Shown here in pieces: positions 1 through 64,000 of a stretch of 64,000 nt of DNA. This stretch comes from Oceanispirochaeta sp. GTDB lineage: Bacteria > Spirochaetota > Spirochaetia > DSM-2461. Both the position numbers and the translations under genes were made by a program. Positions within the stretch are counted from its first letter, which is position 1. Every line of letters begins with the position of its first letter. Under the pieces are notes generated by a model. The model was not told the origin of the DNA and made no database searches. It worked only from the letters and a program-made list of their open reading frames with translations. The stretch lies in contig CAXXOA010000001.1 in the NCBI GenBank assembly GCA_963666275.2, positions 1,888,001 through 1,952,000 on the forward strand, written 5' to 3'.

Positions 1-117
1 ATTGATAACGGTTTTTACGTTTCAGGATCCGAAGGGATTGGCTATTATGCCATGCCCACGAGAGATGAACTGAAGAAACTGGATTATGACTGGGGAAAAT
101 CAGCTCTTATATTCTGA
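1..117 (+). CDS. 3' end of a gene truncated by the window edge (...IDNGFYVSGSEGIGYYAMPTRDELKKLDYDWGKSALIF*), function unknown
   Basis: Frame 1 is open from base 1 to TGA at 115-117 and is followed by a terminator-like hairpin. Confidence 0.55.
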   Translation: MDNGFYVSGSEGIGYYAMPTRDELKKLDYDWGKSALIF

Positions 118-142
118 TTTTGTCCTAAAATTCACTGATTCT

Positions 143-180
143 ACCCCTGACCGGTTCACGGTCGGGGGTTTATGTTTTAT
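143..180 (+). terminator. Probable intrinsic terminator
   Basis: Stem ACCCCTGACCG/CGGTCGGGGGT (143-169) followed by a T-rich tract. Confidence 0.65.
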
Positions 181-211
181 AAATGAAAAAAGGTCTGAAA
201 CAGGGGGAATA

Positions 212-1303
212 ATGGAAATTGAAAAAGAGCTTACCTATATCCGGAATATCCTGATTCTCATAATAGTCATTGCCGGTCTTTTCATAATGAAGACTCTCTC
301 GGGAATTCTGCTGCCCCTCATGCTTGCCATGCTCGTTTCTATTATCTATCTACCCCTGGTCATGTACCTGGAGGAAAAAAGAATACCCGGGAAGCTTATT
401 GTCCCTTTCATTGCCGTAGTCACCCTGGGTATCATCTATACGGTTGCCAATATTTTTATTTCAACCATAACAGATATTATCAGCCAGATGGATTTCCTGA
501 TCCAGCAGCTTACAAACAAGTTCCTTATGATAGGGGAGGCTGTTTCAAGGATTCCCTATCTGGGATGGGATTCTGAATACCTGAAAGATGGGATCACCTC
601 TCTTCTGAACCGGCAGAATATTACCTCTTCCGCGTCTTCTCTTCTGAAGGGTCTCGGAAACTTCGGTTCCTCCTTTCTTATGTTCACCCTCTATTTCCTT
701 TTTCTGCTTCCTGGATTATCCCGGTATCAGAGTTATGTCAGATTCGTAGGGGGAGACAACCTTTCACTTCAGGATGACATAGAAAAACTGCAGAAGAGTA
801 TTTCCACATACATGGGAATCAAGGTCATAATCAGTCTTATTACCGGTTCTATTGCCGGGCTGATCTGCAGTATCACAGGGCTGAAGTTTGCCTTTTTCTG
901 GGGATTTCTCACATTCGTTCTGAACTTTATCCCGTCAATAGGATCTCTGATTGCCACACTGGTTCCATCCCTGTTCGGACTGATCATGTTCGATACTCTG
1001 CACCAGTTTCTTCTGCTGTTTATACTTCTGGCTGTGAATCAGACCATAATAGGCAATTTTATTGACCCGAGAATTATGGGTAACCGTCTGCGTCTGAATA
1101 CGGTAACAGTACTCTTCGGACTGGTTTTCTGGGGTGTCATATGGGGTATCCCGGGAATGCTTATGTCTGTGCCTCTTATGGTAACGATCAAGCTTTTTCT
1201 TGAAAAATCTTCGACATGGAGCATATTCGCAAGGGTAATGGGCTACCCGGAGAATCCTGACAGGAATACAAAGAAAAATTGGTTTAAACTCCGAAAGCAA
1301 TGA
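212..1303 (+). CDS. AI-2E family transporter
   Basis: Multi-TM protein with FVLNFIPSIGS, PRIMG..L.L and FWG.IWGIPGM motifs. Start moved from 86 to ATG 212, which follows an AGGGGG SD. Confidence 0.85.
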   Translation: MEIEKELTYIRNILILIIVIAGLFIMKTLSGILLPLMLAMLVSIIYLPLVMYLEEKRIPGKLIVPFIAVVTLGIIYTVANIFISTITDIISQMDFLIQQLTNKFLMIGEAVSRIPYLGWDSEYLKDGITSLLNRQNITSSASSLLKGLGNFGSSFLMFTLYFLFLLPGLSRYQSYVRFVGGDNLSLQDDIEKLQKSISTYMGIKVIISLITGSIAGLICSITGLKFAFFWGFLTFVLNFIPSIGSLIATLVPSLFGLIMFDTLHQFLLLFILLAVNQTIIGNFIDPRIMGNRLRLNTVTVLFGLVFWGVIWGIPGMLMSVPLMVTIKLFLEKSSTWSIFARVMGYPENPDRNTKKNWFKLRKQ

Positions 1304-1365
1304 ATTGCCTTTATACGCAGAATTCTTTATAATTAGGCTCCAGAAAATGCATACGGGAGTATAAG

Positions 1366-2379
1366 ATGACTATCGATTCGCTCTTTGACAAGTTAAAGAA
1401 AATCAAATTCGGGGAAATGCCTGATAACAATCTGCGGGCATTGTGCGAACACTATTACCCAATCATCAAAGAGATTGAAGACCTGAAAAAGAAGACAGAC
1501 ACTGTAATACTGGCTCACTCCTATGTAAAATCCAATATTATCTACTCTGTTGCCGACTATGTGGGTGATTCCTATGAATTGAGTAAAAATGCCAGAGAGG
1601 CTGATCAGAAGAGGATCGTCTTTGCGGCAGTCAAATTCATGGGGGAAACAGCCAAGATTCTCAGCCCTGAGAAAGATGTTCTGATTCCCGGTACCGATCC
1701 GGCCTGTACTCTGGCAGACAGTATTACAGGCGAAGATGTTGCCAAACTCAAAAAAGAATACCCCGATTACGCATTTCTCTGCTATATAAACACCAATGCG
1801 GATGTCAAAGCCCAGTGCGATGCCTGTGTCACATCCTCCAATGTCTATGATATCGTAGAAAAATACCCCTCTGACAGGATCTTTTTTGTTCCCGATAAAC
1901 TGATGGGAAAAAATATCATTGAAGAAATGAAAAAACGGGGTGTAAAAAAAGATATCAAAATCTGGGATGGAACCTGTTATGTCCATGAAGAATACGATCC
2001 TGCCCTTATTGAAGCCCTCAGAATGAAGTACAGCGACCTGGAAGTTATGGTTCATCCCGAATGCAGTCCTGAAGTTCTCAGTCATGCGGATTTTGTCGGA
2101 AGCACATCTCAGCTTTACAAGCATATAGCTGAGAAAAAAGACGGACACTTTCTCATGCTCACAGAATGCGGACTCATTTCCAGAATTGAAGCGGAAATGC
2201 CTGAAAAAGGTTTTGTCGGTTCCTGTTCACTCTGTAAATATATGAAATCCAACACTCTTGAGGATATCCTGAGGGTTCTGAAAGATCCCAGAGAAGAGGA
2301 TTACATACAGATTGATAAAGAAACTAGAGAAAAAGCTCTTGTCAGTATCAACCGGATGTTTGAAATAGCCGAATCCTGA
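1366..2379 (+). CDS. nadA: Quinolinate synthase
   Basis: ILAHSY, GDSYELS, CTLAD, YINT, CYVH, HPEC and CKYMK motifs, including the three Fe-S cysteines. Confidence 0.95.
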   Translation: MTIDSLFDKLKKIKFGEMPDNNLRALCEHYYPIIKEIEDLKKKTDTVILAHSYVKSNIIYSVADYVGDSYELSKNAREADQKRIVFAAVKFMGETAKILSPEKDVLIPGTDPACTLADSITGEDVAKLKKEYPDYAFLCYINTNADVKAQCDACVTSSNVYDIVEKYPSDRIFFVPDKLMGKNIIEEMKKRGVKKDIKIWDGTCYVHEEYDPALIEALRMKYSDLEVMVHPECSPEVLSHADFVGSTSQLYKHIAEKKDGHFLMLTECGLISRIEAEMPEKGFVGSCSLCKYMKSNTLEDILRVLKDPREEDYIQIDKETREKALVSINRMFEIAES

Positions 2380-3253
2380 TCTTTCCGTTAATCATCAGAA
2401 CAGAAAAGACAGCTAAAGCGCCCCCCAGTGCGGTATGCCACTGGGGCTGTTCTCCCAGAAAAAACCAACTCAGAAGAAGAGCCAGAACAGGAACTACAAA
2501 TGTGTATGTACTGGCTCTGGCAGCTCCGATCTGTTTTGCCGCATAGAAATACATTCCCGCTCCCACGGCTCCTGCAGCAAAAGCCAGATACAGTATATTA
2601 AACCAGAATGAGATATCTCCAGAACGGCTGAATTCCAGCCAGTTTGATGGAAGAATACAGAAAGCGAAAAGACTGGCAATAAGATAGATCAGGCCGTTAA
2701 AGAGAAAAGGGTGAGCCTTTTTCTGGGCTCTCTGGCTGAAAAGAGTCAGGGAAGCCCAGCAGAGTGCTGCCAGCAGAAATACAATGTTACTGCCGTCCAG
2801 AAGAACCCCTCTCTGCCAGGTCCATGGTTCCATGAGAATCAACCCGCCGGTGCCACCGATCAGAAGAGCGAAAATCTGAGTTTTTGTGATTCTTTGCTTG
2901 TAGATAAGCGATGAGAGAAGAAAAGCAAAAATGGGATTTGTAGTCGTCACGATAACCCCGCCTTTTCCTGCCAGACTAGCACTGAGACCTTTTAAAAAAA
3001 GATAGTTGTAAATAAACAGCAGCACTGAGGCTGCCAGAATAGAAAGGATCGTGGCTCTATCAAAATCTTTTATGGAAGGAATCCATTTTATCATTAAAGG
3101 GAGAAACGCAATAAAACTGAAAATAAATCGCCAGAAGATAATGATAAAAGGATCAGCCTGTACAGAAAGAAGCCTTCCCGAAACCCAGCTTCCTGCCCAG
3201 AGCAGCATGGCAATGAGGATCATAACAAAGAAAAGGCTTTCTTTCTTATTCAT
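2348..3253 (-). CDS. DMT/EamA family transporter
   Basis: About 10 TM segments in two EamA repeats (W..SW, GAARAS...VP.LALL, LGE). The 3' end overlaps nadA by 32 bp. Confidence 0.88.
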   Translation of the reverse strand: MNKKESLFFVMILIAMLLWAGSWVSGRLLSVQADPFIIIFWRFIFSFIAFLPLMIKWIPSIKDFDRATILSILAASVLLFIYNYLFLKGLSASLAGKGGVIVTTTNPIFAFLLSSLIYKQRITKTQIFALLIGGTGGLILMEPWTWQRGVLLDGSNIVFLLAALCWASLTLFSQRAQKKAHPFLFNGLIYLIASLFAFCILPSNWLEFSRSGDISFWFNILYLAFAAGAVGAGMYFYAAKQIGAARASTYTFVVPVLALLLSWFFLGEQPQWHTALGGALAVFSVLMINGKIRIRLFQTSG

Positions 3254-3674
3254 GAGACAGTTTATCTTTCAGTCTGTTTAAAAGAGAGGAACTGTAATGC
3301 TCCCGCTTGTAGGGAGACAGACGTTTTATATGGACCTTCATGGAATTGGCATCAAGCCAGTTTTTAAGATTTTCCTCCAAAGCGGTCTGATCATGGCCCA
3401 GACAGATAAGATCGGGCTTTAGATCCTTGATAACAGAGTATGTTCCGATTTCCTTATCAGCCAGATAGGCGTTGTTCACCAGCGGATGATTCTGTATCAT
3501 CTGGAGTCTCTTATTCTCATTATGAATGGGTGTTTTATTTTTAAAGCTTTCCACGAAGGAATCCCTTGCAACGATCACAGTGAGGATTTTCCCGTGAGAA
3601 GCGGCTTTTTCAAGAAAATATTCATGCCCTGGATGTATGTTGTCAAATGTACCGAATACTACTACGTTTTTCAT
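3246..3674 (-). CDS. Cytidylyltransferase-family nucleotidyltransferase, RibL-type FAD synthase-like
   Basis: GTFDNIHPGH (HxGH), VIVARD and KPDLICLGHDQ motifs; 142 aa, single domain. Confidence 0.75.
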   Translation of the reverse strand: MKNVVVFGTFDNIHPGHEYFLEKAASHGKILTVIVARDSFVESFKNKTPIHNENKRLQMIQNHPLVNNAYLADKEIGTYSVIKDLKPDLICLGHDQTALEENLKNWLDANSMKVHIKRLSPYKREHYSSSLLNRLKDKLSHE

Positions 3675-3995
3675 TAAATTATATCCTATAGAATTGTGAA
3701 ATCTTAACAGAAAAAACCTATTTGAAAAAGGCCGATTCTGAAGGCACTTCGGGATTTTTAACAGGATTCAGAATTGTTTTAAAAAATAATCGTGAATTTT
3801 TTGTAGAGAAATAGAGGATTTCCCTAATCATTCTTCCTTTCAAATGAGCTATTTTGACCGCTTGTTCACAAATATATATAAAAATTTGGGGTTTATTGTT
3901 GAAAAATTGCTTTAATTATGACTGATCTGCCCTGTATTTGTATGGTTTGTGAAGATGAAGTGAAGGAATCGAGAAGGAGTCTCAATGTTCACTAT

Positions 3996-4024
3996 TTGCC
4001 AAAAGATGGTATGTAAGCTAATAT
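3996..4024 (+). promoter_or_regulatory. Putative sigma70 promoter of the TetR gene
   Basis: TTGCCA-17 nt-TAATAT, 43 nt upstream of the ATG. Confidence 0.45.
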
Positions 4025-4067
4025 TAAAAACATATTAAACAGCAAGTTCCATTTGGGAGGTTTTTAT

Positions 4068-4619
4068 ATGCAGGTTTTAAAAGAGTCAGTAAGACAGAGG
4101 ATAGTAACATCCGCCAGAAAAGAGTTCAGAAAAAAAAGTTTTGAAAAGGCTTCCATGAGAGCCATTGCTTCTTCAGCAGGAATGACTGTTGGGAATTTAT
4201 ATCGGTATTACAAAAACAAGGAAGATCTGTTCGGATCCATTATCGAACCACTGTACAAATCCCTTCAGGGGCTGAAAAAAGATCTTCAGACAGTAGAGGG
4301 AGATAAGATTTCCTGGCTTCTCACTCAGCTGAAAGAGCTGCAGAAAGAATACAGAATCGAATGGCTGATCCTCTCTGCAGGTTCACAGGGTTCAAAATAC
4401 GAGAAAGCCCTGGACAATGTCTATGCACTTCTGCAGACAACAATCAAAGAGGTTCTTACAGAGAATCACAAAGAATCCAAACTAGCTGCGCCTGTAGCAT
4501 CAGCGATTCTTCATGGTCTGAGAACGATCCTTCAGACAGAGAAAAAGAATTCTCCCGAAGTAGTTGATGAGTTCCTCCAGTTCATGATGTCGGATATGAT
4601 CAAAAGAGTCGCTTCCTGA
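4068..4619 (+). CDS. TetR/AcrR family transcriptional regulator
   Basis: HTH motif SMRAIASSAGMTVGNLYRYYKNKEDLF. GGGAGG SD precedes ATG 4068. Confidence 0.92.
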   Translation: MQVLKESVRQRIVTSARKEFRKKSFEKASMRAIASSAGMTVGNLYRYYKNKEDLFGSIIEPLYKSLQGLKKDLQTVEGDKISWLLTQLKELQKEYRIEWLILSAGSQGSKYEKALDNVYALLQTTIKEVLTENHKESKLAAPVASAILHGLRTILQTEKKNSPEVVDEFLQFMMSDMIKRVAS

Positions 4620-4647
4620 TTTCCTTGTCAATTACTTACTGTTTCTG

Positions 4648-4684
4648 TAACAGGCTGACTTTCGGGTCAGCCTGTTATTTTTTA
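4648..4684 (+). terminator. Intrinsic terminator between the convergent TetR and amidohydrolase genes
   Basis: 12-bp perfect stem TAACAGGCTGAC/GTCAGCCTGTTA followed by a T run. Confidence 0.8.
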
Positions 4685-5856
4685 TAAGCCACGGCACAGT
4701 GAAGAAAGGCTCCCATCCAGAGTACATTTTCATCCATATTGAAACAGGAGTGATGCAGAGGATAGGACGTCTCTTTTCCATTACTGCATCCCAGCCAGTA
4801 GAAAACACCGGGTATTTTCGAGAGATAATAGCTGAAATCCTCTGCCGTCATCCTGGGAGAACCCAGCTCGCTGACACCGATCTCATTACCGCTGTGAGAC
4901 TGCAGATAGCCTATCAGTTCATCAGAAAGATCTTTTGAGTTTATTACCGGGGGATATCCGGGTATAATTTTAACAGAAAACTCACATCCGTAGCGTTCAC
5001 AGAACATACGGGTTGTTATTTCAATCTCCTTCTGAATCTGCTGTCTCACGCTGTCAGAATAGGTTCTGATAGTTCCCGACAACTGGACTTCCTCGGCAAT
5101 GGCATTGGGCATATATCCGCCTTTTATGCTCCCCAGAGTAATCACGGAAGGATCAACGGGATCAATAAGACGGCTGACTATAAACTGAAAGGAGTTTATA
5201 ATCTGGGCGGCAATGGCAATGGGATCCACGGCCTGATGAGGAAGCCCGGCATGACCGCCTTTACCCTTTAATCTGATGTAAAAATCATCATTGGAGGCCA
5301 TAGCCCGGCCGTTATTTATCCCGACCTGTCCCGTGGGCAGGGTGGGATCGAGATGTATGGCGTAGATCTCCTTCACACCTTCAAGGATCCCTGTGTTCAT
5401 AAGAGGTTTGGCTCCTCCGGGGCCTTCCTCTCCTGGCTGAAAAACAAGAAAAATATCCCGGTCCGGTCTATCCTGACTCAGCAGTTCTGCAGCCCCCAGG
5501 AGCATGGTCATGTGACCGTCATGTCCACAGGCATGCATCCGATCTTCATACCGGGATCTAAAGCTGAAGGAATTCTTTTCAGGAATACTGAGGGCATCCA
5601 TATCAGCCCTTAAAGCCAGTGGAGCTCTGTTGCCGGGATTGCTTCCGGGAATGAAACCGATAACCGCATGTTCCACCTCACAGGGCAGTATTTCCACTCC
5701 CGTATGTTCCAGAACCTTCCTGATAAACCCAGCGGTCCGGGGCAGCTCCATTCCTATTTCAGGCTGGGCGTGAAGCTCTCTGCGCCACTCTATGAGCCGG
5801 GGATTGAGGTTTTTTGCAAGATACCTGATCCGGGATAAATCTTTCATAATTTCCAT
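4675..5856 (-). CDS. M20D family amidohydrolase
   Basis: RRELHAQPE, LRADMDAL, MHACGHDGH, FQPGEEG, GKGGHAG, EDFSYY and LHH motifs. Confidence 0.92.
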   Translation of the reverse strand: MEIMKDLSRIRYLAKNLNPRLIEWRRELHAQPEIGMELPRTAGFIRKVLEHTGVEILPCEVEHAVIGFIPGSNPGNRAPLALRADMDALSIPEKNSFSFRSRYEDRMHACGHDGHMTMLLGAAELLSQDRPDRDIFLVFQPGEEGPGGAKPLMNTGILEGVKEIYAIHLDPTLPTGQVGINNGRAMASNDDFYIRLKGKGGHAGLPHQAVDPIAIAAQIINSFQFIVSRLIDPVDPSVITLGSIKGGYMPNAIAEEVQLSGTIRTYSDSVRQQIQKEIEITTRMFCERYGCEFSVKIIPGYPPVINSKDLSDELIGYLQSHSGNEIGVSELGSPRMTAEDFSYYLSKIPGVFYWLGCSNGKETSYPLHHSCFNMDENVLWMGAFLHCAVAYKK

Positions 5857-5977
5857 TATAGATTTCCCGTCCTGAAGGCATCAATAGAGGAGGAAAAAAA
5901 ATCCTTTTATAGACACTGTTCGGATCAATATGATAATTTAGGATCTGGAAAAACTGCTTCCAAATGGAGAAAAGTAA

Positions 5978-6787
5978 ATGCTTCAGCAGATAATGATAGA
6001 GAGTAAAAAAGTCGTTATTAAGATTGGATCCAATACACTCTCTAGAGATGACGGCACCATTAATCAGGACTTCTTCAAAGACCTGGCCAGACAGATCGCA
6101 GATCTTCAGAACGACGGAAAACAGGTCGTCGTCGTTTCATCCGGGGCCAGGCTGGCCGGTTTGTCTACCCTTGGCAAATGGAAGCGCAAAGAGGATCTTC
6201 ACTACAAACAGGCTCTGTGTTCCATCGGGCAGGTAGAGCTTATGGACTCCTACCGTCGTGTTCTGAAAGAGTACGGAATCCATATCGGGCAGATCCTTGT
6301 CACCGGAGAAGATTTTTCCGATCCCCAGAGAACACTCCGCATCAGAAACACTCTTTTTACCCTCCTGGACGAAGGCGTGGTTCCCATCATCAATGAGAAC
6401 GACTCCGTCAGTGTTGATGAAATAGAACAGGAAGTTAAAATCGGAGACAATGATAACCTCTCAGCTCTGACAGCCAATCTCTGGAATGCTGATCTCCTGC
6501 TGACGATGAGTGATATCGACGGAGTCTTTAATAAGGACCCCAGCACAAACCCGGACGCCCAGCTCCTGGAAGTGGTATACGACTCGGATCAGGTGCTCAA
6601 TTCCATCGAAGTAGGTGAGAAGGGAGCCTTCGGCACCGGAGGGATTGTCACGAAAATTGATGCTGCCAGAAAGGTTAATGAGTACGGAATCCCCATGATT
6701 CTGGTTAACGGAAAGAAATCCGGAATAATCACCAGCCTCAAAAACGGGGACGCCAGAGGAACTGTTTTTCTGCCGGATCAGTCCTGA
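5978..6787 (+). CDS. proB: Glutamate 5-kinase (short form, no PUA domain)
   Basis: VVIKIGS, VSSGA, PIINEND, GDNDNLSA and FGTGGIVTKIDAA motifs. Confidence 0.93.
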   Translation: MLQQIMIESKKVVIKIGSNTLSRDDGTINQDFFKDLARQIADLQNDGKQVVVVSSGARLAGLSTLGKWKRKEDLHYKQALCSIGQVELMDSYRRVLKEYGIHIGQILVTGEDFSDPQRTLRIRNTLFTLLDEGVVPIINENDSVSVDEIEQEVKIGDNDNLSALTANLWNADLLLTMSDIDGVFNKDPSTNPDAQLLEVVYDSDQVLNSIEVGEKGAFGTGGIVTKIDAARKVNEYGIPMILVNGKKSGIITSLKNGDARGTVFLPDQS

Positions 6788-8856
6788 TCTCTGGGATTCC
6801 CGTTCTCATACTGAAGTTTATAGAGACTGAAATACAGCCCCTGTTTATCCAGAAGCTCCTCATGAGTTCCCTGCTCCACCAGTTCTCCCTGGGAGAGCAC
6901 CAGGATCCTGTCAGCTTTCTGAATTGTACTGATCCTGTGGGCGATCACCAGAGAAGTCCTGTCTTTCAGAACCTGATCTATGGCGTTCTGAACAAGTTTT
7001 TCTGTTTCTGAATCGATATTGGCTGTAGCTTCGTCCAGGATCACAACTTTCGGATCATGGACAAGAATCCTGGCGAAAGCAATAAGCTGCCTCTGACCGG
7101 CCGAAAGATTCGCCCCCCGTTCCTGCACATGCGATTCGTACCCCTTGTCCATCTGCTGGATAAACGAGTCTGCCTGCACCCTTCTGGAGGCTTCCAGTAC
7201 CCGTTCAAAGGGGACTTCCAGACCGAGAGTAATATTTTCAAGTACTGTTCCCGAAAAGAGAAAAACATCCTGCTGCACAGCCTGAACTGTATTTCTTAAA
7301 TCCTGAAGAGGGATGTCCGTAATATTCCTGTTATCCAGTAGGATCTCCCCGGACTGAATGTCCCAGAGTCTGGCAGCCAGGGAGGCAATCGTTGTTTTAC
7401 CCGCGCCGGTGTATCCTACAATGGCCGCGGTTTCACCGGCCTTAACGCTGAATGAGAGATCCTTTAAAACATAGTCCTCTTTTTTGTAGGCAAAGCGGAC
7501 ATTCCTGAAATCAATTTTACCCTCTCCGTAGGAACCGGAAGGTAGAGATCCCCTATCGGGAATGGAATAATCCTCATCAAGCAGCTGGAAAATCCTCTCG
7601 CCCCCGGCCATGGCGGACTGCATAATCGTGAATTTCTCACTCAAATCCATAACGGGGCGGTAGAATTTCTGAATCAGGTCAATAAATGCGATCAGGACTC
7701 CCAGGGTGAGAATCCCCCGGTTGAACATACCCGCACCGGCATAGATTACAACTCCCAGAGAAACAGAGGTGAACATATCCACAAGGGGACGGAAAACGGC
7801 AAAAACATACATCTCATTCAGACTGGCCTTCAAAAGGTTCCTGTTGTTGTCCCTGAAATTCTTTTTTGTATTTCCTTCCTGTCCGAAGATCTGGATAACC
7901 TCCATGCCTGTTAGATGCTCGGAAATAAATCCATTGACTTTTCCAATCCAGAATCGCTGTTTTCTGTAGGCCGTTCTGGCAAGTCTGCGGAACACTCCCG
8001 TCATAATCAGAACAGGAGGAGTTGTGATTATCGTAATAAGAGCGAGTCGGGGATTCAATATGTAAAGGGTCACAAGCACACCTGCCATGATTGTCAGATC
8101 TTTTAGAACCGAGATCGTCACGGATGTGAAAAATTCATTGATCGTCTCCACATCGCTTGTAATCCTTGACACCAGAGTGCCCACAGGTGTATCTCCCAGA
8201 TACCCCAGAGACTGCTTCATTGTATGTGAAAGCATGCGGACTCTCAGATTTTTCATAACCCCCTGACTGGTCCAGGCCATATTGTACATCTGAACAAAGG
8301 AAAAAATAAGAATAAGGCAGAGGAGGGCAAAATAGACAAGTGAGTTCTTTTTAAGCCCCTCCAGATCCTCAGTTCTCAGGGTTCTGTAAATATCCCGATC
8401 CAGAGTCTCCAGATCATTTTTCGACAGGGCTCCCCGGGAAGAGTCATCCATCACAGCAGGTGATAAACCTGAAGAGCTCAGAAGGGATGAGACCTCTTCG
8501 GTTAATCTGAAAACAAGCCAGGGGCCCCGGTCGGAATCTTTTAAGTCCAAAGAGGGGAGTTCACTGGTCAGAACATAGAGATCTTCTCCGGACTGATAGA
8601 GAAGGCCTTCCTTCTCTATATAAAGATCGGCGCCGACAGCGGAGGCTTGTCCGGGCAGGTATGACCAGTCTGAGATCACATACCTGTCAATGGTTCGCTG
8701 CATCAGCACAGGCAGTATCAGTTCAAAGGCTGTGGAAAAAACAAGAGCTGCCATAGCTGCCAGAAACCATATTTTGTAATTCCCAGCAATAGAGAACAGT
8801 TTCTTAACCACATGATGATTGTATTCACTCAGTTTGCTTTTATCTTCCTTACTCAT
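6778..8856 (-). CDS. ABC exporter, fused permease/ATPase (heterodimer subunit)
   Basis: TM domain plus GYTGAGKT, LSAGQRQL and ILDEAT motifs. Confidence 0.92.
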   Translation of the reverse strand: MSKEDKSKLSEYNHHVVKKLFSIAGNYKIWFLAAMAALVFSTAFELILPVLMQRTIDRYVISDWSYLPGQASAVGADLYIEKEGLLYQSGEDLYVLTSELPSLDLKDSDRGPWLVFRLTEEVSSLLSSSGLSPAVMDDSSRGALSKNDLETLDRDIYRTLRTEDLEGLKKNSLVYFALLCLILIFSFVQMYNMAWTSQGVMKNLRVRMLSHTMKQSLGYLGDTPVGTLVSRITSDVETINEFFTSVTISVLKDLTIMAGVLVTLYILNPRLALITIITTPPVLIMTGVFRRLARTAYRKQRFWIGKVNGFISEHLTGMEVIQIFGQEGNTKKNFRDNNRNLLKASLNEMYVFAVFRPLVDMFTSVSLGVVIYAGAGMFNRGILTLGVLIAFIDLIQKFYRPVMDLSEKFTIMQSAMAGGERIFQLLDEDYSIPDRGSLPSGSYGEGKIDFRNVRFAYKKEDYVLKDLSFSVKAGETAAIVGYTGAGKTTIASLAARLWDIQSGEILLDNRNITDIPLQDLRNTVQAVQQDVFLFSGTVLENITLGLEVPFERVLEASRRVQADSFIQQMDKGYESHVQERGANLSAGQRQLIAFARILVHDPKVVILDEATANIDSETEKLVQNAIDQVLKDRTSLVIAHRISTIQKADRILVLSQGELVEQGTHEELLDKQGLYFSLYKLQYENGNPRDQD

Positions 8857-10598
8857 GGGGTTTCCTCATTTTCCAGGGATTGAAGGACTGCAATTTTTCT
8901 GTAGAGCCCCTCTTCTTTCAGCAGTTCCTCGTGACTTCCGAACTGACCTATCTGCCCCTTGTCGAGGACCAGAATTTTATCGGAAACCTGCAGGGTTGAG
9001 ACCCTGTGGGATATCAGGATATTTGTTTTTCCCTTCCTGATCTTCATCATCTCATGAAGGATATACTCTTCGGTTTTTGTATCCACAGCGGACAGGGCGT
9101 CATCAAGGATCAGAATCTGCGGATCCGCCAGCAGAGCCCTTGCCAGGGCTATACGCTGCTTCTGACCTCCCGAAAGTGTAATTCCCCGTTCTCCCACCAT
9201 GGTTTCCAGTCCCTTGGGAAAGTTCTTCAGGTCCCTTTCCAGGGTAGATATTCGTATAACCCTTTCAAGATCCTCCTGAGGAGCATCCTCCCGGGAAAAA
9301 AGTATATTCTCCCTGATAGTACGGGAAAAGAGAATCGTTTCCTGAGGAACCATGGAGATGGCGGCCCGAAGCTGGGATAGTTTCAGTTCATGAATGGGGA
9401 TATTGTTGTACCAGAGGGTTCCCTGTTCCGATTCAAGAAGCCGGGGAAGCAGTCTTATCAGTGTTGTCTTGCCGCTGCCGGTTCTACCCAGGATACCCAA
9501 TGTTTCACCGGCATTGAGATCAAGATTAAAATCTTTTATAACCTGAACCTTTTTACCGTTGTCAAAACTGTAATTCAGATTTCTCAGAGATAATGTCTTC
9601 AGCTCGGGGACATCCCCCGGTTCATCTATATTGACGATGTCAGGTTTTTCCTTCAGGACCTCATTGATCCTCATCAGAGAAGCGCCCCCCCGCTGTATCA
9701 GATTGATGGTAAACCCAGCTCCCATCATTGGCCATGTGAGCATTCCCAGATAGGAGAGAACGGCTACAAAATCACCGGGAGCGAGAGTTCCCAGGACAAC
9801 CTGCTTTCCCCCGAAATAGAGCAGCAGTGAGACTGTAACTCCCGAGAGAAACATGACAATGGGAAAGATCCCTCCCCAGATCTTTGTAAGAGACATATTG
9901 GCTTCCCAGTAGTCAGTATTGTCTTTATCGAACTGTTCAAGAAAATGATCTTCCTTACGGAAGGTTTTGATAACTCTTATACCGCTTAATAGTTCCTGAA
10001 CCCGTTCGCTTATGGAAGAATAGCTGTCCTGTACCCGTTTGAACCTCTTCCCGAGGAGACGTCCTGTAGACATGACAATCAGATTGATAAAAGGGAGTGG
10101 GATGATGACGATCAGTGTCAGTTTTGTGTAATTGATCAGCAGAATGGCAAGGATCGCCAGAGCCATGAAAAGTCCGTCTGTAAAAGCCACAAAGGCCATG
10201 CCGCTTGCCATGCGGACTGCTTTCATATCATTGGTCATCCGGGCCATGAGATCACCGGTTTTTCTTTTTCCGTAAAAAGAGGAGCTCAATGTCAGAAGAT
10301 GATAGAAAATCTTTTCTCTCAGTTCTGTTTCAATCCTCCGGGAAGCCCCGTGAAGAAAAAATCTCCAGAAAAAACGTCCGATGGATATAATAAGAGCCAC
10401 AACAACCATCTGGATCATAAGACTGGCAATGAGGCTGGATTCAAAAGCCCCGTTTGACAGACTGTTTATTGCCTTTCTTATAAACTGGGGAAGATACAAT
10501 TGTCCGGCATCGGTGATAATTAAAAAAATGATCCCGAAAATATATTTGAATTTATATTTTCTGAAGTAGGGCAGCAGGGTACGGTATTCTTTCAGCAT
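8853..10598 (-). CDS. ABC exporter, fused permease/ATPase (heterodimer subunit with degenerate site)
   Basis: GRTGSGKT, LSGGQKQR and ILDDALSAVD motifs. Likely start MLKEYR at 10598 (track starts at 10634). 4-bp overlap with the partner gene. Confidence 0.9.
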   Translation of the reverse strand: MLKEYRTLLPYFRKYKFKYIFGIIFLIITDAGQLYLPQFIRKAINSLSNGAFESSLIASLMIQMVVVALIISIGRFFWRFFLHGASRRIETELREKIFYHLLTLSSSFYGKRKTGDLMARMTNDMKAVRMASGMAFVAFTDGLFMALAILAILLINYTKLTLIVIIPLPFINLIVMSTGRLLGKRFKRVQDSYSSISERVQELLSGIRVIKTFRKEDHFLEQFDKDNTDYWEANMSLTKIWGGIFPIVMFLSGVTVSLLLYFGGKQVVLGTLAPGDFVAVLSYLGMLTWPMMGAGFTINLIQRGGASLMRINEVLKEKPDIVNIDEPGDVPELKTLSLRNLNYSFDNGKKVQVIKDFNLDLNAGETLGILGRTGSGKTTLIRLLPRLLESEQGTLWYNNIPIHELKLSQLRAAISMVPQETILFSRTIRENILFSREDAPQEDLERVIRISTLERDLKNFPKGLETMVGERGITLSGGQKQRIALARALLADPQILILDDALSAVDTKTEEYILHEMMKIRKGKTNILISHRVSTLQVSDKILVLDKGQIGQFGSHEELLKEEGLYRKIAVLQSLENEETP

Positions 10599-10683
10599 AT
10601 TTTTCAAGATACCAAAAATTGGTGAATAAGTCACAGATTCCCTCTAATTTTTTAAAGAAAGAGAGAGGGATCCGGATGGTCAG

Positions 10684-10723
10684 ATTTAAAAAATACCGGC
10701 AGAATTTATATATTTCTGCCGGT
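10684..10723 (-). terminator. Terminator-like hairpin, probably the native terminator of the amino-acid ABC operon before IS insertion
   Basis: 10-bp stem ACCGGCAGAA/TTCTGCCGGT (10695-10723) followed by ATTTTTT on the minus strand. Confidence 0.55.
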
Positions 10724-10919
10724 TGAAAAGAGATCACTATTCAATGATTTCCCAGTATCTGAAATTTAAGGGGCTGTTGCAAAAGTCTGAAAAGACTTTA
10801 GTAGCAGCCTTTTTCTTTTTTGAATGAATCGAACAAAGCATTTAGACTGCAAAAAGGGGCCGCAAAGCGACCCCAGCGTGCTACAATTTGTTTAACCACA
10901 AACAAATAAAAAGGAGCAC

Positions 10920-11960
10920 GTGGTGAATCTTACAGCATTTTCCCAACATAGACAATTATTTCTTGATTTAAACATCTCAATCCCCTTTGAAGTAACAGAA
11001 CATGAAGCAGCACTTATGATTCTGTTGCAAAACCTAGATTACAGCCAGTTTGAACAACCAAAGCAGAAATCAGGACGTCCACGAGCTGTCAATTCATACA
11101 CAATGATGCTGATTCTTCTGTATGCCAGGATTCATGGCAGGTTTAGTTCGCGAGATGTAGAACGTTTATGCAAACGAGACCTTTTCCTTTTGCAAATCTT
11201 AGGTAATCAGAAAGTCCCAGACCATACGACGTTTGACCGTTTTGTTCATACCCATGAGAAAGCCATTGATGAACTATTTTTTCAGATAGTCGTTCGTCTG
11301 GATGCATTGGGAGAGCTTAAGAAAGATGTTGTCTATCAAGATGGCACTAAAATAGAGTCAAAAGCTGGTCGATATAGTTTTGTCTGGAAGAAAGCGACTA
11401 AAAAGAATCTGGAGAAACTCCATAACCATATCCGGAATTTGATTACTGAAGTTAATGATATTTTCTCCTGGCACTTGGATCCAGGAGATTATCACACCTC
11501 ATTGAAAATCCTCATAGAGAAGCTTGTTGCAACAGGAGAGCCTCTTTTCCCGAAGACAACAGGTCGAGGCCACCGAATCACGAGAGTTCAGAAATTCTAT
11601 CGAGATGCTCTTGTTTTCCTGGAGAAACTGGAAAAGTACAATGAATACCTGACTGCCATGAAGGGTAGGAACAGCATGAGTAAAACTGATCCTGATGCCA
11701 CGTTTATGCGAATGAAAGAGGACTATATGAGGAACGGGCAGCTGAAACCAGCTTACAACCTTCAAGTACTAGTTGATAGCGGATATGTTGTCGGAGCTCA
11801 CGCCAGTGACGATCGCACTGACTATGTAACCATGTGTCCTGCACTGGATCATATGCATGAACATCTGCCCTGGACATATTCAAAATACTGTGCGGACAGC
11901 GGATACGACTGTCAACAAAACTATGAGGCTCTGGAAAAACAGAATATAGAGGCTTTCATC
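10920..11960 (+). pseudogene. IS1182 transposase, 5' part (disrupted)
   Basis: GRP, SSRDVE, PDHTTF, DGTKIE, SKTDPDATFMRMKEDYMRNGQLKPAYNLQ and ADSGY motifs. The frame runs into the IS66 IRL at 11961. Confidence 0.9.
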
Positions 11961-12030
11961 GTAAGCGTCAAATAAACCGCATCTAATAATTTTGAAGACC
12001 TCCCAGTACAATCTCACAAGGAGGTCTTCC

Positions 12031-12333
12031 TTGAAACAATATAAAATGGATCAGCGCCATGCTCTTCTGGCAGAATGGGAACTGTCTGGCAAATCAGTAA
12101 ATCAATTCTGCCGGGATAAAAACCTGAAAGCAACAACATTCCACGGATGGAGGAAGCGATACAAACGGAAACCTCAACCTTTGGTTGAAATTCCTGTAAA
12201 ACTGCCCAGGGAAACATCCATAGGCTCATCCATTGAATTGCAATGGAAATCCTACCGGATAAAACTGGACCGGGATTTTGATACAATCACATTAAAGAAA
12301 CTGCTTCAGACCCTGGAAGAGTGCAATGATTAA
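12031..12333 (+). CDS. tnpA: IS66 accessory protein TnpA (HTH)
   Basis: W..SGKSVNQFC......TFHGWRKR HTH motif. AAGGAGG SD precedes TTG 12031. Confidence 0.85.
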   Translation: MKQYKMDQRHALLAEWELSGKSVNQFCRDKNLKATTFHGWRKRYKRKPQPLVEIPVKLPRETSIGSSIELQWKSYRIKLDRDFDTITLKKLLQTLEECND

Positions 12334-12673
12334 GGATTTCTCCCAGGTCAAAATATTTATCCGCCCCGGTGTTACGGATATGCGGAAAGCCATAAACGGT
12401 TTGGCTGTAGAAGTTCAGGATGAAATGTCTCTTGATCCCTTTTGCGGCTCTCTCTTCATGTTCTGTAATAAACAGAGACGGATTCTGAAGGCCCTCTATT
12501 GGGACCAGACAGGGTTCTGCCTCTGGCAGAAACGTCTAGAGAAGCACCGTTTTCCCTGGCCGGATACGGAAGAAGCTGCTAAAGCCATCAGCTTTGAAGA
12601 ACTCTCTATGCTTTTGAAGGGTATAGATTTCTGGAGGGCTCATAAATCATTGAAATATTCAGAAATTGCCTGA
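12326..12673 (+). CDS. tnpB: IS66 accessory protein TnpB
   Basis: TDMRKAINGL, LFMFCNK and LYWDQTGFCLWQKRLEK.RFPWP motifs. Confidence 0.95.
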   Translation: MIKDFSQVKIFIRPGVTDMRKAINGLAVEVQDEMSLDPFCGSLFMFCNKQRRILKALYWDQTGFCLWQKRLEKHRFPWPDTEEAAKAISFEELSMLLKGIDFWRAHKSLKYSEIA

Positions 12674-12714
12674 AAGGAATTTACTCAAATTCCAGACTTT
12701 GCTAAAATTCTTTT

Positions 12715-14286
12715 ATGGATATTGCCTCTCTTCCTTTGGAAGCACAAAGAGAATTCCTTTTGCTGAAACAGCAACTCGCTGAATCAAAAGCCCAGAACCA
12801 GAACTGGGAAAAGAAGTATCAGCTTCTTGAAGAGAAACTGGCTTTGGCCCTGCATCGGCAATTTGGCAGAAGAGCAGAAAATATTCCTGATCAGATTGAA
12901 TTGTTTGATACTGAAGAATCTGTGACTCCAGAGGAAGACAGTTCAGAAGAACAGGAAATATCCACCTACAAACGTAAAAAAACAGGCAGAAAGCCTCTGG
13001 ATGAGAACCTTCCCCGTAAAGAACGGATTATTGATATTTCTGAAGATGAGAAAATCTGTGCCTGCGGTATGGAACTGAAGAAGATCGGAGAAGAAATCTC
13101 TGAGAAACTGCATGTGATCCCTCCCCGTATCTGGGTAGAGCGGATTATCCGGTTTAAATATGCCTGTGGTAATTGTGAAGGAACCGCCGATGAAGATGTT
13201 CCTGCTGTAAAGATTGCCCCTCCGGAGCCTTCCATCATCCCCAAAGGGATTGTCACTCCCGGTCTGTTGGCATTTCTGATGATAAACAAGTACGTGGACC
13301 ATCTTCCTTTTTACCGACAGGAAAAACGGTTTGAGCGTATGGGAGCCCGGATTAGCCGTCAGAATATGAGTAATTGGCAGAAAAAGGCTTACGAAGCCCT
13401 TCTCCCTCTCTTTGAACTGCTGAAAACACACATAAAATCCGGTCCAGTGCTCCAAATGGATGAAACAACCGTCCAGGTTCTGAATGAACCAGGTCGGGAT
13501 AACAAACAAAAATCCTATATGTGGCTGGCCAGAGGCGGTCCTCCGGGACAACAAGCTGTTTATTATGAGTACCATCCGACACGGGCATCGGAATATGCGA
13601 AGAATTTTCTCACTGGTTTTAAAGGGTATCTGCAAACCGATGGATATCAAGGATACAAAACCGCGGTAGAAGGCAATCCCGATATACATCTGGTAGGCTG
13701 CTTTGCTCATGCCAGAAGGAAGTTCATTGAGGCTGATAAAGCCAGTAAGAAATCTAAAAGTGCTCTGGAAGGAATCAAACATATCAAGAAGCTCTATGCC
13801 TTGGAAAATGATCTAAGGAGTAGGAAATTGTCTCCTGAAGATTTCCTGGAACAACGGAAAAGCAAGGCTGAACCCATTCTTGATGCATTTAAACAGTGGT
13901 TGGATAAAAGGGCTGAAAATGTTTTACCGGAAAGTGCTTTGGGAAAAGCGGTTCACTATGCATTGAATCAATGGGATTATTTGATTCGATATCTGGAAAG
14001 CCCCTATCTGACTCCGGATAATAATGCCAGTGAAAATGCTATTCGTCCTTTTGTTCTGGGGAGGAAAAACTGGCTATTTTCCGGGAATCCCAAAGGGGCA
14101 GACAGTTCCTGCGGGATGTATTCTCTGATTGAGACTGCAAAACAAAATAATTTGAATCCCTTTGATTATCTGCATTATGTTTTCTCTAAAGCTCCGCTCA
14201 TCAATAATGAACAAGAATGGGAAGAATTATTACCATGGAATTTAAAAGATAACATTACGGCTGATAAAGGGCCTGTGTTTATTTGA
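12715..14286 (+). CDS. tnpC: IS66 DDE transposase TnpC
   Basis: Coiled-coil N-terminus, Cys-rich zinc-finger region, KYVDHLPFYRQ, DETT, TDGY, CFAHARRKF, DNNASENAIRP..LGRKNWLF and LLPW. The stop codon lies in the IRR. Confidence 0.96.
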   Translation: MDIASLPLEAQREFLLLKQQLAESKAQNQNWEKKYQLLEEKLALALHRQFGRRAENIPDQIELFDTEESVTPEEDSSEEQEISTYKRKKTGRKPLDENLPRKERIIDISEDEKICACGMELKKIGEEISEKLHVIPPRIWVERIIRFKYACGNCEGTADEDVPAVKIAPPEPSIIPKGIVTPGLLAFLMINKYVDHLPFYRQEKRFERMGARISRQNMSNWQKKAYEALLPLFELLKTHIKSGPVLQMDETTVQVLNEPGRDNKQKSYMWLARGGPPGQQAVYYEYHPTRASEYAKNFLTGFKGYLQTDGYQGYKTAVEGNPDIHLVGCFAHARRKFIEADKASKKSKSALEGIKHIKKLYALENDLRSRKLSPEDFLEQRKSKAEPILDAFKQWLDKRAENVLPESALGKAVHYALNQWDYLIRYLESPYLTPDNNASENAIRPFVLGRKNWLFSGNPKGADSSCGMYSLIETAKQNNLNPFDYLHYVFSKAPLINNEQEWEELLPWNLKDNITADKGPVFI

Positions 14287-14301
14287 CGCTTACCTTTCAT
14301 C

Positions 14302-14850
14302 AAGCCCCAGTTACACGAGCAATCAAAGAAACGAAAATTCAAAAAGGATATCGGAAAGAAAGAAAACATGATTTATGATCCTTCAACCGATCATTTCATT
14401 TGTGCGAAGGGAAAGAAGCTAAAACTGAAATATGTTCGATCCAGGAAGAATCAATACGGTTATGAAACGACAACACATACATATCGTTGTGAAAGAGGGT
14501 GTAAGAGCTGCTCTCTCCGTTCTTCCTGTATAAAACGAAGTAAGGCAGACTATAAACAGGTACAGATCAACCACAAGCTGTCATCTTATCAAAGAAGAGC
14601 TACTGCTTTGATATCCAGTCCGGAAGGTAAAGAAATCCGTGTTAATAGAAGTATTCAGGCAGAAGGAGTATTTGCTCAGATCAAAGCCAACTGGTCATTC
14701 AGGAGATTTTTACGGGCAGGAAAAACAGGTATCTATACAGAATGGCTATTAGTTTGTCTGGCTATGAATGCTGTTCATTTGGGAAATAGATTATCCCGAG
14801 ATGAAGTTGGTAATCCCTTCTATTATCAGATAAAGGATGAATCAGCATAG
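14302..14850 (+). pseudogene. IS1182 transposase, 3' part
   Basis: Continues in frame after the TSD: KPQLHEQSKKRKFKKDIGKKENMIYD...C..C.LRSSC...RSIQAEGVFAQIK...FRRF. Confidence 0.9.
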
Positions 14851-15063
14851 CTCTAAATCCATTTTTTAATAGATAATGTATAGTCTCAGGTGCATCACAT
14901 AGGATAAGTGTCAGTAAATTACTAAACAAAATGGGAAATTATCAGAATTTTTATTACCAGAACAGAAGTTGTGATCTAAATAGTGATCAAAATAAAAAGA
15001 ATTTGATTAATGAAAAAAAGAGGCTGTCGCATTTTTACTTTTGCAACAGCCCCATACTCAGTT

Positions 15064-15849
15064 TTATAATACATTTTTAAGGAAATTCTTTGTCTTTTCA
15101 TGCTTGGGGTTTTCAAAGAGTTCCTTTGGATTCCCTTCTTCCAGAATCATCCCATCTGCCATGAAGACAACTCTATCGGCTACCTCTCTGGCAAATCCCA
15201 TTTCATGGGTAACACATATCATGGTCATACCATTCGTGGCCAGGTCGCGCATTACCGCAAGAACTTCTCCAACCAGCTCGGGATCCAGAGCACTGGTAGG
15301 TTCATCAAAAAGCATGATTTCCGGCTCCATAGCCAACGCTCTTGCTATGGCCACACGCTGCTGCTGACCTCCAGAAAGTTTACTGGGATAGACATCAGTC
15401 TTATCCGATAAACCGACACGATCGATCAGTTTGCTGGCGATGGCAACGGCTTCGGATCGCGACTTTTTCCGGATAATAACCGGAGCCAGGGTCAGATTTT
15501 CAAGAACCGTTTTATGGGGAAACAGATTGAACCGCTGGAATACCATTCCCATTTCAAGGAGCATGGCTTTCTGTTGATCCGCCGGAACCCTATGAACGGT
15601 CCTGTTATGTTTTCTATCCAGGAAAAGCTTGTCTTCTACAAAGATCTTTCCGCTGGTGATATCCTCAAGATGAATCAGTGAACGGAGATAGGTCGACTTA
15701 CCTGCTCCCGAAGGACCGATTATACAGATGACCTCACCTTTTTTAACCGCAAGATCCACGTCCTTGAGAACTTCCAGATGCCCGAAGGATTTGCAGAGCT
15801 TTTCAGTTCTGATGAGATACTCATATTCATGTTCTTTATCTTTATTCAT
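15064..15849 (-). CDS. Polar amino-acid ABC transporter ATP-binding protein (GlnQ-like)
   Basis: [37 protein letters not shown] and VTHEMGFA motifs. Confidence 0.95.
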
Positions 15850-16885
15850 AAATCGATAACCTCTCTTCCATCTTTCCGAATAACCAGGTGAAAATTGCGG
15901 TTACAATCAGGTAGATCACGAGAGCCGGCAGAAATACAAGATAGCTGCCTTCGCTGGTCATAATTGTTTTGGATATGGTCGTGATGTCCATGAGAGAGAT
16001 GGCAAAAACCAGCGAAACATCCTTGATCATCATAATGAATTCATTACAAAGAGGGGGAATCATTCTACGGGTGGCCTGAGGAATGACAATATGGATCATC
16101 GTCTGGGCATACCCTAAACCGAGAGTTTTCGAGGCTTCGTGCTGCCCTTTGTCTATGGACTGGATAGCCGCACGGACGATTTCCGCACAATAGGCCGCCG
16201 AGTTGAGGGAAAAGGCGATAAGCGCAGCCAGAAAAGCACCCTTATACACCGCTTCGGGATCTCCCAGATCGAAAAGCCCTCTCCAGGAGAAACCGAAAAT
16301 CCCCGGTATGGAAAAATAGACAACAAACAGCTGAATCAGCAAGGGTGTTCCCCGGAAGAAAAAGATATAGGCACTGCTGAGTTTGCTGATTATTACATTT
16401 GACGATATTTTTCCCAGGGCCAGGAAGATACTGAATATAAAGCCGATGATAATGGATGTTGTCGTCAGCAGCAGGGTCAGTTTAACACCGTGCAGAAGAT
16501 TCTGCTTGATCCCCAGCATACGATAGGTGTAGTTGACCATTTGACCTGTAAACTTACCGAAACCTTCATCCGATTGGAAGATTGCTCCACCGAAACCGAC
16601 ATAGGACTCCTGGAACGCATTGGCACCTGAAGTAGAAAAGGAGAGGTAACTGATAACCTTCAAATCGTTGTAGGTTATGGTAAGCCGCTTTCTGGAACTG
16701 TCCTTCTCATCCTCAATCATCTGCTTCACCTCAGAGGATGCATGATCCATTATCTGAGACTCTGAAACATTGAGTATGGAAAGAACAATAATCAAAAAAA
16801 CAACTGCCAATACAAATATGGCAGTTGTTTTTGAAGATTGTTTCCAGTCCCTAATATTTATTAGTTTATTGAAAAAATCTTTCAT
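15842..16885 (-). CDS. Polar amino-acid ABC transporter permease with N-terminal extension
   Basis: [34 protein letters not shown] and IPQA motifs. Confidence 0.93.
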
Positions 16886-16896
16886 GAAAACCTTTA

Positions 16897-17691
16897 TCAG
16901 GCACCAAACCAGTATTCAGTGCTCTCTTTGAAAAATCCTTCTTCCTTCAACTCAGCGATGGCTTCGTTGATGGCAGTCTGAAGAGCAGTGTTACCTTTTG
17001 TCATAGCCACGCCGAACTGTTCCGCTTCGCTTTTGTCAAGGTAGGCTATTTTGTATTTATCGGGATATTTCCCAACCTGTCCGTCTGCAACAGTTGAGTC
17101 AACAACTACTGCGTCAATTTCCTGATTGTCCAGCTGTGTAAAACAGGTAATAATTTTTTCGTTCTGTGCAACAGTGCTTGTCAGAGAACCGGTGGAAATA
17201 TAATCAGAAATCAGAATATCAGAAGTTGTTTCCTTCTGTACTGCCAGGGCCATACCTTCCAGATCCAGGAAGCTGTTGATTTCTTTGTCTGAATCTGTTC
17301 TGACAACAACAGCCTGGTAGTTATCAATATAAGGATCAGAGAAGTCCATAGTTTCTTTTCTTTCTTCAGTGATGGTTACCGCAGAGATTACAGCGTCATA
17401 GTTTACGCCGATACCCTGGAAGATACCGTCCCATGCTGTGTTGATAAATACAACTTCCACACCCAGTTTTTCGCCAAGAGCTTTGGCAAAGTCAATGTCG
17501 TAACCAACGGGAGTGACTCCATCATTGGCAAAGTCTTCGAAAGGAGGGTATCCAATTTCAACTCCAATAGAAAGGGTTCCCGCCTGCATCAGGTTGAGGG
17601 CTGATGCTTCTTCTTTTTCCTGAGAACCGCTAGCGAACATTGAACCAAGAGTAACAATGCAAAATAATGCGGCAAGAATGCTCTTCTTCAT
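16897..17691 (-). CDS. Polar amino-acid ABC transporter substrate-binding protein (family 3)
   Basis: Signal peptide plus YPPFE, GYDIDFA and AVTITEERK..MDFSDPY motifs. Confidence 0.93.
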   Translation of the reverse strand: MKKSILAALFCIVTLGSMFASGSQEKEEASALNLMQAGTLSIGVEIGYPPFEDFANDGVTPVGYDIDFAKALGEKLGVEVVFINTAWDGIFQGIGVNYDAVISAVTITEERKETMDFSDPYIDNYQAVVVRTDSDKEINSFLDLEGMALAVQKETTSDILISDYISTGSLTSTVAQNEKIITCFTQLDNQEIDAVVVDSTVADGQVGKYPDKYKIAYLDKSEAEQFGVAMTKGNTALQTAINEAIAELKEEGFFKESTEYWFGA

Positions 17692-18158
17692 AATTTAAAC
17701 TCCTAATTTTTTGGTTTATCGTATAATTGTTAATATTTATACCAGTAAAAAATAAAATTGAGTAGATAGTTAACAGATAGAAAATTTAATAATTCCAGAT
17801 GGTAAAAACACTCATCTTCAAAAAGCAAGTAACTGTATAACAATAAATTATTTTACTCTTAAAAAAGGATAAAATATAGTTTTTTTTAAAGGAAAAAAAA
17901 CTAATTTTTTTTAAAGGCTTCGCTTATCATACCTTTTTGTAGGACTCGGACCAATTATCTCCCGTCTGAATAGAATAATTATACTCTTCACTGTACTGTC
18001 AATACCAAAGACACGGCAAGGAAACTTAAAGAGCCTTTTTTAAAGAGATTTAACTTGTCTGACCTGTTGAAACAGAGAGGGAAATCATGCTAGGGTGAGC
18101 CGCATCAACAGTGTCGAATGGAAGATACAAATCTCCCTTCAGGAGGACCCCATCTCAG

Positions 18159-21100
18159 ATGAGTGATTTTTTCCGAATCTATGTAGAGAAAAAAGCGGGA
18201 CACAACAGTGATTCCATAGCTTTAACGGAAGACCTTAAGATAACCCTTGGAACAGCAGGGCTTAAGCAGGCCCGGATAGTCAATATTTATGAAGTAACGG
18301 GATTGGATGGAGAGGCGTTTCAGAAAGTAACGGCCTCAATTTTTTCCGAAGCCACTGCCGACAAGGTGTATCAGAATGCACCGACACAGGGAGTGGCTGA
18401 TTTTTTTGGTTTTGAATTCCTTCCCGGTCAGTTCGATCAGAGAGCCGATTCGGCAGCCCAGTGTATTCATCTTCTCTATCCCGACTGGAGCGGAGTTGTC
18501 CGGTCCAGCAAACTTATTCTGCTGGAAGGGGCAATCAGCCCGGAAGATCTTTCGAAGATAAAGGCCTACTGTATAAACCCGGTAGAATCCCGGGAAAAGG
18601 ATCTTGAAAGTCACTCCCTTTTTGATCTGGGGACGCAAGCGTCGGATGTTCCTGTGCTGGAAGGGTTTACAAAAGCTTCCGATGCGGAACTGGAACTTCT
18701 TAAACAGAATATGGGACTTGCCATGACATTTGAGGATCTCAAATTCTGCCAGACCTATTTCACCGGAGAAGAGCAGAGGGATCCCTCCGAGACAGAACTG
18801 AAAGTTCTGGATACCTACTGGTCCGATCACTGCCGTCATACAACATTTGAAACGGAACTGAAAAATATTACGATTCCCCTGGGGAGTTTTCAGCAGACTC
18901 TTACGGAAAGCTTTAATCACTATTTGAAAATCAGGGAGAAACTGGGGCGTTCTGACAAACCACTCACCCTGATGGACCTAGCGACTATCTCCGGCAGAAG
19001 AATGCGTCATGACGGCCTGCTGGATGATATGGAAGTATCAGAAGAGATCAATGCCTGCAGTGTAAGGATCACAGTCGATGTGGACGGCCGGGAAGAACCC
19101 TGGCTGCTGATGTTTAAAAATGAAACTCACAACCATCCAACGGAGATTGAACCCTTTGGAGGGGCTTCCACATGTATAGGTGGCGCCATCCGGGATCCTC
19201 TTTCCGGTCGATCCTATGTTTATCAGGCGATGCGGATCACGGGGAGCGGCGATCCCACAGTGTCTCTTGAAGAGACTCTGGAGGGAAAATTGCCCCAGAA
19301 ATATATTACCCGAACGGCGGCCCACGGCTACAGTTCCTATGGCAACCAGATCGGACTGGCCACCACTTTTGTCAAAGAGGTCTACCATCCCGGTTATCGT
19401 GCCAAGAGGATGGAAGTCGGTGCCGTGGTGGGAGCTGTTCCGGAATCCATGGTAAGAAGAGAGTCCCCGGTGGAAGGGGATGCAATCATTCTCATAGGCG
19501 GTAAAACAGGAAGGGACGGCTGCGGAGGAGCTACTGGTTCTTCAAAAGAGCACACCACCGAGTCTCTGATCACCTGTTCCGCAGAAGTTCAGAAGGGAAA
19601 TGCTCCTGAAGAACGAAAGATACAGCGGCTCTTCAGAAACCCCGAAGTCACAGCTCTCATCAAAAAATGCAATGACTTCGGTGCCGGCGGTGTTTCCGTT
19701 GCTATCGGAGAACTCAGTGACGGCCTGGAAATCGATCTGGACAGAGTTCCTGTTAAATACCTGGGGCTCAGCGGAACGGAACTGGCTATTTCTGAATCAC
19801 AGGAAAGGATGGCTGTTGTTACATCTCCTGAAGATGCTGAACACATTATAAGCCTTGCGGCGGAAGAAAACCTGGATGCCACCCATGTGGCAACGGTCAC
19901 ATCAAAAGGCCGCCTCACAATGACTTGGAAAGGCAGAACCCTGGTAGATCTGAGCAGAAAGTTTCTGGATACCAACGGGGTCCGATCAGAAAACAGCGTC
20001 ACCCTTCCTGAAGTGGATCCTTCGCTGAATCCATTTAAACGGGAGCTTGCCGGTAAGAGTGAAAAAGAAAAATTCCTGAATAACCTGAAAGAGCTCAATA
20101 TCTGTTCTCAGAGGGGACTTGTAGAGATGTTTGATGCCTCGATCGGTGCGGGAACAGTCCAGATGCCCTACGGCGGAAAGAATCAGCTCTCCGAATCCGA
20201 GGCCTCTATTCATAAACTCCCCGTAGAATCAGGGAAAACAGAAACCTGCAGCCTCATAGCCTATGGATTTGATCCGGAACTTTTCGACTGGAGCCCCTAT
20301 CACGGAAGCCTTTACAGTGTGATATCCTCAGTTGTAAAACTGGCTGCTTCAGGTGGCTCATGGCGGACCACGCGTCTTAGTTTCCAGGAGTACTTTAAAA
20401 GACTGGGCGAGGATCCCGAAAACTGGGGGCTCCCGTTTTCCGCTCTTCTGGGCGCCATGGAAGCCCAGGAGAAACTGAACATCCCCGCAATCGGAGGGAA
20501 AGACAGTATGTCAGGGTCATTTCATGACATACATGTCCCTTCCACCTTAATTTCCTTTGCAGTCACAACAGGGAAAATTCAGAAAACGATCTCCAGTGAC
20601 CTGAAAGGTCCGGGAAATACCCTGTATTATATGGGCCTTCCTCTCAGAGAGGATCAGACCCCTGACTGGAATGTTCTGCAGGCCAACCTGGATCAGTTGG
20701 AACTGTGGAATCAAGAAGGAAAGATCCTTTCGGCCTCTACGATAAAATCCGGTGGAATCGGAGAGTGTCTGTTCAAGATGGCCTGCGGGAACGGGATCGG
20801 TATTAAGCTGGCCCATACGGATCTGCCGCTCTTTGATAAAGCACCCGGAGCTATTGTATTTGAATCGTCCGATTCAGGACTTGCCAAAGCCTATCCTGGT
20901 CTAGTGATACTGGGGGCGACCCGGGATGAACAGATCATTGAAACAGCCGGTTTCTCCGTAACTCTGAAAGAGTGTCTTGAAAGCTGGGAAGGAACCCTGA
21001 ATGCGGTATTCCCCGACTACGAGAACAGGCCCTCAGAAGAACTTTCACTTAAAACCCTGACCGGGAAGTCCGGGAAAAAAGATATACAGGGAAGAAAACC

Positions 21101-21890
21101 CCTTGTTTTCATCCCTGTCTTTCCCGGTACAAACTGCGAATACGATACGGCCAGAGCTTTCAGCCGGGCCGGAGCGGAGACGGAAATATCCGTTTTCACC
21201 AACAGGGACAAACAGGATGTTCTTTCATCACTGAACAGCATGGTTGAACATATCAACCGCTCCCAGATTCTGATGCTCTCCGGAGGTTTTTCTGCCGGAG
21301 ACGAACCGGAAGGATCCGGCAAGTTTATTGCCAATGTCCTGAAGAATCCGGAAGTGGCGGCGGCCATTGAGAAACTGCTGGAGCGGGATGGCTTGATCCT
21401 GGGGATCTGCAACGGTTTTCAGGCACTTGTCAAATCGGGACTTCTTCCCTATGGACATGTCATTGATGTTCCTTCTGAAGCTCCCACACTGGCCAGAAAC
21501 AGCATTAATCGCCATATATCCAGGATGGTAACGACAAAGGTGATAAGCACGACATCTCCCTGGACAGCGCAGATGACTCCCGGAGATCTCTATGAAATTG
21601 CCATTTCTCACGGAGAAGGCCGTTTCACTGCGGAAGAATCCTTTATCCGGGATCTCGAAGAAAAGGGACAGATTGCTTTTCAGTACTGTGATTCCCGTGG
21701 AACCGCATCCATGAATCCCCTGTATAACCCGAACGGATCGGATTTTGCCATAGAAGGCATTACCTCTCCCTGCGGCAGAATACTGGGTAAAATGGGACAT
21801 ACAGAAAGGTTTACAGGTGATAACCTGTGCAACATTCCCGGAAACAAACTACAGCCCCTGTTCAAATCAGGTGTAGAATATTTCATATAA
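18159..21890 (+). CDS. purL: Phosphoribosylformylglycinamidine synthase, single-chain large form
   Basis: DTYWSDHCRHTTF, KNETHNHPTEIEPFGGA, FPGTNCE, LGICNGFQ, HGEG and MGHTER motifs. AGGAGG SD precedes ATG 18159. Confidence 0.96.
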   Translation: MSDFFRIYVEKKAGHNSDSIALTEDLKITLGTAGLKQARIVNIYEVTGLDGEAFQKVTASIFSEATADKVYQNAPTQGVADFFGFEFLPGQFDQRADSAAQCIHLLYPDWSGVVRSSKLILLEGAISPEDLSKIKAYCINPVESREKDLESHSLFDLGTQASDVPVLEGFTKASDAELELLKQNMGLAMTFEDLKFCQTYFTGEEQRDPSETELKVLDTYWSDHCRHTTFETELKNITIPLGSFQQTLTESFNHYLKIREKLGRSDKPLTLMDLATISGRRMRHDGLLDDMEVSEEINACSVRITVDVDGREEPWLLMFKNETHNHPTEIEPFGGASTCIGGAIRDPLSGRSYVYQAMRITGSGDPTVSLEETLEGKLPQKYITRTAAHGYSSYGNQIGLATTFVKEVYHPGYRAKRMEVGAVVGAVPESMVRRESPVEGDAIILIGGKTGRDGCGGATGSSKEHTTESLITCSAEVQKGNAPEERKIQRLFRNPEVTALIKKCNDFGAGGVSVAIGELSDGLEIDLDRVPVKYLGLSGTELAISESQERMAVVTSPEDAEHIISLAAEENLDATHVATVTSKGRLTMTWKGRTLVDLSRKFLDTNGVRSENSVTLPEVDPSLNPFKRELAGKSEKEKFLNNLKELNICSQRGLVEMFDASIGAGTVQMPYGGKNQLSESEASIHKLPVESGKTETCSLIAYGFDPELFDWSPYHGSLYSVISSVVKLAASGGSWRTTRLSFQEYFKRLGEDPENWGLPFSALLGAMEAQEKLNIPAIGGKDSMSGSFHDIHVPSTLISFAVTTGKIQKTISSDLKGPGNTLYYMGLPLREDQTPDWNVLQANLDQLELWNQEGKILSASTIKSGGIGECLFKMACGNGIGIKLAHTDLPLFDKAPGAIVFESSDSGLAKAYPGLVILGATRDEQIIETAGFSVTLKECLESWEGTLNAVFPDYENRPSEELSLKTLTGKSGKKDIQGRKPLVFIPVFPGTNCEYDTARAFSRAGAETEISVFTNRDKQDVLSSLNSMVEHINRSQILMLSGGFSAGDEPEGSGKFIANVLKNPEVAAAIEKLLERDGLILGICNGFQALVKSGLLPYGHVIDVPSEAPTLARNSINRHISRMVTTKVISTTSPWTAQMTPGDLYEIAISHGEGRFTAEESFIRDLEEKGQIAFQYCDSRGTASMNPLYNPNGSDFAIEGITSPCGRILGKMGHTERFTGDNLCNIPGNKLQPLFKSGVEYFI

Positions 21891-21905
21891 GGTTTGGAGG
21901 AAAAT

Positions 21906-22385
21906 ATGAAAGGTGCAGTGATATTCGGAAGTCGTTCCGATCTTGATAAAATGAAAGGTGCCGCCACATGTCTGAAAGAGTTCGGCATAGAGTACGAAGC
22001 TCATATCCTCTCGGCTCACAGAGTTCCCGAACGGCTGACAGAGGTGCTGAAAGACCTTGAGGCTGGCGGATGCGAATTCATCATAGCCGGAGCCGGTCTG
22101 GCAGCGCATCTTCCCGGAGTGATCGCCTCTAAAACAATCCTTCCTGTCATCGGTGTTCCTCTGGATGCCAAATTTGACGGCATGGACTCTCTGCTTTCCA
22201 TTGTACAGATGCCCAAGTCAATCCCCGTGGCAACTGTAGGTGTCAACAACTCCTACAATGCCGCCATGCTGGCAGTACAGATCCTTGCTGTAAAATATCC
22301 TGAACTGAAGCAGAAACTTCTGGATTTCAGAAAAGATATGAAAGAGAAATTTATCAGAGACAACTCCGAAGGTGTTGATTTATAA
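21906..22385 (+). CDS. purE: N5-CAIR mutase / AIR carboxylase
   Basis: GSRSD, SAHRVP, AGLAAHLPG, PVIGVP and VQMP..PVATV motifs. GGAGG SD precedes ATG 21906. Confidence 0.96.
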   Translation: MKGAVIFGSRSDLDKMKGAATCLKEFGIEYEAHILSAHRVPERLTEVLKDLEAGGCEFIIAGAGLAAHLPGVIASKTILPVIGVPLDAKFDGMDSLLSIVQMPKSIPVATVGVNNSYNAAMLAVQILAVKYPELKQKLLDFRKDMKEKFIRDNSEGVDL

Positions 22386-22436
22386 CAGTGTCCTTTCAGA
22401 ATCAGAAAAGAGGAGAGAGTCTCTCCAGGGTGGGAA

Positions 22437-23819
22437 ATGAATAATTTTAATGATGATAAGCTCCATGAGGAGTGCGGTGTATTCGGGGTCTATTCTACTA
22501 AGGAGTGTCCCGCTGCAGAGATGACATACCTGGGTCTGCTTGGTCTTCAGCATAGAGGACAGGAGAGTGCGGGTATCACGATTATGGAGCAGGACAAGCT
22601 TCAGACCAAAAAGGGCATGGGCCTCGTTTCTGATGTCTTCAGAAACAATGCCATCAAAGAACTCTCCCATGGGAACGCTGCGATCGGTCATGTCCGCTAT
22701 TCCACAACCGGAGACAGCTCTGTTGCCAATGCCCAGCCTCTGGAAGGTCACTGCCGTCTGGGATCTCTGGCTGTGGCACACAATGGAAACCTGGTTAATG
22801 CCGATATTATCCGTTCCCTCATGGAAGACGGCGGTGCCATCTTTCAGACAACAAGCGATACCGAAGTGATCCTCAATATGATCGCCCGGGGAGCAGATAA
22901 AGGCATAGAATCGGCTGTCCGCAATGCTACCAAGGCCATCAAAGGTTCCTATGCTATTGTTCTTTTTATTGACAACAAGCTTATCGGGGTCAGGGATCCC
23001 CATGGAATCCGGCCCCTTTGTCTTGGAAAACTGGATGACTGCTGGATCCTATCATCCGAATCCAGTGCCCTGAATACAGTGGGTGCCGAACTCGTCCGGG
23101 ACCTGGATCCCGGAGAAATAGTCGTCATAGATGAAAACGGGGTGAATTCTCTGGGGCGTGATGCAAACAGCAAACTTTCTACCTGTATTTTTGAGTACAT
23201 CTATTTTGCCCGGCCTGACAGTTCCATTGATGGGATCAATGTTTATGATGCCAGAAAAAGATGCGGAAAAGAGATCTTCAGCGAATTTCCCGTAGAAGCC
23301 GATCTTGTCGTTCCCGTACCGGATTCGGGAATCTCCGCAGCTGTGGGGTACTCGGAAGCATCGGGAATTCCTTTTGAAATGGGATTTATCAAAAACCGCT
23401 ATATAGGAAGAACCTTCATTGCTCCCTCCCAGGAAATGCGTGAGAAGGCTGTTTCTGTAAAACTGAATGTTGTCAAATCTATTGTAGAGGGAAAAAGGAT
23501 CATTCTTATCGACGATTCCATTGTCAGAGGAACCACAAGCCGCCGGCTGGTCTCACAGATCAAACAGGCAGGGGCAAAGGAAGTTCATCTGAGAATCGTG
23601 TCTCCTCCGATCCTGTATTCCTGCCATTTCGGCATTGATACTCCCACCACGGAAGAGCTGATTGCCAGCGGTAAGAGTGTGGATGAGATCTGTGCGGAGA
23701 TAGGAGCAGACAGTCTGGCCTATATTTCCCTTGACGGCTTGAACAGAGCTCTGGGACAGGAAAGGCATTATTGTAACGGATGTTTAACAGGGACATACCC
23801 GTTGACACCGAATAACTGA
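22437..23819 (+). CDS. purF: Amidophosphoribosyltransferase
   Basis: Propeptide then EECGVFG; LQHRGQESAG, GHVRYST, DDSIVRGTTS and Fe-S cysteines. Confidence 0.97.
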   Translation: MNNFNDDKLHEECGVFGVYSTKECPAAEMTYLGLLGLQHRGQESAGITIMEQDKLQTKKGMGLVSDVFRNNAIKELSHGNAAIGHVRYSTTGDSSVANAQPLEGHCRLGSLAVAHNGNLVNADIIRSLMEDGGAIFQTTSDTEVILNMIARGADKGIESAVRNATKAIKGSYAIVLFIDNKLIGVRDPHGIRPLCLGKLDDCWILSSESSALNTVGAELVRDLDPGEIVVIDENGVNSLGRDANSKLSTCIFEYIYFARPDSSIDGINVYDARKRCGKEIFSEFPVEADLVVPVPDSGISAAVGYSEASGIPFEMGFIKNRYIGRTFIAPSQEMREKAVSVKLNVVKSIVEGKRIILIDDSIVRGTTSRRLVSQIKQAGAKEVHLRIVSPPILYSCHFGIDTPTTEELIASGKSVDEICAEIGADSLAYISLDGLNRALGQERHYCNGCLTGTYPLTPNN

Positions 23820-23834
23820 TAGAGGGAGAGAAAA

Positions 23835-24836
23835 TTGATTACCTATAAAGATTCGGGTGTAGATAAAGAAGAAGGTTACAGAGCTGTTGACCTCATTAAA
23901 TCCAAAGTGGCGGAAACTCACAACAGCAGTGTCCTCACGGGACTGGGCAGCTTCGCCTCCCTTTATGCGCTTAAAGATTATAAAGAACCTGTCCTCGTGG
24001 CCGGTACAGATGGGGTAGGGACCAAACTAGCCCTGGCTTTTGAGAAAAAGATATACAGCACAGTCGGTCAGGACTGTTTTGCCATGTGTGCCAATGACAT
24101 ACTCTGTCAGGGAGCTAAACCTCTCTTCTTTCTGGACTATCTGGCCTGCGGCAAACTGGACGCGGAAGTGTCCAGTCAGCTTGTTATCGGGATGGCTGAA
24201 GCCTGTAAAGCCGCTGACTGCAGCCTGGTAGGCGGAGAAACAGCTGAAATGCCCGGATTCTACAAAGACGGTGATTATGATATGGCCGGATTCTGTGTAG
24301 GGGTCATTGAAAAAGAAAATATTGTTAACGGGAGTACCGTAGAAGAAGGGGATATTGTTCTGGGACTCAGCTCAAACGGAGTTCACAGCAACGGTTTCAG
24401 TCTTGTACGAAAACTTGTTACCGATTTTGACGAGGATTTCCAGGGAGAACCTGTTTACAGGGAACTCCTGAAACCTACAAGAGTTTATGTGCCTACAGTA
24501 CTGGCGGCTCTGGAAAAGTTCAAAAAAGATATCCACGGAATGGCCCATATAACCGGGGGAGGTCTGCCTGAAAATCTGCCCCGGACAATTCCCGAAGGGT
24601 TATGTGCGGAAATACTGAAAACCTCCGTTCCCGTACTCCCCGTTTTCCGCTATCTGGAGAAAAAAGGTGTCCCCGAAGAGGATATGTGGGGCACTTTCAA
24701 TATGGGGATAGGCTTCTGCCTGGTTGTCAAGAAAGACATTGAAACCGAAATCAGCGCTTTCCTGGCAGATCAGGGCGAATCGGTTCATAAACTTGGTTCC
24801 ATAATCAAAGCCGGGGAAAAAATATGTTTAAAATAG
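23835..24836 (+). CDS. purM: AIR synthetase
   Basis: TYKDSGVD, TDGVGTKL, GGETAEMPG, HSNGFSLVRK and TFNMGIG motifs; TTG start. Confidence 0.97.
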   Translation: MITYKDSGVDKEEGYRAVDLIKSKVAETHNSSVLTGLGSFASLYALKDYKEPVLVAGTDGVGTKLALAFEKKIYSTVGQDCFAMCANDILCQGAKPLFFLDYLACGKLDAEVSSQLVIGMAEACKAADCSLVGGETAEMPGFYKDGDYDMAGFCVGVIEKENIVNGSTVEEGDIVLGLSSNGVHSNGFSLVRKLVTDFDEDFQGEPVYRELLKPTRVYVPTVLAALEKFKKDIHGMAHITGGGLPENLPRTIPEGLCAEILKTSVPVLPVFRYLEKKGVPEEDMWGTFNMGIGFCLVVKKDIETEISAFLADQGESVHKLGSIIKAGEKICLK

Positions 24837-25402
24837 CAGTACTTATCTCCGGAGGAGGTAGTAATCTGCAGTCCATTATCGATGCCGTTGAATCGGGAGA
24901 TCTGTCTGCCCGGATTGTAAAAGTCATTGCAGACAGACCGGCTTCCGGCCTGGACAGAGCTCGGAAGCATGGGATTCCTCATAGATTGATAAACCGGAAG
25001 GAATACAAACAGAATCTTAGCAGTGAAATCTTCAAAGAGATTCCATCAGATACGGATCTGATTGTTCTGGCCGGATATCTGTCCATACTGTCCAGTGATT
25101 TCATTGATTCCTGGAAGGGGAAAATCATCAACATACACCCGGCACTGCTTCCGGATTTCGGCGGAAAAGGGATGTATGGTATGAATGTTCATAGAGCGGT
25201 GCTCAATGCGGAAAAAACAGAGAGCGGATGTACTGTCCACTTTGTTGATTCCGGCATCGATACGGGCGAAATAATCCTACAGAGAAAAGTAGAAGTGAAA
25301 AGCGGCGATACGCCGGAGGATCTTCAGAAGAGGGTCCTCGGGCAGGAACACATTCTACTGGTGGAAAGCATAAATCAAATTATTCAAAACAGACTTTCCT
25401 GA
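24824..25402 (+). CDS. purN: GAR transformylase
   Basis: SGGGSNLQ, LAGYL, INIHPALLP and SGCTVHFVD.GIDTG motifs. Confidence 0.97.
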   Translation: MFKIAVLISGGGSNLQSIIDAVESGDLSARIVKVIADRPASGLDRARKHGIPHRLINRKEYKQNLSSEIFKEIPSDTDLIVLAGYLSILSSDFIDSWKGKIINIHPALLPDFGGKGMYGMNVHRAVLNAEKTESGCTVHFVDSGIDTGEIILQRKVEVKSGDTPEDLQKRVLGQEHILLVESINQIIQNRLS

Positions 25403-25429
25403 TACCGGGAAAGAGCAGGAGACAGAGAG

Positions 25430-26926
25430 TTGAAACGAGCATTAATCAGTGTGTACAAAAAAGACGGTGTACTGGAGTTTTCCAGATTTCTGAAAGACCA
25501 GGGCTGGGAGATCCTTTCCACAGGCGGGACATACAGACATCTGAAAGAGAATGGCCTGGAACCTGTTGAAGTATCCGCCGTTACAGGGGCAAAAGAGATG
25601 CTTGACGGCCGGGTTAAAACACTGCACCCCATTATCCACGGTGGAATTCTTGCGATCAGGTCCAACGAAGAACATATGGAAACACTGAAAAGGGAAGAAA
25701 TTGAAACCATAGATATGGTTGTAGTCAACCTCTATCCCTTCTTTGATGAAGTGGAGTCTGATAAGAGCTTTGAAGAGAAGGTTGAATTTATTGATATCGG
25801 CGGTCCCACAATGCTCAGGTCCGCGGCAAAGAATTTTCACGATGTAACAGTCATATGTGATCCCCGGGATTATGAGGTGGTACAGAAAGAGATGGAAGCG
25901 GGGGAGGTTTCATTTGAAACCAGGAAAACCCTGGCGGGAAAGGTTTTCAATCTCACCGCGGCCTATGACGGCGCCATCAGCCAGTTTCTCCTCGGTCAGG
26001 GAACAATGCCTGAATATTTTCATACATCCTATCGGAAAGTCATGGACCTCAGATATGGTGAAAATCCGCATCAGAGTGCCGCCTACTACGCCAAGACATG
26101 GGGAGACGGGGCTCTGAAAGAGTTCAAACAGCTCGGCGGGAAAGAACTGTCCTTCAACAATATCCGGGATATGGATGTTGCCTGGAAGATCGTCAATGAA
26201 TTTGATGATCTTGTCTGCTGCGGACTGAAACACTCAACCCCCTGCGGAGTGGCTAGAGGAAAAACGGCTCTGGAAGCCTACACAAGGGCTTACGAGTGTG
26301 ATCCTGTTTCCATATTCGGAGGGATTGTGGCATTAAACGGGGAAGTGACAGAAGATGCTGCCAAAGAGATGATCAAGATCTTCCTTGAAATTGTGATTGC
26401 TCCCTCCTTCACAGAGGAAGCCCTGGAAGTATTAAAGACCAAAAAGAATCTGAGGATCATTGCGGCAGACAAGGCTCCTTCTGATCATCTTGATATTGTG
26501 AAGGTTGACGGTGGTATCCTGGTGCAGGATGCGGATATGACTTTTTCCACCGATTTTAATGTGGTTACCGAGGCGAAACCTTCTGATGATTTAACCGAGG
26601 ATCTGATTTTCGGACAGAAAGTGGTTAAACATGTAAAATCCAATGCGATTGTTGTTGTCAAAGAGGGAATGGCGACCGGTATCGGAACCGGGCAGACAAA
26701 CAGGATCTGGGCAGCTCAGCAGGCAGTGGAAAGAGCCGGAGACGGAGTCGTTCTTGCCTCGGATGCGTTCTTCCCCTTTGATGATGTTGTTACACTCTGC
26801 GCAGAGAAAGGAATCAAAGCCATCATACAGCCCGGTGGATCCATTCGGGATGAAGATTCCATCAAGGCCTGCAATACCCATGGCATTCCCATGATTTTTA
26901 CAGGTATGAGACATTTCAAACATTAA
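25430..26926 (+). CDS. purH: AICAR transformylase / IMP cyclohydrolase
   Basis: [43 protein letters not shown] and RHFKH motifs. Confidence 0.97.
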
Positions 26927-26967
26927 TACGAGAACCATACGATTACGATACGAGGGATTAGTTCAAT

Positions 26968-28224
26968 ATGAAAATTTTAGTGACAGGAAGCGGTGGTCGG
27001 GAACACGCAATAATTCAGGCACTGCAGAAAAACAGCAAAGTAGAGAAAATCTTCTGCGCCCCCGGCAACGGTGGAACCGCAAAAGAGGAAAAATGTGAAA
27101 ATGTTGCCATTACAGATATAAGAGAACTTGCTGATTTTGCAGAAAAGAATGGTGTAAGTCTGGCAGTTCCAGGTTCTGAAGATCTTCTTGTAGCGGGAAT
27201 CGCCGATCTTCTCATTGAGAAAGGAATTTCTGTATTGGGCCCTCATAAAAAAGCAGCTCTTCTGGAAGGCAGCAAATGTTTTGCCAAAGATTTCATGGAA
27301 AAATATGGGATCAAAACAGCTTCCTACAGGAATTTCACCTCCTATGAAGAAGCGGACGCCTGGCTGGAAACCTGTCCCTATCCCACAGTTATAAAAGCCG
27401 ACGGACTGGCGGCTGGTAAGGGAGTCCTTATCTGTGCGGATAAAAATGAAGCCCGGGAAGGTCTGAGATCACTGATGCTCACAAGAGAATTCGGTGAAGC
27501 CGGTTCTCAGGTTGTCATTGAAGAGTATCTGGAAGGAGTAGAGGCATCAATCCTGTCTTTCTATGACGGAAAAACCATCCTCCCCATGGTATCAGCCAAG
27601 GATCACAAAAAAATCCGGGAAAATGAAACCGGTCCAAATACGGGCGGTATGGGAGTTGTTTCTCCCAATCCTCATATGACAGCTGAAATCATGAAAGATT
27701 TTGAACAGGGAATTATGGAATCGACCCGCCGGGGACTGGAGCAGGAACATCTTGAGTTTTCCGGTGTCATTTTTTTCGGACTTATGATAACGGAAAAAGG
27801 GATTTACCTTCTGGAATACAACCTGAGAATGGGCGATCCGGAAACTCAGGCTGTATTGAATCTGCTTGATACGGATCTGCTGGAACTGATAGAGGCAGCC
27901 GTAGGCGGAGCCCTGGCCGATGTGAAAATGCAATGGAAGCAGGGAGCGGCCTGCTGCGTGGTTCTGGCATCTGGAGGCTACCCCGGTTCGTATGAAAAAG
28001 GATATCCAATCAGGGGCATAGAAGATGCGGACTGTTCAGTTTATATTGCCGGGGCCGTAAAGAAAGGCGAAGATCTTGTTACAGCCGGCGGCCGTGTTCT
28101 CAATGTGGTAGCAGTGGGTGATGATCTTCTTTCTGCCAGGAAAAAAGCCTATGCAAATATTGAGCGCATAGAATTTAAGGATAAGGTATTCAGAAAGGAT
28201 ATCGGCGGACCGGTTCTTACCTGA
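26968..28224 (+). CDS. purD: GAR synthetase
   Basis: GSGGREHA, APGNGG, KADGLAAGKGV, GPNTGGMG and GGRVL motifs. Confidence 0.97.
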   Translation: MKILVTGSGGREHAIIQALQKNSKVEKIFCAPGNGGTAKEEKCENVAITDIRELADFAEKNGVSLAVPGSEDLLVAGIADLLIEKGISVLGPHKKAALLEGSKCFAKDFMEKYGIKTASYRNFTSYEEADAWLETCPYPTVIKADGLAAGKGVLICADKNEAREGLRSLMLTREFGEAGSQVVIEEYLEGVEASILSFYDGKTILPMVSAKDHKKIRENETGPNTGGMGVVSPNPHMTAEIMKDFEQGIMESTRRGLEQEHLEFSGVIFFGLMITEKGIYLLEYNLRMGDPETQAVLNLLDTDLLELIEAAVGGALADVKMQWKQGAACCVVLASGGYPGSYEKGYPIRGIEDADCSVYIAGAVKKGEDLVTAGGRVLNVVAVGDDLLSARKKAYANIERIEFKDKVFRKDIGGPVLT

Positions 28225-28251
28225 GCTTAGTCCCATTAGCCGCGCATCACG

Positions 28252-28300
28252 CACTCTTTTCCCTGAAATCTCAATTTCAGGGAAAAGAGTGTTGTTTTTT
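28252..28300 (+). terminator. pur operon intrinsic terminator
   Basis: Perfect 18-bp stem CACTCTTTTCCCTGAAAT/ATTTCAGGGAAAAGAGTG followed by TTGTTTTTT. Confidence 0.85.
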
Positions 28301-28681
28301 ATAATGATTGTTATTTTCAGAAGAAATGATTTTACACTGATCATAAAAACTGAAACTCCCCCGGGGTGCCCTTTCGGCAAATAATGATCAAAGGCTTTCA
28401 AAACAACATATTTGTAAGAAATGAAGAAAAATGAATAGAAATGGTAGGAAAAAATAAAAATCCCGAAAAGGATTCTCTGTTAATAATCCTGAATAGCAGG
28501 AACTTTTATGATTTTTTTTCTTTATTTTTCAGAAAAACACCTGATCTCAGTACTCATATACTTAATTTTTAACCATATTTTTACTAATTGTGCATTTTTT
28601 CAACAAATCAAGCTCTATTAACGCTTTTATTTTTGTAGTTTTTTACGAAAACATGCTAAAATAATAGACAAAAAATCAACA

Positions 28682-28710
28682 TTGACAATTTACTTGTTTA
28701 ACCCTATAAA
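28682..28710 (+). promoter_or_regulatory. Putative sigma70 promoter of the liv operon
   Basis: TTGACA-17 nt-TATAAA, 55 nt upstream of the livK ATG. Confidence 0.7.
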
Positions 28711-28765
28711 AAACTAAAACCTGAATCCAAAATGGTTCTAAAAAACTTAATCACAAGGAGAAAGT

Positions 28766-29884
28766 ATGAAAAAGTTTTTAGTTGTTCTTCTGATGACTTC
28801 TGTACTTATGGGTGCTCTGGTATCCTGTAAGAAAGAAAGCGAAGCAATTAAAATTGGTGTTGCAGGGGCTCACTCAGGTGACCTTGCCTCTTATGGTCTT
28901 CCTTCCGTTAAAGCGGCAGAACTTGTTGTTGAAATGTATAATTCCAACGGAGGAGTTCTCGGCAGACAGATCGAACTTGTAGTCGAAGATGATGTTTGTA
29001 AGCCTGAAGTTGCTACAAACACAGCATCCAAACTGGTAGGTGATGGTGTCGTTGCTGTAATCGGACATATCTGTTCCGGTGCAACAAAAGCAGCCCTCGG
29101 TATTTATAAAGATGAAAATATCGTTACCATTTCTCCCTCAGCAACCAACCCCCCTCTGACAAAGAGCGGAGACTATCCTAACTTCTTCCGTACTATTGCT
29201 CCGGATGATGCTCAGGCTGAAGTTGATGTAAACTTTGCTGTTGATGAACTGGGACTTTCAAAAATCGCCATTCTTCACGACAAAGGTGACTACGGTAAAG
29301 GATTTGCGGAATTCTGCCAGGCTATGCTTGAAACCAAAGGCGGAGTTGAAATTGTTATGTTTGAAGGAATTCAGGTCGGTGCTGTAGACTATTCCGCCAT
29401 CATCAACAAAATTGACGCTTCAGGTGCTGATGGCATTATTTTCGGTGGATACCATCCTGAAGCTTCCAAGCTTGTCAGCCAGATGAAAAAGAAGAACATG
29501 GAAATCCCCTTCATCTCCGATGATGGTGTAAAAGATGATACTTTTATCAAAGTGGCAGGAGAATTCGCCGAAGGTGTATATGCTTCCGGTCCTGTTGATA
29601 CCTCATCCAATCCCATGGCCATCAAGGCAGTTGAAGATCATAAAGCTAAATACGGTGAAGATCCCGGTGCTTTCTTCCTGAATGCCTATGCGGCAACTGT
29701 TGCTGTTCTCAATGCTATCGAGAAAGCCGGTTCTACAGAATATGATGATATTACTGCTGCTCTGAGAAGTGAATATGTAGAAACTCCCCTTGGTAAAATC
29801 AGCTTTGATAAAGCTGGTGATGCTATCGGTGTAGGTTTTGCTGTATATCAGGTACAGAACGGCGCTTATGTTGAGCTGAAATAA
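28766..29884 (+). CDS. livK: Branched-chain amino-acid ABC transporter substrate-binding lipoprotein
   Basis: Lipobox LVSC plus NGGVLG, DD.CKP, IGHICSGAT and FFRT..DD.Q motifs. Confidence 0.9.
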   Translation: MKKFLVVLLMTSVLMGALVSCKKESEAIKIGVAGAHSGDLASYGLPSVKAAELVVEMYNSNGGVLGRQIELVVEDDVCKPEVATNTASKLVGDGVVAVIGHICSGATKAALGIYKDENIVTISPSATNPPLTKSGDYPNFFRTIAPDDAQAEVDVNFAVDELGLSKIAILHDKGDYGKGFAEFCQAMLETKGGVEIVMFEGIQVGAVDYSAIINKIDASGADGIIFGGYHPEASKLVSQMKKKNMEIPFISDDGVKDDTFIKVAGEFAEGVYASGPVDTSSNPMAIKAVEDHKAKYGEDPGAFFLNAYAATVAVLNAIEKAGSTEYDDITAALRSEYVETPLGKISFDKAGDAIGVGFAVYQVQNGAYVELK

Positions 29885-29900
29885 CAGCATAAGTATTTAA

Positions 29901-29931
29901 CAAAAGCAGAAGCTGAGTGCTTCTGCTTTTG
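29901..29931 (+). terminator. Intercistronic hairpin after livK (partial terminator or mRNA stabiliser)
   Basis: Perfect 13-bp stem CAAAAGCAGAAGC/GCTTCTGCTTTTG. Confidence 0.7.
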
Positions 29932-29975
29932 TCGTTTAGTTCTGGTATTTAAAAACAAGGAGCTTTATAAAGATT

Positions 29976-30884
29976 ATGAATCTCGAATATTTTTTTACGC
30001 TATTTCTCAGTGGAATGACCCGGGGAAGTATTTATGCCCTGATCGCACTGGGATATACCATGGTTTACGGTATTATCAAACTGATAAACTTCGCCCATGG
30101 TGAAATTTACATGATAGGAGCTTTTACAGCCCTGATCATCGGGGGAGCTCTAACCCTCACCGGTATGAACCCGGTTATAATTTTTATTATCGCAGTTATT
30201 GCTGCGGTTGTTTACTCTGCAGCCTATGGTTTAACAATTGAAAAGATAGCCTATAAACCTCTGAGAAATGCGCCCAGGCTTTCCGCACTGATCAGTGCTA
30301 TCGGTGTATCTATTTTTCTGCAGAACTACGTTTTACTGGCGCAAACTTCAGATTTTCTTCCCTTTCCCAACTTACTGCCTGAATTTGCATTTTTGAAACC
30401 TATTGAAAATTTTATGTCTACCACACAGTTCCTGATTTTATTCAGTACCGCTGTTGTAATGATACTTTTAACTATATTGATCAAATTTACCAAAATGGGA
30501 AAAGCCATGAGAGCGACGTCCCAGGATAAAGATATGGCTCAGCTTGTGGGTATCAATGTTGACAGGGTCATCTCACTTACCTTCATAATCGGTTCCGGTA
30601 CAGCCGCTCTCGGTGGTGTACTGATTACCTCCCATATTGGACAGATCAACTTTTATATTGGTTTTATTGCAGGTATTAAAGCATTTGTTGCGGCGGTTCT
30701 TGGTGGAATCGGCAGTGTTCCGGGTGCCGTTCTGGGAAGTTTCGTTCTCGGACTGACTGAAAGTTTCGGTACCGGTTATATCTCCAGTGACTATGAAGAT
30801 GCCTTTGCCTTTATTATTCTGATTCTTATCCTTATTTTCAAACCTGCCGGACTTCTTGGCAGAAAAGAAAATGAGAAAGTCTGA
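29976..30884 (+). CDS. livH: Branched-chain amino-acid ABC permease
   Basis: GSIYALIALGYTMVYGII.LINFAHGE and KAFVAAVLGGIG motifs. Confidence 0.95.
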   Translation: MNLEYFFTLFLSGMTRGSIYALIALGYTMVYGIIKLINFAHGEIYMIGAFTALIIGGALTLTGMNPVIIFIIAVIAAVVYSAAYGLTIEKIAYKPLRNAPRLSALISAIGVSIFLQNYVLLAQTSDFLPFPNLLPEFAFLKPIENFMSTTQFLILFSTAVVMILLTILIKFTKMGKAMRATSQDKDMAQLVGINVDRVISLTFIIGSGTAALGGVLITSHIGQINFYIGFIAGIKAFVAAVLGGIGSVPGAVLGSFVLGLTESFGTGYISSDYEDAFAFIILILILIFKPAGLLGRKENEKV

Positions 30885-30899
30885 TTCATAAAAGAGAGT

Positions 30900-32114
30900 G
30901 TGATTGTGTTTAGTTTTGAAAAAATAAAAAAATCGCTGATTACGGCTCTATGGTTCATTTTCCTGACATTTCCCTTACTTGTCATGAAAGTGAATACAAT
31001 TGAGAATACCGTTGTATGGCGATGGAAAAATATACTTTTTATCGGTGTTTTTGCCTTTGTAATGTCCTTATTCTGGGATGAACTTCTGGCAAAAAGGAAC
31101 GCTGCAGAAGCCTCAAAGGAAAAGAGCTCCCTTGCGAAAAAGATTTCGGAAATAATGGAGGACAAAAAGTATAAGTACTCCTCTCTGGGTGTCCTTCTGC
31201 TTATTGTGGTTCTCTTTCCTTTTATCATGTCCATGTACCAGACCAATATTATAATTACAGCATTAATGTATGTGGTCCTGGGTCTCGGACTGAATATTGT
31301 AGTCGGTTTCGGAGGGCTCCTCCACCTGGGCTACGCAGCTTTCTATGCAGTCGGTGCCTATACCTATGGACTTCTGTATTATCACTTCGGTCTGAATTTC
31401 TGGATATGTATTCCCATAGGTGCTCTCCTGAGTGCTCTGTTCGGCATACTTCTGGGTATACCCGTACTGAGACTGAGAGGAGACTATCTGGCTATCGTCA
31501 CCCTGGCGTTCGGCGAAATTGTCCGTCTTGTTCTTGAAAACTGGAACGATTTTTCTTTCGGACCAAGCGGTATAGCCAATATTCCCAGACCCCTGCTTTT
31601 CGGACATAAACTCCGCCTTGCCGAGGTAACGACTTTTACCTACTTCATTACCATTGCCCTTACCATCCTGACAATCCTGATCATCAGGCGCATCGAAAGC
31701 TCAAAAATCGGTAGAGCCTGGGAAGCCATGAGAGAAGATGAAATTGCCTGCCAGGCCATGGGTATCGATATAATGAAAACCAAACTGGCCGCTTTCTCCA
31801 TGGGAGCCATCTGGGCGGGAATCATGGGTGTACTGTTTGCAGCGAAAACTACGTTTATCAATCCTGCCAGTTTTACAACCTGGGAATCCATTGTTATTCT
31901 CTGTGTTGTTGTTATCGGTGGTATGGGGTCTATACCGGGTGTTATTGCAGGTGCTCTGATTTTTATTCTGACTCCGGAATATCTGAGAGCGTTCTCCGAA
32001 TACAGAATGCTGATTTTCGGACTGGCCCTTGTTATCATGATGATCTTCCGACCGGGAGGAATTATTCCCAAAGTTCGAAAATCTCATCAGTTTAAAACCG
32101 GGGAGGAGAAGTAA
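30900..32114 (+). CDS. livM: Branched-chain amino-acid ABC permease
   Basis: GLNIVVG..GLL.LGY.AFY and LRLRGDYLAIVTLAFGEI motifs. Start position uncertain. Confidence 0.93.
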   Translation: MIVFSFEKIKKSLITALWFIFLTFPLLVMKVNTIENTVVWRWKNILFIGVFAFVMSLFWDELLAKRNAAEASKEKSSLAKKISEIMEDKKYKYSSLGVLLLIVVLFPFIMSMYQTNIIITALMYVVLGLGLNIVVGFGGLLHLGYAAFYAVGAYTYGLLYYHFGLNFWICIPIGALLSALFGILLGIPVLRLRGDYLAIVTLAFGEIVRLVLENWNDFSFGPSGIANIPRPLLFGHKLRLAEVTTFTYFITIALTILTILIIRRIESSKIGRAWEAMREDEIACQAMGIDIMKTKLAAFSMGAIWAGIMGVLFAAKTTFINPASFTTWESIVILCVVVIGGMGSIPGVIAGALIFILTPEYLRAFSEYRMLIFGLALVIMMIFRPGGIIPKVRKSHQFKTGEEK

Positions 32115-32908
32115 TGAGCAGCGCGCCAATACTCGAAGTGAATAACCTGTCCATGGTTTTCGGCGGTTTACGTGCCGTGGATGATGTGAACATCAAGATC
32201 AATAAAGGGGAAATCGTTGCTCTCATCGGTCCGAACGGAGCGGGAAAGACAACATTTTTCAATTGTGTTACAGGTGTATATGTACCCACTCACGGTGAAG
32301 TGAAAATAAATCCTCCCAATGGAAAATCTGCTGTTCTGAACGGCATGAAACCCAATGTTATCAATGAAAAGGGGCTGGCAAGAACATTTCAGAACATAAG
32401 GCTTTTCAGCAATATGACGGTTCTTGAAAATGTTATGATCGGACGGCACCAATGCCTCAAATCCAGCATTCTGAGCTCTGTACTTCATACAAGAAAGAAC
32501 AGGGCAGAGGAAAGACAGGTCCTTGAGGATAGTTATAATATTCTGAAAAAAATCGGTCTGGAGCAGTTTACCAATGAACTGGCCAGCAATCTTCCCTATG
32601 GAGCTCAGAGACGTCTGGAAATAGCCAGAGCAATGGCGACGGAACCCTTTCTGCTCCTTCTTGATGAACCGGCAGCGGGAATGAACCCCCAGGAAACAAA
32701 TCAGCTAGTAGAGCTCATCCTTCGTCTCCGTGAAGAAGAGGATCTCTCCATCCTGCTGATTGAACATGATATGAGCCTGGTCATGACCCTTTCAGAAAGA
32801 ATATATGTAGTTGATTACGGCAAAATGATTGCCCAGGGATCTCCTCAGGAGATAAAAAACAATCCTGAGGTCATCAAAGCTTATCTGGGAGAGGATATCG
32901 ATGCTTAA
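32114..32908 (+). CDS. livG: Branched-chain amino-acid ABC ATPase
   Basis: FGGL.AV, GPNGAGKTT, RTFQNIRLF, LPYG.QRRLEIARA and AYLG motifs. Confidence 0.95.
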   Translation: MSSAPILEVNNLSMVFGGLRAVDDVNIKINKGEIVALIGPNGAGKTTFFNCVTGVYVPTHGEVKINPPNGKSAVLNGMKPNVINEKGLARTFQNIRLFSNMTVLENVMIGRHQCLKSSILSSVLHTRKNRAEERQVLEDSYNILKKIGLEQFTNELASNLPYGAQRRLEIARAMATEPFLLLLDEPAAGMNPQETNQLVELILRLREEEDLSILLIEHDMSLVMTLSERIYVVDYGKMIAQGSPQEIKNNPEVIKAYLGEDIDA

Positions 32909-33608
32909 TATTGAAAATATAAGTACCTTTTATGGAAATATACAGGCACTGAAAAATATCTCCATTTCTGTAAAAGAAGGGGAGATCATTACTCTTATCG
33001 GTGCCAACGGTGCGGGAAAATCCACAACTTTGATGTCTCTTTGCGGGATAGTTCCGGTAAAAAGCGGAAAAATCACATTTGACGGCAAAGATATAACAAA
33101 GATGAATCCTGACAAAATCGTGTCCATGGGAATATCGCAGGTTCCTGAGGGACGCCGGATATTTCCTCTTCTTTCTGTGAAAGAAAACCTGGATATGGGC
33201 GCATTCCTCAGAAATGATAAAGAGGAAATAAAAAAAGATATTGAATATATCTACACCCTTTTCCCCAGACTTGCTGAAAGACGGAATCAGCAGGGGGGAA
33301 CCCTCAGCGGGGGAGAGCAGCAGATGCTCGCTATTTCCAGAGCTCTCATGGCACGACCCAGACTTCTTCTTCTGGACGAGCCATCTCTCGGTCTGGCTCC
33401 GCTGATTGTACAGCAGATATTTGAAATCATTAAAAAAGTAAATGAAGAAAATAACACAACTATCTTTCTGGTAGAGCAGAATGCCAATATGGCACTGAAA
33501 ATTGCCCATCGGGGATATGTTCTTGAAACAGGGAACATAACAATGACGGACGATGCGGACAAGCTGCTTTCCAATGAAGATGTTAAAAAGGCTTATCTGG
33601 GTATATAA
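32901..33608 (+). CDS. livF: Branched-chain amino-acid ABC ATPase
   Basis: GANGAGKST, VPEGRRIF, LSGGEQQMLA and DEPSLGLAP motifs. Confidence 0.95.
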   Translation: MLNIENISTFYGNIQALKNISISVKEGEIITLIGANGAGKSTTLMSLCGIVPVKSGKITFDGKDITKMNPDKIVSMGISQVPEGRRIFPLLSVKENLDMGAFLRNDKEEIKKDIEYIYTLFPRLAERRNQQGGTLSGGEQQMLAISRALMARPRLLLLDEPSLGLAPLIVQQIFEIIKKVNEENNTTIFLVEQNANMALKIAHRGYVLETGNITMTDDADKLLSNEDVKKAYLGI

Positions 33609-33631
33609 TTTACTATCCGGAAGAAGTTCTT

Positions 33632-33668
33632 AAAAAAGCTGAATACAAAATGTATTCAGCTTTTTTTT
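33632..33668. terminator. Bidirectional intrinsic terminator
   Basis: AAAAAAGCTGAATACA-aaa-TGTATTCAGCTTTTTT between convergent genes. Confidence 0.88.
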
Positions 33669-34449
33669 ACATTAGAACACCCTCTTTTTGTGAAAGTGGA
33701 TTATCTTCATCGCCGAAAAGAGCATTAATCATCTCTGTAAGCTCAGAATTCACTCTTTTAAGATGATACAGAATTGTCCAGGGGTAACCAGCCTGAAAGA
33801 TCTCCTGATTCATCTGAGCCAGTGATTCCGGGGTCCGCAGCCATAGATAAGTGACAGGCGTTATTTCATCCAAGGGGATAAGACTCAGCATTGCAGGAAG
33901 TATATTATTGTCCACCCACAGGGGATCTATTGATTTCAGGGTATACATAAGGTACCAGTAGGAAAATTCGCTATTACTGTCAAAAAGACTGGGAATGAAC
34001 CAGGGATATTCCTGTAAAGGAAGGCTGTGAACTATCAGGTATTGCAGTTCTTCATAATACTCGTTTCTGATGAGGGAAAGAATGCCCGAGTTCCTGTCCA
34101 GAATCTTTTCAGTGAATTGTTTTTTCTCTTCCGGACTCCAGTTCTGATATTTCAGAATTCTATGAAAACTTTCCACAACAAAAAGGTCTTTCCCGGCACT
34201 GTAATTGACAAATTCCATCAGCCATTCAGGGGAATCAATATCTCTGCGAATGAGTGCAAAAGCTTCATCTATCTCCTGAAGAGATGCCTCCATCTCATTG
34301 ACTGCAAGTTCAACAGAACGGATATCTCCCGTATCCGTTGACTCACCAATGATCATGCCTGAAGTCTCACCGGAGTTTACTGCGGAGACACACCCGGAAT
34401 AGATCAGAGCAAGAAAAAATATGAATAAACTATTTATAACCTTTTTCAT
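33667..34449 (-). CDS. Hypothetical lipoprotein
   Basis: Signal peptide with lipobox (MKKVINSLFIFFLALIYSGC) if translation starts at 34449. No recognised domain. Confidence 0.65.
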   Translation of the reverse strand: MKKVINSLFIFFLALIYSGCVSAVNSGETSGMIIGESTDTGDIRSVELAVNEMEASLQEIDEAFALIRRDIDSPEWLMEFVNYSAGKDLFVVESFHRILKYQNWSPEEKKQFTEKILDRNSGILSLIRNEYYEELQYLIVHSLPLQEYPWFIPSLFDSNSEFSYWYLMYTLKSIDPLWVDNNILPAMLSLIPLDEITPVTYLWLRTPESLAQMNQEIFQAGYPWTILYHLKRVNSELTEMINALFGDEDNPLSQKEGVLM

Positions 34450-34529
34450 AGAAACCAATATACCATAAATTATTATGTTTTCATGCCCTTCCATAAAACA
34501 ATAATATTATATATATTTGTTTTTATATA

Positions 34530-34557
34530 TTGACAAAAAAAGAATTCCCGATATATT
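34530..34557 (+). promoter_or_regulatory. Putative sigma70 promoter of the methyltransferase-peptide-radical SAM operon
   Basis: TTGACA (34530-34535)-16 nt-TATATT. Confidence 0.55.
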
Positions 34558-34601
34558 TATAGATATATATTTACACTTTCTTGATTATTAAGGAGATTCC
34601 T

Positions 34602-35249
34602 TTGGAAGTACTAGATGCCATAAATATTCGTTACAGTGAACTTTCCAACAGTGACTGCTGTCTATCCTGCGGAAAAGCACTTCAGTTTGCCGGTCCCGGT
34701 GAAGGAGAGACCTGTGTGGATCTGGGTTCGGGCAGAGGCAATGATGTCATCCGTATGGCCGAATCAGTGGGCGAAACAGGGTTTGCCTATGGTATAGATC
34801 TATCTGACGGTATGATAAGCAAAGCAAAAAGGAATGCCGAAAAGCTGGGTGTGAAAAATGTTGAGTTTCTCCAGTCGGATCTTGAAACTCTGCCTCTGAA
34901 ATGCGGTTCTGTGGATTTAATCATATCGAACTGCGTACTCAATCATGTCAAAGATAAATCAAAAGTCTGGTCTGAAATCTACAGGACCCTGAAAACTGGG
35001 GGCAGATTTGTTGTAAGTGATATCTATGCAACACAGACTGTTCCGGAAAAATATGCCAATGATCCTGCCGCTGTTGCAGAATGCTGGGCGGGAGCCGTTA
35101 CAAGAAAAGAATATATGGCGCTTCTGGAAGGTGCCGGATTTAAAAATATTACTGTCCTGGAAGAGACAAAACCCTATGATAAAGGGGAAATTCAAGTAGT
35201 CAGTTTTACACTTTCCGGCTTTAAAACCGGTGAGTGCAGCTGTAAATAA
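34602..35249 (+). CDS. SAM-dependent methyltransferase, arsenite methyltransferase (ArsM)-like
   Basis: DLGSGRGND SAM motif. Cys motifs CCLSCG, ISNCVLN and ECWAGA match ArsM LGCG, SNCV and C.AGA; C-terminal CSC. AAGGAG SD precedes TTG 34602. Confidence 0.8.
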   Translation: MEVLDAINIRYSELSNSDCCLSCGKALQFAGPGEGETCVDLGSGRGNDVIRMAESVGETGFAYGIDLSDGMISKAKRNAEKLGVKNVEFLQSDLETLPLKCGSVDLIISNCVLNHVKDKSKVWSEIYRTLKTGGRFVVSDIYATQTVPEKYANDPAAVAECWAGAVTRKEYMALLEGAGFKNITVLEETKPYDKGEIQVVSFTLSGFKTGECSCK

Positions 35250-35266
35250 ATTTGGAGGAAAGATCA

Positions 35267-35362
35267 ATGAAATCTCTCATCCGTAAAAAATCAGATAAAG
35301 CAGTGAAAACAGCACAGTGCTGTGCCAAAATTTCACCTGTTGTAGCTGGTTGTCACGACTAA
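35267..35362 (+). CDS. 31-aa putative RiPP precursor peptide MKSLIRKKSDKAVKTAQCCAKISPVVAGCHD (not in ORF track)
   Basis: GGAGGA SD at 35254-35259, ATG 35267, TAA 35360-35362. Basic N-terminal half and three Cys in the C-terminal half. Lies directly upstream of a radical SAM/SPASM gene. Confidence 0.85.
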   Translation: MKSLIRKKSDKAVKTAQCCAKISPVVAGCHD

Positions 35363-35395
35363 ATGAATTCCGGGCCTTCGGGCCCGGAATTTCAT
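35363..35395 (+). promoter_or_regulatory. Stable C(UUCG)G hairpin right after the peptide gene (stabiliser or attenuator)
   Basis: 11-bp perfect stem AATTCCGGGCC-TTCG-GGCCCGGAATT, extendable by TGA/TCA with one bulge. No poly-U tail. Confidence 0.75.
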
Positions 35396-35427
35396 AGCAC
35401 ACGCCTCAAGGAACAACTTTATAAACT

Positions 35428-36741
35428 ATGGAACTATCAAAATACACAATCTTTTCCAAGCTGAAAGACTCGACTAACTGGTTCATCATCAATCTGCTCA
35501 CTGGTGAAGCGGATATCCTGGATGAATCCACTGGAGAATCCATACAGAACGGAGACTTTCCCGATCCGCAGCCCTATATCGAAAAGGGGTACATTATGGA
35601 TCCCCGGGAGGAGGAAAAGCTTTTTAAATCCCGGTATCTTGACTTCAAAGAACAGCAGGAAAAATCTGAAACACAGATATTCTATGTTCCCACCTATCAG
35701 TGCAATTTTGCCTGTACGTACTGTTATCAGGAAAGTTACGAAAATCCTCCCCGGGAACAGCAGCTGGCTGTAATGGACAGTTTTTTTTCCCATCTGGACA
35801 GAAATTTTGCAGGAAAACCTTTCTATGTCACTCTCTTCGGGGGAGAACCGCTCCTTCCGGATAAAATCAGCCAGGAAAACATATCCTACTTTCTGGATGA
35901 AGCGGATAAAAGGAATATTTCTCTTGCGGTCGTGACTAACGGTTATTCTCTGGATTCCTATCTCCACAGGCTGCAGAGATCCAATATTCGCGAAATTCAG
36001 ATAACCCTGGATGGTGTAGGGGAAATCCATGATAAACGACGTCCTCTAAAGGGCGGACAGCCTACTTTTGAAAAAGTGGCGCAGAATATATCCAGTTGCC
36101 TGAATGCGGGGATCTCCGTAAACCTGAGGGCTGTTGTGGACAAACAGAACATAAAAGGACTGGTCGATCTGGCCCGTTATGCTATCCGGAATAAGTGGAC
36201 TGAATCTCCCTTATTTAAAACACAGCTGGGAAGAAACTATGAACTTCATACATGCCAGAGTGGACATAAGTACCTCTTCAGCAGAGTGGAAATGTACCAG
36301 GAACTCTACACACTCCTCAAGGATTACCCTGAAATAGGAGACTTTCATACACCGGCCTTTTCCATTTCCCGTTTTCTCCATGAAAACGGGGAGCTTCCGG
36401 AACCACTGTTTGACTCCTGTCCGGGGGGAAAAACAGAGTGGGCCTTTGACTATACCGGAAAGATTTTTCCCTGTACGGCCATGGTGGGAAAAGCCGGAGA
36501 AGAGCTGGGACAGTTTTATCCCGAATCCTTTCTGGAAGAATCAAAATGCGATCCCTGGCAGGACCGGGATGTTCTGGCAATAAGCGAATGCCGTGACTGC
36601 AGCCTTCAGCTGGCCTGCGGAGGCGGCTGCGGAGCCGTTTCCAAAAACCGCACAGGAACAGTACTGTCTCCAGACTGTAGACCTGTAAAAGAGTTAATGG
36701 AGATGGGAATATCATTGTATTTTAATCAAGGAGATATATGA
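35428..36741 (+). CDS. Radical SAM/SPASM domain peptide maturase
   Basis: CNFACTYC, FGGEPLL, VTNG and QITLDG....HDKRR motifs. SPASM cysteines CPGG, IFPC, CRDCSLQLACGGGC and DC. About 80-aa N-terminal extension where an RRE would sit. Confidence 0.92.
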   Translation: MELSKYTIFSKLKDSTNWFIINLLTGEADILDESTGESIQNGDFPDPQPYIEKGYIMDPREEEKLFKSRYLDFKEQQEKSETQIFYVPTYQCNFACTYCYQESYENPPREQQLAVMDSFFSHLDRNFAGKPFYVTLFGGEPLLPDKISQENISYFLDEADKRNISLAVVTNGYSLDSYLHRLQRSNIREIQITLDGVGEIHDKRRPLKGGQPTFEKVAQNISSCLNAGISVNLRAVVDKQNIKGLVDLARYAIRNKWTESPLFKTQLGRNYELHTCQSGHKYLFSRVEMYQELYTLLKDYPEIGDFHTPAFSISRFLHENGELPEPLFDSCPGGKTEWAFDYTGKIFPCTAMVGKAGEELGQFYPESFLEESKCDPWQDRDVLAISECRDCSLQLACGGGCGAVSKNRTGTVLSPDCRPVKELMEMGISLYFNQGDI

Positions 36742-38024
36742 TGGCTGGAAAAATTCAGGAAATTAAACAGGATGAGTGGTCGGAAGCTGTATTAAAACAG
36801 GAAAAGGTGGTTGTAGATTTCTATTCTACAGAGTGTCCCCCCTGTGAAGCCCTGGCTTCGAAATATACAGCGCTCAGTGAACTTTACGGAGATGATATCA
36901 AATTTGTAAAAATATTCAGACAGGGAAACAGAGAACTCTCGGAAGAGCTGGGCGTATCAGGATCTCCTACGGTTCTTTTCTATGAAAATGGGAAAGAGAT
37001 CGGGACCCGACTGGCCGGAGGAGTGAAAAGGTCTGATATGATGAATCAGCTGGACACTATGGCTGGAGAAACCAGAGCATCAGAAATTCATAATTCCATT
37101 GAGAAAATACAGACAGAATATGATGTAGCCATCCTGGGAGGAGGGCCCGCCGGACTGACGGCGGGGATCTACCTGGGCCAGGCTCATATCAAAACAGTGC
37201 TGATTGATACTGCTCTTTCCGGAGGCTATGTTTCAACAACCCATCAGGTATCAAACTATCCCGGTTTTATAGAACCTCAGCAGGGTTTTATGCTGGCGCA
37301 TTATATGAGCGAACAGGCCAAGGGAGCGGGTATTGATTTCAGACAGGCCGTCGAAGTCACATCGATAGATCTGGATAATAAAAAAATCCTTATTGATAAC
37401 GTTGAAACAATTCATGCCAAACAGATAATAATAGCAACCGGTTCTTCACCCCGGCCTTTGGGTATTCCCGGTGAGATGGAGTACAGAGGGAATGGAATAT
37501 CCTATTGTGCCACCTGTGATGCCAAGTATTTCGAAGACAGAGAAGTGATTGTTATCGGCGGTGGAAACAGCGCAATTGAAGAATCACTGTTTATTGCACG
37601 ATTTGCCAGAAAAATCACAATTGTCCATCAGTTTGCAGAACTGCAGGCCAATAAACAGGCCCAGGAAGAAGTTTTCAATAACGATAAAATTGAAATTCTT
37701 TTTGAGCATGAACCCAGAGAATTCATCAAAAACGGAAATATGGATATGAGTGTACTGGTAGAGGATCTTAAAACAGGTAAAACCAAAACTCTCAATGCCA
37801 ACGGGATTTTCGTCTTTGTTGGTTTTCAGTCCAATCTGAGCGGATTCCCCGAAACTCTGGCGAAAGATCAGTGGGGTTATTTGACTACAGATGAAAAAAT
37901 GGAAACAAATATACCCGGCGTTTATGCAGCAGGGGATATTAAATCAAAAGCCTACAGACAGATTACCACCGCAGTCTCAGATGGTACCATAGCTGCTATT
38001 ACGATTTCAAAAGAACTGTCCTGA
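36738..38024 (+). CDS. Thioredoxin / thioredoxin-disulfide reductase fusion protein
   Basis: N-terminal Trx domain (VVDFYSTECPPC, SPT.LFY). Then GGGPAGLTA, NYPG, GISYCATCD, GGGNSA, GVYAAGD and QITTAVSDG. ATGA overlap with the radical SAM gene. Confidence 0.9.
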   Translation: MMAGKIQEIKQDEWSEAVLKQEKVVVDFYSTECPPCEALASKYTALSELYGDDIKFVKIFRQGNRELSEELGVSGSPTVLFYENGKEIGTRLAGGVKRSDMMNQLDTMAGETRASEIHNSIEKIQTEYDVAILGGGPAGLTAGIYLGQAHIKTVLIDTALSGGYVSTTHQVSNYPGFIEPQQGFMLAHYMSEQAKGAGIDFRQAVEVTSIDLDNKKILIDNVETIHAKQIIIATGSSPRPLGIPGEMEYRGNGISYCATCDAKYFEDREVIVIGGGNSAIEESLFIARFARKITIVHQFAELQANKQAQEEVFNNDKIEILFEHEPREFIKNGNMDMSVLVEDLKTGKTKTLNANGIFVFVGFQSNLSGFPETLAKDQWGYLTTDEKMETNIPGVYAAGDIKSKAYRQITTAVSDGTIAAITISKELS

Positions 38025-38047
38025 TCTATTTCCCCTCTTTTTTAATA

Positions 38048-39499
38048 TTAGAGAAGAGGGGAGAATATCCTGCAGAAAGAGTTCCTGAAACGGGCGGGAA
38101 GAGAAATTCCTTTCAAATGTTCAATTGTTATTTCCCGGCAGGATTCCCTGTCTCTGTAGAATTGTTCTTTCAGTTGCAGTGTCAATTGCTCATCATAGAA
38201 TACAGCATTAACCTCATAATTCAGGCGGAAGCTTCGGACATCCATATTGCAGGATCCCACAGTGGAAACCTGGTCATCCATTACAAGCATTTTACTGTGC
38301 AGGAACCCTTCTTCATAATGAAAGATTTTAACGCCTGATTCCAGGAGAGGCTGAAAATAGGTAAATGCTGACCACCAGGGTATCCTTTTATCGGGAATCC
38401 CCGCCATCATAAACTGTACATTGACACCACTGAGTGCTGCAGATTCCATGGCTTTCAGGATAGCCTGATCCGGAATGAAATAGGGACTCTGTATCAGAAT
38501 TTCATGACTGGCATTATTGATCATATTAAAATAGAGCAATTCCAGGGAATCCCATTTGGAATCCGGGCCGCTCACAGCAATCTGAACAGGTTTATTCATC
38601 TGTCTGCGTTCCTGAAATTTGAAAATCCCCGAATCCGGAAGTGTTTCTTTCTGACAGTTATACCAGTCTGCCATGAAAATAGTCTGCAGTAAACCGACCG
38701 AACTCCCTGTCATTCTTATATGCGTATCCCGCCAACGGGAAAACTTTTTTCCCCCTGTGATATATTCCTCACCAATGTTCATACCGCCCGTATAAGCGAT
38801 CTTTCCGTCAATAACAACTATTTTCTTATGGTTACTGTAATTGATCTTCAGACGGGCAATAAAACGGTTTAAATCAAGAAAATAGCTGAATTGTATACCC
38901 GATTCCCGTAATTCTCTCCTGTATTTGAATGAGATCCGTCCGAAGGATCCCAGACCGTCAAAAATCAGACGGACAGCAACTCCCTGTCGGACTTTATTTA
39001 TAAGAATCTCTTTTATCTTTTCTCCCAGAGAATCAGAGCGCCAGATGAAATATTCCATATGGATAGATTCTTCAGCATTTTCAAGATCCCTCAGTAAATC
39101 CGGAAAATGATCACTTCCGGAAAAATAGAGATTTACAGAATTATCTATGGTCAAAGGGACCATGCTGCTGTTCAGAAGAAGGTTCATGTTTTTCACAACA
39201 TCATTCATGGCGTCATCAGAAATTTCTGAGGAATTAATTGTTTCTTTCTGATATTCTATGATCGCTCTGTAATGGTCCTGAAAATATTCCTCCGGGATCC
39301 GGGGCACCAGTTTGTACTTCCTCCAGTCCAGACCGATGAGAATGTAGAGAGCTATTCCAATGATGGGAAAGATCAGTATGACCAGTATCCAGGCTATGGA
39401 GGCGTCGCTCTCTTTATTTGCCAGAATTATAGCGACGATGGACAGGAATGTTATAAAAACATTCAGTATGTAGAGGATTTGAAGGACTGTTGCTATCAT
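38048..39499 (-). CDS. cls: Cardiolipin synthase
   Basis: Two N-terminal TMs and two PLD motifs (NHKKIVVIDG, LHSKMLVMDD); SGPDS and SF.LNYE. Confidence 0.93.
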   Translation of the reverse strand: MIATVLQILYILNVFITFLSIVAIILANKESDASIAWILVILIFPIIGIALYILIGLDWRKYKLVPRIPEEYFQDHYRAIIEYQKETINSSEISDDAMNDVVKNMNLLLNSSMVPLTIDNSVNLYFSGSDHFPDLLRDLENAEESIHMEYFIWRSDSLGEKIKEILINKVRQGVAVRLIFDGLGSFGRISFKYRRELRESGIQFSYFLDLNRFIARLKINYSNHKKIVVIDGKIAYTGGMNIGEEYITGGKKFSRWRDTHIRMTGSSVGLLQTIFMADWYNCQKETLPDSGIFKFQERRQMNKPVQIAVSGPDSKWDSLELLYFNMINNASHEILIQSPYFIPDQAILKAMESAALSGVNVQFMMAGIPDKRIPWWSAFTYFQPLLESGVKIFHYEEGFLHSKMLVMDDQVSTVGSCNMDVRSFRLNYEVNAVFYDEQLTLQLKEQFYRDRESCREITIEHLKGISLPARFRNSFCRIFSPLL

Positions 39500-39614
39500 G
39501 ATTAGAAGAATATACCAAGGTATAATTATTGTATATCTTAACTAGTGGAATATCCTGTTTGATTTCCTGTTGAACTTCCCTTTATTGCGTTTTTCTGATA
39601 GTTTTTCTTCCCAT

Positions 39615-40544
39615 ATGGAAACATTTATTTTAGGTACCGGAGGCATGATGCCTTTACCGGGCCGTTTTTTAACATCTGTCCTTTTGCGGAGAGAAGGAGA
39701 TCTTTTCCTTTTTGACTGCGGTGAAGGGACACAGATTTCACTGAAGAAACTCAATTTAAAATGGAAAAAAATCACTACGATCTTTATATCACATACCCAT
39801 GCCGACCATATTACCGGACTTCCCGGAATTTTGATGCTCTCAGCGCAGGTCGAGAGGACTGAGCCTTTAACTATTATCGGCCCGCCCAAAATCCGGGAAT
39901 ATATTGAAACCAGCAGACAGGTTCTGGATATGTATATCAATTATGAGATCATAGTCAAAGAGATCGAAGATCCTTCAATTTCATCCACTGTTTATGAAAC
40001 AGAAGATTTTACGGTGAGAACGATTCCTCTGAATCATTCAAAAGTCTGTGTTGGTTATGTTCTGGAGGAAAAACCCCGACCGGGAGTCTTTTTTCCTCAG
40101 AAGGCGAAGGAGCTGGGAATCCCTGTAGGGCCTCTGTGGTCCAGTCTCCAGAAGGGGGAAACCATAGAAGTGGAAGGAAGGACGATTCTACCTGAAGAAG
40201 TCATGGGCGGCCTCAGAAAAGGGCGGAAATTCAGTTTTGTCACAGATACAGCCTTTGTTCCTGAAATTGCAAGCTATGTAAAGGATTCTGATCTTTTTAT
40301 CTGTGAAGGAATGTTCGAACGGGCTCTTATCAGTTCAGCCAGAGAAAAGAAACATCTCACATCCACTCAGGCGGCAAAAATTGCCTCTTCTGCAGGAAAC
40401 ATAAAAAAAATGGGACTGATACACTATAGTCCACGCTACACGGAAAGGGATCTAAAAAACCTTCTTGAAGAAGCTCAGGAATTTTTTACGGATACATTTC
40501 TCTGCCGTGACCGCATGACCCTTGAAATCCCCTATGAAGATTAA
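39615..40544 (+). CDS. rnz: Ribonuclease Z
   Basis: LGTGG..P, FDCGEGTQ, ISHTHADHITG, TDT and HYSPRY motifs with the exosite arm. Start probably ATG 39615. Confidence 0.93.
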   Translation: METFILGTGGMMPLPGRFLTSVLLRREGDLFLFDCGEGTQISLKKLNLKWKKITTIFISHTHADHITGLPGILMLSAQVERTEPLTIIGPPKIREYIETSRQVLDMYINYEIIVKEIEDPSISSTVYETEDFTVRTIPLNHSKVCVGYVLEEKPRPGVFFPQKAKELGIPVGPLWSSLQKGETIEVEGRTILPEEVMGGLRKGRKFSFVTDTAFVPEIASYVKDSDLFICEGMFERALISSAREKKHLTSTQAAKIASSAGNIKKMGLIHYSPRYTERDLKNLLEEAQEFFTDTFLCRDRMTLEIPYED

Positions 40545-40546
40545 AT

Positions 40547-40574
40547 AAAAAAGCCGCTTTAAAGCGGCTTTTTT
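40547..40574. terminator. Bidirectional intrinsic terminator
   Basis: Perfect 28-bp palindrome AAAAAAGCCGCTTTAAAGCGGCTTTTTT between convergent genes. Confidence 0.85.
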
Positions 40575-42121
40575 TAGTTTCCTTTTCCCAGGAATTCCCG
40601 GAATCTCTCAGGATCAGATCTGAATCCTACTATGGGATTTTCAAAGTCTGTTTTATTGAGTGAAGTGGAAGCTTCCCTGATCAATCTTTTTCCACTGATT
40701 AACCGTCCGTTACGGGAGGAGAGTCCGGCTGAGATTGTTGCTCCCTCAAGAGTGTCTTCCAGTCCCTTCAGAAAACTCTGAATATCCTTGATAGAGGCAT
40801 CCAGATCTTTATTGGGGTCAATGATGGCCATGGCATTATCTCCGGCTTCAAAAGCCAGATCATTGTAACTGTATTTCTCTTTTACCTGAGATGTAAAATG
40901 GTCAAACTCATTTTCACCTGATCCTGTATATCGGAGAATGACAAGAACAAGATCCTGATCGAAAGATGCGGCCCTTTCAAGTTCCAGGCTCAAACGTTCT
41001 TCCAGGAAATGTTCCCATCCCAGACCGCTGTCCGGATTATACAGAGAAGGCTGGGCATCCGTTTCTTTTCCCTGTTCAACATCAAGATCACTGCCGGTTT
41101 CAACCTCTTCAAAATCCATATCACCGAAAGAATCAAAATTCTCTTCTTCCGGGAGGGAGAAATCATCCAGTGAATCAGACTGATCGTCTTCGGAAGTTTC
41201 AAAAGACGTTTCCTGATGATCCATTTCCAAAAGATCTTCCTCTTCAGGAATGTCAGGGATACTGTCCTCCATATTGAAGTCATCCATATCAAGTGATTCT
41301 TCATCGGGCATACTGAAATCACTATCCAAATCTATATCGTCACCGAATGAGTCGTCCATTCCGAAAGAGTCATCATTTTCCAGGCTCCCGCCATCCATCG
41401 GTTCAGAGAGGTCAAGATCTGATTCTATCGGTGAATCTTCAAAGGGATCATGAGAATCGGCGAAGTTTGTATCATCTCCGGAATCATCCGGATTTTCAGA
41501 ATTCCAGGATTCGTCTTCTTCCATCTGGTTTTTATCAGAAGAGAGACTATAGATGACAATCAGAAGGAGTGTAATAAAGAAAAGGGCAATGACAACGATC
41601 AGTGAGATTTTCAGAACATAAAAAATTGATCCCCGCGGAAGAACGGTATAGATACAATCAATATTTACACCGGATTTCCCTGTAATCTGAAGAGGAATGC
41701 TGCCAACACTGTGGACAAAACTGATTCCCTTGTATTCAGGGGAAGGATCATCAACAGCATCATTTTCCGAAGTATTCACTTTCACCTGATTGTTGCGGCT
41801 GTAAAAGTATTCAATTCCTGTATCGTAGGAGTAGATAGTAATAGCCATCAGTTCTGATTTGTCATTAAATACAGACTTGATTTTATCACTGAAATCATTG
41901 TTATAAAGAGAATCATTCTGATTCATAAAATCTGAAACTTCCGAAGCAAGTTCTGGAATTTGTTTTGCAATTATTTCAGAATTTAATTTACGCTGATTAA
42001 AAAGGTAGTAGCCGGACCATCCTGCTGTTGCTATAAGTATTATTATTACAAGAATTGTATGTACTGTTGTTAGTGCCTTTTTCATAGTAATCATTATACG
42101 CAGAAATAAAGTTTTGTGCAT
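40574..42121 (-). CDS. Membrane protein with two TMs, an acidic linker and a degenerate GGDEF-like C-terminal domain
   Basis: TM-periplasmic-TM layout, D/E-rich linker, then SGLGWEHFLEERLSLELERAASFDQDL...ISAGLS. No GG(D/E)EF motif. Start uncertain. Confidence 0.7.
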   Translation of the reverse strand: MHKTLFLRIMITMKKALTTVHTILVIIILIATAGWSGYYLFNQRKLNSEIIAKQIPELASEVSDFMNQNDSLYNNDFSDKIKSVFNDKSELMAITIYSYDTGIEYFYSRNNQVKVNTSENDAVDDPSPEYKGISFVHSVGSIPLQITGKSGVNIDCIYTVLPRGSIFYVLKISLIVVIALFFITLLLIVIYSLSSDKNQMEEDESWNSENPDDSGDDTNFADSHDPFEDSPIESDLDLSEPMDGGSLENDDSFGMDDSFGDDIDLDSDFSMPDEESLDMDDFNMEDSIPDIPEEEDLLEMDHQETSFETSEDDQSDSLDDFSLPEEENFDSFGDMDFEEVETGSDLDVEQGKETDAQPSLYNPDSGLGWEHFLEERLSLELERAASFDQDLVLVILRYTGSGENEFDHFTSQVKEKYSYNDLAFEAGDNAMAIIDPNKDLDASIKDIQSFLKGLEDTLEGATISAGLSSRNGRLISGKRLIREASTSLNKTDFENPIVGFRSDPERFREFLGKGN

Positions 42122-42141
42122 TATTTTTTGGAGGTTTTTTT

Positions 42142-42960
42142 ATGAGCCGGAGAAAAATGACACTGCCTGAGGGATGGTATCCTCATGAAAAAGACGCAGT
42201 GGAAAAAATTATTGAATCATGGAGTATAATTCATCCGGAAAACAGGGGAAAACATGTGGCGGGGATTGTACCCCATGCGGGCTGGTATTATTCTGGTAAA
42301 GCCGCCTGGAACCTGGTCAACAGAATTCCTGAAAACACTGAAACTGTCATAATTTCGGGAGGACATCTGTCTGAAAGCAGTACTCCAAAATGCTGGAAAT
42401 TCAAAGAGTTCGAGATCCCCGGAGGACATCTGGAGAAGGATGAAGAACTCTTCATGGAAATATGTCAGGAAATGGAAGCAGATTACACTGCCGATAATAC
42501 AATAGAGGTTCTACTGCCACTGATTGCGTATAAATTACAGGATGTAAAAGTACTCGCAATGAGACTACCTCCTCATGAATCATCCTATGAATGGGGCTGG
42601 AAAGCGGGAGAAGCCTCCGGGAAATTTGGAAAAAAAACATTTTTTATCGGCTCTACCGATCTGACTCACTACGGTGATGCCTATGGCAACACCTTGTACA
42701 GCAGGGAAAAGGATCCTTTATCAGAATCCCATAAAAAAGAGCAGCATCTATTCACTCTACTCAATGAAGGAAGGATTCAGGAAGCCCTGGAATTCGATGA
42801 ACGATGGAAAACCTCCTGTTCACTGGGAGCCGCCCTGGGAGCTGTCGGTTTTGCCGATTTTTATAAAAAACTTCCCGGAGAAGTACTATCTATTACAAGC
42901 AGTGCTGATATTACAGGTGACAGGGATAGTTTTGTAAACTACGGAACTTTACTTTTCTAA
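42142..42960 (+). CDS. MEMO1 family protein (AmmeMemoRadiSam protein B-like)
   Basis: GWYP, IVPHAGWYYSG, DNTIEV.LP, STDLTHYG and SFVNYG motifs. Confidence 0.85.
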   Translation: MSRRKMTLPEGWYPHEKDAVEKIIESWSIIHPENRGKHVAGIVPHAGWYYSGKAAWNLVNRIPENTETVIISGGHLSESSTPKCWKFKEFEIPGGHLEKDEELFMEICQEMEADYTADNTIEVLLPLIAYKLQDVKVLAMRLPPHESSYEWGWKAGEASGKFGKKTFFIGSTDLTHYGDAYGNTLYSREKDPLSESHKKEQHLFTLLNEGRIQEALEFDERWKTSCSLGAALGAVGFADFYKKLPGEVLSITSSADITGDRDSFVNYGTLLF

Positions 42961-44604
42961 CAATAGAACTTGATCAATACTGTCGATACACCATTTCATT
43001 GCCCTCTTTACAGCGTCTTCACCGGAATCTGATTTTTTTCTGAATTGCGCTGCCACAGGGAGCAGGGTAATCCAGGCCTGCCGCTGCTGCGGATTGAGGG
43101 AATTCAGATAGGAGACAACGGATCCGTTCAAACGAGGCAACTCCTGAATTCTATTTCTGTAGGATATCAGAAAATCTCTGTAGGAAGAAACTGGTACACC
43201 CGCACTGACAAGTCGGTTTATACGGCTCTTTCCCTGGTTTTTGCCAATTGTTTTCAGAGTTACACCGTCTCCCTGAAGAGCTATAACTTGACTGTTACTA
43301 TTGGCAGCTTTTTTTTCAATGCTGTTTTTATAATAGATCATCGGTTTTGAAATATACCTGAAACCATTGACGGTTTTCTCCCGGATAATACTCTTATTAT
43401 GGAGAACAAAAGAGACAATCTGAGATTCAATGTCCTTGAACCTGTTTGTTCTAGTATAGAAATAGGGATAAATATAGGTATTTCTTGCGTATGGCTTCCC
43501 GAAAGGATAGGAGAAGTCCGCTCCCAGGAGATAGATTTTTCGTGCACCCAGAGTTTCGGCAAGACTTAATGCCGCATGTGTGACATTGCCTCCGGAAGTA
43601 TCTATTTCGGGGAATTGCCTGAACTCCTGACTGACATACTTTGAAAAAGGGTGATCACTTGTAAAAAAGAATATCTTTTCTGCAATTCTTGTCAGAAAGG
43701 ACGGTGACGCGAGGTCAAGAACCAGGGGAACATCTTCAGGATATCCCTGCATAAAATGATTGTAGCTTATATGCTGACAATCTATGGAAATGACAAGATC
43801 CGGTCTGATTCCGTTAGCAAGAAGAACCGGCAGGGAAGTATCTGTTGCAATGATAGTATCTTTTCCCTGAACTTCCCTTAATACAGGCAGCTGATCCTCC
43901 AGAGAAGGGCCTGCTGCTGTTATATAGGCTGTGGAAACAGGAGAAAGAGTCTGGGTCGTTTTTTCCGACATCCCCAGGTTATATAGAGTATTGTTAAACC
44001 ATCTTTTGCCGAAATGAGCCTGAACTGTATAATCGTCTGTAATCTGATTGATAGCTTCTTTAATGATATCCGACAGAGTATTGAAAAACTCCTGATCGAG
44101 AAAAACCCTGGGCTTGAGAGAGACTGTCTGAAGATTACCCGAGAGGACAGGAATATAACGTGTCAGGAGAAAATCTGTGAATTTTTCTGGTTCTTCAGAG
44201 ACCCATAAGGTCACCCTTTGATCCAGGAATATATCAGTTAAATCGATATTGCCCAAAATGGATTTAACCTCGTCAGATCTGTTCTCCACGATAATCAGAG
44301 AGGTTATGGAACTGTTGGCAAGTAAAGATCTGATATGAAAACCTCCCCCCAGTCCGAACACAATGACCATCCCTTCATAAGTGTTTTCAAGAAAAAGTCT
44401 GTTTCCTTCTTTTACAGGATCGAATGTGGAATGAACCGGTTTGGCTGAGGTTTGATCTCTTTTATAGAAAGGAATTATATGTCCATTGCGGGAGAGTTCG
44501 AAAAAGACAGTGTCAGAACAATCAGAATTACCAATAAGATGGGAAGCTTCGGATGACCTCTGTATTAAAGCCAGAAGATTCCTTTCGAGTATTTCTGTTA
44601 TCAT
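42949..44604 (-). CDS. Maf / DUF115 (MptE-like) family protein, putative flagellin glycosyltransferase
   Basis: HSTFDPVKEG, FGLGGG.H, FGKRW..N, AAGPSL, D....L...GI.PD, GGNV and LLGADFSY motifs. Confidence 0.8.
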   Translation of the reverse strand: MITEILERNLLALIQRSSEASHLIGNSDCSDTVFFELSRNGHIIPFYKRDQTSAKPVHSTFDPVKEGNRLFLENTYEGMVIVFGLGGGFHIRSLLANSSITSLIIVENRSDEVKSILGNIDLTDIFLDQRVTLWVSEEPEKFTDFLLTRYIPVLSGNLQTVSLKPRVFLDQEFFNTLSDIIKEAINQITDDYTVQAHFGKRWFNNTLYNLGMSEKTTQTLSPVSTAYITAAGPSLEDQLPVLREVQGKDTIIATDTSLPVLLANGIRPDLVISIDCQHISYNHFMQGYPEDVPLVLDLASPSFLTRIAEKIFFFTSDHPFSKYVSQEFRQFPEIDTSGGNVTHAALSLAETLGARKIYLLGADFSYPFGKPYARNTYIYPYFYTRTNRFKDIESQIVSFVLHNKSIIREKTVNGFRYISKPMIYYKNSIEKKAANSNSQVIALQGDGVTLKTIGKNQGKSRINRLVSAGVPVSSYRDFLISYRNRIQELPRLNGSVVSYLNSLNPQQRQAWITLLPVAAQFRKKSDSGEDAVKRAMKWCIDSIDQVLLLEK

Positions 44605-46049
44605 AAAAGCTCCAGAGTTTTCACTAATTGATTCAAATCAGACTGCCATTGTAAATCTTCAGGGTTGTTAAATAAAGATTTTGTCAGGGAATTATAGTTG
44701 TCCGGATGGGAGATCCAATGATTCAGTAATTTCAGGCATCTTTCTTTCCTCGCTTCCCTGGTGCCTTCCGATGGAATTAACTTAAATTCCTCAGTTATCT
44801 GTTTAACATTTGCAAAGCCTTCAAGAGAGGAAATCTCTTTCATGGGAAGAGAAACAGGAGAAGGTGAGACACGAACGATCCTGCTGTTATAGGTGTTTTT
44901 ACCAAACCAGTTACGATATGTAATCATGCTGTTTGAGTAATAGTAGCCATCCTTCCGTGAAGCCGCAAGGGCTTTGATGCGTTCGTATCTGTACTGTGTC
45001 CCTGTCTTGAAACGGCAGGAATCCTTAACAGAATAAATTTCAAATGGATGAGGAGAAACATGTTCCTGAAGATCTTTCATACACAGATCAAGTCCCAGAA
45101 TATAGATTTCCGATGAGGAAAGCTGCTGTAGAATGCCAAGCGCAGTAGCCGCCACAGTTCCCATTTCTGGGACAGTAAAGGAAAATTCGCCCTGCTGCCA
45201 TAATAATTTATCGAGTTCACTTAACTGATTGATCCCGATAAGAGGATTGGAAAGAACCTTGGGATAGGCGGAAAGTGGCGCCGCTACCGGGACCTTTTCC
45301 GGAAACCTTCTGTAATGCTCGGAAGCATAATATCCAGGATCTGTTGAAATAATAAGATCCGGGATAATTCCATTTGCAACCAGAGCCTCAACAGAAGAAG
45401 GAAGCGCGGCAATAAATAAATTATTACGGAATTTAGTCAGCTCCTCCATATGCCAGTTCAAAGAAAAACCGGAAGCCGCCAAAATGACATTTCTATTGAT
45501 TGTTCCAATGAAAAGATTATAATTCTGCTGAATATAATTCAGGAGACTGTTTTTCAGCCATTTCTTTCCGAACTTTACAGTGGTAATCTCATTGGCCTGG
45601 AGGATTTTCATATATTGGAGGAGACTTGTTTGAATTTCTTTGTATAATTCTGGAAAGATTCTGATCCCAGGAGACCATTCCAGAATTCTTATATTCTGAA
45701 TTTTATAGCCTCCAAGATTTTTTTCAAGAAACTGAACAGCTGTATCAGGACGTCCGGGAAACCAGCACTTCAGGTTTTCAAGCAGTCCTTTTCTATAACA
45801 GTATGTATAGGTTTCATTAGATAAAAAAAAGACAATAATTTCAGATATTTCCTGGTTTTCCAACAGGGACAGAAGATATCCCAGACCAGGTTCAATTACA
45901 ATAAGAGAAGAAGTGGGATTTAATGGGTTTTTCTCTATCCAGAGCTTAAAAAACTTTTCAGCCTCTTTAAGAGGAGAAAATTTCGAATGAATCAGCTGTC
46001 CGTTTATGCAGGCAGAGTTTAAACCATCTCTGGTTTCAAGCAACTCCAT
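44601..46049 (-). CDS. Maf / DUF115 (MptE-like) family protein, second paralogue
   Basis: IHSKFSPLKEA, PGLGY, FGKKW.KN, ASGFSL, GIIPDLIISTDPG, GTVAATA and LGLDL motifs. Confidence 0.75.
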   Translation of the reverse strand: MELLETRDGLNSACINGQLIHSKFSPLKEAEKFFKLWIEKNPLNPTSSLIVIEPGLGYLLSLLENQEISEIIVFFLSNETYTYCYRKGLLENLKCWFPGRPDTAVQFLEKNLGGYKIQNIRILEWSPGIRIFPELYKEIQTSLLQYMKILQANEITTVKFGKKWLKNSLLNYIQQNYNLFIGTINRNVILAASGFSLNWHMEELTKFRNNLFIAALPSSVEALVANGIIPDLIISTDPGYYASEHYRRFPEKVPVAAPLSAYPKVLSNPLIGINQLSELDKLLWQQGEFSFTVPEMGTVAATALGILQQLSSSEIYILGLDLCMKDLQEHVSPHPFEIYSVKDSCRFKTGTQYRYERIKALAASRKDGYYYSNSMITYRNWFGKNTYNSRIVRVSPSPVSLPMKEISSLEGFANVKQITEEFKLIPSEGTREARKERCLKLLNHWISHPDNYNSLTKSLFNNPEDLQWQSDLNQLVKTLELL

Positions 46050-46050
46050 T

Positions 46051-47031
46051 TTAAATAAGGTCCTCTAACAATTCCTTTAAATCTGAATTTGAAGCATACT
46101 TCATTATTTGAGTTTTTAAATCGGGACTCATTTTCAGATTTGAATAGAGCATGGGCAGAGATGAAGACAGTTGGTGCGTAAAAAGTTCAATATCCGGAAT
46201 TTTATCCTTTTTCTGAACCAGCAGTATAGAATTTTCAGGGAGTTCCAGTATTTCTGAATCTCTCCCTGACATTGTTTTAAAAACAGACACAATTTCAGAC
46301 TTCATGTTGGAAATTGTTAATCCTTTCTCTACTGATAATAACTTTAAGAGTTCAGAAAGATTCATTTTAATGAGATAAAAATCATTTTGCGGATTCTGGC
46401 TGAATATGGAGACTAATATTTCTGCGATATCCTGACTGGGAGTAATTGAGTTCTGTTCTGAATTTTTAATCAAAGCATTTCGACTTTTAAATAATGGTAA
46501 AGAAACAGCTTTACTGATGGATTCAAAAATGTTTTCCCAGTTCTCGGGAGGAAAACTTTTCCACTCGGTTATAATCAGCAGTGCAATCAGCTCGTCATCT
46601 GCAATAAAGGGAACGCAGAAAAATTCTTCAATCAGTCCATATTCTCTTTTGGAAAAGTATTTTTCCAGAGAAATTTTGTCCGGATTGAACAAAAAAGGGT
46701 GGCCCTGTCTGAGGATTTCATAAAAATCGGTATTTCCAAGGATCTCTTCGTCAAGTCGCATCCTGTTATTTGTGGTGATATCGTATCCGGAGCTGCACAA
46801 ATTATAATAGGCTTTTTTTTCATTTCTATATAATAAAACAGCTTTAACTACCTCAAACTCTTTAATGAGATGGTTAAAAATCTGAGATCCGAAATCTACA
46901 CTTTTATTATAGGAGAGAAGTTTCGCCAGGAAAGCATCTTCATGAACGGCAGATACGCCTGGTTTAGAAAGACTCTCTTCTGATATTTCAGTGATTCCCT
47001 GAGTTTTAACTGCTTTATCAAGTAACCCCAT
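46051..47031 (-). CDS. Hypothetical protein, possibly with a GAF-like domain
   Basis: 326-aa ORF abutting both neighbours. The region GYDITT...FCVPF....LIALLII suggests a GAF-like fold. Confidence 0.65.
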   Translation of the reverse strand: MGLLDKAVKTQGITEISEESLSKPGVSAVHEDAFLAKLLSYNKSVDFGSQIFNHLIKEFEVVKAVLLYRNEKKAYYNLCSSGYDITTNNRMRLDEEILGNTDFYEILRQGHPFLFNPDKISLEKYFSKREYGLIEEFFCVPFIADDELIALLIITEWKSFPPENWENIFESISKAVSLPLFKSRNALIKNSEQNSITPSQDIAEILVSIFSQNPQNDFYLIKMNLSELLKLLSVEKGLTISNMKSEIVSVFKTMSGRDSEILELPENSILLVQKKDKIPDIELFTHQLSSSLPMLYSNLKMSPDLKTQIMKYASNSDLKELLEDLI

Positions 47032-50000
47032 TTAGCTAGAAATACCCAGTTCCTCAAAGATTTTTTTATAGACCTCAAAGTGCTCACTTCTGGCAAATTC
47101 CTGAATTTTTTCTTCAGGAAGTGATTCAAGAAGCTGATCCATATAGGTAAGGATATCTCTTATTTCATCCTTGAGTTCTTTGGGAAGATGCTCAAGGCTT
47201 GTCTGTTTGTCCAACTGGGCTAATGTACTGGCAGAAGGAAGCAGTGATTCGAGTCCTGTAGGCTTTGCCGGATTTTCAGCATTGTCGGAAGAAGTCTTTA
47301 TCTGTTCAACCGGGTTCTGATCTGATGGTTCTTCAATATCCTGTTCAAATTTGAACTCTTCCGGTTCTTCGACTAATTCAATATCCTCAATTTCTTCCAT
47401 ATCTGAAAGTGAATCATCAATTTCCTCAGTGTCTACTTCATCAGCTTCGATTTCATCACTGGATTCGTTGAAATCATCAACATGAGTGAGATCTTCAGAA
47501 TCAGCGGGAAGATCAATTGAAATGTAGTCATCACTCGCATCATCTTCATTGGAATCATCAATGAGTTCTGATAGATTCTCAGTCACGTCATCAGAGATAT
47601 CATCCAGATCAATTTCTATAGGCTCTTCAATTTCTTCCAATTCATCAATGACATCCTGTTCAGCTTCAGACGAATCAGAATCATCCATTCTTGCGAGTGC
47701 TTCCAGAGAATTAAGATCTATATCTTCAGTACCCGGCAACTCCAGATCATCAGAATCAACAAGATCGGTAATAGAATCATTAATCTGATCGGAAATATCC
47801 AGTGTTATTTCTGTTTCAGATTCAATTATTCCAGGCAGATCATCATCTGAAATCTCAAGGCTATCAATATCATCCAGATCAGGAAGGTTGGAATTGTCTA
47901 AACTCATTTCTGTTTCATTCAATTCCTCTTCCAGTTCAGGTAAGCTTATATCTTCAATCTCTTCCAGAGAGTCATCAACCTCATCGCCTGCAGCTGAGAG
48001 GTTATCCTCTTCGATTTCAAGTTCTTCAATATCTAAATCATCGTCAAGATCAACAACTTCACCTTCATCAAAATCATTTTCATTTATTTCTGTAATATCC
48101 AGATCAAAATCAAAAGGCTCTTCCGCATTCTGATCTGAACTCTGAGTCTCGGTAAACTCCGAATCACCCAGCAGTTCATCCAGCGAAACATCTTCTACAT
48201 CCTGAAAAGGCAAATCTTCATCAGGAGAAGTGAAAGAGTCATCGGATTCCAGATCAAATTCATCCAGACTGACTTCTTCTGTGTCTTCAAGTATTTTATC
48301 TATATCAGAAACATCCGAAGGGATTTCTTCACTAACGGCTTCTGAATCTTCTTTTGCCAGATCAATGATAAGTTCCTCATCCGATTCATCAAGATCCTCA
48401 AGGACGACATCTTCAATCTCAGGAATGCTATCCAGATCCATTAAATCAGCATCAAAAGATTCTTCCTCATCCAGAGAGAGTTCTTCCTCATCCAGAGAGA
48501 GTTCTTCCTCATCCAGAGAGAGTTCTTCCTCATCCAGGGAGAGTTCTTCCTCATCAAGGGAGAGTTCTTCCTCATCAAGGGAGAGTTCTTCCTCATCAAG
48601 GGAGAGTTCTTCCTCATCAAGGGAGAGTTCTTCCTCATCCAGTGAGAGTTCTTCCTCATCCAGAGAGAGTTCTTCCTCATCCAGAGAGAGTTCTTCCTCA
48701 TCCAGTGAGAGTTCTTCCTCATCCAGAGAGAGGTCTTCTTCATCCAGGGAAAGGTCTTCTTCATCCAGGGAAAGGTCTTCTTCATCCAGGGAAAGGTCTT
48801 CTTCATCCAGGGAAAGGTCTTCTTCATCCAGGGAAAGGTCTTCTTCATCCAGGGAAAGGTCTTCTTCATCCAGGGAAAGGTCTTCTTTATCCAGGGAAAG
48901 GTCTTCTTCATCCAGGGAAAGGTCTTCTTCATTCAGTGTGAGGTCGTCCTCATCCAGGGAAAGTTCTTCCTCATCCAGAGAAAGATCTTCCTCATCAAGG
49001 GAGAGTTCTTCCTCATCAAGGGAGAGTTCTTCCTCATCAAGGGAGAGTTCTTCCTCATCAAGGGAGAGTTCTTCCTCATCAAGAGAGACTTCTTCTTCAT
49101 CTAGAGAAAGGTCTTCCTCATTCAGGGAGAGTTCTTCTTCATCCAGTGAGAGTTCTTCCTCATCAAGGGAAAAGTCTTCTTCATCCAGAGAAAAAATATC
49201 ATCAATAGGGGAGTTTTCCTCCTCCTGGAGAAAATCTTCTCCACCGGAAAAAAGATCATCCTCTTCATCGGCAAAATCTTCTGCTTCTATGGCATCCGGT
49301 TCTGAAAGAAGGGATAGACCGGGATCTTCTTCACTGAAATCATCAGGAGATTCCTCTCCATCTTCAGAAGTTATTTCAGCTGTATTTATTATATTGTCGA
49401 GTTCATCACCAGTTAAAACAATAGACTCATCATCATCGTCTTCAAAAAAGCCTTTGACTTCAGGCTGAGTCTCTTTCTCTGCAGAATCAAACACGCTCTC
49501 ATTCTCGGTACCTAAAGAAACAGGTCCGGATTTCAATTGAGAACGGATATCCAGAATCTCATCTTTGATTACAGAGAGCTCACTTTCTATTTTTTCAAGA
49601 AGTTTTGTCTGACGTTCAACCAGGTCCATAGAATGATCTGTCTTAGGAACTGAAGTTTCAGGAGCTTTTTCAGGTGAAAATACATCCTCTGATTCTTCAA
49701 GGAAATCACCGGCAGCTTCATTATCTTCCGGAGTATAGTCAGTATCGTCATGACTCCAGTTGTCTAAAACCATATCATCTTCAGGCTGCCAGTTATCTTC
49801 TGACATGGAAATCAGTTCATCTTCTTCTTCGGGAGAAATAAGACCGTCATCAAGATCCTGGATATCATCCAGATTAAAATCTTCGAGGCTGTCCTGATCT
49901 TCAATTTCAAGAGAATCCATGTCACCTAAAAAATCATCTCCCAGATCCAGTTCATCTTCATCCTGATCGAGATTGAGTTCTGAAATATCCATGGAATCCA

Positions 50001-50106
50001 TATCAAAGTCATCGTGTCCATCGGCCTCAGTGGTTTGTAAATCTTTCTTTACCCAGGTGCCGTAATTTTCAAGATCATTGTTTTCGTTATCTAAGTTACT
50101 GGCCAT
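47032..50106 (-). CDS. Very acidic low-complexity protein with a heptad repeat array and a helical C-terminal domain
   Basis: 1024-aa ORF with GGGAGA SD. D/E-rich throughout, with a short coiled coil (LLEKIESELSVIKDEILDIRSQL) and C-terminal LKDEIRDILTYMDQLLESLPEEKIQEFA. Confidence 0.88.
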   Translation of the reverse strand: MASNLDNENNDLENYGTWVKKDLQTTEADGHDDFDMDSMDISELNLDQDEDELDLGDDFLGDMDSLEIEDQDSLEDFNLDDIQDLDDGLISPEEEDELISMSEDNWQPEDDMVLDNWSHDDTDYTPEDNEAAGDFLEESEDVFSPEKAPETSVPKTDHSMDLVERQTKLLEKIESELSVIKDEILDIRSQLKSGPVSLGTENESVFDSAEKETQPEVKGFFEDDDDESIVLTGDELDNIINTAEITSEDGEESPDDFSEEDPGLSLLSEPDAIEAEDFADEEDDLFSGGEDFLQEEENSPIDDIFSLDEEDFSLDEEELSLDEEELSLNEEDLSLDEEEVSLDEEELSLDEEELSLDEEELSLDEEELSLDEEDLSLDEEELSLDEDDLTLNEEDLSLDEEDLSLDKEDLSLDEEDLSLDEEDLSLDEEDLSLDEEDLSLDEEDLSLDEEDLSLDEEDLSLDEEELSLDEEELSLDEEELSLDEEELSLDEEELSLDEEELSLDEEELSLDEEELSLDEEELSLDEEELSLDEEELSLDEEELSLDEEESFDADLMDLDSIPEIEDVVLEDLDESDEELIIDLAKEDSEAVSEEIPSDVSDIDKILEDTEEVSLDEFDLESDDSFTSPDEDLPFQDVEDVSLDELLGDSEFTETQSSDQNAEEPFDFDLDITEINENDFDEGEVVDLDDDLDIEELEIEEDNLSAAGDEVDDSLEEIEDISLPELEEELNETEMSLDNSNLPDLDDIDSLEISDDDLPGIIESETEITLDISDQINDSITDLVDSDDLELPGTEDIDLNSLEALARMDDSDSSEAEQDVIDELEEIEEPIEIDLDDISDDVTENLSELIDDSNEDDASDDYISIDLPADSEDLTHVDDFNESSDEIEADEVDTEEIDDSLSDMEEIEDIELVEEPEEFKFEQDIEEPSDQNPVEQIKTSSDNAENPAKPTGLESLLPSASTLAQLDKQTSLEHLPKELKDEIRDILTYMDQLLESLPEEKIQEFARSEHFEVYKKIFEELGISS
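48460..49194. repeat. Coding minisatellite, 35 x 21 bp, encoding (L/F/V)SLDEE(E/D)
   Basis: 735 bp = 35 units such as TTCTTCCTCATCCAGAGAGAG and GTCTTCTTCATCCAGGGAAAG, with no spacers. Confidence 0.97.
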
Positions 50107-50253
50107 TTAGATCTCCCATCCAAAAAAAAACCTTTAGTTGTCATATCGGCAGAAAAGTATAAATTGTTGAAAACTATATTAATTATTGTCATATTGTAAC
50201 AGAATTGGAAATGAATGTGTTAAGGTTTTTCCCAATATTCCGTAAATCTAAGC

Positions 50254-50694
50254 ATGAAGTTTAGAAGTTTCAAATGGATTTTTTTATCTCTTTTTATTCT
50301 GTACTCCCTCTCTCTGTTCCTATGGGGGGACAGTGGTTTAAATGCAATGAAAAAACAGCTGAATATTGAAAAAGAACTGCACAGAAACCTGAGTGTTCTT
50401 GTTTCAACCAATGAAAAGCTTAATAAGCAGCTGGACTCCTATCGGTATGACCCTGAAACAATTATCATTCAGGCACGGGAACTGGGATACATTCAGGAAG
50501 GGGAGAAGATGCTTTTTGTTAAAGGAATCAGTGATAGCTCTCATGTCCAGAAACCGGGCAATGTTATACTGCCTCAGACACCCAGTGAATCCGGTGAAAA
50601 AATCATCAGAGCATTCTTCTTTATTTCAATGATACTGACAGCTGCTTTTTCGCTTCTCAGAACTCTGAAAGGAACTTTAAACCATAAACACTGA
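50254..50694 (+). CDS. Septum formation initiator family protein (FtsB/DivIC-like)
   Basis: N-terminal TM, G.SGL, coiled coil and ARELGY..EGE motif. Confidence 0.8.
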   Translation: MKFRSFKWIFLSLFILYSLSLFLWGDSGLNAMKKQLNIEKELHRNLSVLVSTNEKLNKQLDSYRYDPETIIIQARELGYIQEGEKMLFVKGISDSSHVQKPGNVILPQTPSESGEKIIRAFFFISMILTAAFSLLRTLKGTLNHKH

Positions 50695-50695
50695 A

Positions 50696-51508
50696 TTACA
50701 GAGTTTTGACTGTGCCGAGATCAGTTTTATTGTCTTTGAATACATCAGGATTGGTCAGATGCTCTCTGTAAAGTCCTTCTCTTTTATAGAGAAGTTCCAG
50801 AGGGACCTGGTAAGCCTGTTCTACAATATCTTTTGTAAGAACAGCTTCAGTTCTCCCGTAGCTGATGGAATGATCCTTGTGAAAAAGAAGTGTCTGATCT
50901 GAATATCTTTTTGAAAGATCAAGCTCATGGATAGAATAGATCAGAGAAAAGTTCCTGCCTGAGGCATAATCTTTCAAATATTCCAGAACAATCTCTTTCC
51001 AGCGGTTCTCCAGAGCAAAAACGGGTTCATCAAGAAGGAGAATCTCTGATCCATAGAGAAGACTGAAGGCAATCAGAATTTTCTGCATCTCCCCCTTGCT
51101 CACGGATTGAACAGGCCTGTCTAATACAGGCTCAAGGCCGAAGACATGGATAAGCTCCTCTACAAGATTATAGGATCCGCTGCTGTGGTTTCCATTCTGA
51201 AAAACAATCTCAAGCAATTCTTTAACAGGTTCCTCTGTCTGAAATTCCATATTCTGATAGACAAAAGAGGCTGTAAGATTCCTCTCTTCCTCCGAACGAA
51301 AGGACAGGGAATCCTTTCCCTGTATAAAAATTTTACCGGAAGAGGGATAAAGACGGCCTCCCGCCAGCAGCATAAATGTTGTTTTACCAGTCCCATTCTG
51401 ACCAACCAGTGATGTGATACCAGGAGCCAGGTCTATACTGAGCCCACTAAAAACCGGTTTATCCCCCTGTTCATAGGAGAAATGTACATCCTGAAATACT
51501 ATTGACAT
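50696..51508 (-). CDS. ABC ATP-binding protein with no adjacent permease
   Basis: GQNGTGKT, variant signature VSKGE, LLLDEP and SIHE motifs. Confidence 0.85.
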   Translation of the reverse strand: MSIVFQDVHFSYEQGDKPVFSGLSIDLAPGITSLVGQNGTGKTTFMLLAGGRLYPSSGKIFIQGKDSLSFRSEEERNLTASFVYQNMEFQTEEPVKELLEIVFQNGNHSSGSYNLVEELIHVFGLEPVLDRPVQSVSKGEMQKILIAFSLLYGSEILLLDEPVFALENRWKEIVLEYLKDYASGRNFSLIYSIHELDLSKRYSDQTLLFHKDHSISYGRTEAVLTKDIVEQAYQVPLELLYKREGLYREHLTNPDVFKDNKTDLGTVKTL

Positions 51509-51527
51509 TGCGTATAAACCTTTTATT

Positions 51528-52496
51528 CTATTTATTTCTGTTAATATATTCTGGAATGGTATTCATAGGAGGCCTTTCCGCCTCGGGAATATTGTACTCC
51601 ACACTCTCAAAAATTTCATCTTTCACCTGAAACTGCCTGAATATGGTTGGTAAATCACCCAGTTCCTGAATCATATTGTACTGAACCAGTCTGTTCAGGA
51701 AAGTCTGGAGTATTCCGAATGACATCTTCCCAAGAGCCCTTGTTGTCTGATTCCTGTGTACACGCTGATCCAGGTCTGTCTGGGCAAAAGCACTCATACC
51801 GTACTGACGGTAAACATCCAGAAGATGAGACGTTTCAACACCATACCCGATGGGAAAAGGAATGGATTCCAGAACCTCTCTCCTGACGGCATATTCGCCG
51901 GAAAGAGGCTGTATGATCGCTGTGAGCTCCGGAAAGAAAAGAGAGAAGAGAGGCCTGGTCAGTATTTCGGTGACTCTCCCGCCTCCTGAAGGACGAATGG
52001 AGTCGGAAAAAGCAAGAGGCCTGTCATAAAAAGCTTTCACATACTGTATCTCCGGTCTCTGAATCAGTGGTCCTACAAGTCCGTAGACAAATCGGGGATG
52101 AATATTCTTTATGTCCGCATCTATGTAGACGATAATATCACCCTTCAGCTGATAGATGGCTTTCCAGAGGTTTTCCCCTTTGCCGCGCATGGGTTCAAGA
52201 TTTGGAAGAATATCCGCAGCAAGATAGGTATCTGCGCCGAAGGAAGCAGCCACTTCAAGAGTTCTGTCTTCTGAACCCGAATCAATAACAGCAAACTCAT
52301 CTATGAGAGGATACCGGTTCATCAGCTCCGATTTGAAAATTACAACTTCTTTTCCAATAGTCTTTTCTTCATTGAGTGTAGGTATACACAGAGAAATCGT
52401 CAGGCCGGATTTCTCCTTTGCTTCAACAAGCTCTTTCAAGTCCTGAAAATCAGAATGATGGTATGTATTGTCCTTAAGCCAGGAATTAATTTTCAC
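51528..52496 (-). CDS. gpgS: Glucosyl-3-phosphoglycerate synthase
   Basis: PTLNEEKTIG, DSGS.D, GKGENLW, DAD, GGGRVTE, QPLSGEYA, GYGVE and RVHRNQ motifs. GTG 52496 follows an AGGGG SD. Confidence 0.88.
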   Translation of the reverse strand: MKINSWLKDNTYHHSDFQDLKELVEAKEKSGLTISLCIPTLNEEKTIGKEVVIFKSELMNRYPLIDEFAVIDSGSEDRTLEVAASFGADTYLAADILPNLEPMRGKGENLWKAIYQLKGDIIVYIDADIKNIHPRFVYGLVGPLIQRPEIQYVKAFYDRPLAFSDSIRPSGGGRVTEILTRPLFSLFFPELTAIIQPLSGEYAVRREVLESIPFPIGYGVETSHLLDVYRQYGMSAFAQTDLDQRVHRNQTTRALGKMSFGILQTFLNRLVQYNMIQELGDLPTIFRQFQVKDEIFESVEYNIPEAERPPMNTIPEYINRNK

Positions 52497-53655
52497 TGCA
52501 GTACCCCTTATCAATGGCTTCAATTAATCCGATCAGCTGGGCCATCCCTTTTTTAATTGGTTCTATATGGATGGATTCATCAAGTTCGCCCATCTGATCC
52601 CCATCGCTCAGGCCAATGGTTATCGCCGGGATTTTCTTATCAATAAAAGCAGAAAGTTCGGAAGTACTGGGAGATAAACGGGGCTTATAGCCCAGTGTCT
52701 CCAGTATGGAACGGCTGGTGGTATTCAGAGGATGGGAAAAGTGGGTTCCTCCGGGAGATCGTCTTGCCATTTCCCGGAATTCAACCATAGATCCCGTCAT
52801 GGATGTCATTTCTTCCGCCAGAGAATGAATTTTACTGGCGAGTTCCGTTACCATTTCATCAGACTCACTGCGTATTTCAAACTTCAGTTCTGCTTTGGTC
52901 GGGAGTGTATTATAGGATTTTCCTCCATGGATAGAACCCAGTACAATGCTGGTTTTGGGCTTATGGGGAAGAGGAATCTCCAGGATTTTGTTTATCAGTT
53001 CATTCATATTGACAATAGCGCTGACCGCATTGAATCTGGTCCAGTCGTACTCGATAGGAACTTCGCAGGTTAGACGCCCCCGGAGCATTCCTATGGAAGT
53101 GTAACTGAGACGACCCAGTTTTACTCCTTCCACACAGACGCCTGCGGTTATCGGCCTTTTAAAGTTATCCATAAAGAATCTCAAACCTTCAATATCTCCA
53201 TGCCCCAGACTCCGTGATGAACCCATAAGAATCAGATTAGACTCAAACTGGATATCCATTTTTTCAAGGATCATCGGCAAAGTGGCAAGAGCAGCCAGTC
53301 CCAGACCGTCGTCACCCACAGCAGGACCGATAACAGCGTCGGGCTGTACCGTTATGGTATGATCAACACTAGTGGGAAAGATTGTATCTAAATGGGCTAC
53401 AATGAGAATATTGCTGTCTCTGGATTTCCCCGGAATTATCCCCAGGGCATTTCCTTTTTCATCTTCCGAACAGTTTTCCAGATTGTATTCTGTAAACCTG
53501 TTCAATAAAAACTGAGTTCGCTCTTTTTCACTGAAAGTGGGAGAAGGTATTTCACTGATCATAATAAGATTTGTCAGTATACTTTCTTTAAACTTTCCCA
53601 GCTCAGTTTCATAATTCGGAAGTCTTTGAAGAACTTCTTCACAGATTCTGTTCAT
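52486..53655 (-). CDS. M20/M28 peptidase-like protein, apparently lacking several catalytic residues
   Basis: EIPSPTFSE, AHLDTIFP, GPAVGDD and a dimerisation domain are present. The EE motif and C-terminal His are not seen. Confidence 0.75.
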   Translation of the reverse strand: MNRICEEVLQRLPNYETELGKFKESILTNLIMISEIPSPTFSEKERTQFLLNRFTEYNLENCSEDEKGNALGIIPGKSRDSNILIVAHLDTIFPTSVDHTITVQPDAVIGPAVGDDGLGLAALATLPMILEKMDIQFESNLILMGSSRSLGHGDIEGLRFFMDNFKRPITAGVCVEGVKLGRLSYTSIGMLRGRLTCEVPIEYDWTRFNAVSAIVNMNELINKILEIPLPHKPKTSIVLGSIHGGKSYNTLPTKAELKFEIRSESDEMVTELASKIHSLAEEMTSMTGSMVEFREMARRSPGGTHFSHPLNTTSRSILETLGYKPRLSPSTSELSAFIDKKIPAITIGLSDGDQMGELDESIHIEPIKKGMAQLIGLIEAIDKGYCSEN

Positions 53656-53866
53656 AAATTTGTCCCTGATTTTTTGTATGGATAGTATTTATTATAAAGA
53701 AAAGTATCATTTCTGCAATGGCAGGAGAATAAAATAAAAATACTGCAAACTTCGATTATTGAAAGCAAAAAACCTGAAAAGATTGTTCACATTCCAATAA
53801 TTTATTAGAATGGAACATAAAACAGGTTTTAAACTCTGCATAAAAACCGTAGATCAGGGGGCTTCT

Positions 53867-55183
53867 GTGAAAAAGAAACTGGACTTTAGAGTCAAAACAA
53901 TAGGGGAGTGCAAGGTAAAATCTCCCATGCCTTTCTCAAATATACAGGGCGACAGCATAGCAAACTTTGTCCGGGATGATCAGTATGTTCTTCATTCCGT
54001 CATAATGGGAGACAACCAGAACTGGGAGAATGTCCACGAGTATGCTCTGGAAATGGCCGGCCCGAGAGAGAACATATATTTTAACCCGGGTCATGTCCAT
54101 GCAGGGATTGTTACCTGCGGCGGACTCTGTCCGGGCCTGAACAATGTAATCCGTGCACTGGTAAGAACATTATGGCTCAGGTACAACGTCAGAAGGATCT
54201 CAGGGATTCAGTACGGATACAAAGGGTTTCTACCGGAATATAATATTCCTACAAAAGCGCTTGATATTGATAATGTTGATGATATTCACAACATGGGAGG
54301 TTCAATTCTCGGTTCAGCCCGGGGGGGAGCCAACGATGTAGAAAGACTGGTGGATGCCATTGAGCAGCTGAATATGAACATGCTATTCACAATCGGAGGA
54401 GACGGAACACAGAGAGCGGCTCTGGAAATCTCAGAAGAAGTAGAGAGAAGAGGTCTTAAGATTGCCATTGTTGGTATTCCCAAAACGATAGATAACGACT
54501 TGAGTTTTATGGATAAATCCTTTGGCTTTGATACGGCTGTATTTAAAGCGGAACAGGCGGTTCATGCAGCCCATGTGGAAGCGAAATCCGCTATTGACGG
54601 TATCGGTCTTGTCAAAGTCATGGGACGGGAATCAGGATTCATTGCAGCCCACACCACACTCGCCACAAGCGATGTGAACTTCTGTCTTATACCGGAAGTC
54701 CCCTTCAAGCTCGATGGAGAACACGGCCTCCTCAAATCCATAGAAGACCGTCTTGACCGGAGAGCTCATGCCGTGATTCTGGTTGCGGAAGGAGCAGGTC
54801 AGGAACTGCTCGAAGCTACCAATGCAACAGACGAAGGGGGCAATAAAAAGCTGGCAGATATCGGTATTTTTCTCAAAGATTCCATAACCGATTATTTCAA
54901 AAAGATTAAAAGGGAAATGAATCTTAAATACATTGATCCCAGCTATATGATCAGGGCCTCTGCAGCGACCCCCAATGATGCGCTCTACTGTGCCCGTCTC
55001 GGAGCCAATGCGGTCCACGCGGCCATGTCAGGACGGACAGGAATGCTTATTTCCGAGTGGAATAATGCGTTTGTCCATATCCCCATTCAGATGGCCGTTT
55101 CAAAAAAGAATAAAGTAGACCCCGAAGGACCGCTGTGGAGAGATGTTCTCGAAGCCACACAGCAGCCTATTACGATGAAATAA
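53867..55183 (+). CDS. pfkA: ATP-dependent 6-phosphofructokinase (long type)
   Basis: VTCGGLCPGLN, GGSILG, IGGDGT, IPKTIDND, VMGRESGFIA and KYIDPSYMIR motifs. GTG 53867 follows an AGGGGG SD. Confidence 0.9.
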   Translation: MKKKLDFRVKTIGECKVKSPMPFSNIQGDSIANFVRDDQYVLHSVIMGDNQNWENVHEYALEMAGPRENIYFNPGHVHAGIVTCGGLCPGLNNVIRALVRTLWLRYNVRRISGIQYGYKGFLPEYNIPTKALDIDNVDDIHNMGGSILGSARGGANDVERLVDAIEQLNMNMLFTIGGDGTQRAALEISEEVERRGLKIAIVGIPKTIDNDLSFMDKSFGFDTAVFKAEQAVHAAHVEAKSAIDGIGLVKVMGRESGFIAAHTTLATSDVNFCLIPEVPFKLDGEHGLLKSIEDRLDRRAHAVILVAEGAGQELLEATNATDEGGNKKLADIGIFLKDSITDYFKKIKREMNLKYIDPSYMIRASAATPNDALYCARLGANAVHAAMSGRTGMLISEWNNAFVHIPIQMAVSKKNKVDPEGPLWRDVLEATQQPITMK

Positions 55184-55203
55184 AATTCCACTTTAGTTTC
55201 TAT

Positions 55204-55236
55204 AAAAGCCGCCGTCTACTGCACGGCGGCTTTTTT
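55204..55236 (+). terminator. pfk terminator
   Basis: AAAAGCCGCCGT/ACGGCGGCTTTT stem followed by a T run. Confidence 0.85.
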
Positions 55237-55240
55237 CTGG

Positions 55241-55272
55241 CAAAAAATAACCTGCCGTTGCCGGCAGGTTAT
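55241..55272 (-). terminator. greA terminator
   Basis: ATAACCTGCCG/CGGCAGGTTAT stem followed by a T run on the minus strand. Confidence 0.8.
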
Positions 55273-55296
55273 ATATTTTACAATTATCTATGCTAT

Positions 55297-57987
55297 TTAG
55301 ATCAATTCTGATTTCTCGATAGACAGTACCTTGAACTTATAATCTTTCTCATTAATGGTAAAACTGAGTTTTCTTCCTTTTCTTGCACCGTAAATGGCAT
55401 TTCCGAAAGGTGATACATAAGAAATGACATTATTGGAAGGATCGGATTCCCAGGGGCCGAGAATGGTGTAAACTTCATCTTCATCGGTTATCTCGTTGTG
55501 CAGAACCACTTTGGTACCGAAGGAAATCTTTTTCACATCAACAGTGGAAGGATCAAAGACCTTAGCTTTTTCAATTCCTTCTTTCAGTTTTCCAACCTGA
55601 ATATTGAGAGATTCCTGCTTCTCTTTTCCCGCTTTGTATTCGGCATTTTCTTTAAGGTCTCCCATTTCAATGGCAATACCAATCTCTTTGGAGTTTTTGG
55701 GAACCTCAACCTCAAGAATATATTTCAGTTCTTTCTGCTTTTCTCTCAGGCTCTCTTCCAGAGTGATAAGAGATCTGCTGCCTGAAGAAACAGCCTTTTC
55801 CTCTGTTTCACCAAGGAAGCGAATATTGGGATATTTATCAACAATCTTCTGTCTGAGATCCAGTTTAACAGACACATCGAGCTCTTTTACATCCTGCAGG
55901 AGTGTAAATAGCCGGCTTACGGTATCTTCATCGCCGCTCAGGATAAAAGATTCCAGTCGCTGCTCTTTGAATAAATAGGTCATAATTGCTCTATTTATTT
56001 TCTTGTTTTCTGTCACATCTTTCTTGTTGCTGATGTCTCTGAATGTAATATCCAGAAGGTGAATCATGTTGATAAGAATCTTTTCGTACTGAAAAGAGAG
56101 CTTTTCAAACCATTCCTCTTCTACGGCATTTCTGGCAATCCAGAGGAAAGCATCCCGATACTCTCTGTAATGAGACAGAATATCCTGGAGTTTATCTTTT
56201 ACAAGATCATCAAATCCTTTGCTGATAAGTTCATCAAGGATAGTTTTGTTGAGGTAGTAGGGGAAAAGCTGAATGTAATAGTTCTGCCATCCCTCGATAT
56301 GCCTTTTGATTTCCACAAGGAATTCTTTTTTCAGATCGGCATACTGAATGTTCTTAAACAGTTCGTCAAGATCCTCTATATCATCAAAAAGTTCCTGAAA
56401 ACCGTAGGTCAGGCCCGGGTTGAGGAAAGGATAGATCTTGATAATTTTATTTACAAAGAGGTAGCTGCAGACAACCTGCTCATTCACATTCGCTGCCTTC
56501 AGAAAAGACGTGAAATAGGTGAACATTTCAGCAAAATAGTCTGAATCCGGATCCGCTTCACGCATAAAATCCAGGATGGTCTGATACCTGTCGAAAAAAT
56601 TATTTTCCGCTTTAAACTTATTAAAAGTTTTCTCTTCGATGGTAATGGGTTTGTCCCTGACCATAAAAAGGTCAAGCTTATCCGGCATATTACCGAAATC
56701 CGCATCGGTTTTCAGGATCCGTCTGGCTTCTGTACTCCAGCTTGACCACTCGCTCTGAGTGAGTATGGAGGGAACCAGTTCAGCCTTGATCCTTTTCATA
56801 TCTGCAGCATTATCAAAACTTTTGATTACAGTTTTAAGAGTCCAGGGAATATCGGATTTTACTTTTTTATGAAGTTTCTCTTTGGAAATGACACTTTTAA
56901 GAACCCAGATATGGTTCTTATCCAGACTCATAAGAGCATTAACTCCCATTTTCAGAGACATGGTATGTCCCCGTCTTTCAGCAAAATCTATGGTGATATT
57001 GTCACCTTTAATAGATTTGATGACACCTACACCCCAGGATTTGTGAAATACGAAATTCCCAGCATCAAAAGAGATATGTTTTTCAAAGTCGGAAATCGCT
57101 TCCGTGATATTACGCCAGCTCTGGTTCAGGTTGGACAGTTTGATATACTCTTCCAGCTGACTGTGGTTTTCATACATTTTCCTGTAACAGTTGACAATCT
57201 CTTTTCTAGCCCAGGGATTTTTTGCATCGTACTGAAGAATCCTCTTGAGAGTATCAATTGCAACATCCCATTTCCCTGTTTCAACGATGGCAGGGTAGAG
57301 GTCCTCCAGGAGCATTGCTGATCTTTCGGCAGACATTGTTTTAGAGATTTTCTTTTCAATAAGCTGAAAAAATTCCAGATCTTCAATATTCAGTTCAATC
57401 AGTTTGCTCCAGATGTCTTTAACATTGGAAAAAAGATTTTTATTGATATATCTGTGGATGGCTTTTTTATAATAATCGACAGCTTCTTCTGTTTTGCCTT
57501 CGTCTTCTTTCTTTTCCGCAAGCTTTTTGACAATATCCGCTTCGTTGTAATCGATTTTGATTAAACGTTCCCAGATATCGAAAACTTCTTCTTCCCTGTC
57601 GGAATTGCTGTAACATTCCGCCAGAACGCGAAGAGCCATTTTATTTTCACCGAACTGAAGAATCCTGTTGCAGAGATACTCCACGATATTCCATTTGTGA
57701 TTTCCCGAAAAGATGTTGATCAATTCCACCAGATGTGAATCATCAATGAGCTGTTTGTTTAAAGATATGATTCCGGAAATATACAGAGCGATAATACTGT
57801 TTTTGGAATGGCTGAGATGCTCTTCGCAAAGATCGAGAATTTCGTTCTGCACATCCGAGCTCAGAATCTCATCGATCGTTTCATCCAGTTCCTTCAGGTT
57901 ATTCACCGTATAGTTGCTTAAAGTGGCACGTGTCCATTTCTCTTCATTCAACAAATCATTAATCTTATTAATAAATTCTTCAGACAT
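55297..57987 (-). CDS. greA: Transcription elongation factor GreA with a long N-terminal extension (spirochaete type)
   Basis: C-terminal GDLKENAEYKA, ISFGT.V, YTILGPWES and ISYVSPFG motifs. N-terminus is TPR-like and contains a CarD/Tudor-like segment (FVFHKSWGVG). Confidence 0.92.
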   Translation of the reverse strand: MSEEFINKINDLLNEEKWTRATLSNYTVNNLKELDETIDEILSSDVQNEILDLCEEHLSHSKNSIIALYISGIISLNKQLIDDSHLVELINIFSGNHKWNIVEYLCNRILQFGENKMALRVLAECYSNSDREEEVFDIWERLIKIDYNEADIVKKLAEKKEDEGKTEEAVDYYKKAIHRYINKNLFSNVKDIWSKLIELNIEDLEFFQLIEKKISKTMSAERSAMLLEDLYPAIVETGKWDVAIDTLKRILQYDAKNPWARKEIVNCYRKMYENHSQLEEYIKLSNLNQSWRNITEAISDFEKHISFDAGNFVFHKSWGVGVIKSIKGDNITIDFAERRGHTMSLKMGVNALMSLDKNHIWVLKSVISKEKLHKKVKSDIPWTLKTVIKSFDNAADMKRIKAELVPSILTQSEWSSWSTEARRILKTDADFGNMPDKLDLFMVRDKPITIEEKTFNKFKAENNFFDRYQTILDFMREADPDSDYFAEMFTYFTSFLKAANVNEQVVCSYLFVNKIIKIYPFLNPGLTYGFQELFDDIEDLDELFKNIQYADLKKEFLVEIKRHIEGWQNYYIQLFPYYLNKTILDELISKGFDDLVKDKLQDILSHYREYRDAFLWIARNAVEEEWFEKLSFQYEKILINMIHLLDITFRDISNKKDVTENKKINRAIMTYLFKEQRLESFILSGDEDTVSRLFTLLQDVKELDVSVKLDLRQKIVDKYPNIRFLGETEEKAVSSGSRSLITLEESLREKQKELKYILEVEVPKNSKEIGIAIEMGDLKENAEYKAGKEKQESLNIQVGKLKEGIEKAKVFDPSTVDVKKISFGTKVVLHNEITDEDEVYTILGPWESDPSNNVISYVSPFGNAIYGARKGRKLSFTINEKDYKFKVLSIEKSELI

Positions 57988-58008
57988 ATTTAATAATGCT
58001 CCCCAAAA

Positions 58009-58950
58009 TCAGTTAATGTACTGCTGATAAATTGACGGGCTGAGTAATTTGATATTCATTAAAACCTCGTCAATCGTACTTCTATCTTCTTTTATGCTTA
58101 TATAATGATCTATAAGCCAAAAATACTTATTAATCAGTCGAGGTATCAATACCTCGTCATCATCATTCTGCCGCAGATTACTCTGCAGTGAATATATAGA
58201 CTGTTTGAGCTTACCGTATTCGATAGCCCTCAGTTCCCGTTTCACATTGAAAACGCCGAACAAAACTGCATATACAGGCAGCCACTCATTGATAATGGAC
58301 CCTGTATAGCCCAACCTGCTGATCTTATCGATGACCTTTCTAATAAGACCCGATTCCAGCCGGCTGATATCAATTTCCTGAGGATTGATAAAAAAGGCTT
58401 CTCTGAAAAAGATTTTCGCCCCCTGCATCTCATCCATCAGAGCGTAGGTATCCGCCAGCTCTGCAAGTATCTGCGGGCTTTCCCTGTTGATTCGCGCCCC
58501 CCGTTCAAAACAGACCGCCGCCTTTTCATAATTCCCCAGGACTTTGTTACACTGCCCGATCCTCAAACAGAGAGACACATCCTCCATATCTTCATTCTGA
58601 AGGAGTTCGTAGAACTCTTTTCCTGCCGAGTGGACCATATGCTTCAGGGCCAGGATCCCTTTTTCAATATATTCAGAATTCCTGTTTTTGATCCAGAGAA
58701 GAAACTGATCCCACTGCGTCAGCAGATAGTCCCCTTTTTCAAAGGGACTGGAAAGATCATTCAGTCTCATCCAACGCGTCTGCCAGAATTTGACCATCCT
58801 GTAAAGTTCAGACGTATCTTTTGAATCAAAATCCACAGAATAGGCTTTATCAAGAAGTTCAATAGCTTTATCCAGATCCCGTTTTGCGGTATAACTGCAA
58901 ACCTGATCCAGAAACTGATCTATTTCGCTTTTTTTAGTGTTTGTACCCAT
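58009..58950 (-). CDS. TPR-containing protein
   Basis: TPR-like helices (IGQCNKVLGNYEKA, LAELADTYAL) and FFREAFFINP. Directly upstream of greA. Confidence 0.8.
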   Translation of the reverse strand: MGTNTKKSEIDQFLDQVCSYTAKRDLDKAIELLDKAYSVDFDSKDTSELYRMVKFWQTRWMRLNDLSSPFEKGDYLLTQWDQFLLWIKNRNSEYIEKGILALKHMVHSAGKEFYELLQNEDMEDVSLCLRIGQCNKVLGNYEKAAVCFERGARINRESPQILAELADTYALMDEMQGAKIFFREAFFINPQEIDISRLESGLIRKVIDKISRLGYTGSIINEWLPVYAVLFGVFNVKRELRAIEYGKLKQSIYSLQSNLRQNDDDEVLIPRLINKYFWLIDHYISIKEDRSTIDEVLMNIKLLSPSIYQQYIN

Positions 58951-59126
58951 AAAGTTTTTAACATTGCCTACCGGAATTCTGATAAATGCATCTTTCTTAT
59001 TATACTTTTCAGTCTATTTTAGTCAACAAAACAATTAGGACAGAATCGCTATAATTCGGATTTTGCAATATCAATATTGAATAACGACTTATTCACAAAA
59101 ATAAAATATTACGATATCTTGAAAAA

Positions 59127-59786
59127 ATGGATAAAAAACTAATATGCGCACCCTCTATTCTTGCGGCGGATTTCTGCAGAATGGGAGAGGAAATCAACCT
59201 CATAAAATCTTCAGGAGGCGACTGGGTACACCTGGATGTTATGGATGGAGTGTTTGTTCCGGAAATCACCTTCGGCGCCCAGATGGTAAAACAGATCAGG
59301 TCCCGGACGGATCTGGTTCTGGATGCTCATTTGATGGTGGAAAAACCGGAAAATAAGATTCCGGCCTTTATCGATGCGGGAGCGGATTACATTACCTTTC
59401 ATGTTGAAGCTGTCGTCCATGCCCACAGAGTCCTTCAGATGATCAGAGAGGGCGGTGTGAAAGCCGGGATATCTCTGGTCCCATCCACTCCGGTGAGCTA
59501 TGTTGCAGAACTGCTTCCTTTTATTGATCAGATTCTTATTATGACTGTAAACCCCGGTTACGGCGGACAGAAGATCATACCGGAATGCCTTCAGAAAGTG
59601 AAAGAGCTGGACAGGCTCCGGAAAGAAAAAGGCTACGGGTATCTGATCTCTGTAGACGGGGGAATCAATCAGAGCACCATTAAAATGGCGGCAGAATCAG
59701 GAATCGATGTTTTTGTAGCCGGTTCGGCCTTTTTCGGTGCATCTGATCCGGCTGCAGTAGTAAAATCTCTCAAGAACCCTTTTTAA
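59127..59786 (+). CDS. rpe: Ribulose-phosphate 3-epimerase
   Basis: APSILAADF, HLDVMDG.FVP, DAHLMV, MTVNPG.GGQ, VDGGI and VAGSA motifs. Confidence 0.97.
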   Translation: MDKKLICAPSILAADFCRMGEEINLIKSSGGDWVHLDVMDGVFVPEITFGAQMVKQIRSRTDLVLDAHLMVEKPENKIPAFIDAGADYITFHVEAVVHAHRVLQMIREGGVKAGISLVPSTPVSYVAELLPFIDQILIMTVNPGYGGQKIIPECLQKVKELDRLRKEKGYGYLISVDGGINQSTIKMAAESGIDVFVAGSAFFGASDPAAVVKSLKNPF

Positions 59787-59847
59787 CTGAGAGTTTTCAT
59801 TTTATTTATAGACTGCTGAAGCCGATGTTTGGTATGAGAGGTAGTTT

Positions 59848-60669
59848 TTGATGATTTCTAAAAAACTTCGCATAATCGGTTTTAGCAGCCTGTTCCTCGT
59901 AGTGCTGTCACTCCCGGTCTGGACTCAGCCACTGGAAGATGAATATCTGTACGGCCTGGATCTGTTCAAAAGTTCAAAATATGAACAGGCTTCGAAGCTT
60001 TTCAAAACGGTTTTATTCGATCTCAACTCTTCAGAACTCTACGGTAATGCTGCCTACTGGCTTTCCAGATCCTACCTGGAAATGGGTCACTATTCTGCAG
60101 CCATGGAAATAATGGAAGAGTTTCTGCTCAATTACCCGAAGAATCCCTATTATCTTGACGGCCAGTACTATAAGGGGAGACTTCTCTTCCTTGACGGAGA
60201 GTATGACAAGGCCATTCATTTTTTCTCCTCTTTTATCACTGCCCATGAGACAGAGAATCCCTACCTGGCCAACAGTCTCTTCTGGATAGGCGAATCTCTC
60301 TACACTCTGGGAAGGTTTGAGGAAGCCGAAGAGATTTACAGAAAGATCCTTGATGAATACTCAACCAGCATCAAAGTTGAGGCTTCCAAATATAAATTAT
60401 CTCTCATTGAATACAAATACAGAGAAGAGGAACTGCTTAAACTTCTTCAATGGAGTCATGAGGAATTTCTGAAAAGTTCCAGTGAATATGATAAAAAAGA
60501 AAAAGAATTCAACCAGGCCCTCAAAGTCTATCAGGAGAAACTGAAAGAACTGACAACTTCCAGGGAAATCTACGAGAACCGGCTTTTTCTTCTATCCATG
60601 AAAGAGGAAGCTCTTAAAATAAAAGAGCAGCTGATTTACCTGAGTGCAAGCGAGGGAAATAATGAATAA
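59848..60669 (+). CDS. Exported TPR protein (CpoB/BamD-like repeats)
   Basis: Signal peptide, TPRs (AAYWLS, NSLFWIGESLYTLG) and a C-terminal coiled coil. Confidence 0.75.
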   Translation: MMISKKLRIIGFSSLFLVVLSLPVWTQPLEDEYLYGLDLFKSSKYEQASKLFKTVLFDLNSSELYGNAAYWLSRSYLEMGHYSAAMEIMEEFLLNYPKNPYYLDGQYYKGRLLFLDGEYDKAIHFFSSFITAHETENPYLANSLFWIGESLYTLGRFEEAEEIYRKILDEYSTSIKVEASKYKLSLIEYKYREEELLKLLQWSHEEFLKSSSEYDKKEKEFNQALKVYQEKLKELTTSREIYENRLFLLSMKEEALKIKEQLIYLSASEGNNE

Positions 60670-60670
60670 C

Positions 60671-61687
60671 ATGAAAAAATCCCTGATACTCTTTTTACTC
60701 CTTCTTTTTCAATTGCTCTCAGCAGCAGAACAGAAAGAAGCGAATTACCGATTGAATTTTGATGAATCAGAGGCTTTCTGGGAGTTCGAGTACAATCACA
60801 AAGGAACCGTCAGATCCCTGCTTGAAAGCAGAGATCCTTCCACCAGCTATGCTTTGATTACAGTGGACGGCCGGAATTACAGTCTGGAAAAGAGTGCTTA
60901 TTTCAACCAGCATATCGAAGAATACCCCGGATTACTGGTGGTTCACTGGAGCAACAGGACTCTGCATGTTGTACAGTCTATCCAGGTAGACAACAGCATA
61001 AAAGGATTCAAGGTTACTTACACTGTCAGAAACCTTTCAAAGAATTATATTTCCGTGGGACTCAAACAGCTCATTGATACATTCAACAATACCGAGGGGG
61101 CAGATTTTCTAATCAATGGAAACAATCCCGTTGATTCAGAAAAATCCTGGTCCGATGGAAACGTTCCGCCCTATTGGGAGACAAACCCCTCCGGAGAGGA
61201 TGATTTCAGGATGGCTTTTACACCATACGGAGACAGAAAACCTGATCAGATTATATTTTCCAACTGGAAACGTCTGAATGACAGCAACTGGGATTTCAAC
61301 GTCCGTGAGGGCAGGGATTTCTCTCTCCTTCCATACTCAATCAACGACTCTGCCGCGGGTATATACTATAACCCTGTTTCAATTCCTCCTGGTACTGAAA
61401 TAGCTATGGCCTATGCTCTGACCACGGGGGGGCCTGCTCTGTCGCTGCAGGATACTGTATCGGAAGAGAAAGATTTCAGCATACCCAAAGCGGTAGCTGT
61501 TTCCGACAAAAGCCTTATTCTCAGTTATTCCTTCCAATACGATCTGGATATGATTGACGAATTCATAAATGAGATAAATACTCTTCTCCAGTTAGAGAAT
61601 CCTGTTTATACTACACAGGTAGAGTATTTTCAGGGTGAACTTGAAAAACTGAAACAGAAACTTTCTCATTATGAAGATATACAATAA
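60671..61687 (+). CDS. Hypothetical exported protein
   Basis: Signal peptide MKKSLILFLLLLFQLLSA and a beta-rich body. Overlaps the next gene. Confidence 0.7.
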   Translation: MKKSLILFLLLLFQLLSAAEQKEANYRLNFDESEAFWEFEYNHKGTVRSLLESRDPSTSYALITVDGRNYSLEKSAYFNQHIEEYPGLLVVHWSNRTLHVVQSIQVDNSIKGFKVTYTVRNLSKNYISVGLKQLIDTFNNTEGADFLINGNNPVDSEKSWSDGNVPPYWETNPSGEDDFRMAFTPYGDRKPDQIIFSNWKRLNDSNWDFNVREGRDFSLLPYSINDSAAGIYYNPVSIPPGTEIAMAYALTTGGPALSLQDTVSEEKDFSIPKAVAVSDKSLILSYSFQYDLDMIDEFINEINTLLQLENPVYTTQVEYFQGELEKLKQKLSHYEDIQ

Positions 61688-62765
61688 GACCCTCAAGAAG
61701 GGATATAAACTACTCAGAACCGGTCGATACGGAAATGTGATTTCTCTTCTGGAACCCAAGGTTCCGCTTTTTCTGGAGAACTATCATTTCTATTATTTCC
61801 TGGGAGCCGCATGCTACCTGACGGGAGATATGGGCGGCGCAGAGACATACCTGAAAAGGGCTGTACAGGTTAACAGAAAAGCCGAAGACCCCAGACTCTT
61901 TCTTGCGGCGGTCTATTTAAAGAAAAAAGACACCACTGAGGCAGTTCGTATATGGCTGGGTCTCCTTGATCTGAATCCGTCCAACAGAAAAGCCAGAAAG
62001 GGTCTCAATAAAATCCGGAAAATAGATGATCAGGATGTTCTTAATGTGTATCTTGACTCGGGCAACTTCTCATCGATCCTTCCGAGAACAGGTAAACTGA
62101 TTCCCGACTGGATATGGGGAGCCCTGATCCTTGCTGTGCTGGCCGGAACACTCTATCTTTCCTCGTCACTGTGGATTCCTCTTTTCAATGAATCCAGACA
62201 GCCCTCAAGAGGCAACCTTGAAAGATTGTATAAAAATCTGGATTCCTCCTTCCTCCGTCCGGAATCTGCAGATTCAGAAGTCACCTATATATTGTCTGAA
62301 GATGAAATCCGTGATTCCCTGAAAAAAGCCCAGTCTCTTTTTGATGATTACAGAGACAACGAAGCAAGAGTGGAAATCAACAGACTCAGGAACTCCAACG
62401 CATCGGAAGAAGTTAAACAGAAGGCTCTTATGCTGGAAGGGTTTCTCAAGGACCCTGATATCACAGGAATTACAGGAGATTATTCCTACAGGGATATACG
62501 GGAAAATCCGGATCTTTATGAGAACTGCCTTGTTCTGTGGAGAGGCAGGTTTACAAATCTGACCTACGAGAATGATGAAATTATCTTTGATTTTCTTGTC
62601 GGGTATGATACTTCCCAGGTTCTGGAGGGTATTATGAGCGTATCCGTCAATTTCCCGGTCAATCTGGATCCTTCCTACCCCCTTGAACTGATGGGTAAAG
62701 TTAAAATTGACGAAGACAAATCTATTCGCTTGCAGGCAATCGCCGTTCATAATATTATTGAATAA
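61671..62765 (+). CDS. TPR-containing membrane protein
   Basis: N-terminal TPRs (YFLGAACYLTGD.GGA..YLKRA), one central TM and a beta-rich C-terminal domain. Confidence 0.75.
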   Translation: MKIYNKTLKKGYKLLRTGRYGNVISLLEPKVPLFLENYHFYYFLGAACYLTGDMGGAETYLKRAVQVNRKAEDPRLFLAAVYLKKKDTTEAVRIWLGLLDLNPSNRKARKGLNKIRKIDDQDVLNVYLDSGNFSSILPRTGKLIPDWIWGALILAVLAGTLYLSSSLWIPLFNESRQPSRGNLERLYKNLDSSFLRPESADSEVTYILSEDEIRDSLKKAQSLFDDYRDNEARVEINRLRNSNASEEVKQKALMLEGFLKDPDITGITGDYSYRDIRENPDLYENCLVLWRGRFTNLTYENDEIIFDFLVGYDTSQVLEGIMSVSVNFPVNLDPSYPLELMGKVKIDEDKSIRLQAIAVHNIIE

Positions 62766-62886
62766 TACTGATATCCCTGATAGTATCACAAACAGATGTT
62801 AAGTATCTCATTTAATTTCTTTTTTTATGAAGTACCATTGAATTTTGATTTGTTAAATGAGCATCTATTCCTTAAGGAGATTTTTC

Positions 62887-63993
62887 ATGTCCGAGAAAAA
62901 ACAGGCAACGATGGAAGATAAAAAGAAAGCAATGGAGGCGGCACGCCTGCAAATTGAAAAACAGTTTGGAAAGGGCTCTCTTATGAAAATGGGAGAACAG
63001 GCCAAAATGGAGATAGAATCAATTCCCTCCGGCTCCATTCTGCTGGATGAAGCTCTTGGTGTGGGCGGATTCCCCAAGGGACGTATCATTGAAGTCTATG
63101 GTCCTGAATCTTCCGGAAAAACAACTCTGGCGCTCCATGCCATTGCAGAGTCTCAGAAACGGGGCGGTGTCGCTGCTTTCATTGATGCGGAACATGCTCT
63201 TGATCCTGTTTATGCCAGAGGCCTGGGTGTCAATGTGGATGATCTGTGGGTATCACAGCCCGACACGGGAGAACAGGCTCTTGAAATAACCGAGTCTCTT
63301 ATAAGATCCAGTGCTGTAGATATTATTGTAGTGGATTCTGTGGCGGCTCTGACCCCGCAGGCGGAAATCGAAGGAGACATGGGAGATTCTCATGTGGGTC
63401 TTCAGGCTCGACTTATGAGCCAGGCTCTCAGAAAACTGACAGGTATCATATCAAAATCCAATGCCTGTCTTATTTTTATAAATCAGATCCGTATGAAAAT
63501 CGGTGTTATGTTCGGAAACCCTGAAACAACCACCGGTGGAAACGCCCTGAAATTTTATTCCTCTGTCAGGCTGGAAGTCCGGAAAATTGAGACCATGGCC
63601 AAAGGCCAGGAAGATGCGATCGGTAACAGAGTCAGAGTTAAAGTTGTAAAAAACAAGGTAGCTCCTCCTTTCCGGAAAGTGGAACTGGAAATAATCTTCG
63701 GCAAGGGAATTTCAGCCAGCGCCAGTCTTCTTGATGCATCTCTGAAATACGATCTGATACAGAAAAGCGGCAGCTGGTACTCTATCGGTGAAGACAGGAT
63801 CGGCCAGGGGCGGGAAAATGTCAAAAAATACCTGGAAGACAATCCTGAATCCGCAGACAGTCTCATGACTCAGCTCAGGACAATCATGTTCCCCGGAGCA
63901 GCTGAGAAAAACAAGGCTGCCGAAGACGCAAAAGAGCAGAAAGCGGCAAAAGCACCTGTCAAAAAAAGTGATGAACCCGCAGCACTGTTCTAG
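62887..63993 (+). CDS. recA: Recombinase RecA
   Basis: [44 protein letters not shown] and TGGNALKFY motifs. AAGGAG SD precedes ATG 62887. Confidence 0.98.
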
Positions 63994-64000
63994 GGAAGAC

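Follow-up and report, generated by a model that had tools for sequence, protein, structure and literature searches.

A co-conserved bacterial gene cassette joining a short cysteine peptide and a radical SAM/SPASM enzyme with an ArsM-like methyltransferase and a thioredoxin system

Layout of the locus

The window analyzed here is a 64,000-nucleotide stretch of Oceanispirochaeta sp. DNA, in which an ORF check found four co-oriented genes, encoding in order a short ArsM-like methyltransferase, a 31-residue peptide, a radical SAM/SPASM enzyme (rSAM), and a thioredoxin-thioredoxin reductase fusion (Trx-TrxR) (Table 1). The peptide gene is separated from the methyltransferase gene by 17 nt and from the rSAM gene by 65 nt, the rSAM and Trx-TrxR genes share an ATGA overlap at 36738-36741, and both flanking genes lie on the opposite strand, in agreement with a preliminary description of this DNA. 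The methyltransferase most likely starts at the listed TTG, with AAGGAG 6 nt upstream, rather than at 34581, and Trx-TrxR may start at its second ATG, at 36741.

The same description had placed the four genes behind one TTGACA promoter. This site is the best of the consensus matches, but shuffled sequence yields 10.9 such sites on average, which makes the promoter plausible rather than established. A search for a common operator in the regions preceding 70 methyltransferase genes returned only AT-rich 8-mers. The hairpin following the peptide stop, overlooked previously, has a 12-bp stem and a folding score equalled in 0/200 shuffles; hairpins with z < -2 occur 3' of 91 of the 171 peptide-motif matches (2 of the 171 being spurious). 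It probably stabilizes the mRNA 5' of it.

Table 1 Features of the cassette and its flanking genes, in window coordinates.
Feature	Position	Strand	Basis
Flanking gene, upstream	33667-34494	-	No Pfam or NCBIfam family matched
Candidate sigma70-type promoter, TTGACA-16-TATATT	34530-34557	+	Best of 15 consensus matches, 11/12
Shortened ArsM-like SAM methyltransferase, 215 aa	34602-35249	+	TTG start; NF008823 score, CmArsM alignment, fold model
Shine-Dalgarno of the peptide gene, GGAGGA	35254-35259	+	7 nt ahead of ATG 35267
Putative precursor peptide, 31 aa	35267-35362	+	Conserved core; no Pfam or NCBIfam family matched
GC-rich hairpin with UUCG loop, 3' of peptide stop	35365-35392	+	Folding z -4.0
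Radical SAM/SPASM maturase (putative), 437 aa	35428-36741	+	Cys pattern, CteB-like sequence and fold
Thioredoxin (CPPC) fused to thioredoxin reductase (CATC)	36738-38024	+	Pfam PF00085 and PF07992
Cardiolipin synthase gene, downstream flank	38048-39499	-	446 bits vs cut-off 290

Conservation of the cassette and its products

The peptide, methyltransferase, rSAM, and Trx-TrxR constitute a co-conserved four-part system. All four genes occur in the same order at 65/65 homologous loci with full context, the short methyltransferase is present in 36/36 rSAM-bearing genomes of our phylum sample, and the linkage outlasts rearrangement (G055, L225, L228-L230, L233). The possibility, raised in the preliminary description, that homologous rSAM genes lack peptide and methyltransferase neighbors was not borne out. 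A protease or exporter conserved across 80 loci was sought and none was found, as had been noted for the single cluster, nor was a dedicated peptidase.

The rSAM family comprises 2912 protein clusters at E < 1e-150, and in the phylum sample of 301 genomes, 36 are carriers of the cassette. Carrier records are labeled Spirochaetota, Bacteroidales, Ignavibacteria, Elusimicrobiota, and delta proteobacteria; one Bacillota label (L018) was left out of this count, since that copy is 82% identical to one from Ignavibacteriales. Many carriers are sediment-type bacteria, and some, such as L056, are cultured. We found no carriers among viral contigs or, at E 1e-40, among plasmids.

The peptide gene, often uncalled in annotations, was found in 76/80 loci, the remaining 4 ending at a contig edge. 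It had been singled out as an unannotated reading frame with a strong Shine-Dalgarno, and both points stand. The peptide consists of a basic leader, a variable linker, and a core (residues 16-31) reading A-Q-C-C-x-K-x-[S/T]-x4-G-C-H-D-stop, which is nearly invariant across 109 distinct versions, with C18, C19, K21, S23, G28, C29, H30, and D31 as invariant residues; in every version the stop codon immediately follows D31. The invariant residues are encoded by mixed synonymous codons. A six-frame search of the 5.27-Mb genome gives a single occurrence of the motif, and 0/32 control loci built around more distant rSAM genes have it. These observations support a genuine precursor, whose leader is predicted to fit the recognition domain of rSAM. 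Two other ideas were rejected. Selenocysteine read-through is opposed by the stops after the core, which are TAA (106), TGA (48), or TAG (17), and by the lack of any reported in-frame stop in full-length core genes; stops flagged within the matches of four relatives are terminal stops in the 3 checked. Homology to a detached N-terminal arm of ArsM gave no profile match (probability 0.8%).

The rSAM contains a CxxxCxxC motif (92/96/99) and seven SPASM cysteines (331, 349, 388, 391, 397, 401, and 417) with the spacing of CteB, and all 11 cysteines are kept in 79/79 aligned enzymes. C276, an extra cysteine of the main clade, is missing from 6/6 sister-clade enzymes, which excludes it as an essential extra ligand. 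Residues 1-80 form three strands followed by helices, corresponding to an N-terminal recognition element, and the closest solved relative is CteB, both by sequence and by fold (TM 0.67; 16-18% identity). In the model of the rSAM-peptide complex, leader residues 1-6 sit as an added strand on rSAM residues 26-31, and the peptide core is not placed in the active site. The complex scores 0.84, against 0.02 for the best control (runs agree to 33% or more and the partner pLDDT is 48 or higher; the mark is passed by 116/157 solved pairs and 2/215 mismatched pairs), even if this pass may reflect model memory, because CteB-type complexes are already solved. The best full-length NCBIfam matches are CefB (NF038107, 156 vs cut-off 600) and TIGR04463 (119 vs 525), and the scores also lie below the cut-offs for the SCIFF maturase (TIGR03974, 81.1 vs 425), PapB (NF047865, 115.5 vs 340), and MftC (TIGR03962, 59.2 vs 265), while the ESM Atlas gave generic radical-SAM names only. 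No part of the cassette passes the cut-off of a named family, and NCBIfam 20.0 holds no named model for this one.

The methyltransferase had been called ArsM-like, which is right for the fold and three of the four cysteines, but the enzyme scores 207.3 bits against the ArsM model NF008823, under the curated cut-off of 263, and falls outside the canonical clade. In CmArsM, C174 and C224 bind the arsenical and C44 and C72 relay electrons, with thioredoxin as proposed reductant, according to PMC6138428. By alignment, C23, C111, and C161 correspond to C72, C174, and C224 of CmArsM, and these three are kept in 72/72 main-clade enzymes, in 6/6 sister-clade enzymes at 31-44% identity, and in 4 loci of a third group. 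Canonical ArsM has an N-terminal CC..CC arm, which is cleanly deleted here. The enzyme has instead a C19-C20 pair and a Cys-rich tail; C19 and C20, present in 69/72 and 68/72 main-clade rows and missing in 6/6 sister rows, could stand in for the fourth ArsM cysteine (C44, on the arm). The fold model (pLDDT 93.9) has ArsM structures as its top 10 Foldseek matches (TM 0.73-0.80), which, together with the three cysteines, supports an ArsM-type assignment. In a quick tree without outgroup root, a branch with SH-aLRT 95 splits off 34 canonical ArsM rows, suggesting that the short enzymes form a separate clade, which has fixed residues of its own, e.g., H115. Canonical ArsM above the cut-off also occurs in 9/36 carriers (7 of them from one genus), so equating the short enzyme with the detoxifying ArsM of the cell would be too simple.

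Trx-TrxR scores 310.7 bits against TIGR01292, under the cut-off of 343.45, and retains its four redox cysteines (CPPC and CATC) in 74/74 proteins. Aligned to solved reductases, it shows HQF (in at least 90%) where NADPH-type enzymes have HRR; it is probably fed by NADH.

Genomic context and proposed function

The genomic context of the cassette is mostly thiol/sulfur redox, not ars. arsR-arsE-arsP islands lie next to only 3/138 loci, each from a different lineage, and one of these islands adds acr3, arsC, and canonical arsM; near the other 135 no ArsP, Acr3, or ArsC match was found, and the acr3-arsR locus of the source genome is on a different contig from the cassette. Although acr3 is present in 30/36 carriers versus 111/265 non-carriers of the phylum sample, this excess vanishes within the two families compared (3/4 vs 9/10; 5/7 vs 3/4), so the co-occurrence is uninformative. 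Recurrent neighbors are DUF1847 (22/138) and a MarR regulator (18/138) with two cysteines conserved in 13/14 rows, together with extra Trx/TrxR, rhodaneses, SQR-like proteins, OsmC, Crp, and DsrE, a set indicative of thiol or sulfur stress; YeeE/YedE, rubrerythrin, and MsrAB also lie nearby. In G055, where an ArsR gene heads the cassette, that ArsR matches BigR (61 vs 155) better than any other model except the generic one. Arsenic remains a plausible candidate substrate.

The cassette probably makes an intracellular modified peptide for arsenic or thiol chemistry. The reading that we consider best, and about which we are evenly divided, is a RiPP-type cassette that acts inside the cell and centers on the thiol chemistry of a trivalent metalloid, with arsenite or methylarsenite as the most likely species. 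Its more specific form, in which the short ArsM and Trx-TrxR handle trivalent arsenic together with an intracellular cross-linked peptide, seems to us just as finely balanced. The linkage, conservation, and folds are established, and every reaction of the cassette is a proposal. In the complex model, the recognition element of rSAM would bind the leader; by analogy with CteB-type anatomy, a core cysteine would then bind auxiliary cluster I at its open iron, and rSAM would form a Cys-to-carbon thioether, with S/T23, K21, Q17, H30, and D31 as candidate acceptors. As in ArsM chemistry, As(III) or MAs(III) would be held on C111/C161 and methylated with SAM, and Trx-TrxR would re-reduce the thiols of methyltransferase and peptide. 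The matured peptide would remain intracellular, where its remaining thiols might carry the metalloid for the methyltransferase or serve as its redox partner, replacing the deleted Cys arm, or it might be a trap for methylarsenite. To our knowledge, anaerobes are unable to use oxygen to detoxify methylarsenite.

A second possibility, which we hold only tentatively, is that the product itself bears arsenic: the short ArsM would give MAs(III) or DMAs(III), held by the peptide cysteines, and a radical generated by rSAM on the peptide or on adenosyl would add to arsenic to form a C-As bond, with Trx-TrxR keeping the arsenic trivalent. Such a product would account for methyltransferase, reductase, and maturase staying together. 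An arsenic-containing RiPP has reportedly been described from Roseimarinus sediminis, could belong to the same family as this cassette, and, if its cassette matched, would favor this possibility; the family of that organism includes a carrier (L030). Our literature search did not find this report, and no protein named from that species appears among the best 120 of the 2912 matches, most rows being nameless. PMC13598754 describes ArsL and ArsS as adding an alkyl radical to As(III), with reaction confined to trivalent substrates, and a CC plus distal C pattern by which ArsL binds As(III). Nevertheless, the anatomy of our rSAM is that of the thioether-forming CteB, and the linkage to ars genes is weak.

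A system without arsenic, which we consider unlikely, would have rSAM produce a peptide-derived cofactor or low-mass thiol. The methyl acceptor of the ArsM-derived enzyme would be a peptide thiol, sulfide/persulfide, or a Se/Te species, with Trx-TrxR recycling the product. This would follow the logic of mycofactocin and PQQ, and it is favored by the invariant C-terminal core with its fixed stop, the lack of export, the thiol/sulfur neighbors, the paired MarR cysteines, and the clade-specific residues of the methyltransferase. However, the three ArsM cysteines are kept over deep divergence, for which a two-thiol metalloid site with a relay is the best explanation, and the cassette has no dedicated peptidase. 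A chance neighborhood, in which an ordinary ArsM and TrxR lie beside an unrelated ranthipeptide pair or the peptide frame is no gene, is highly improbable: although Trx/TrxR and methyltransferases are common genes, it is refuted by the constant gene order and lasting linkage, the synonymous variation, the control loci, and the methyltransferase accompanying every rSAM.

The preliminary interpretation is partly upheld: the four-part system, the precursor, the ArsM type, and the lack of a conserved protease or exporter are supported, while its arsenic chemistry stays hypothetical and its analogy with ArsL is loose. If arsenic is the substrate, the cassette would add a route to anaerobic arsenic cycling, possibly with a new C-As enzyme; a C-As peptide would join RiPP and organoarsenic biosynthesis and represent a sink for organoarsenic that is widespread in anoxic sediments but has been overlooked. 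If arsenic is not the substrate, the thiol cofactor made from the peptide would be new, and the ArsM would have been repurposed. With four small genes and cultured carriers, either outcome is open to direct test.

Relation to known systems

The cassette had been called undescribed, and we found no description of it, a statement that holds for the literature searched. Its closest relatives are CteB/SCIFF (thermocellin; PDB 5WGG, 5WHY) and PapB-type systems, which share the N-terminal recognition element, the rSAM core, the seven-Cys SPASM domain, and a short Cys peptide with its leader bound as an added strand (here modelled); by analogy, the product of the cassette may also carry a thioether cross-link. 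The SCIFF precursor has six cysteines, whereas the core here has three and ends in GCHD. PapB precursors have Cys-x3-Asp motifs, unlike the present core with its C-x3-S/T and terminal C-H-D. CefB (Cys-every-fifth) and TIGR04463, the best full-length matches of rSAM, differ in that the precursor here has no repeated Cys spacing. In contrast to CteB/SCIFF and PapB-type systems, the cassette has obligate methyltransferase and Trx-TrxR partners, and we know of no RiPP class that includes an obligate ArsM-type enzyme and thioredoxin system.

Compared with ArsM/AS3MT (NF008823; PDB 4FSD, 5EVJ, 8XT7), the methyltransferase shows the same fold, the equivalents of C72/C174/C224, and a thioredoxin partner, but it lacks the N-terminal Cys arm, belongs to its own clade, and has its gene linked to those of a peptide and rSAM but seldom to an ars operon. 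The arsinothricin (ArsL and ArsM) and arsenosugar (ArsS and ArsM) pathways likewise combine a radical SAM and an ArsM-type enzyme in one cluster and set a precedent for radical C-As bond formation, as PMC13598754 describes. Unlike the cassette, they act on small molecules without a precursor peptide. The earlier analogy with ArsL is loose, given that our rSAM is CteB-like and its C-terminus lacks the C-terminal Cys motif of ArsL reported in PMC13598754. The methyltransferase also scores low on the arsinothricin ArsM models (110.9 vs 240; 100.4 vs 500) and on a further arsinothricin/arsenosugar pathway ArsM model (74 vs 400).

Mycofactocin and PQQ are peptide-derived intracellular cofactors with an invariant short core, an rSAM/SPASM enzyme, no exporter, and a wide, patchy spread. 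The cassette differs from mycofactocin in its core and in having no dedicated peptidase, and resembles both systems in all four of these traits.

Architecture and spread of the cassette

The four genes match the preliminary description in their gaps of 17 nt and 65 nt, ATGA overlap and opposite-strand flanks, and the peptide gene is preceded by GGAGGA 7 nt upstream. Of 15 consensus sites the promoter proposed there scores best, but 10.9 such sites are expected, so that it stands as a candidate. The closest relatives carry Spirochaetales labels.

A genome scan gave 477 stretches encoding relatives of the radical SAM (rSAM) enzyme. Among the best 80 of these 477, the methyltransferase and peptide genes occur in all 69 loci with at least 1100 nt upstream, and the Trx-TrxR gene in 75 of the 76 whose downstream flank reaches 600 nt or more (the exception being L021). 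All four genes keep the same order wherever both flanks suffice (65/65), which bears out their supposed co-conservation. Of 301 genomes sampled from the phylum, 36 encode the rSAM, and all 36 also encode the short methyltransferase; the peptide lies within 1.5 kb in 29 of 30 inspected loci and a few kb away in the thirtieth. The distribution is patchy among close kin (cassette rSAM in 6 of 10 further congeneric genomes). Samples centred on two other genomes contained 7/251 and 11/251 carriers, with the peptide in 14 of 16 regions fetched, the remaining two being distant rSAMs without it. A metagenome scan added 79 loci (about 49 family members and 30 distant rSAMs), and a protein search returned 2912 clusters at E < 1e-150. 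As controls, the peptide motif occurs once in the window's genome and in none of 32 distant-rSAM loci. Chance linkage of the four genes is excluded; the four-part system is real, widespread and unnamed.

Several loci depart from the usual arrangement. In the sister clade (L115-L120), the peptide is longer, with an extra CC in its leader, and a DUF5714 Cys-rich protein adjoins the cassette in four of six loci. In a third group (L228-L230, L233), methyltransferase, peptide and apparently separate Trx and TrxR share a strand, with the rSAM convergent on the other. The rSAM of locus L018, a record labelled Syntrophomonadaceae, shares 82% identity with an Ignavibacteriales copy, and the peptides match too, indicating a mislabel or recent transfer.

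Features of the window, its genome and homologous loci (L numbers)
Sequence	Position	Strand	Feature
Window	33667-34494	-	275-aa protein, lipoprotein-like N-terminus, divergent from cassette; no Pfam or NCBIfam family
Window	34602	+	TTG, probable methyltransferase start
Window	35365-35392		12-bp hairpin 3' of peptide stop, z -4.0
Window	40574-42121	-	515-aa membrane protein, long acidic low-complexity tract; no Pfam family
Window	42949-46049	-	Two tandem MptE-like/Maf-type genes, probably with a role in flagellin glycosylation
G000:C2 (window's genome)	1246997-1250133		Genome's only acr3, in operon with 547-aa flavoprotein-like ORF, divergent from arsR
L002	9133-12247		arsR-arsE-ccdA-arsP island directly downstream of cassette, convergent
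L007	134-568		MarR regulator near cassette
L071	6001-8607		rSAM in frame into Trx-TrxR, no stop between; natural triple fusion or single-base assembly error
L123 (G055:C75)	3-12730		Rearranged cassette beside full ars island (arsP, arsE-type Trx, DGC, ccdA, arsR, canonical arsM, acr3, arsC); ArsR/BigR-like gene and ccdA head methyltransferase and rSAM; peptide divergent from both; Trx-TrxR 2 kb away
L143	3795-8877		arsR-arsE-ccdA-arsP island directly downstream of cassette, co-oriented
L144	7300-8030		Family locus, rSAM frameshifted; thioredoxin directly upstream, no peptide found there

The peptide and its putative maturase

A motif script gave 171 peptide matches with 111 distinct C-terminal 17-mers, two of them spurious. 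The remaining 109 were used, distinct sequences being the fair count because some genomes were reached twice. In these cores A16, C18, C19, K21, G28, C29, H30 and D31 are invariant, Q17 is found in 108, position 23 is Ser in 106 and Thr in 3, and the stop codon always directly follows D31. The codons of the fixed residues differ synonymously. The linker is variable, with a further Cys pair in 28 of 157 distinct peptides. No family in Pfam or NCBIfam covers the peptide, and of four peptides looked up in a protein collection, two were absent and the others unnamed or "hypothetical".

In its CxxxCxxC motif and its seven SPASM cysteines the rSAM aligns with CteB, the SCIFF ranthipeptide maturase; all of these cysteines are present in each of the 79 full-length sequences (partial and split ones dropped). 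In CteB, auxiliary cluster I has an open iron, and by analogy that of the cassette enzyme may have one as well. The structure model (pLDDT 91.8) best matches CteB (TM 0.67); no NCBIfam model reached its cut-off among the 25 matches listed. In the modelled complex, peptide residues 1-6 lie on rSAM residues 26-31, with a score of 0.84 versus 0.02 for the best of three controls; the mark for this score is reached by 116/157 solved and 2/215 mismatched pairs. The runs agree to at least 33%, with a partner pLDDT of 48 or higher; the peptide core is not placed, and the model shows likeness, because like complexes are already solved. Seven distant rSAM/SPASM genes (L182, L185, L188, L196, L199, L201, L203) have other Cys-rich small ORFs upstream and are unrelated RiPP candidates.

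The methyltransferase, its putative reductant and arsenic

By both sequence and fold, the closest solved relatives of the methyltransferase are ArsM/AS3MT. Its C23, C111 and C161 correspond to C72, C174 and C224 of CmArsM and are kept in all 72 rows, in all six sister-clade enzymes (whose rSAM is 37-41% identical) and in the four rearranged third-group loci, three of which are near-identical. The sister clade lacks the C19-C20 pair, the Cys tail and rSAM C276. According to PMC6138428, the arsenical is held by C174 and C224 of ArsM, only the first methylation requires C44 and C72, and the proposed reductant is thioredoxin. Compared with 28 canonical ArsM rows, the entire N-terminal CC..CC arm is missing. 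The peptide was considered as a homologue of this arm, and no homology was found.

Searching 1.84 billion representatives with a profile brought up the short forms first and then mostly longer proteins, and 33 of 60 scanned exceeded the ArsM cut-off. A quick tree of 83 rows (midpoint root only, fusion proteins excluded) set apart 16 main-clade, 6 sister-clade and 34 canonical sequences by one change each (support 97, 94 and 95). One short form that had been left unplaced, P0205, matches the methyltransferase of cassette locus L233, suggesting that the short clade may serve the cassette peptide alone. Four long-branch members of that clade (P0157, P0158, P0161, P0168) have lost the SAM motif or at least one of the three cysteines.

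Trx-TrxR retains both CxxC motifs (74/74) and has HQF where solved NADPH enzymes have HRR, which suggests NADH use. Four loci show Trx and TrxR as matches set apart from each other, probably separate genes.

The loss of the Cys arm, an invariant core with three Cys, the absence of an exporter and the hairpin that follows the peptide gene all fit an intracellular peptide, which would act as carrier, redox partner or trap. We consider it an even prospect that such a peptide is cross-linked and cooperates with the short ArsM and Trx-TrxR in handling trivalent arsenic. No protease or exporter is conserved among the neighbour ORFs scanned against Pfam, which comprised 27 cluster representatives and 111 near singletons out of 793 ORFs. 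The genes that recur near the cassette count against arsenic: DUF1847, two-Cys MarR, DUF6132, DUF302, extra thioredoxins, rhodaneses, SQR-like, OsmC and Crp genes. The MarR gene (18/138 loci, none beside the window's copy) mostly lies a short way 5' of the methyltransferase gene; it has two conserved Cys in 13 of 14 aligned sequences and is a candidate redox or metalloid sensor.

The arsenic chemistry initially proposed is favoured by the ArsM-like features of the methyltransferase set out above and by arsR-arsE-arsP islands adjoining 3 of 138 loci (L002, L124, L143), but the other 135 lack such genes. Against these three, about 0.3 ArsP-like matches would be expected in 0.89 Mb of flank (from 2 per 5.27 Mb in the window's genome), a comparison that is only suggestive, being hand arithmetic on one genome's density. 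In genome G055 the island also carries acr3 and arsC, along with a canonical arsM that exceeds its cut-off. Also speaking against arsenic, acr3 sits away from the cassette in the window's genome; it occurs in 30 of 36 carriers versus 111 of 265 non-carriers in the phylum sample, an excess gone within the two families compared. A peptide with a C-As bond, for which PMC13598754 provides chemical precedent, is rather unlikely, and a thiol or sulfur cofactor system that does not involve arsenic is somewhat less likely still.

Relation to known systems

The system was put forward as a candidate undescribed one. It has no named family, and no description was found in the literature searched, mostly outside subscription journals; precursor lists in genome-mining supplements could contain the peptide, and there is about one chance in four that the family is already characterised. 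An arsenic-containing RiPP has reportedly been found in Roseimarinus sediminis. The cassette falls below the membership cut-offs of the PapB, CefB, mycofactocin, arsinothricin and arsenosugar models. It fails the SCIFF and canonical ArsM cut-offs too, but in how it works it resembles both a CteB-type ranthipeptide pair and an ArsM-thioredoxin system.
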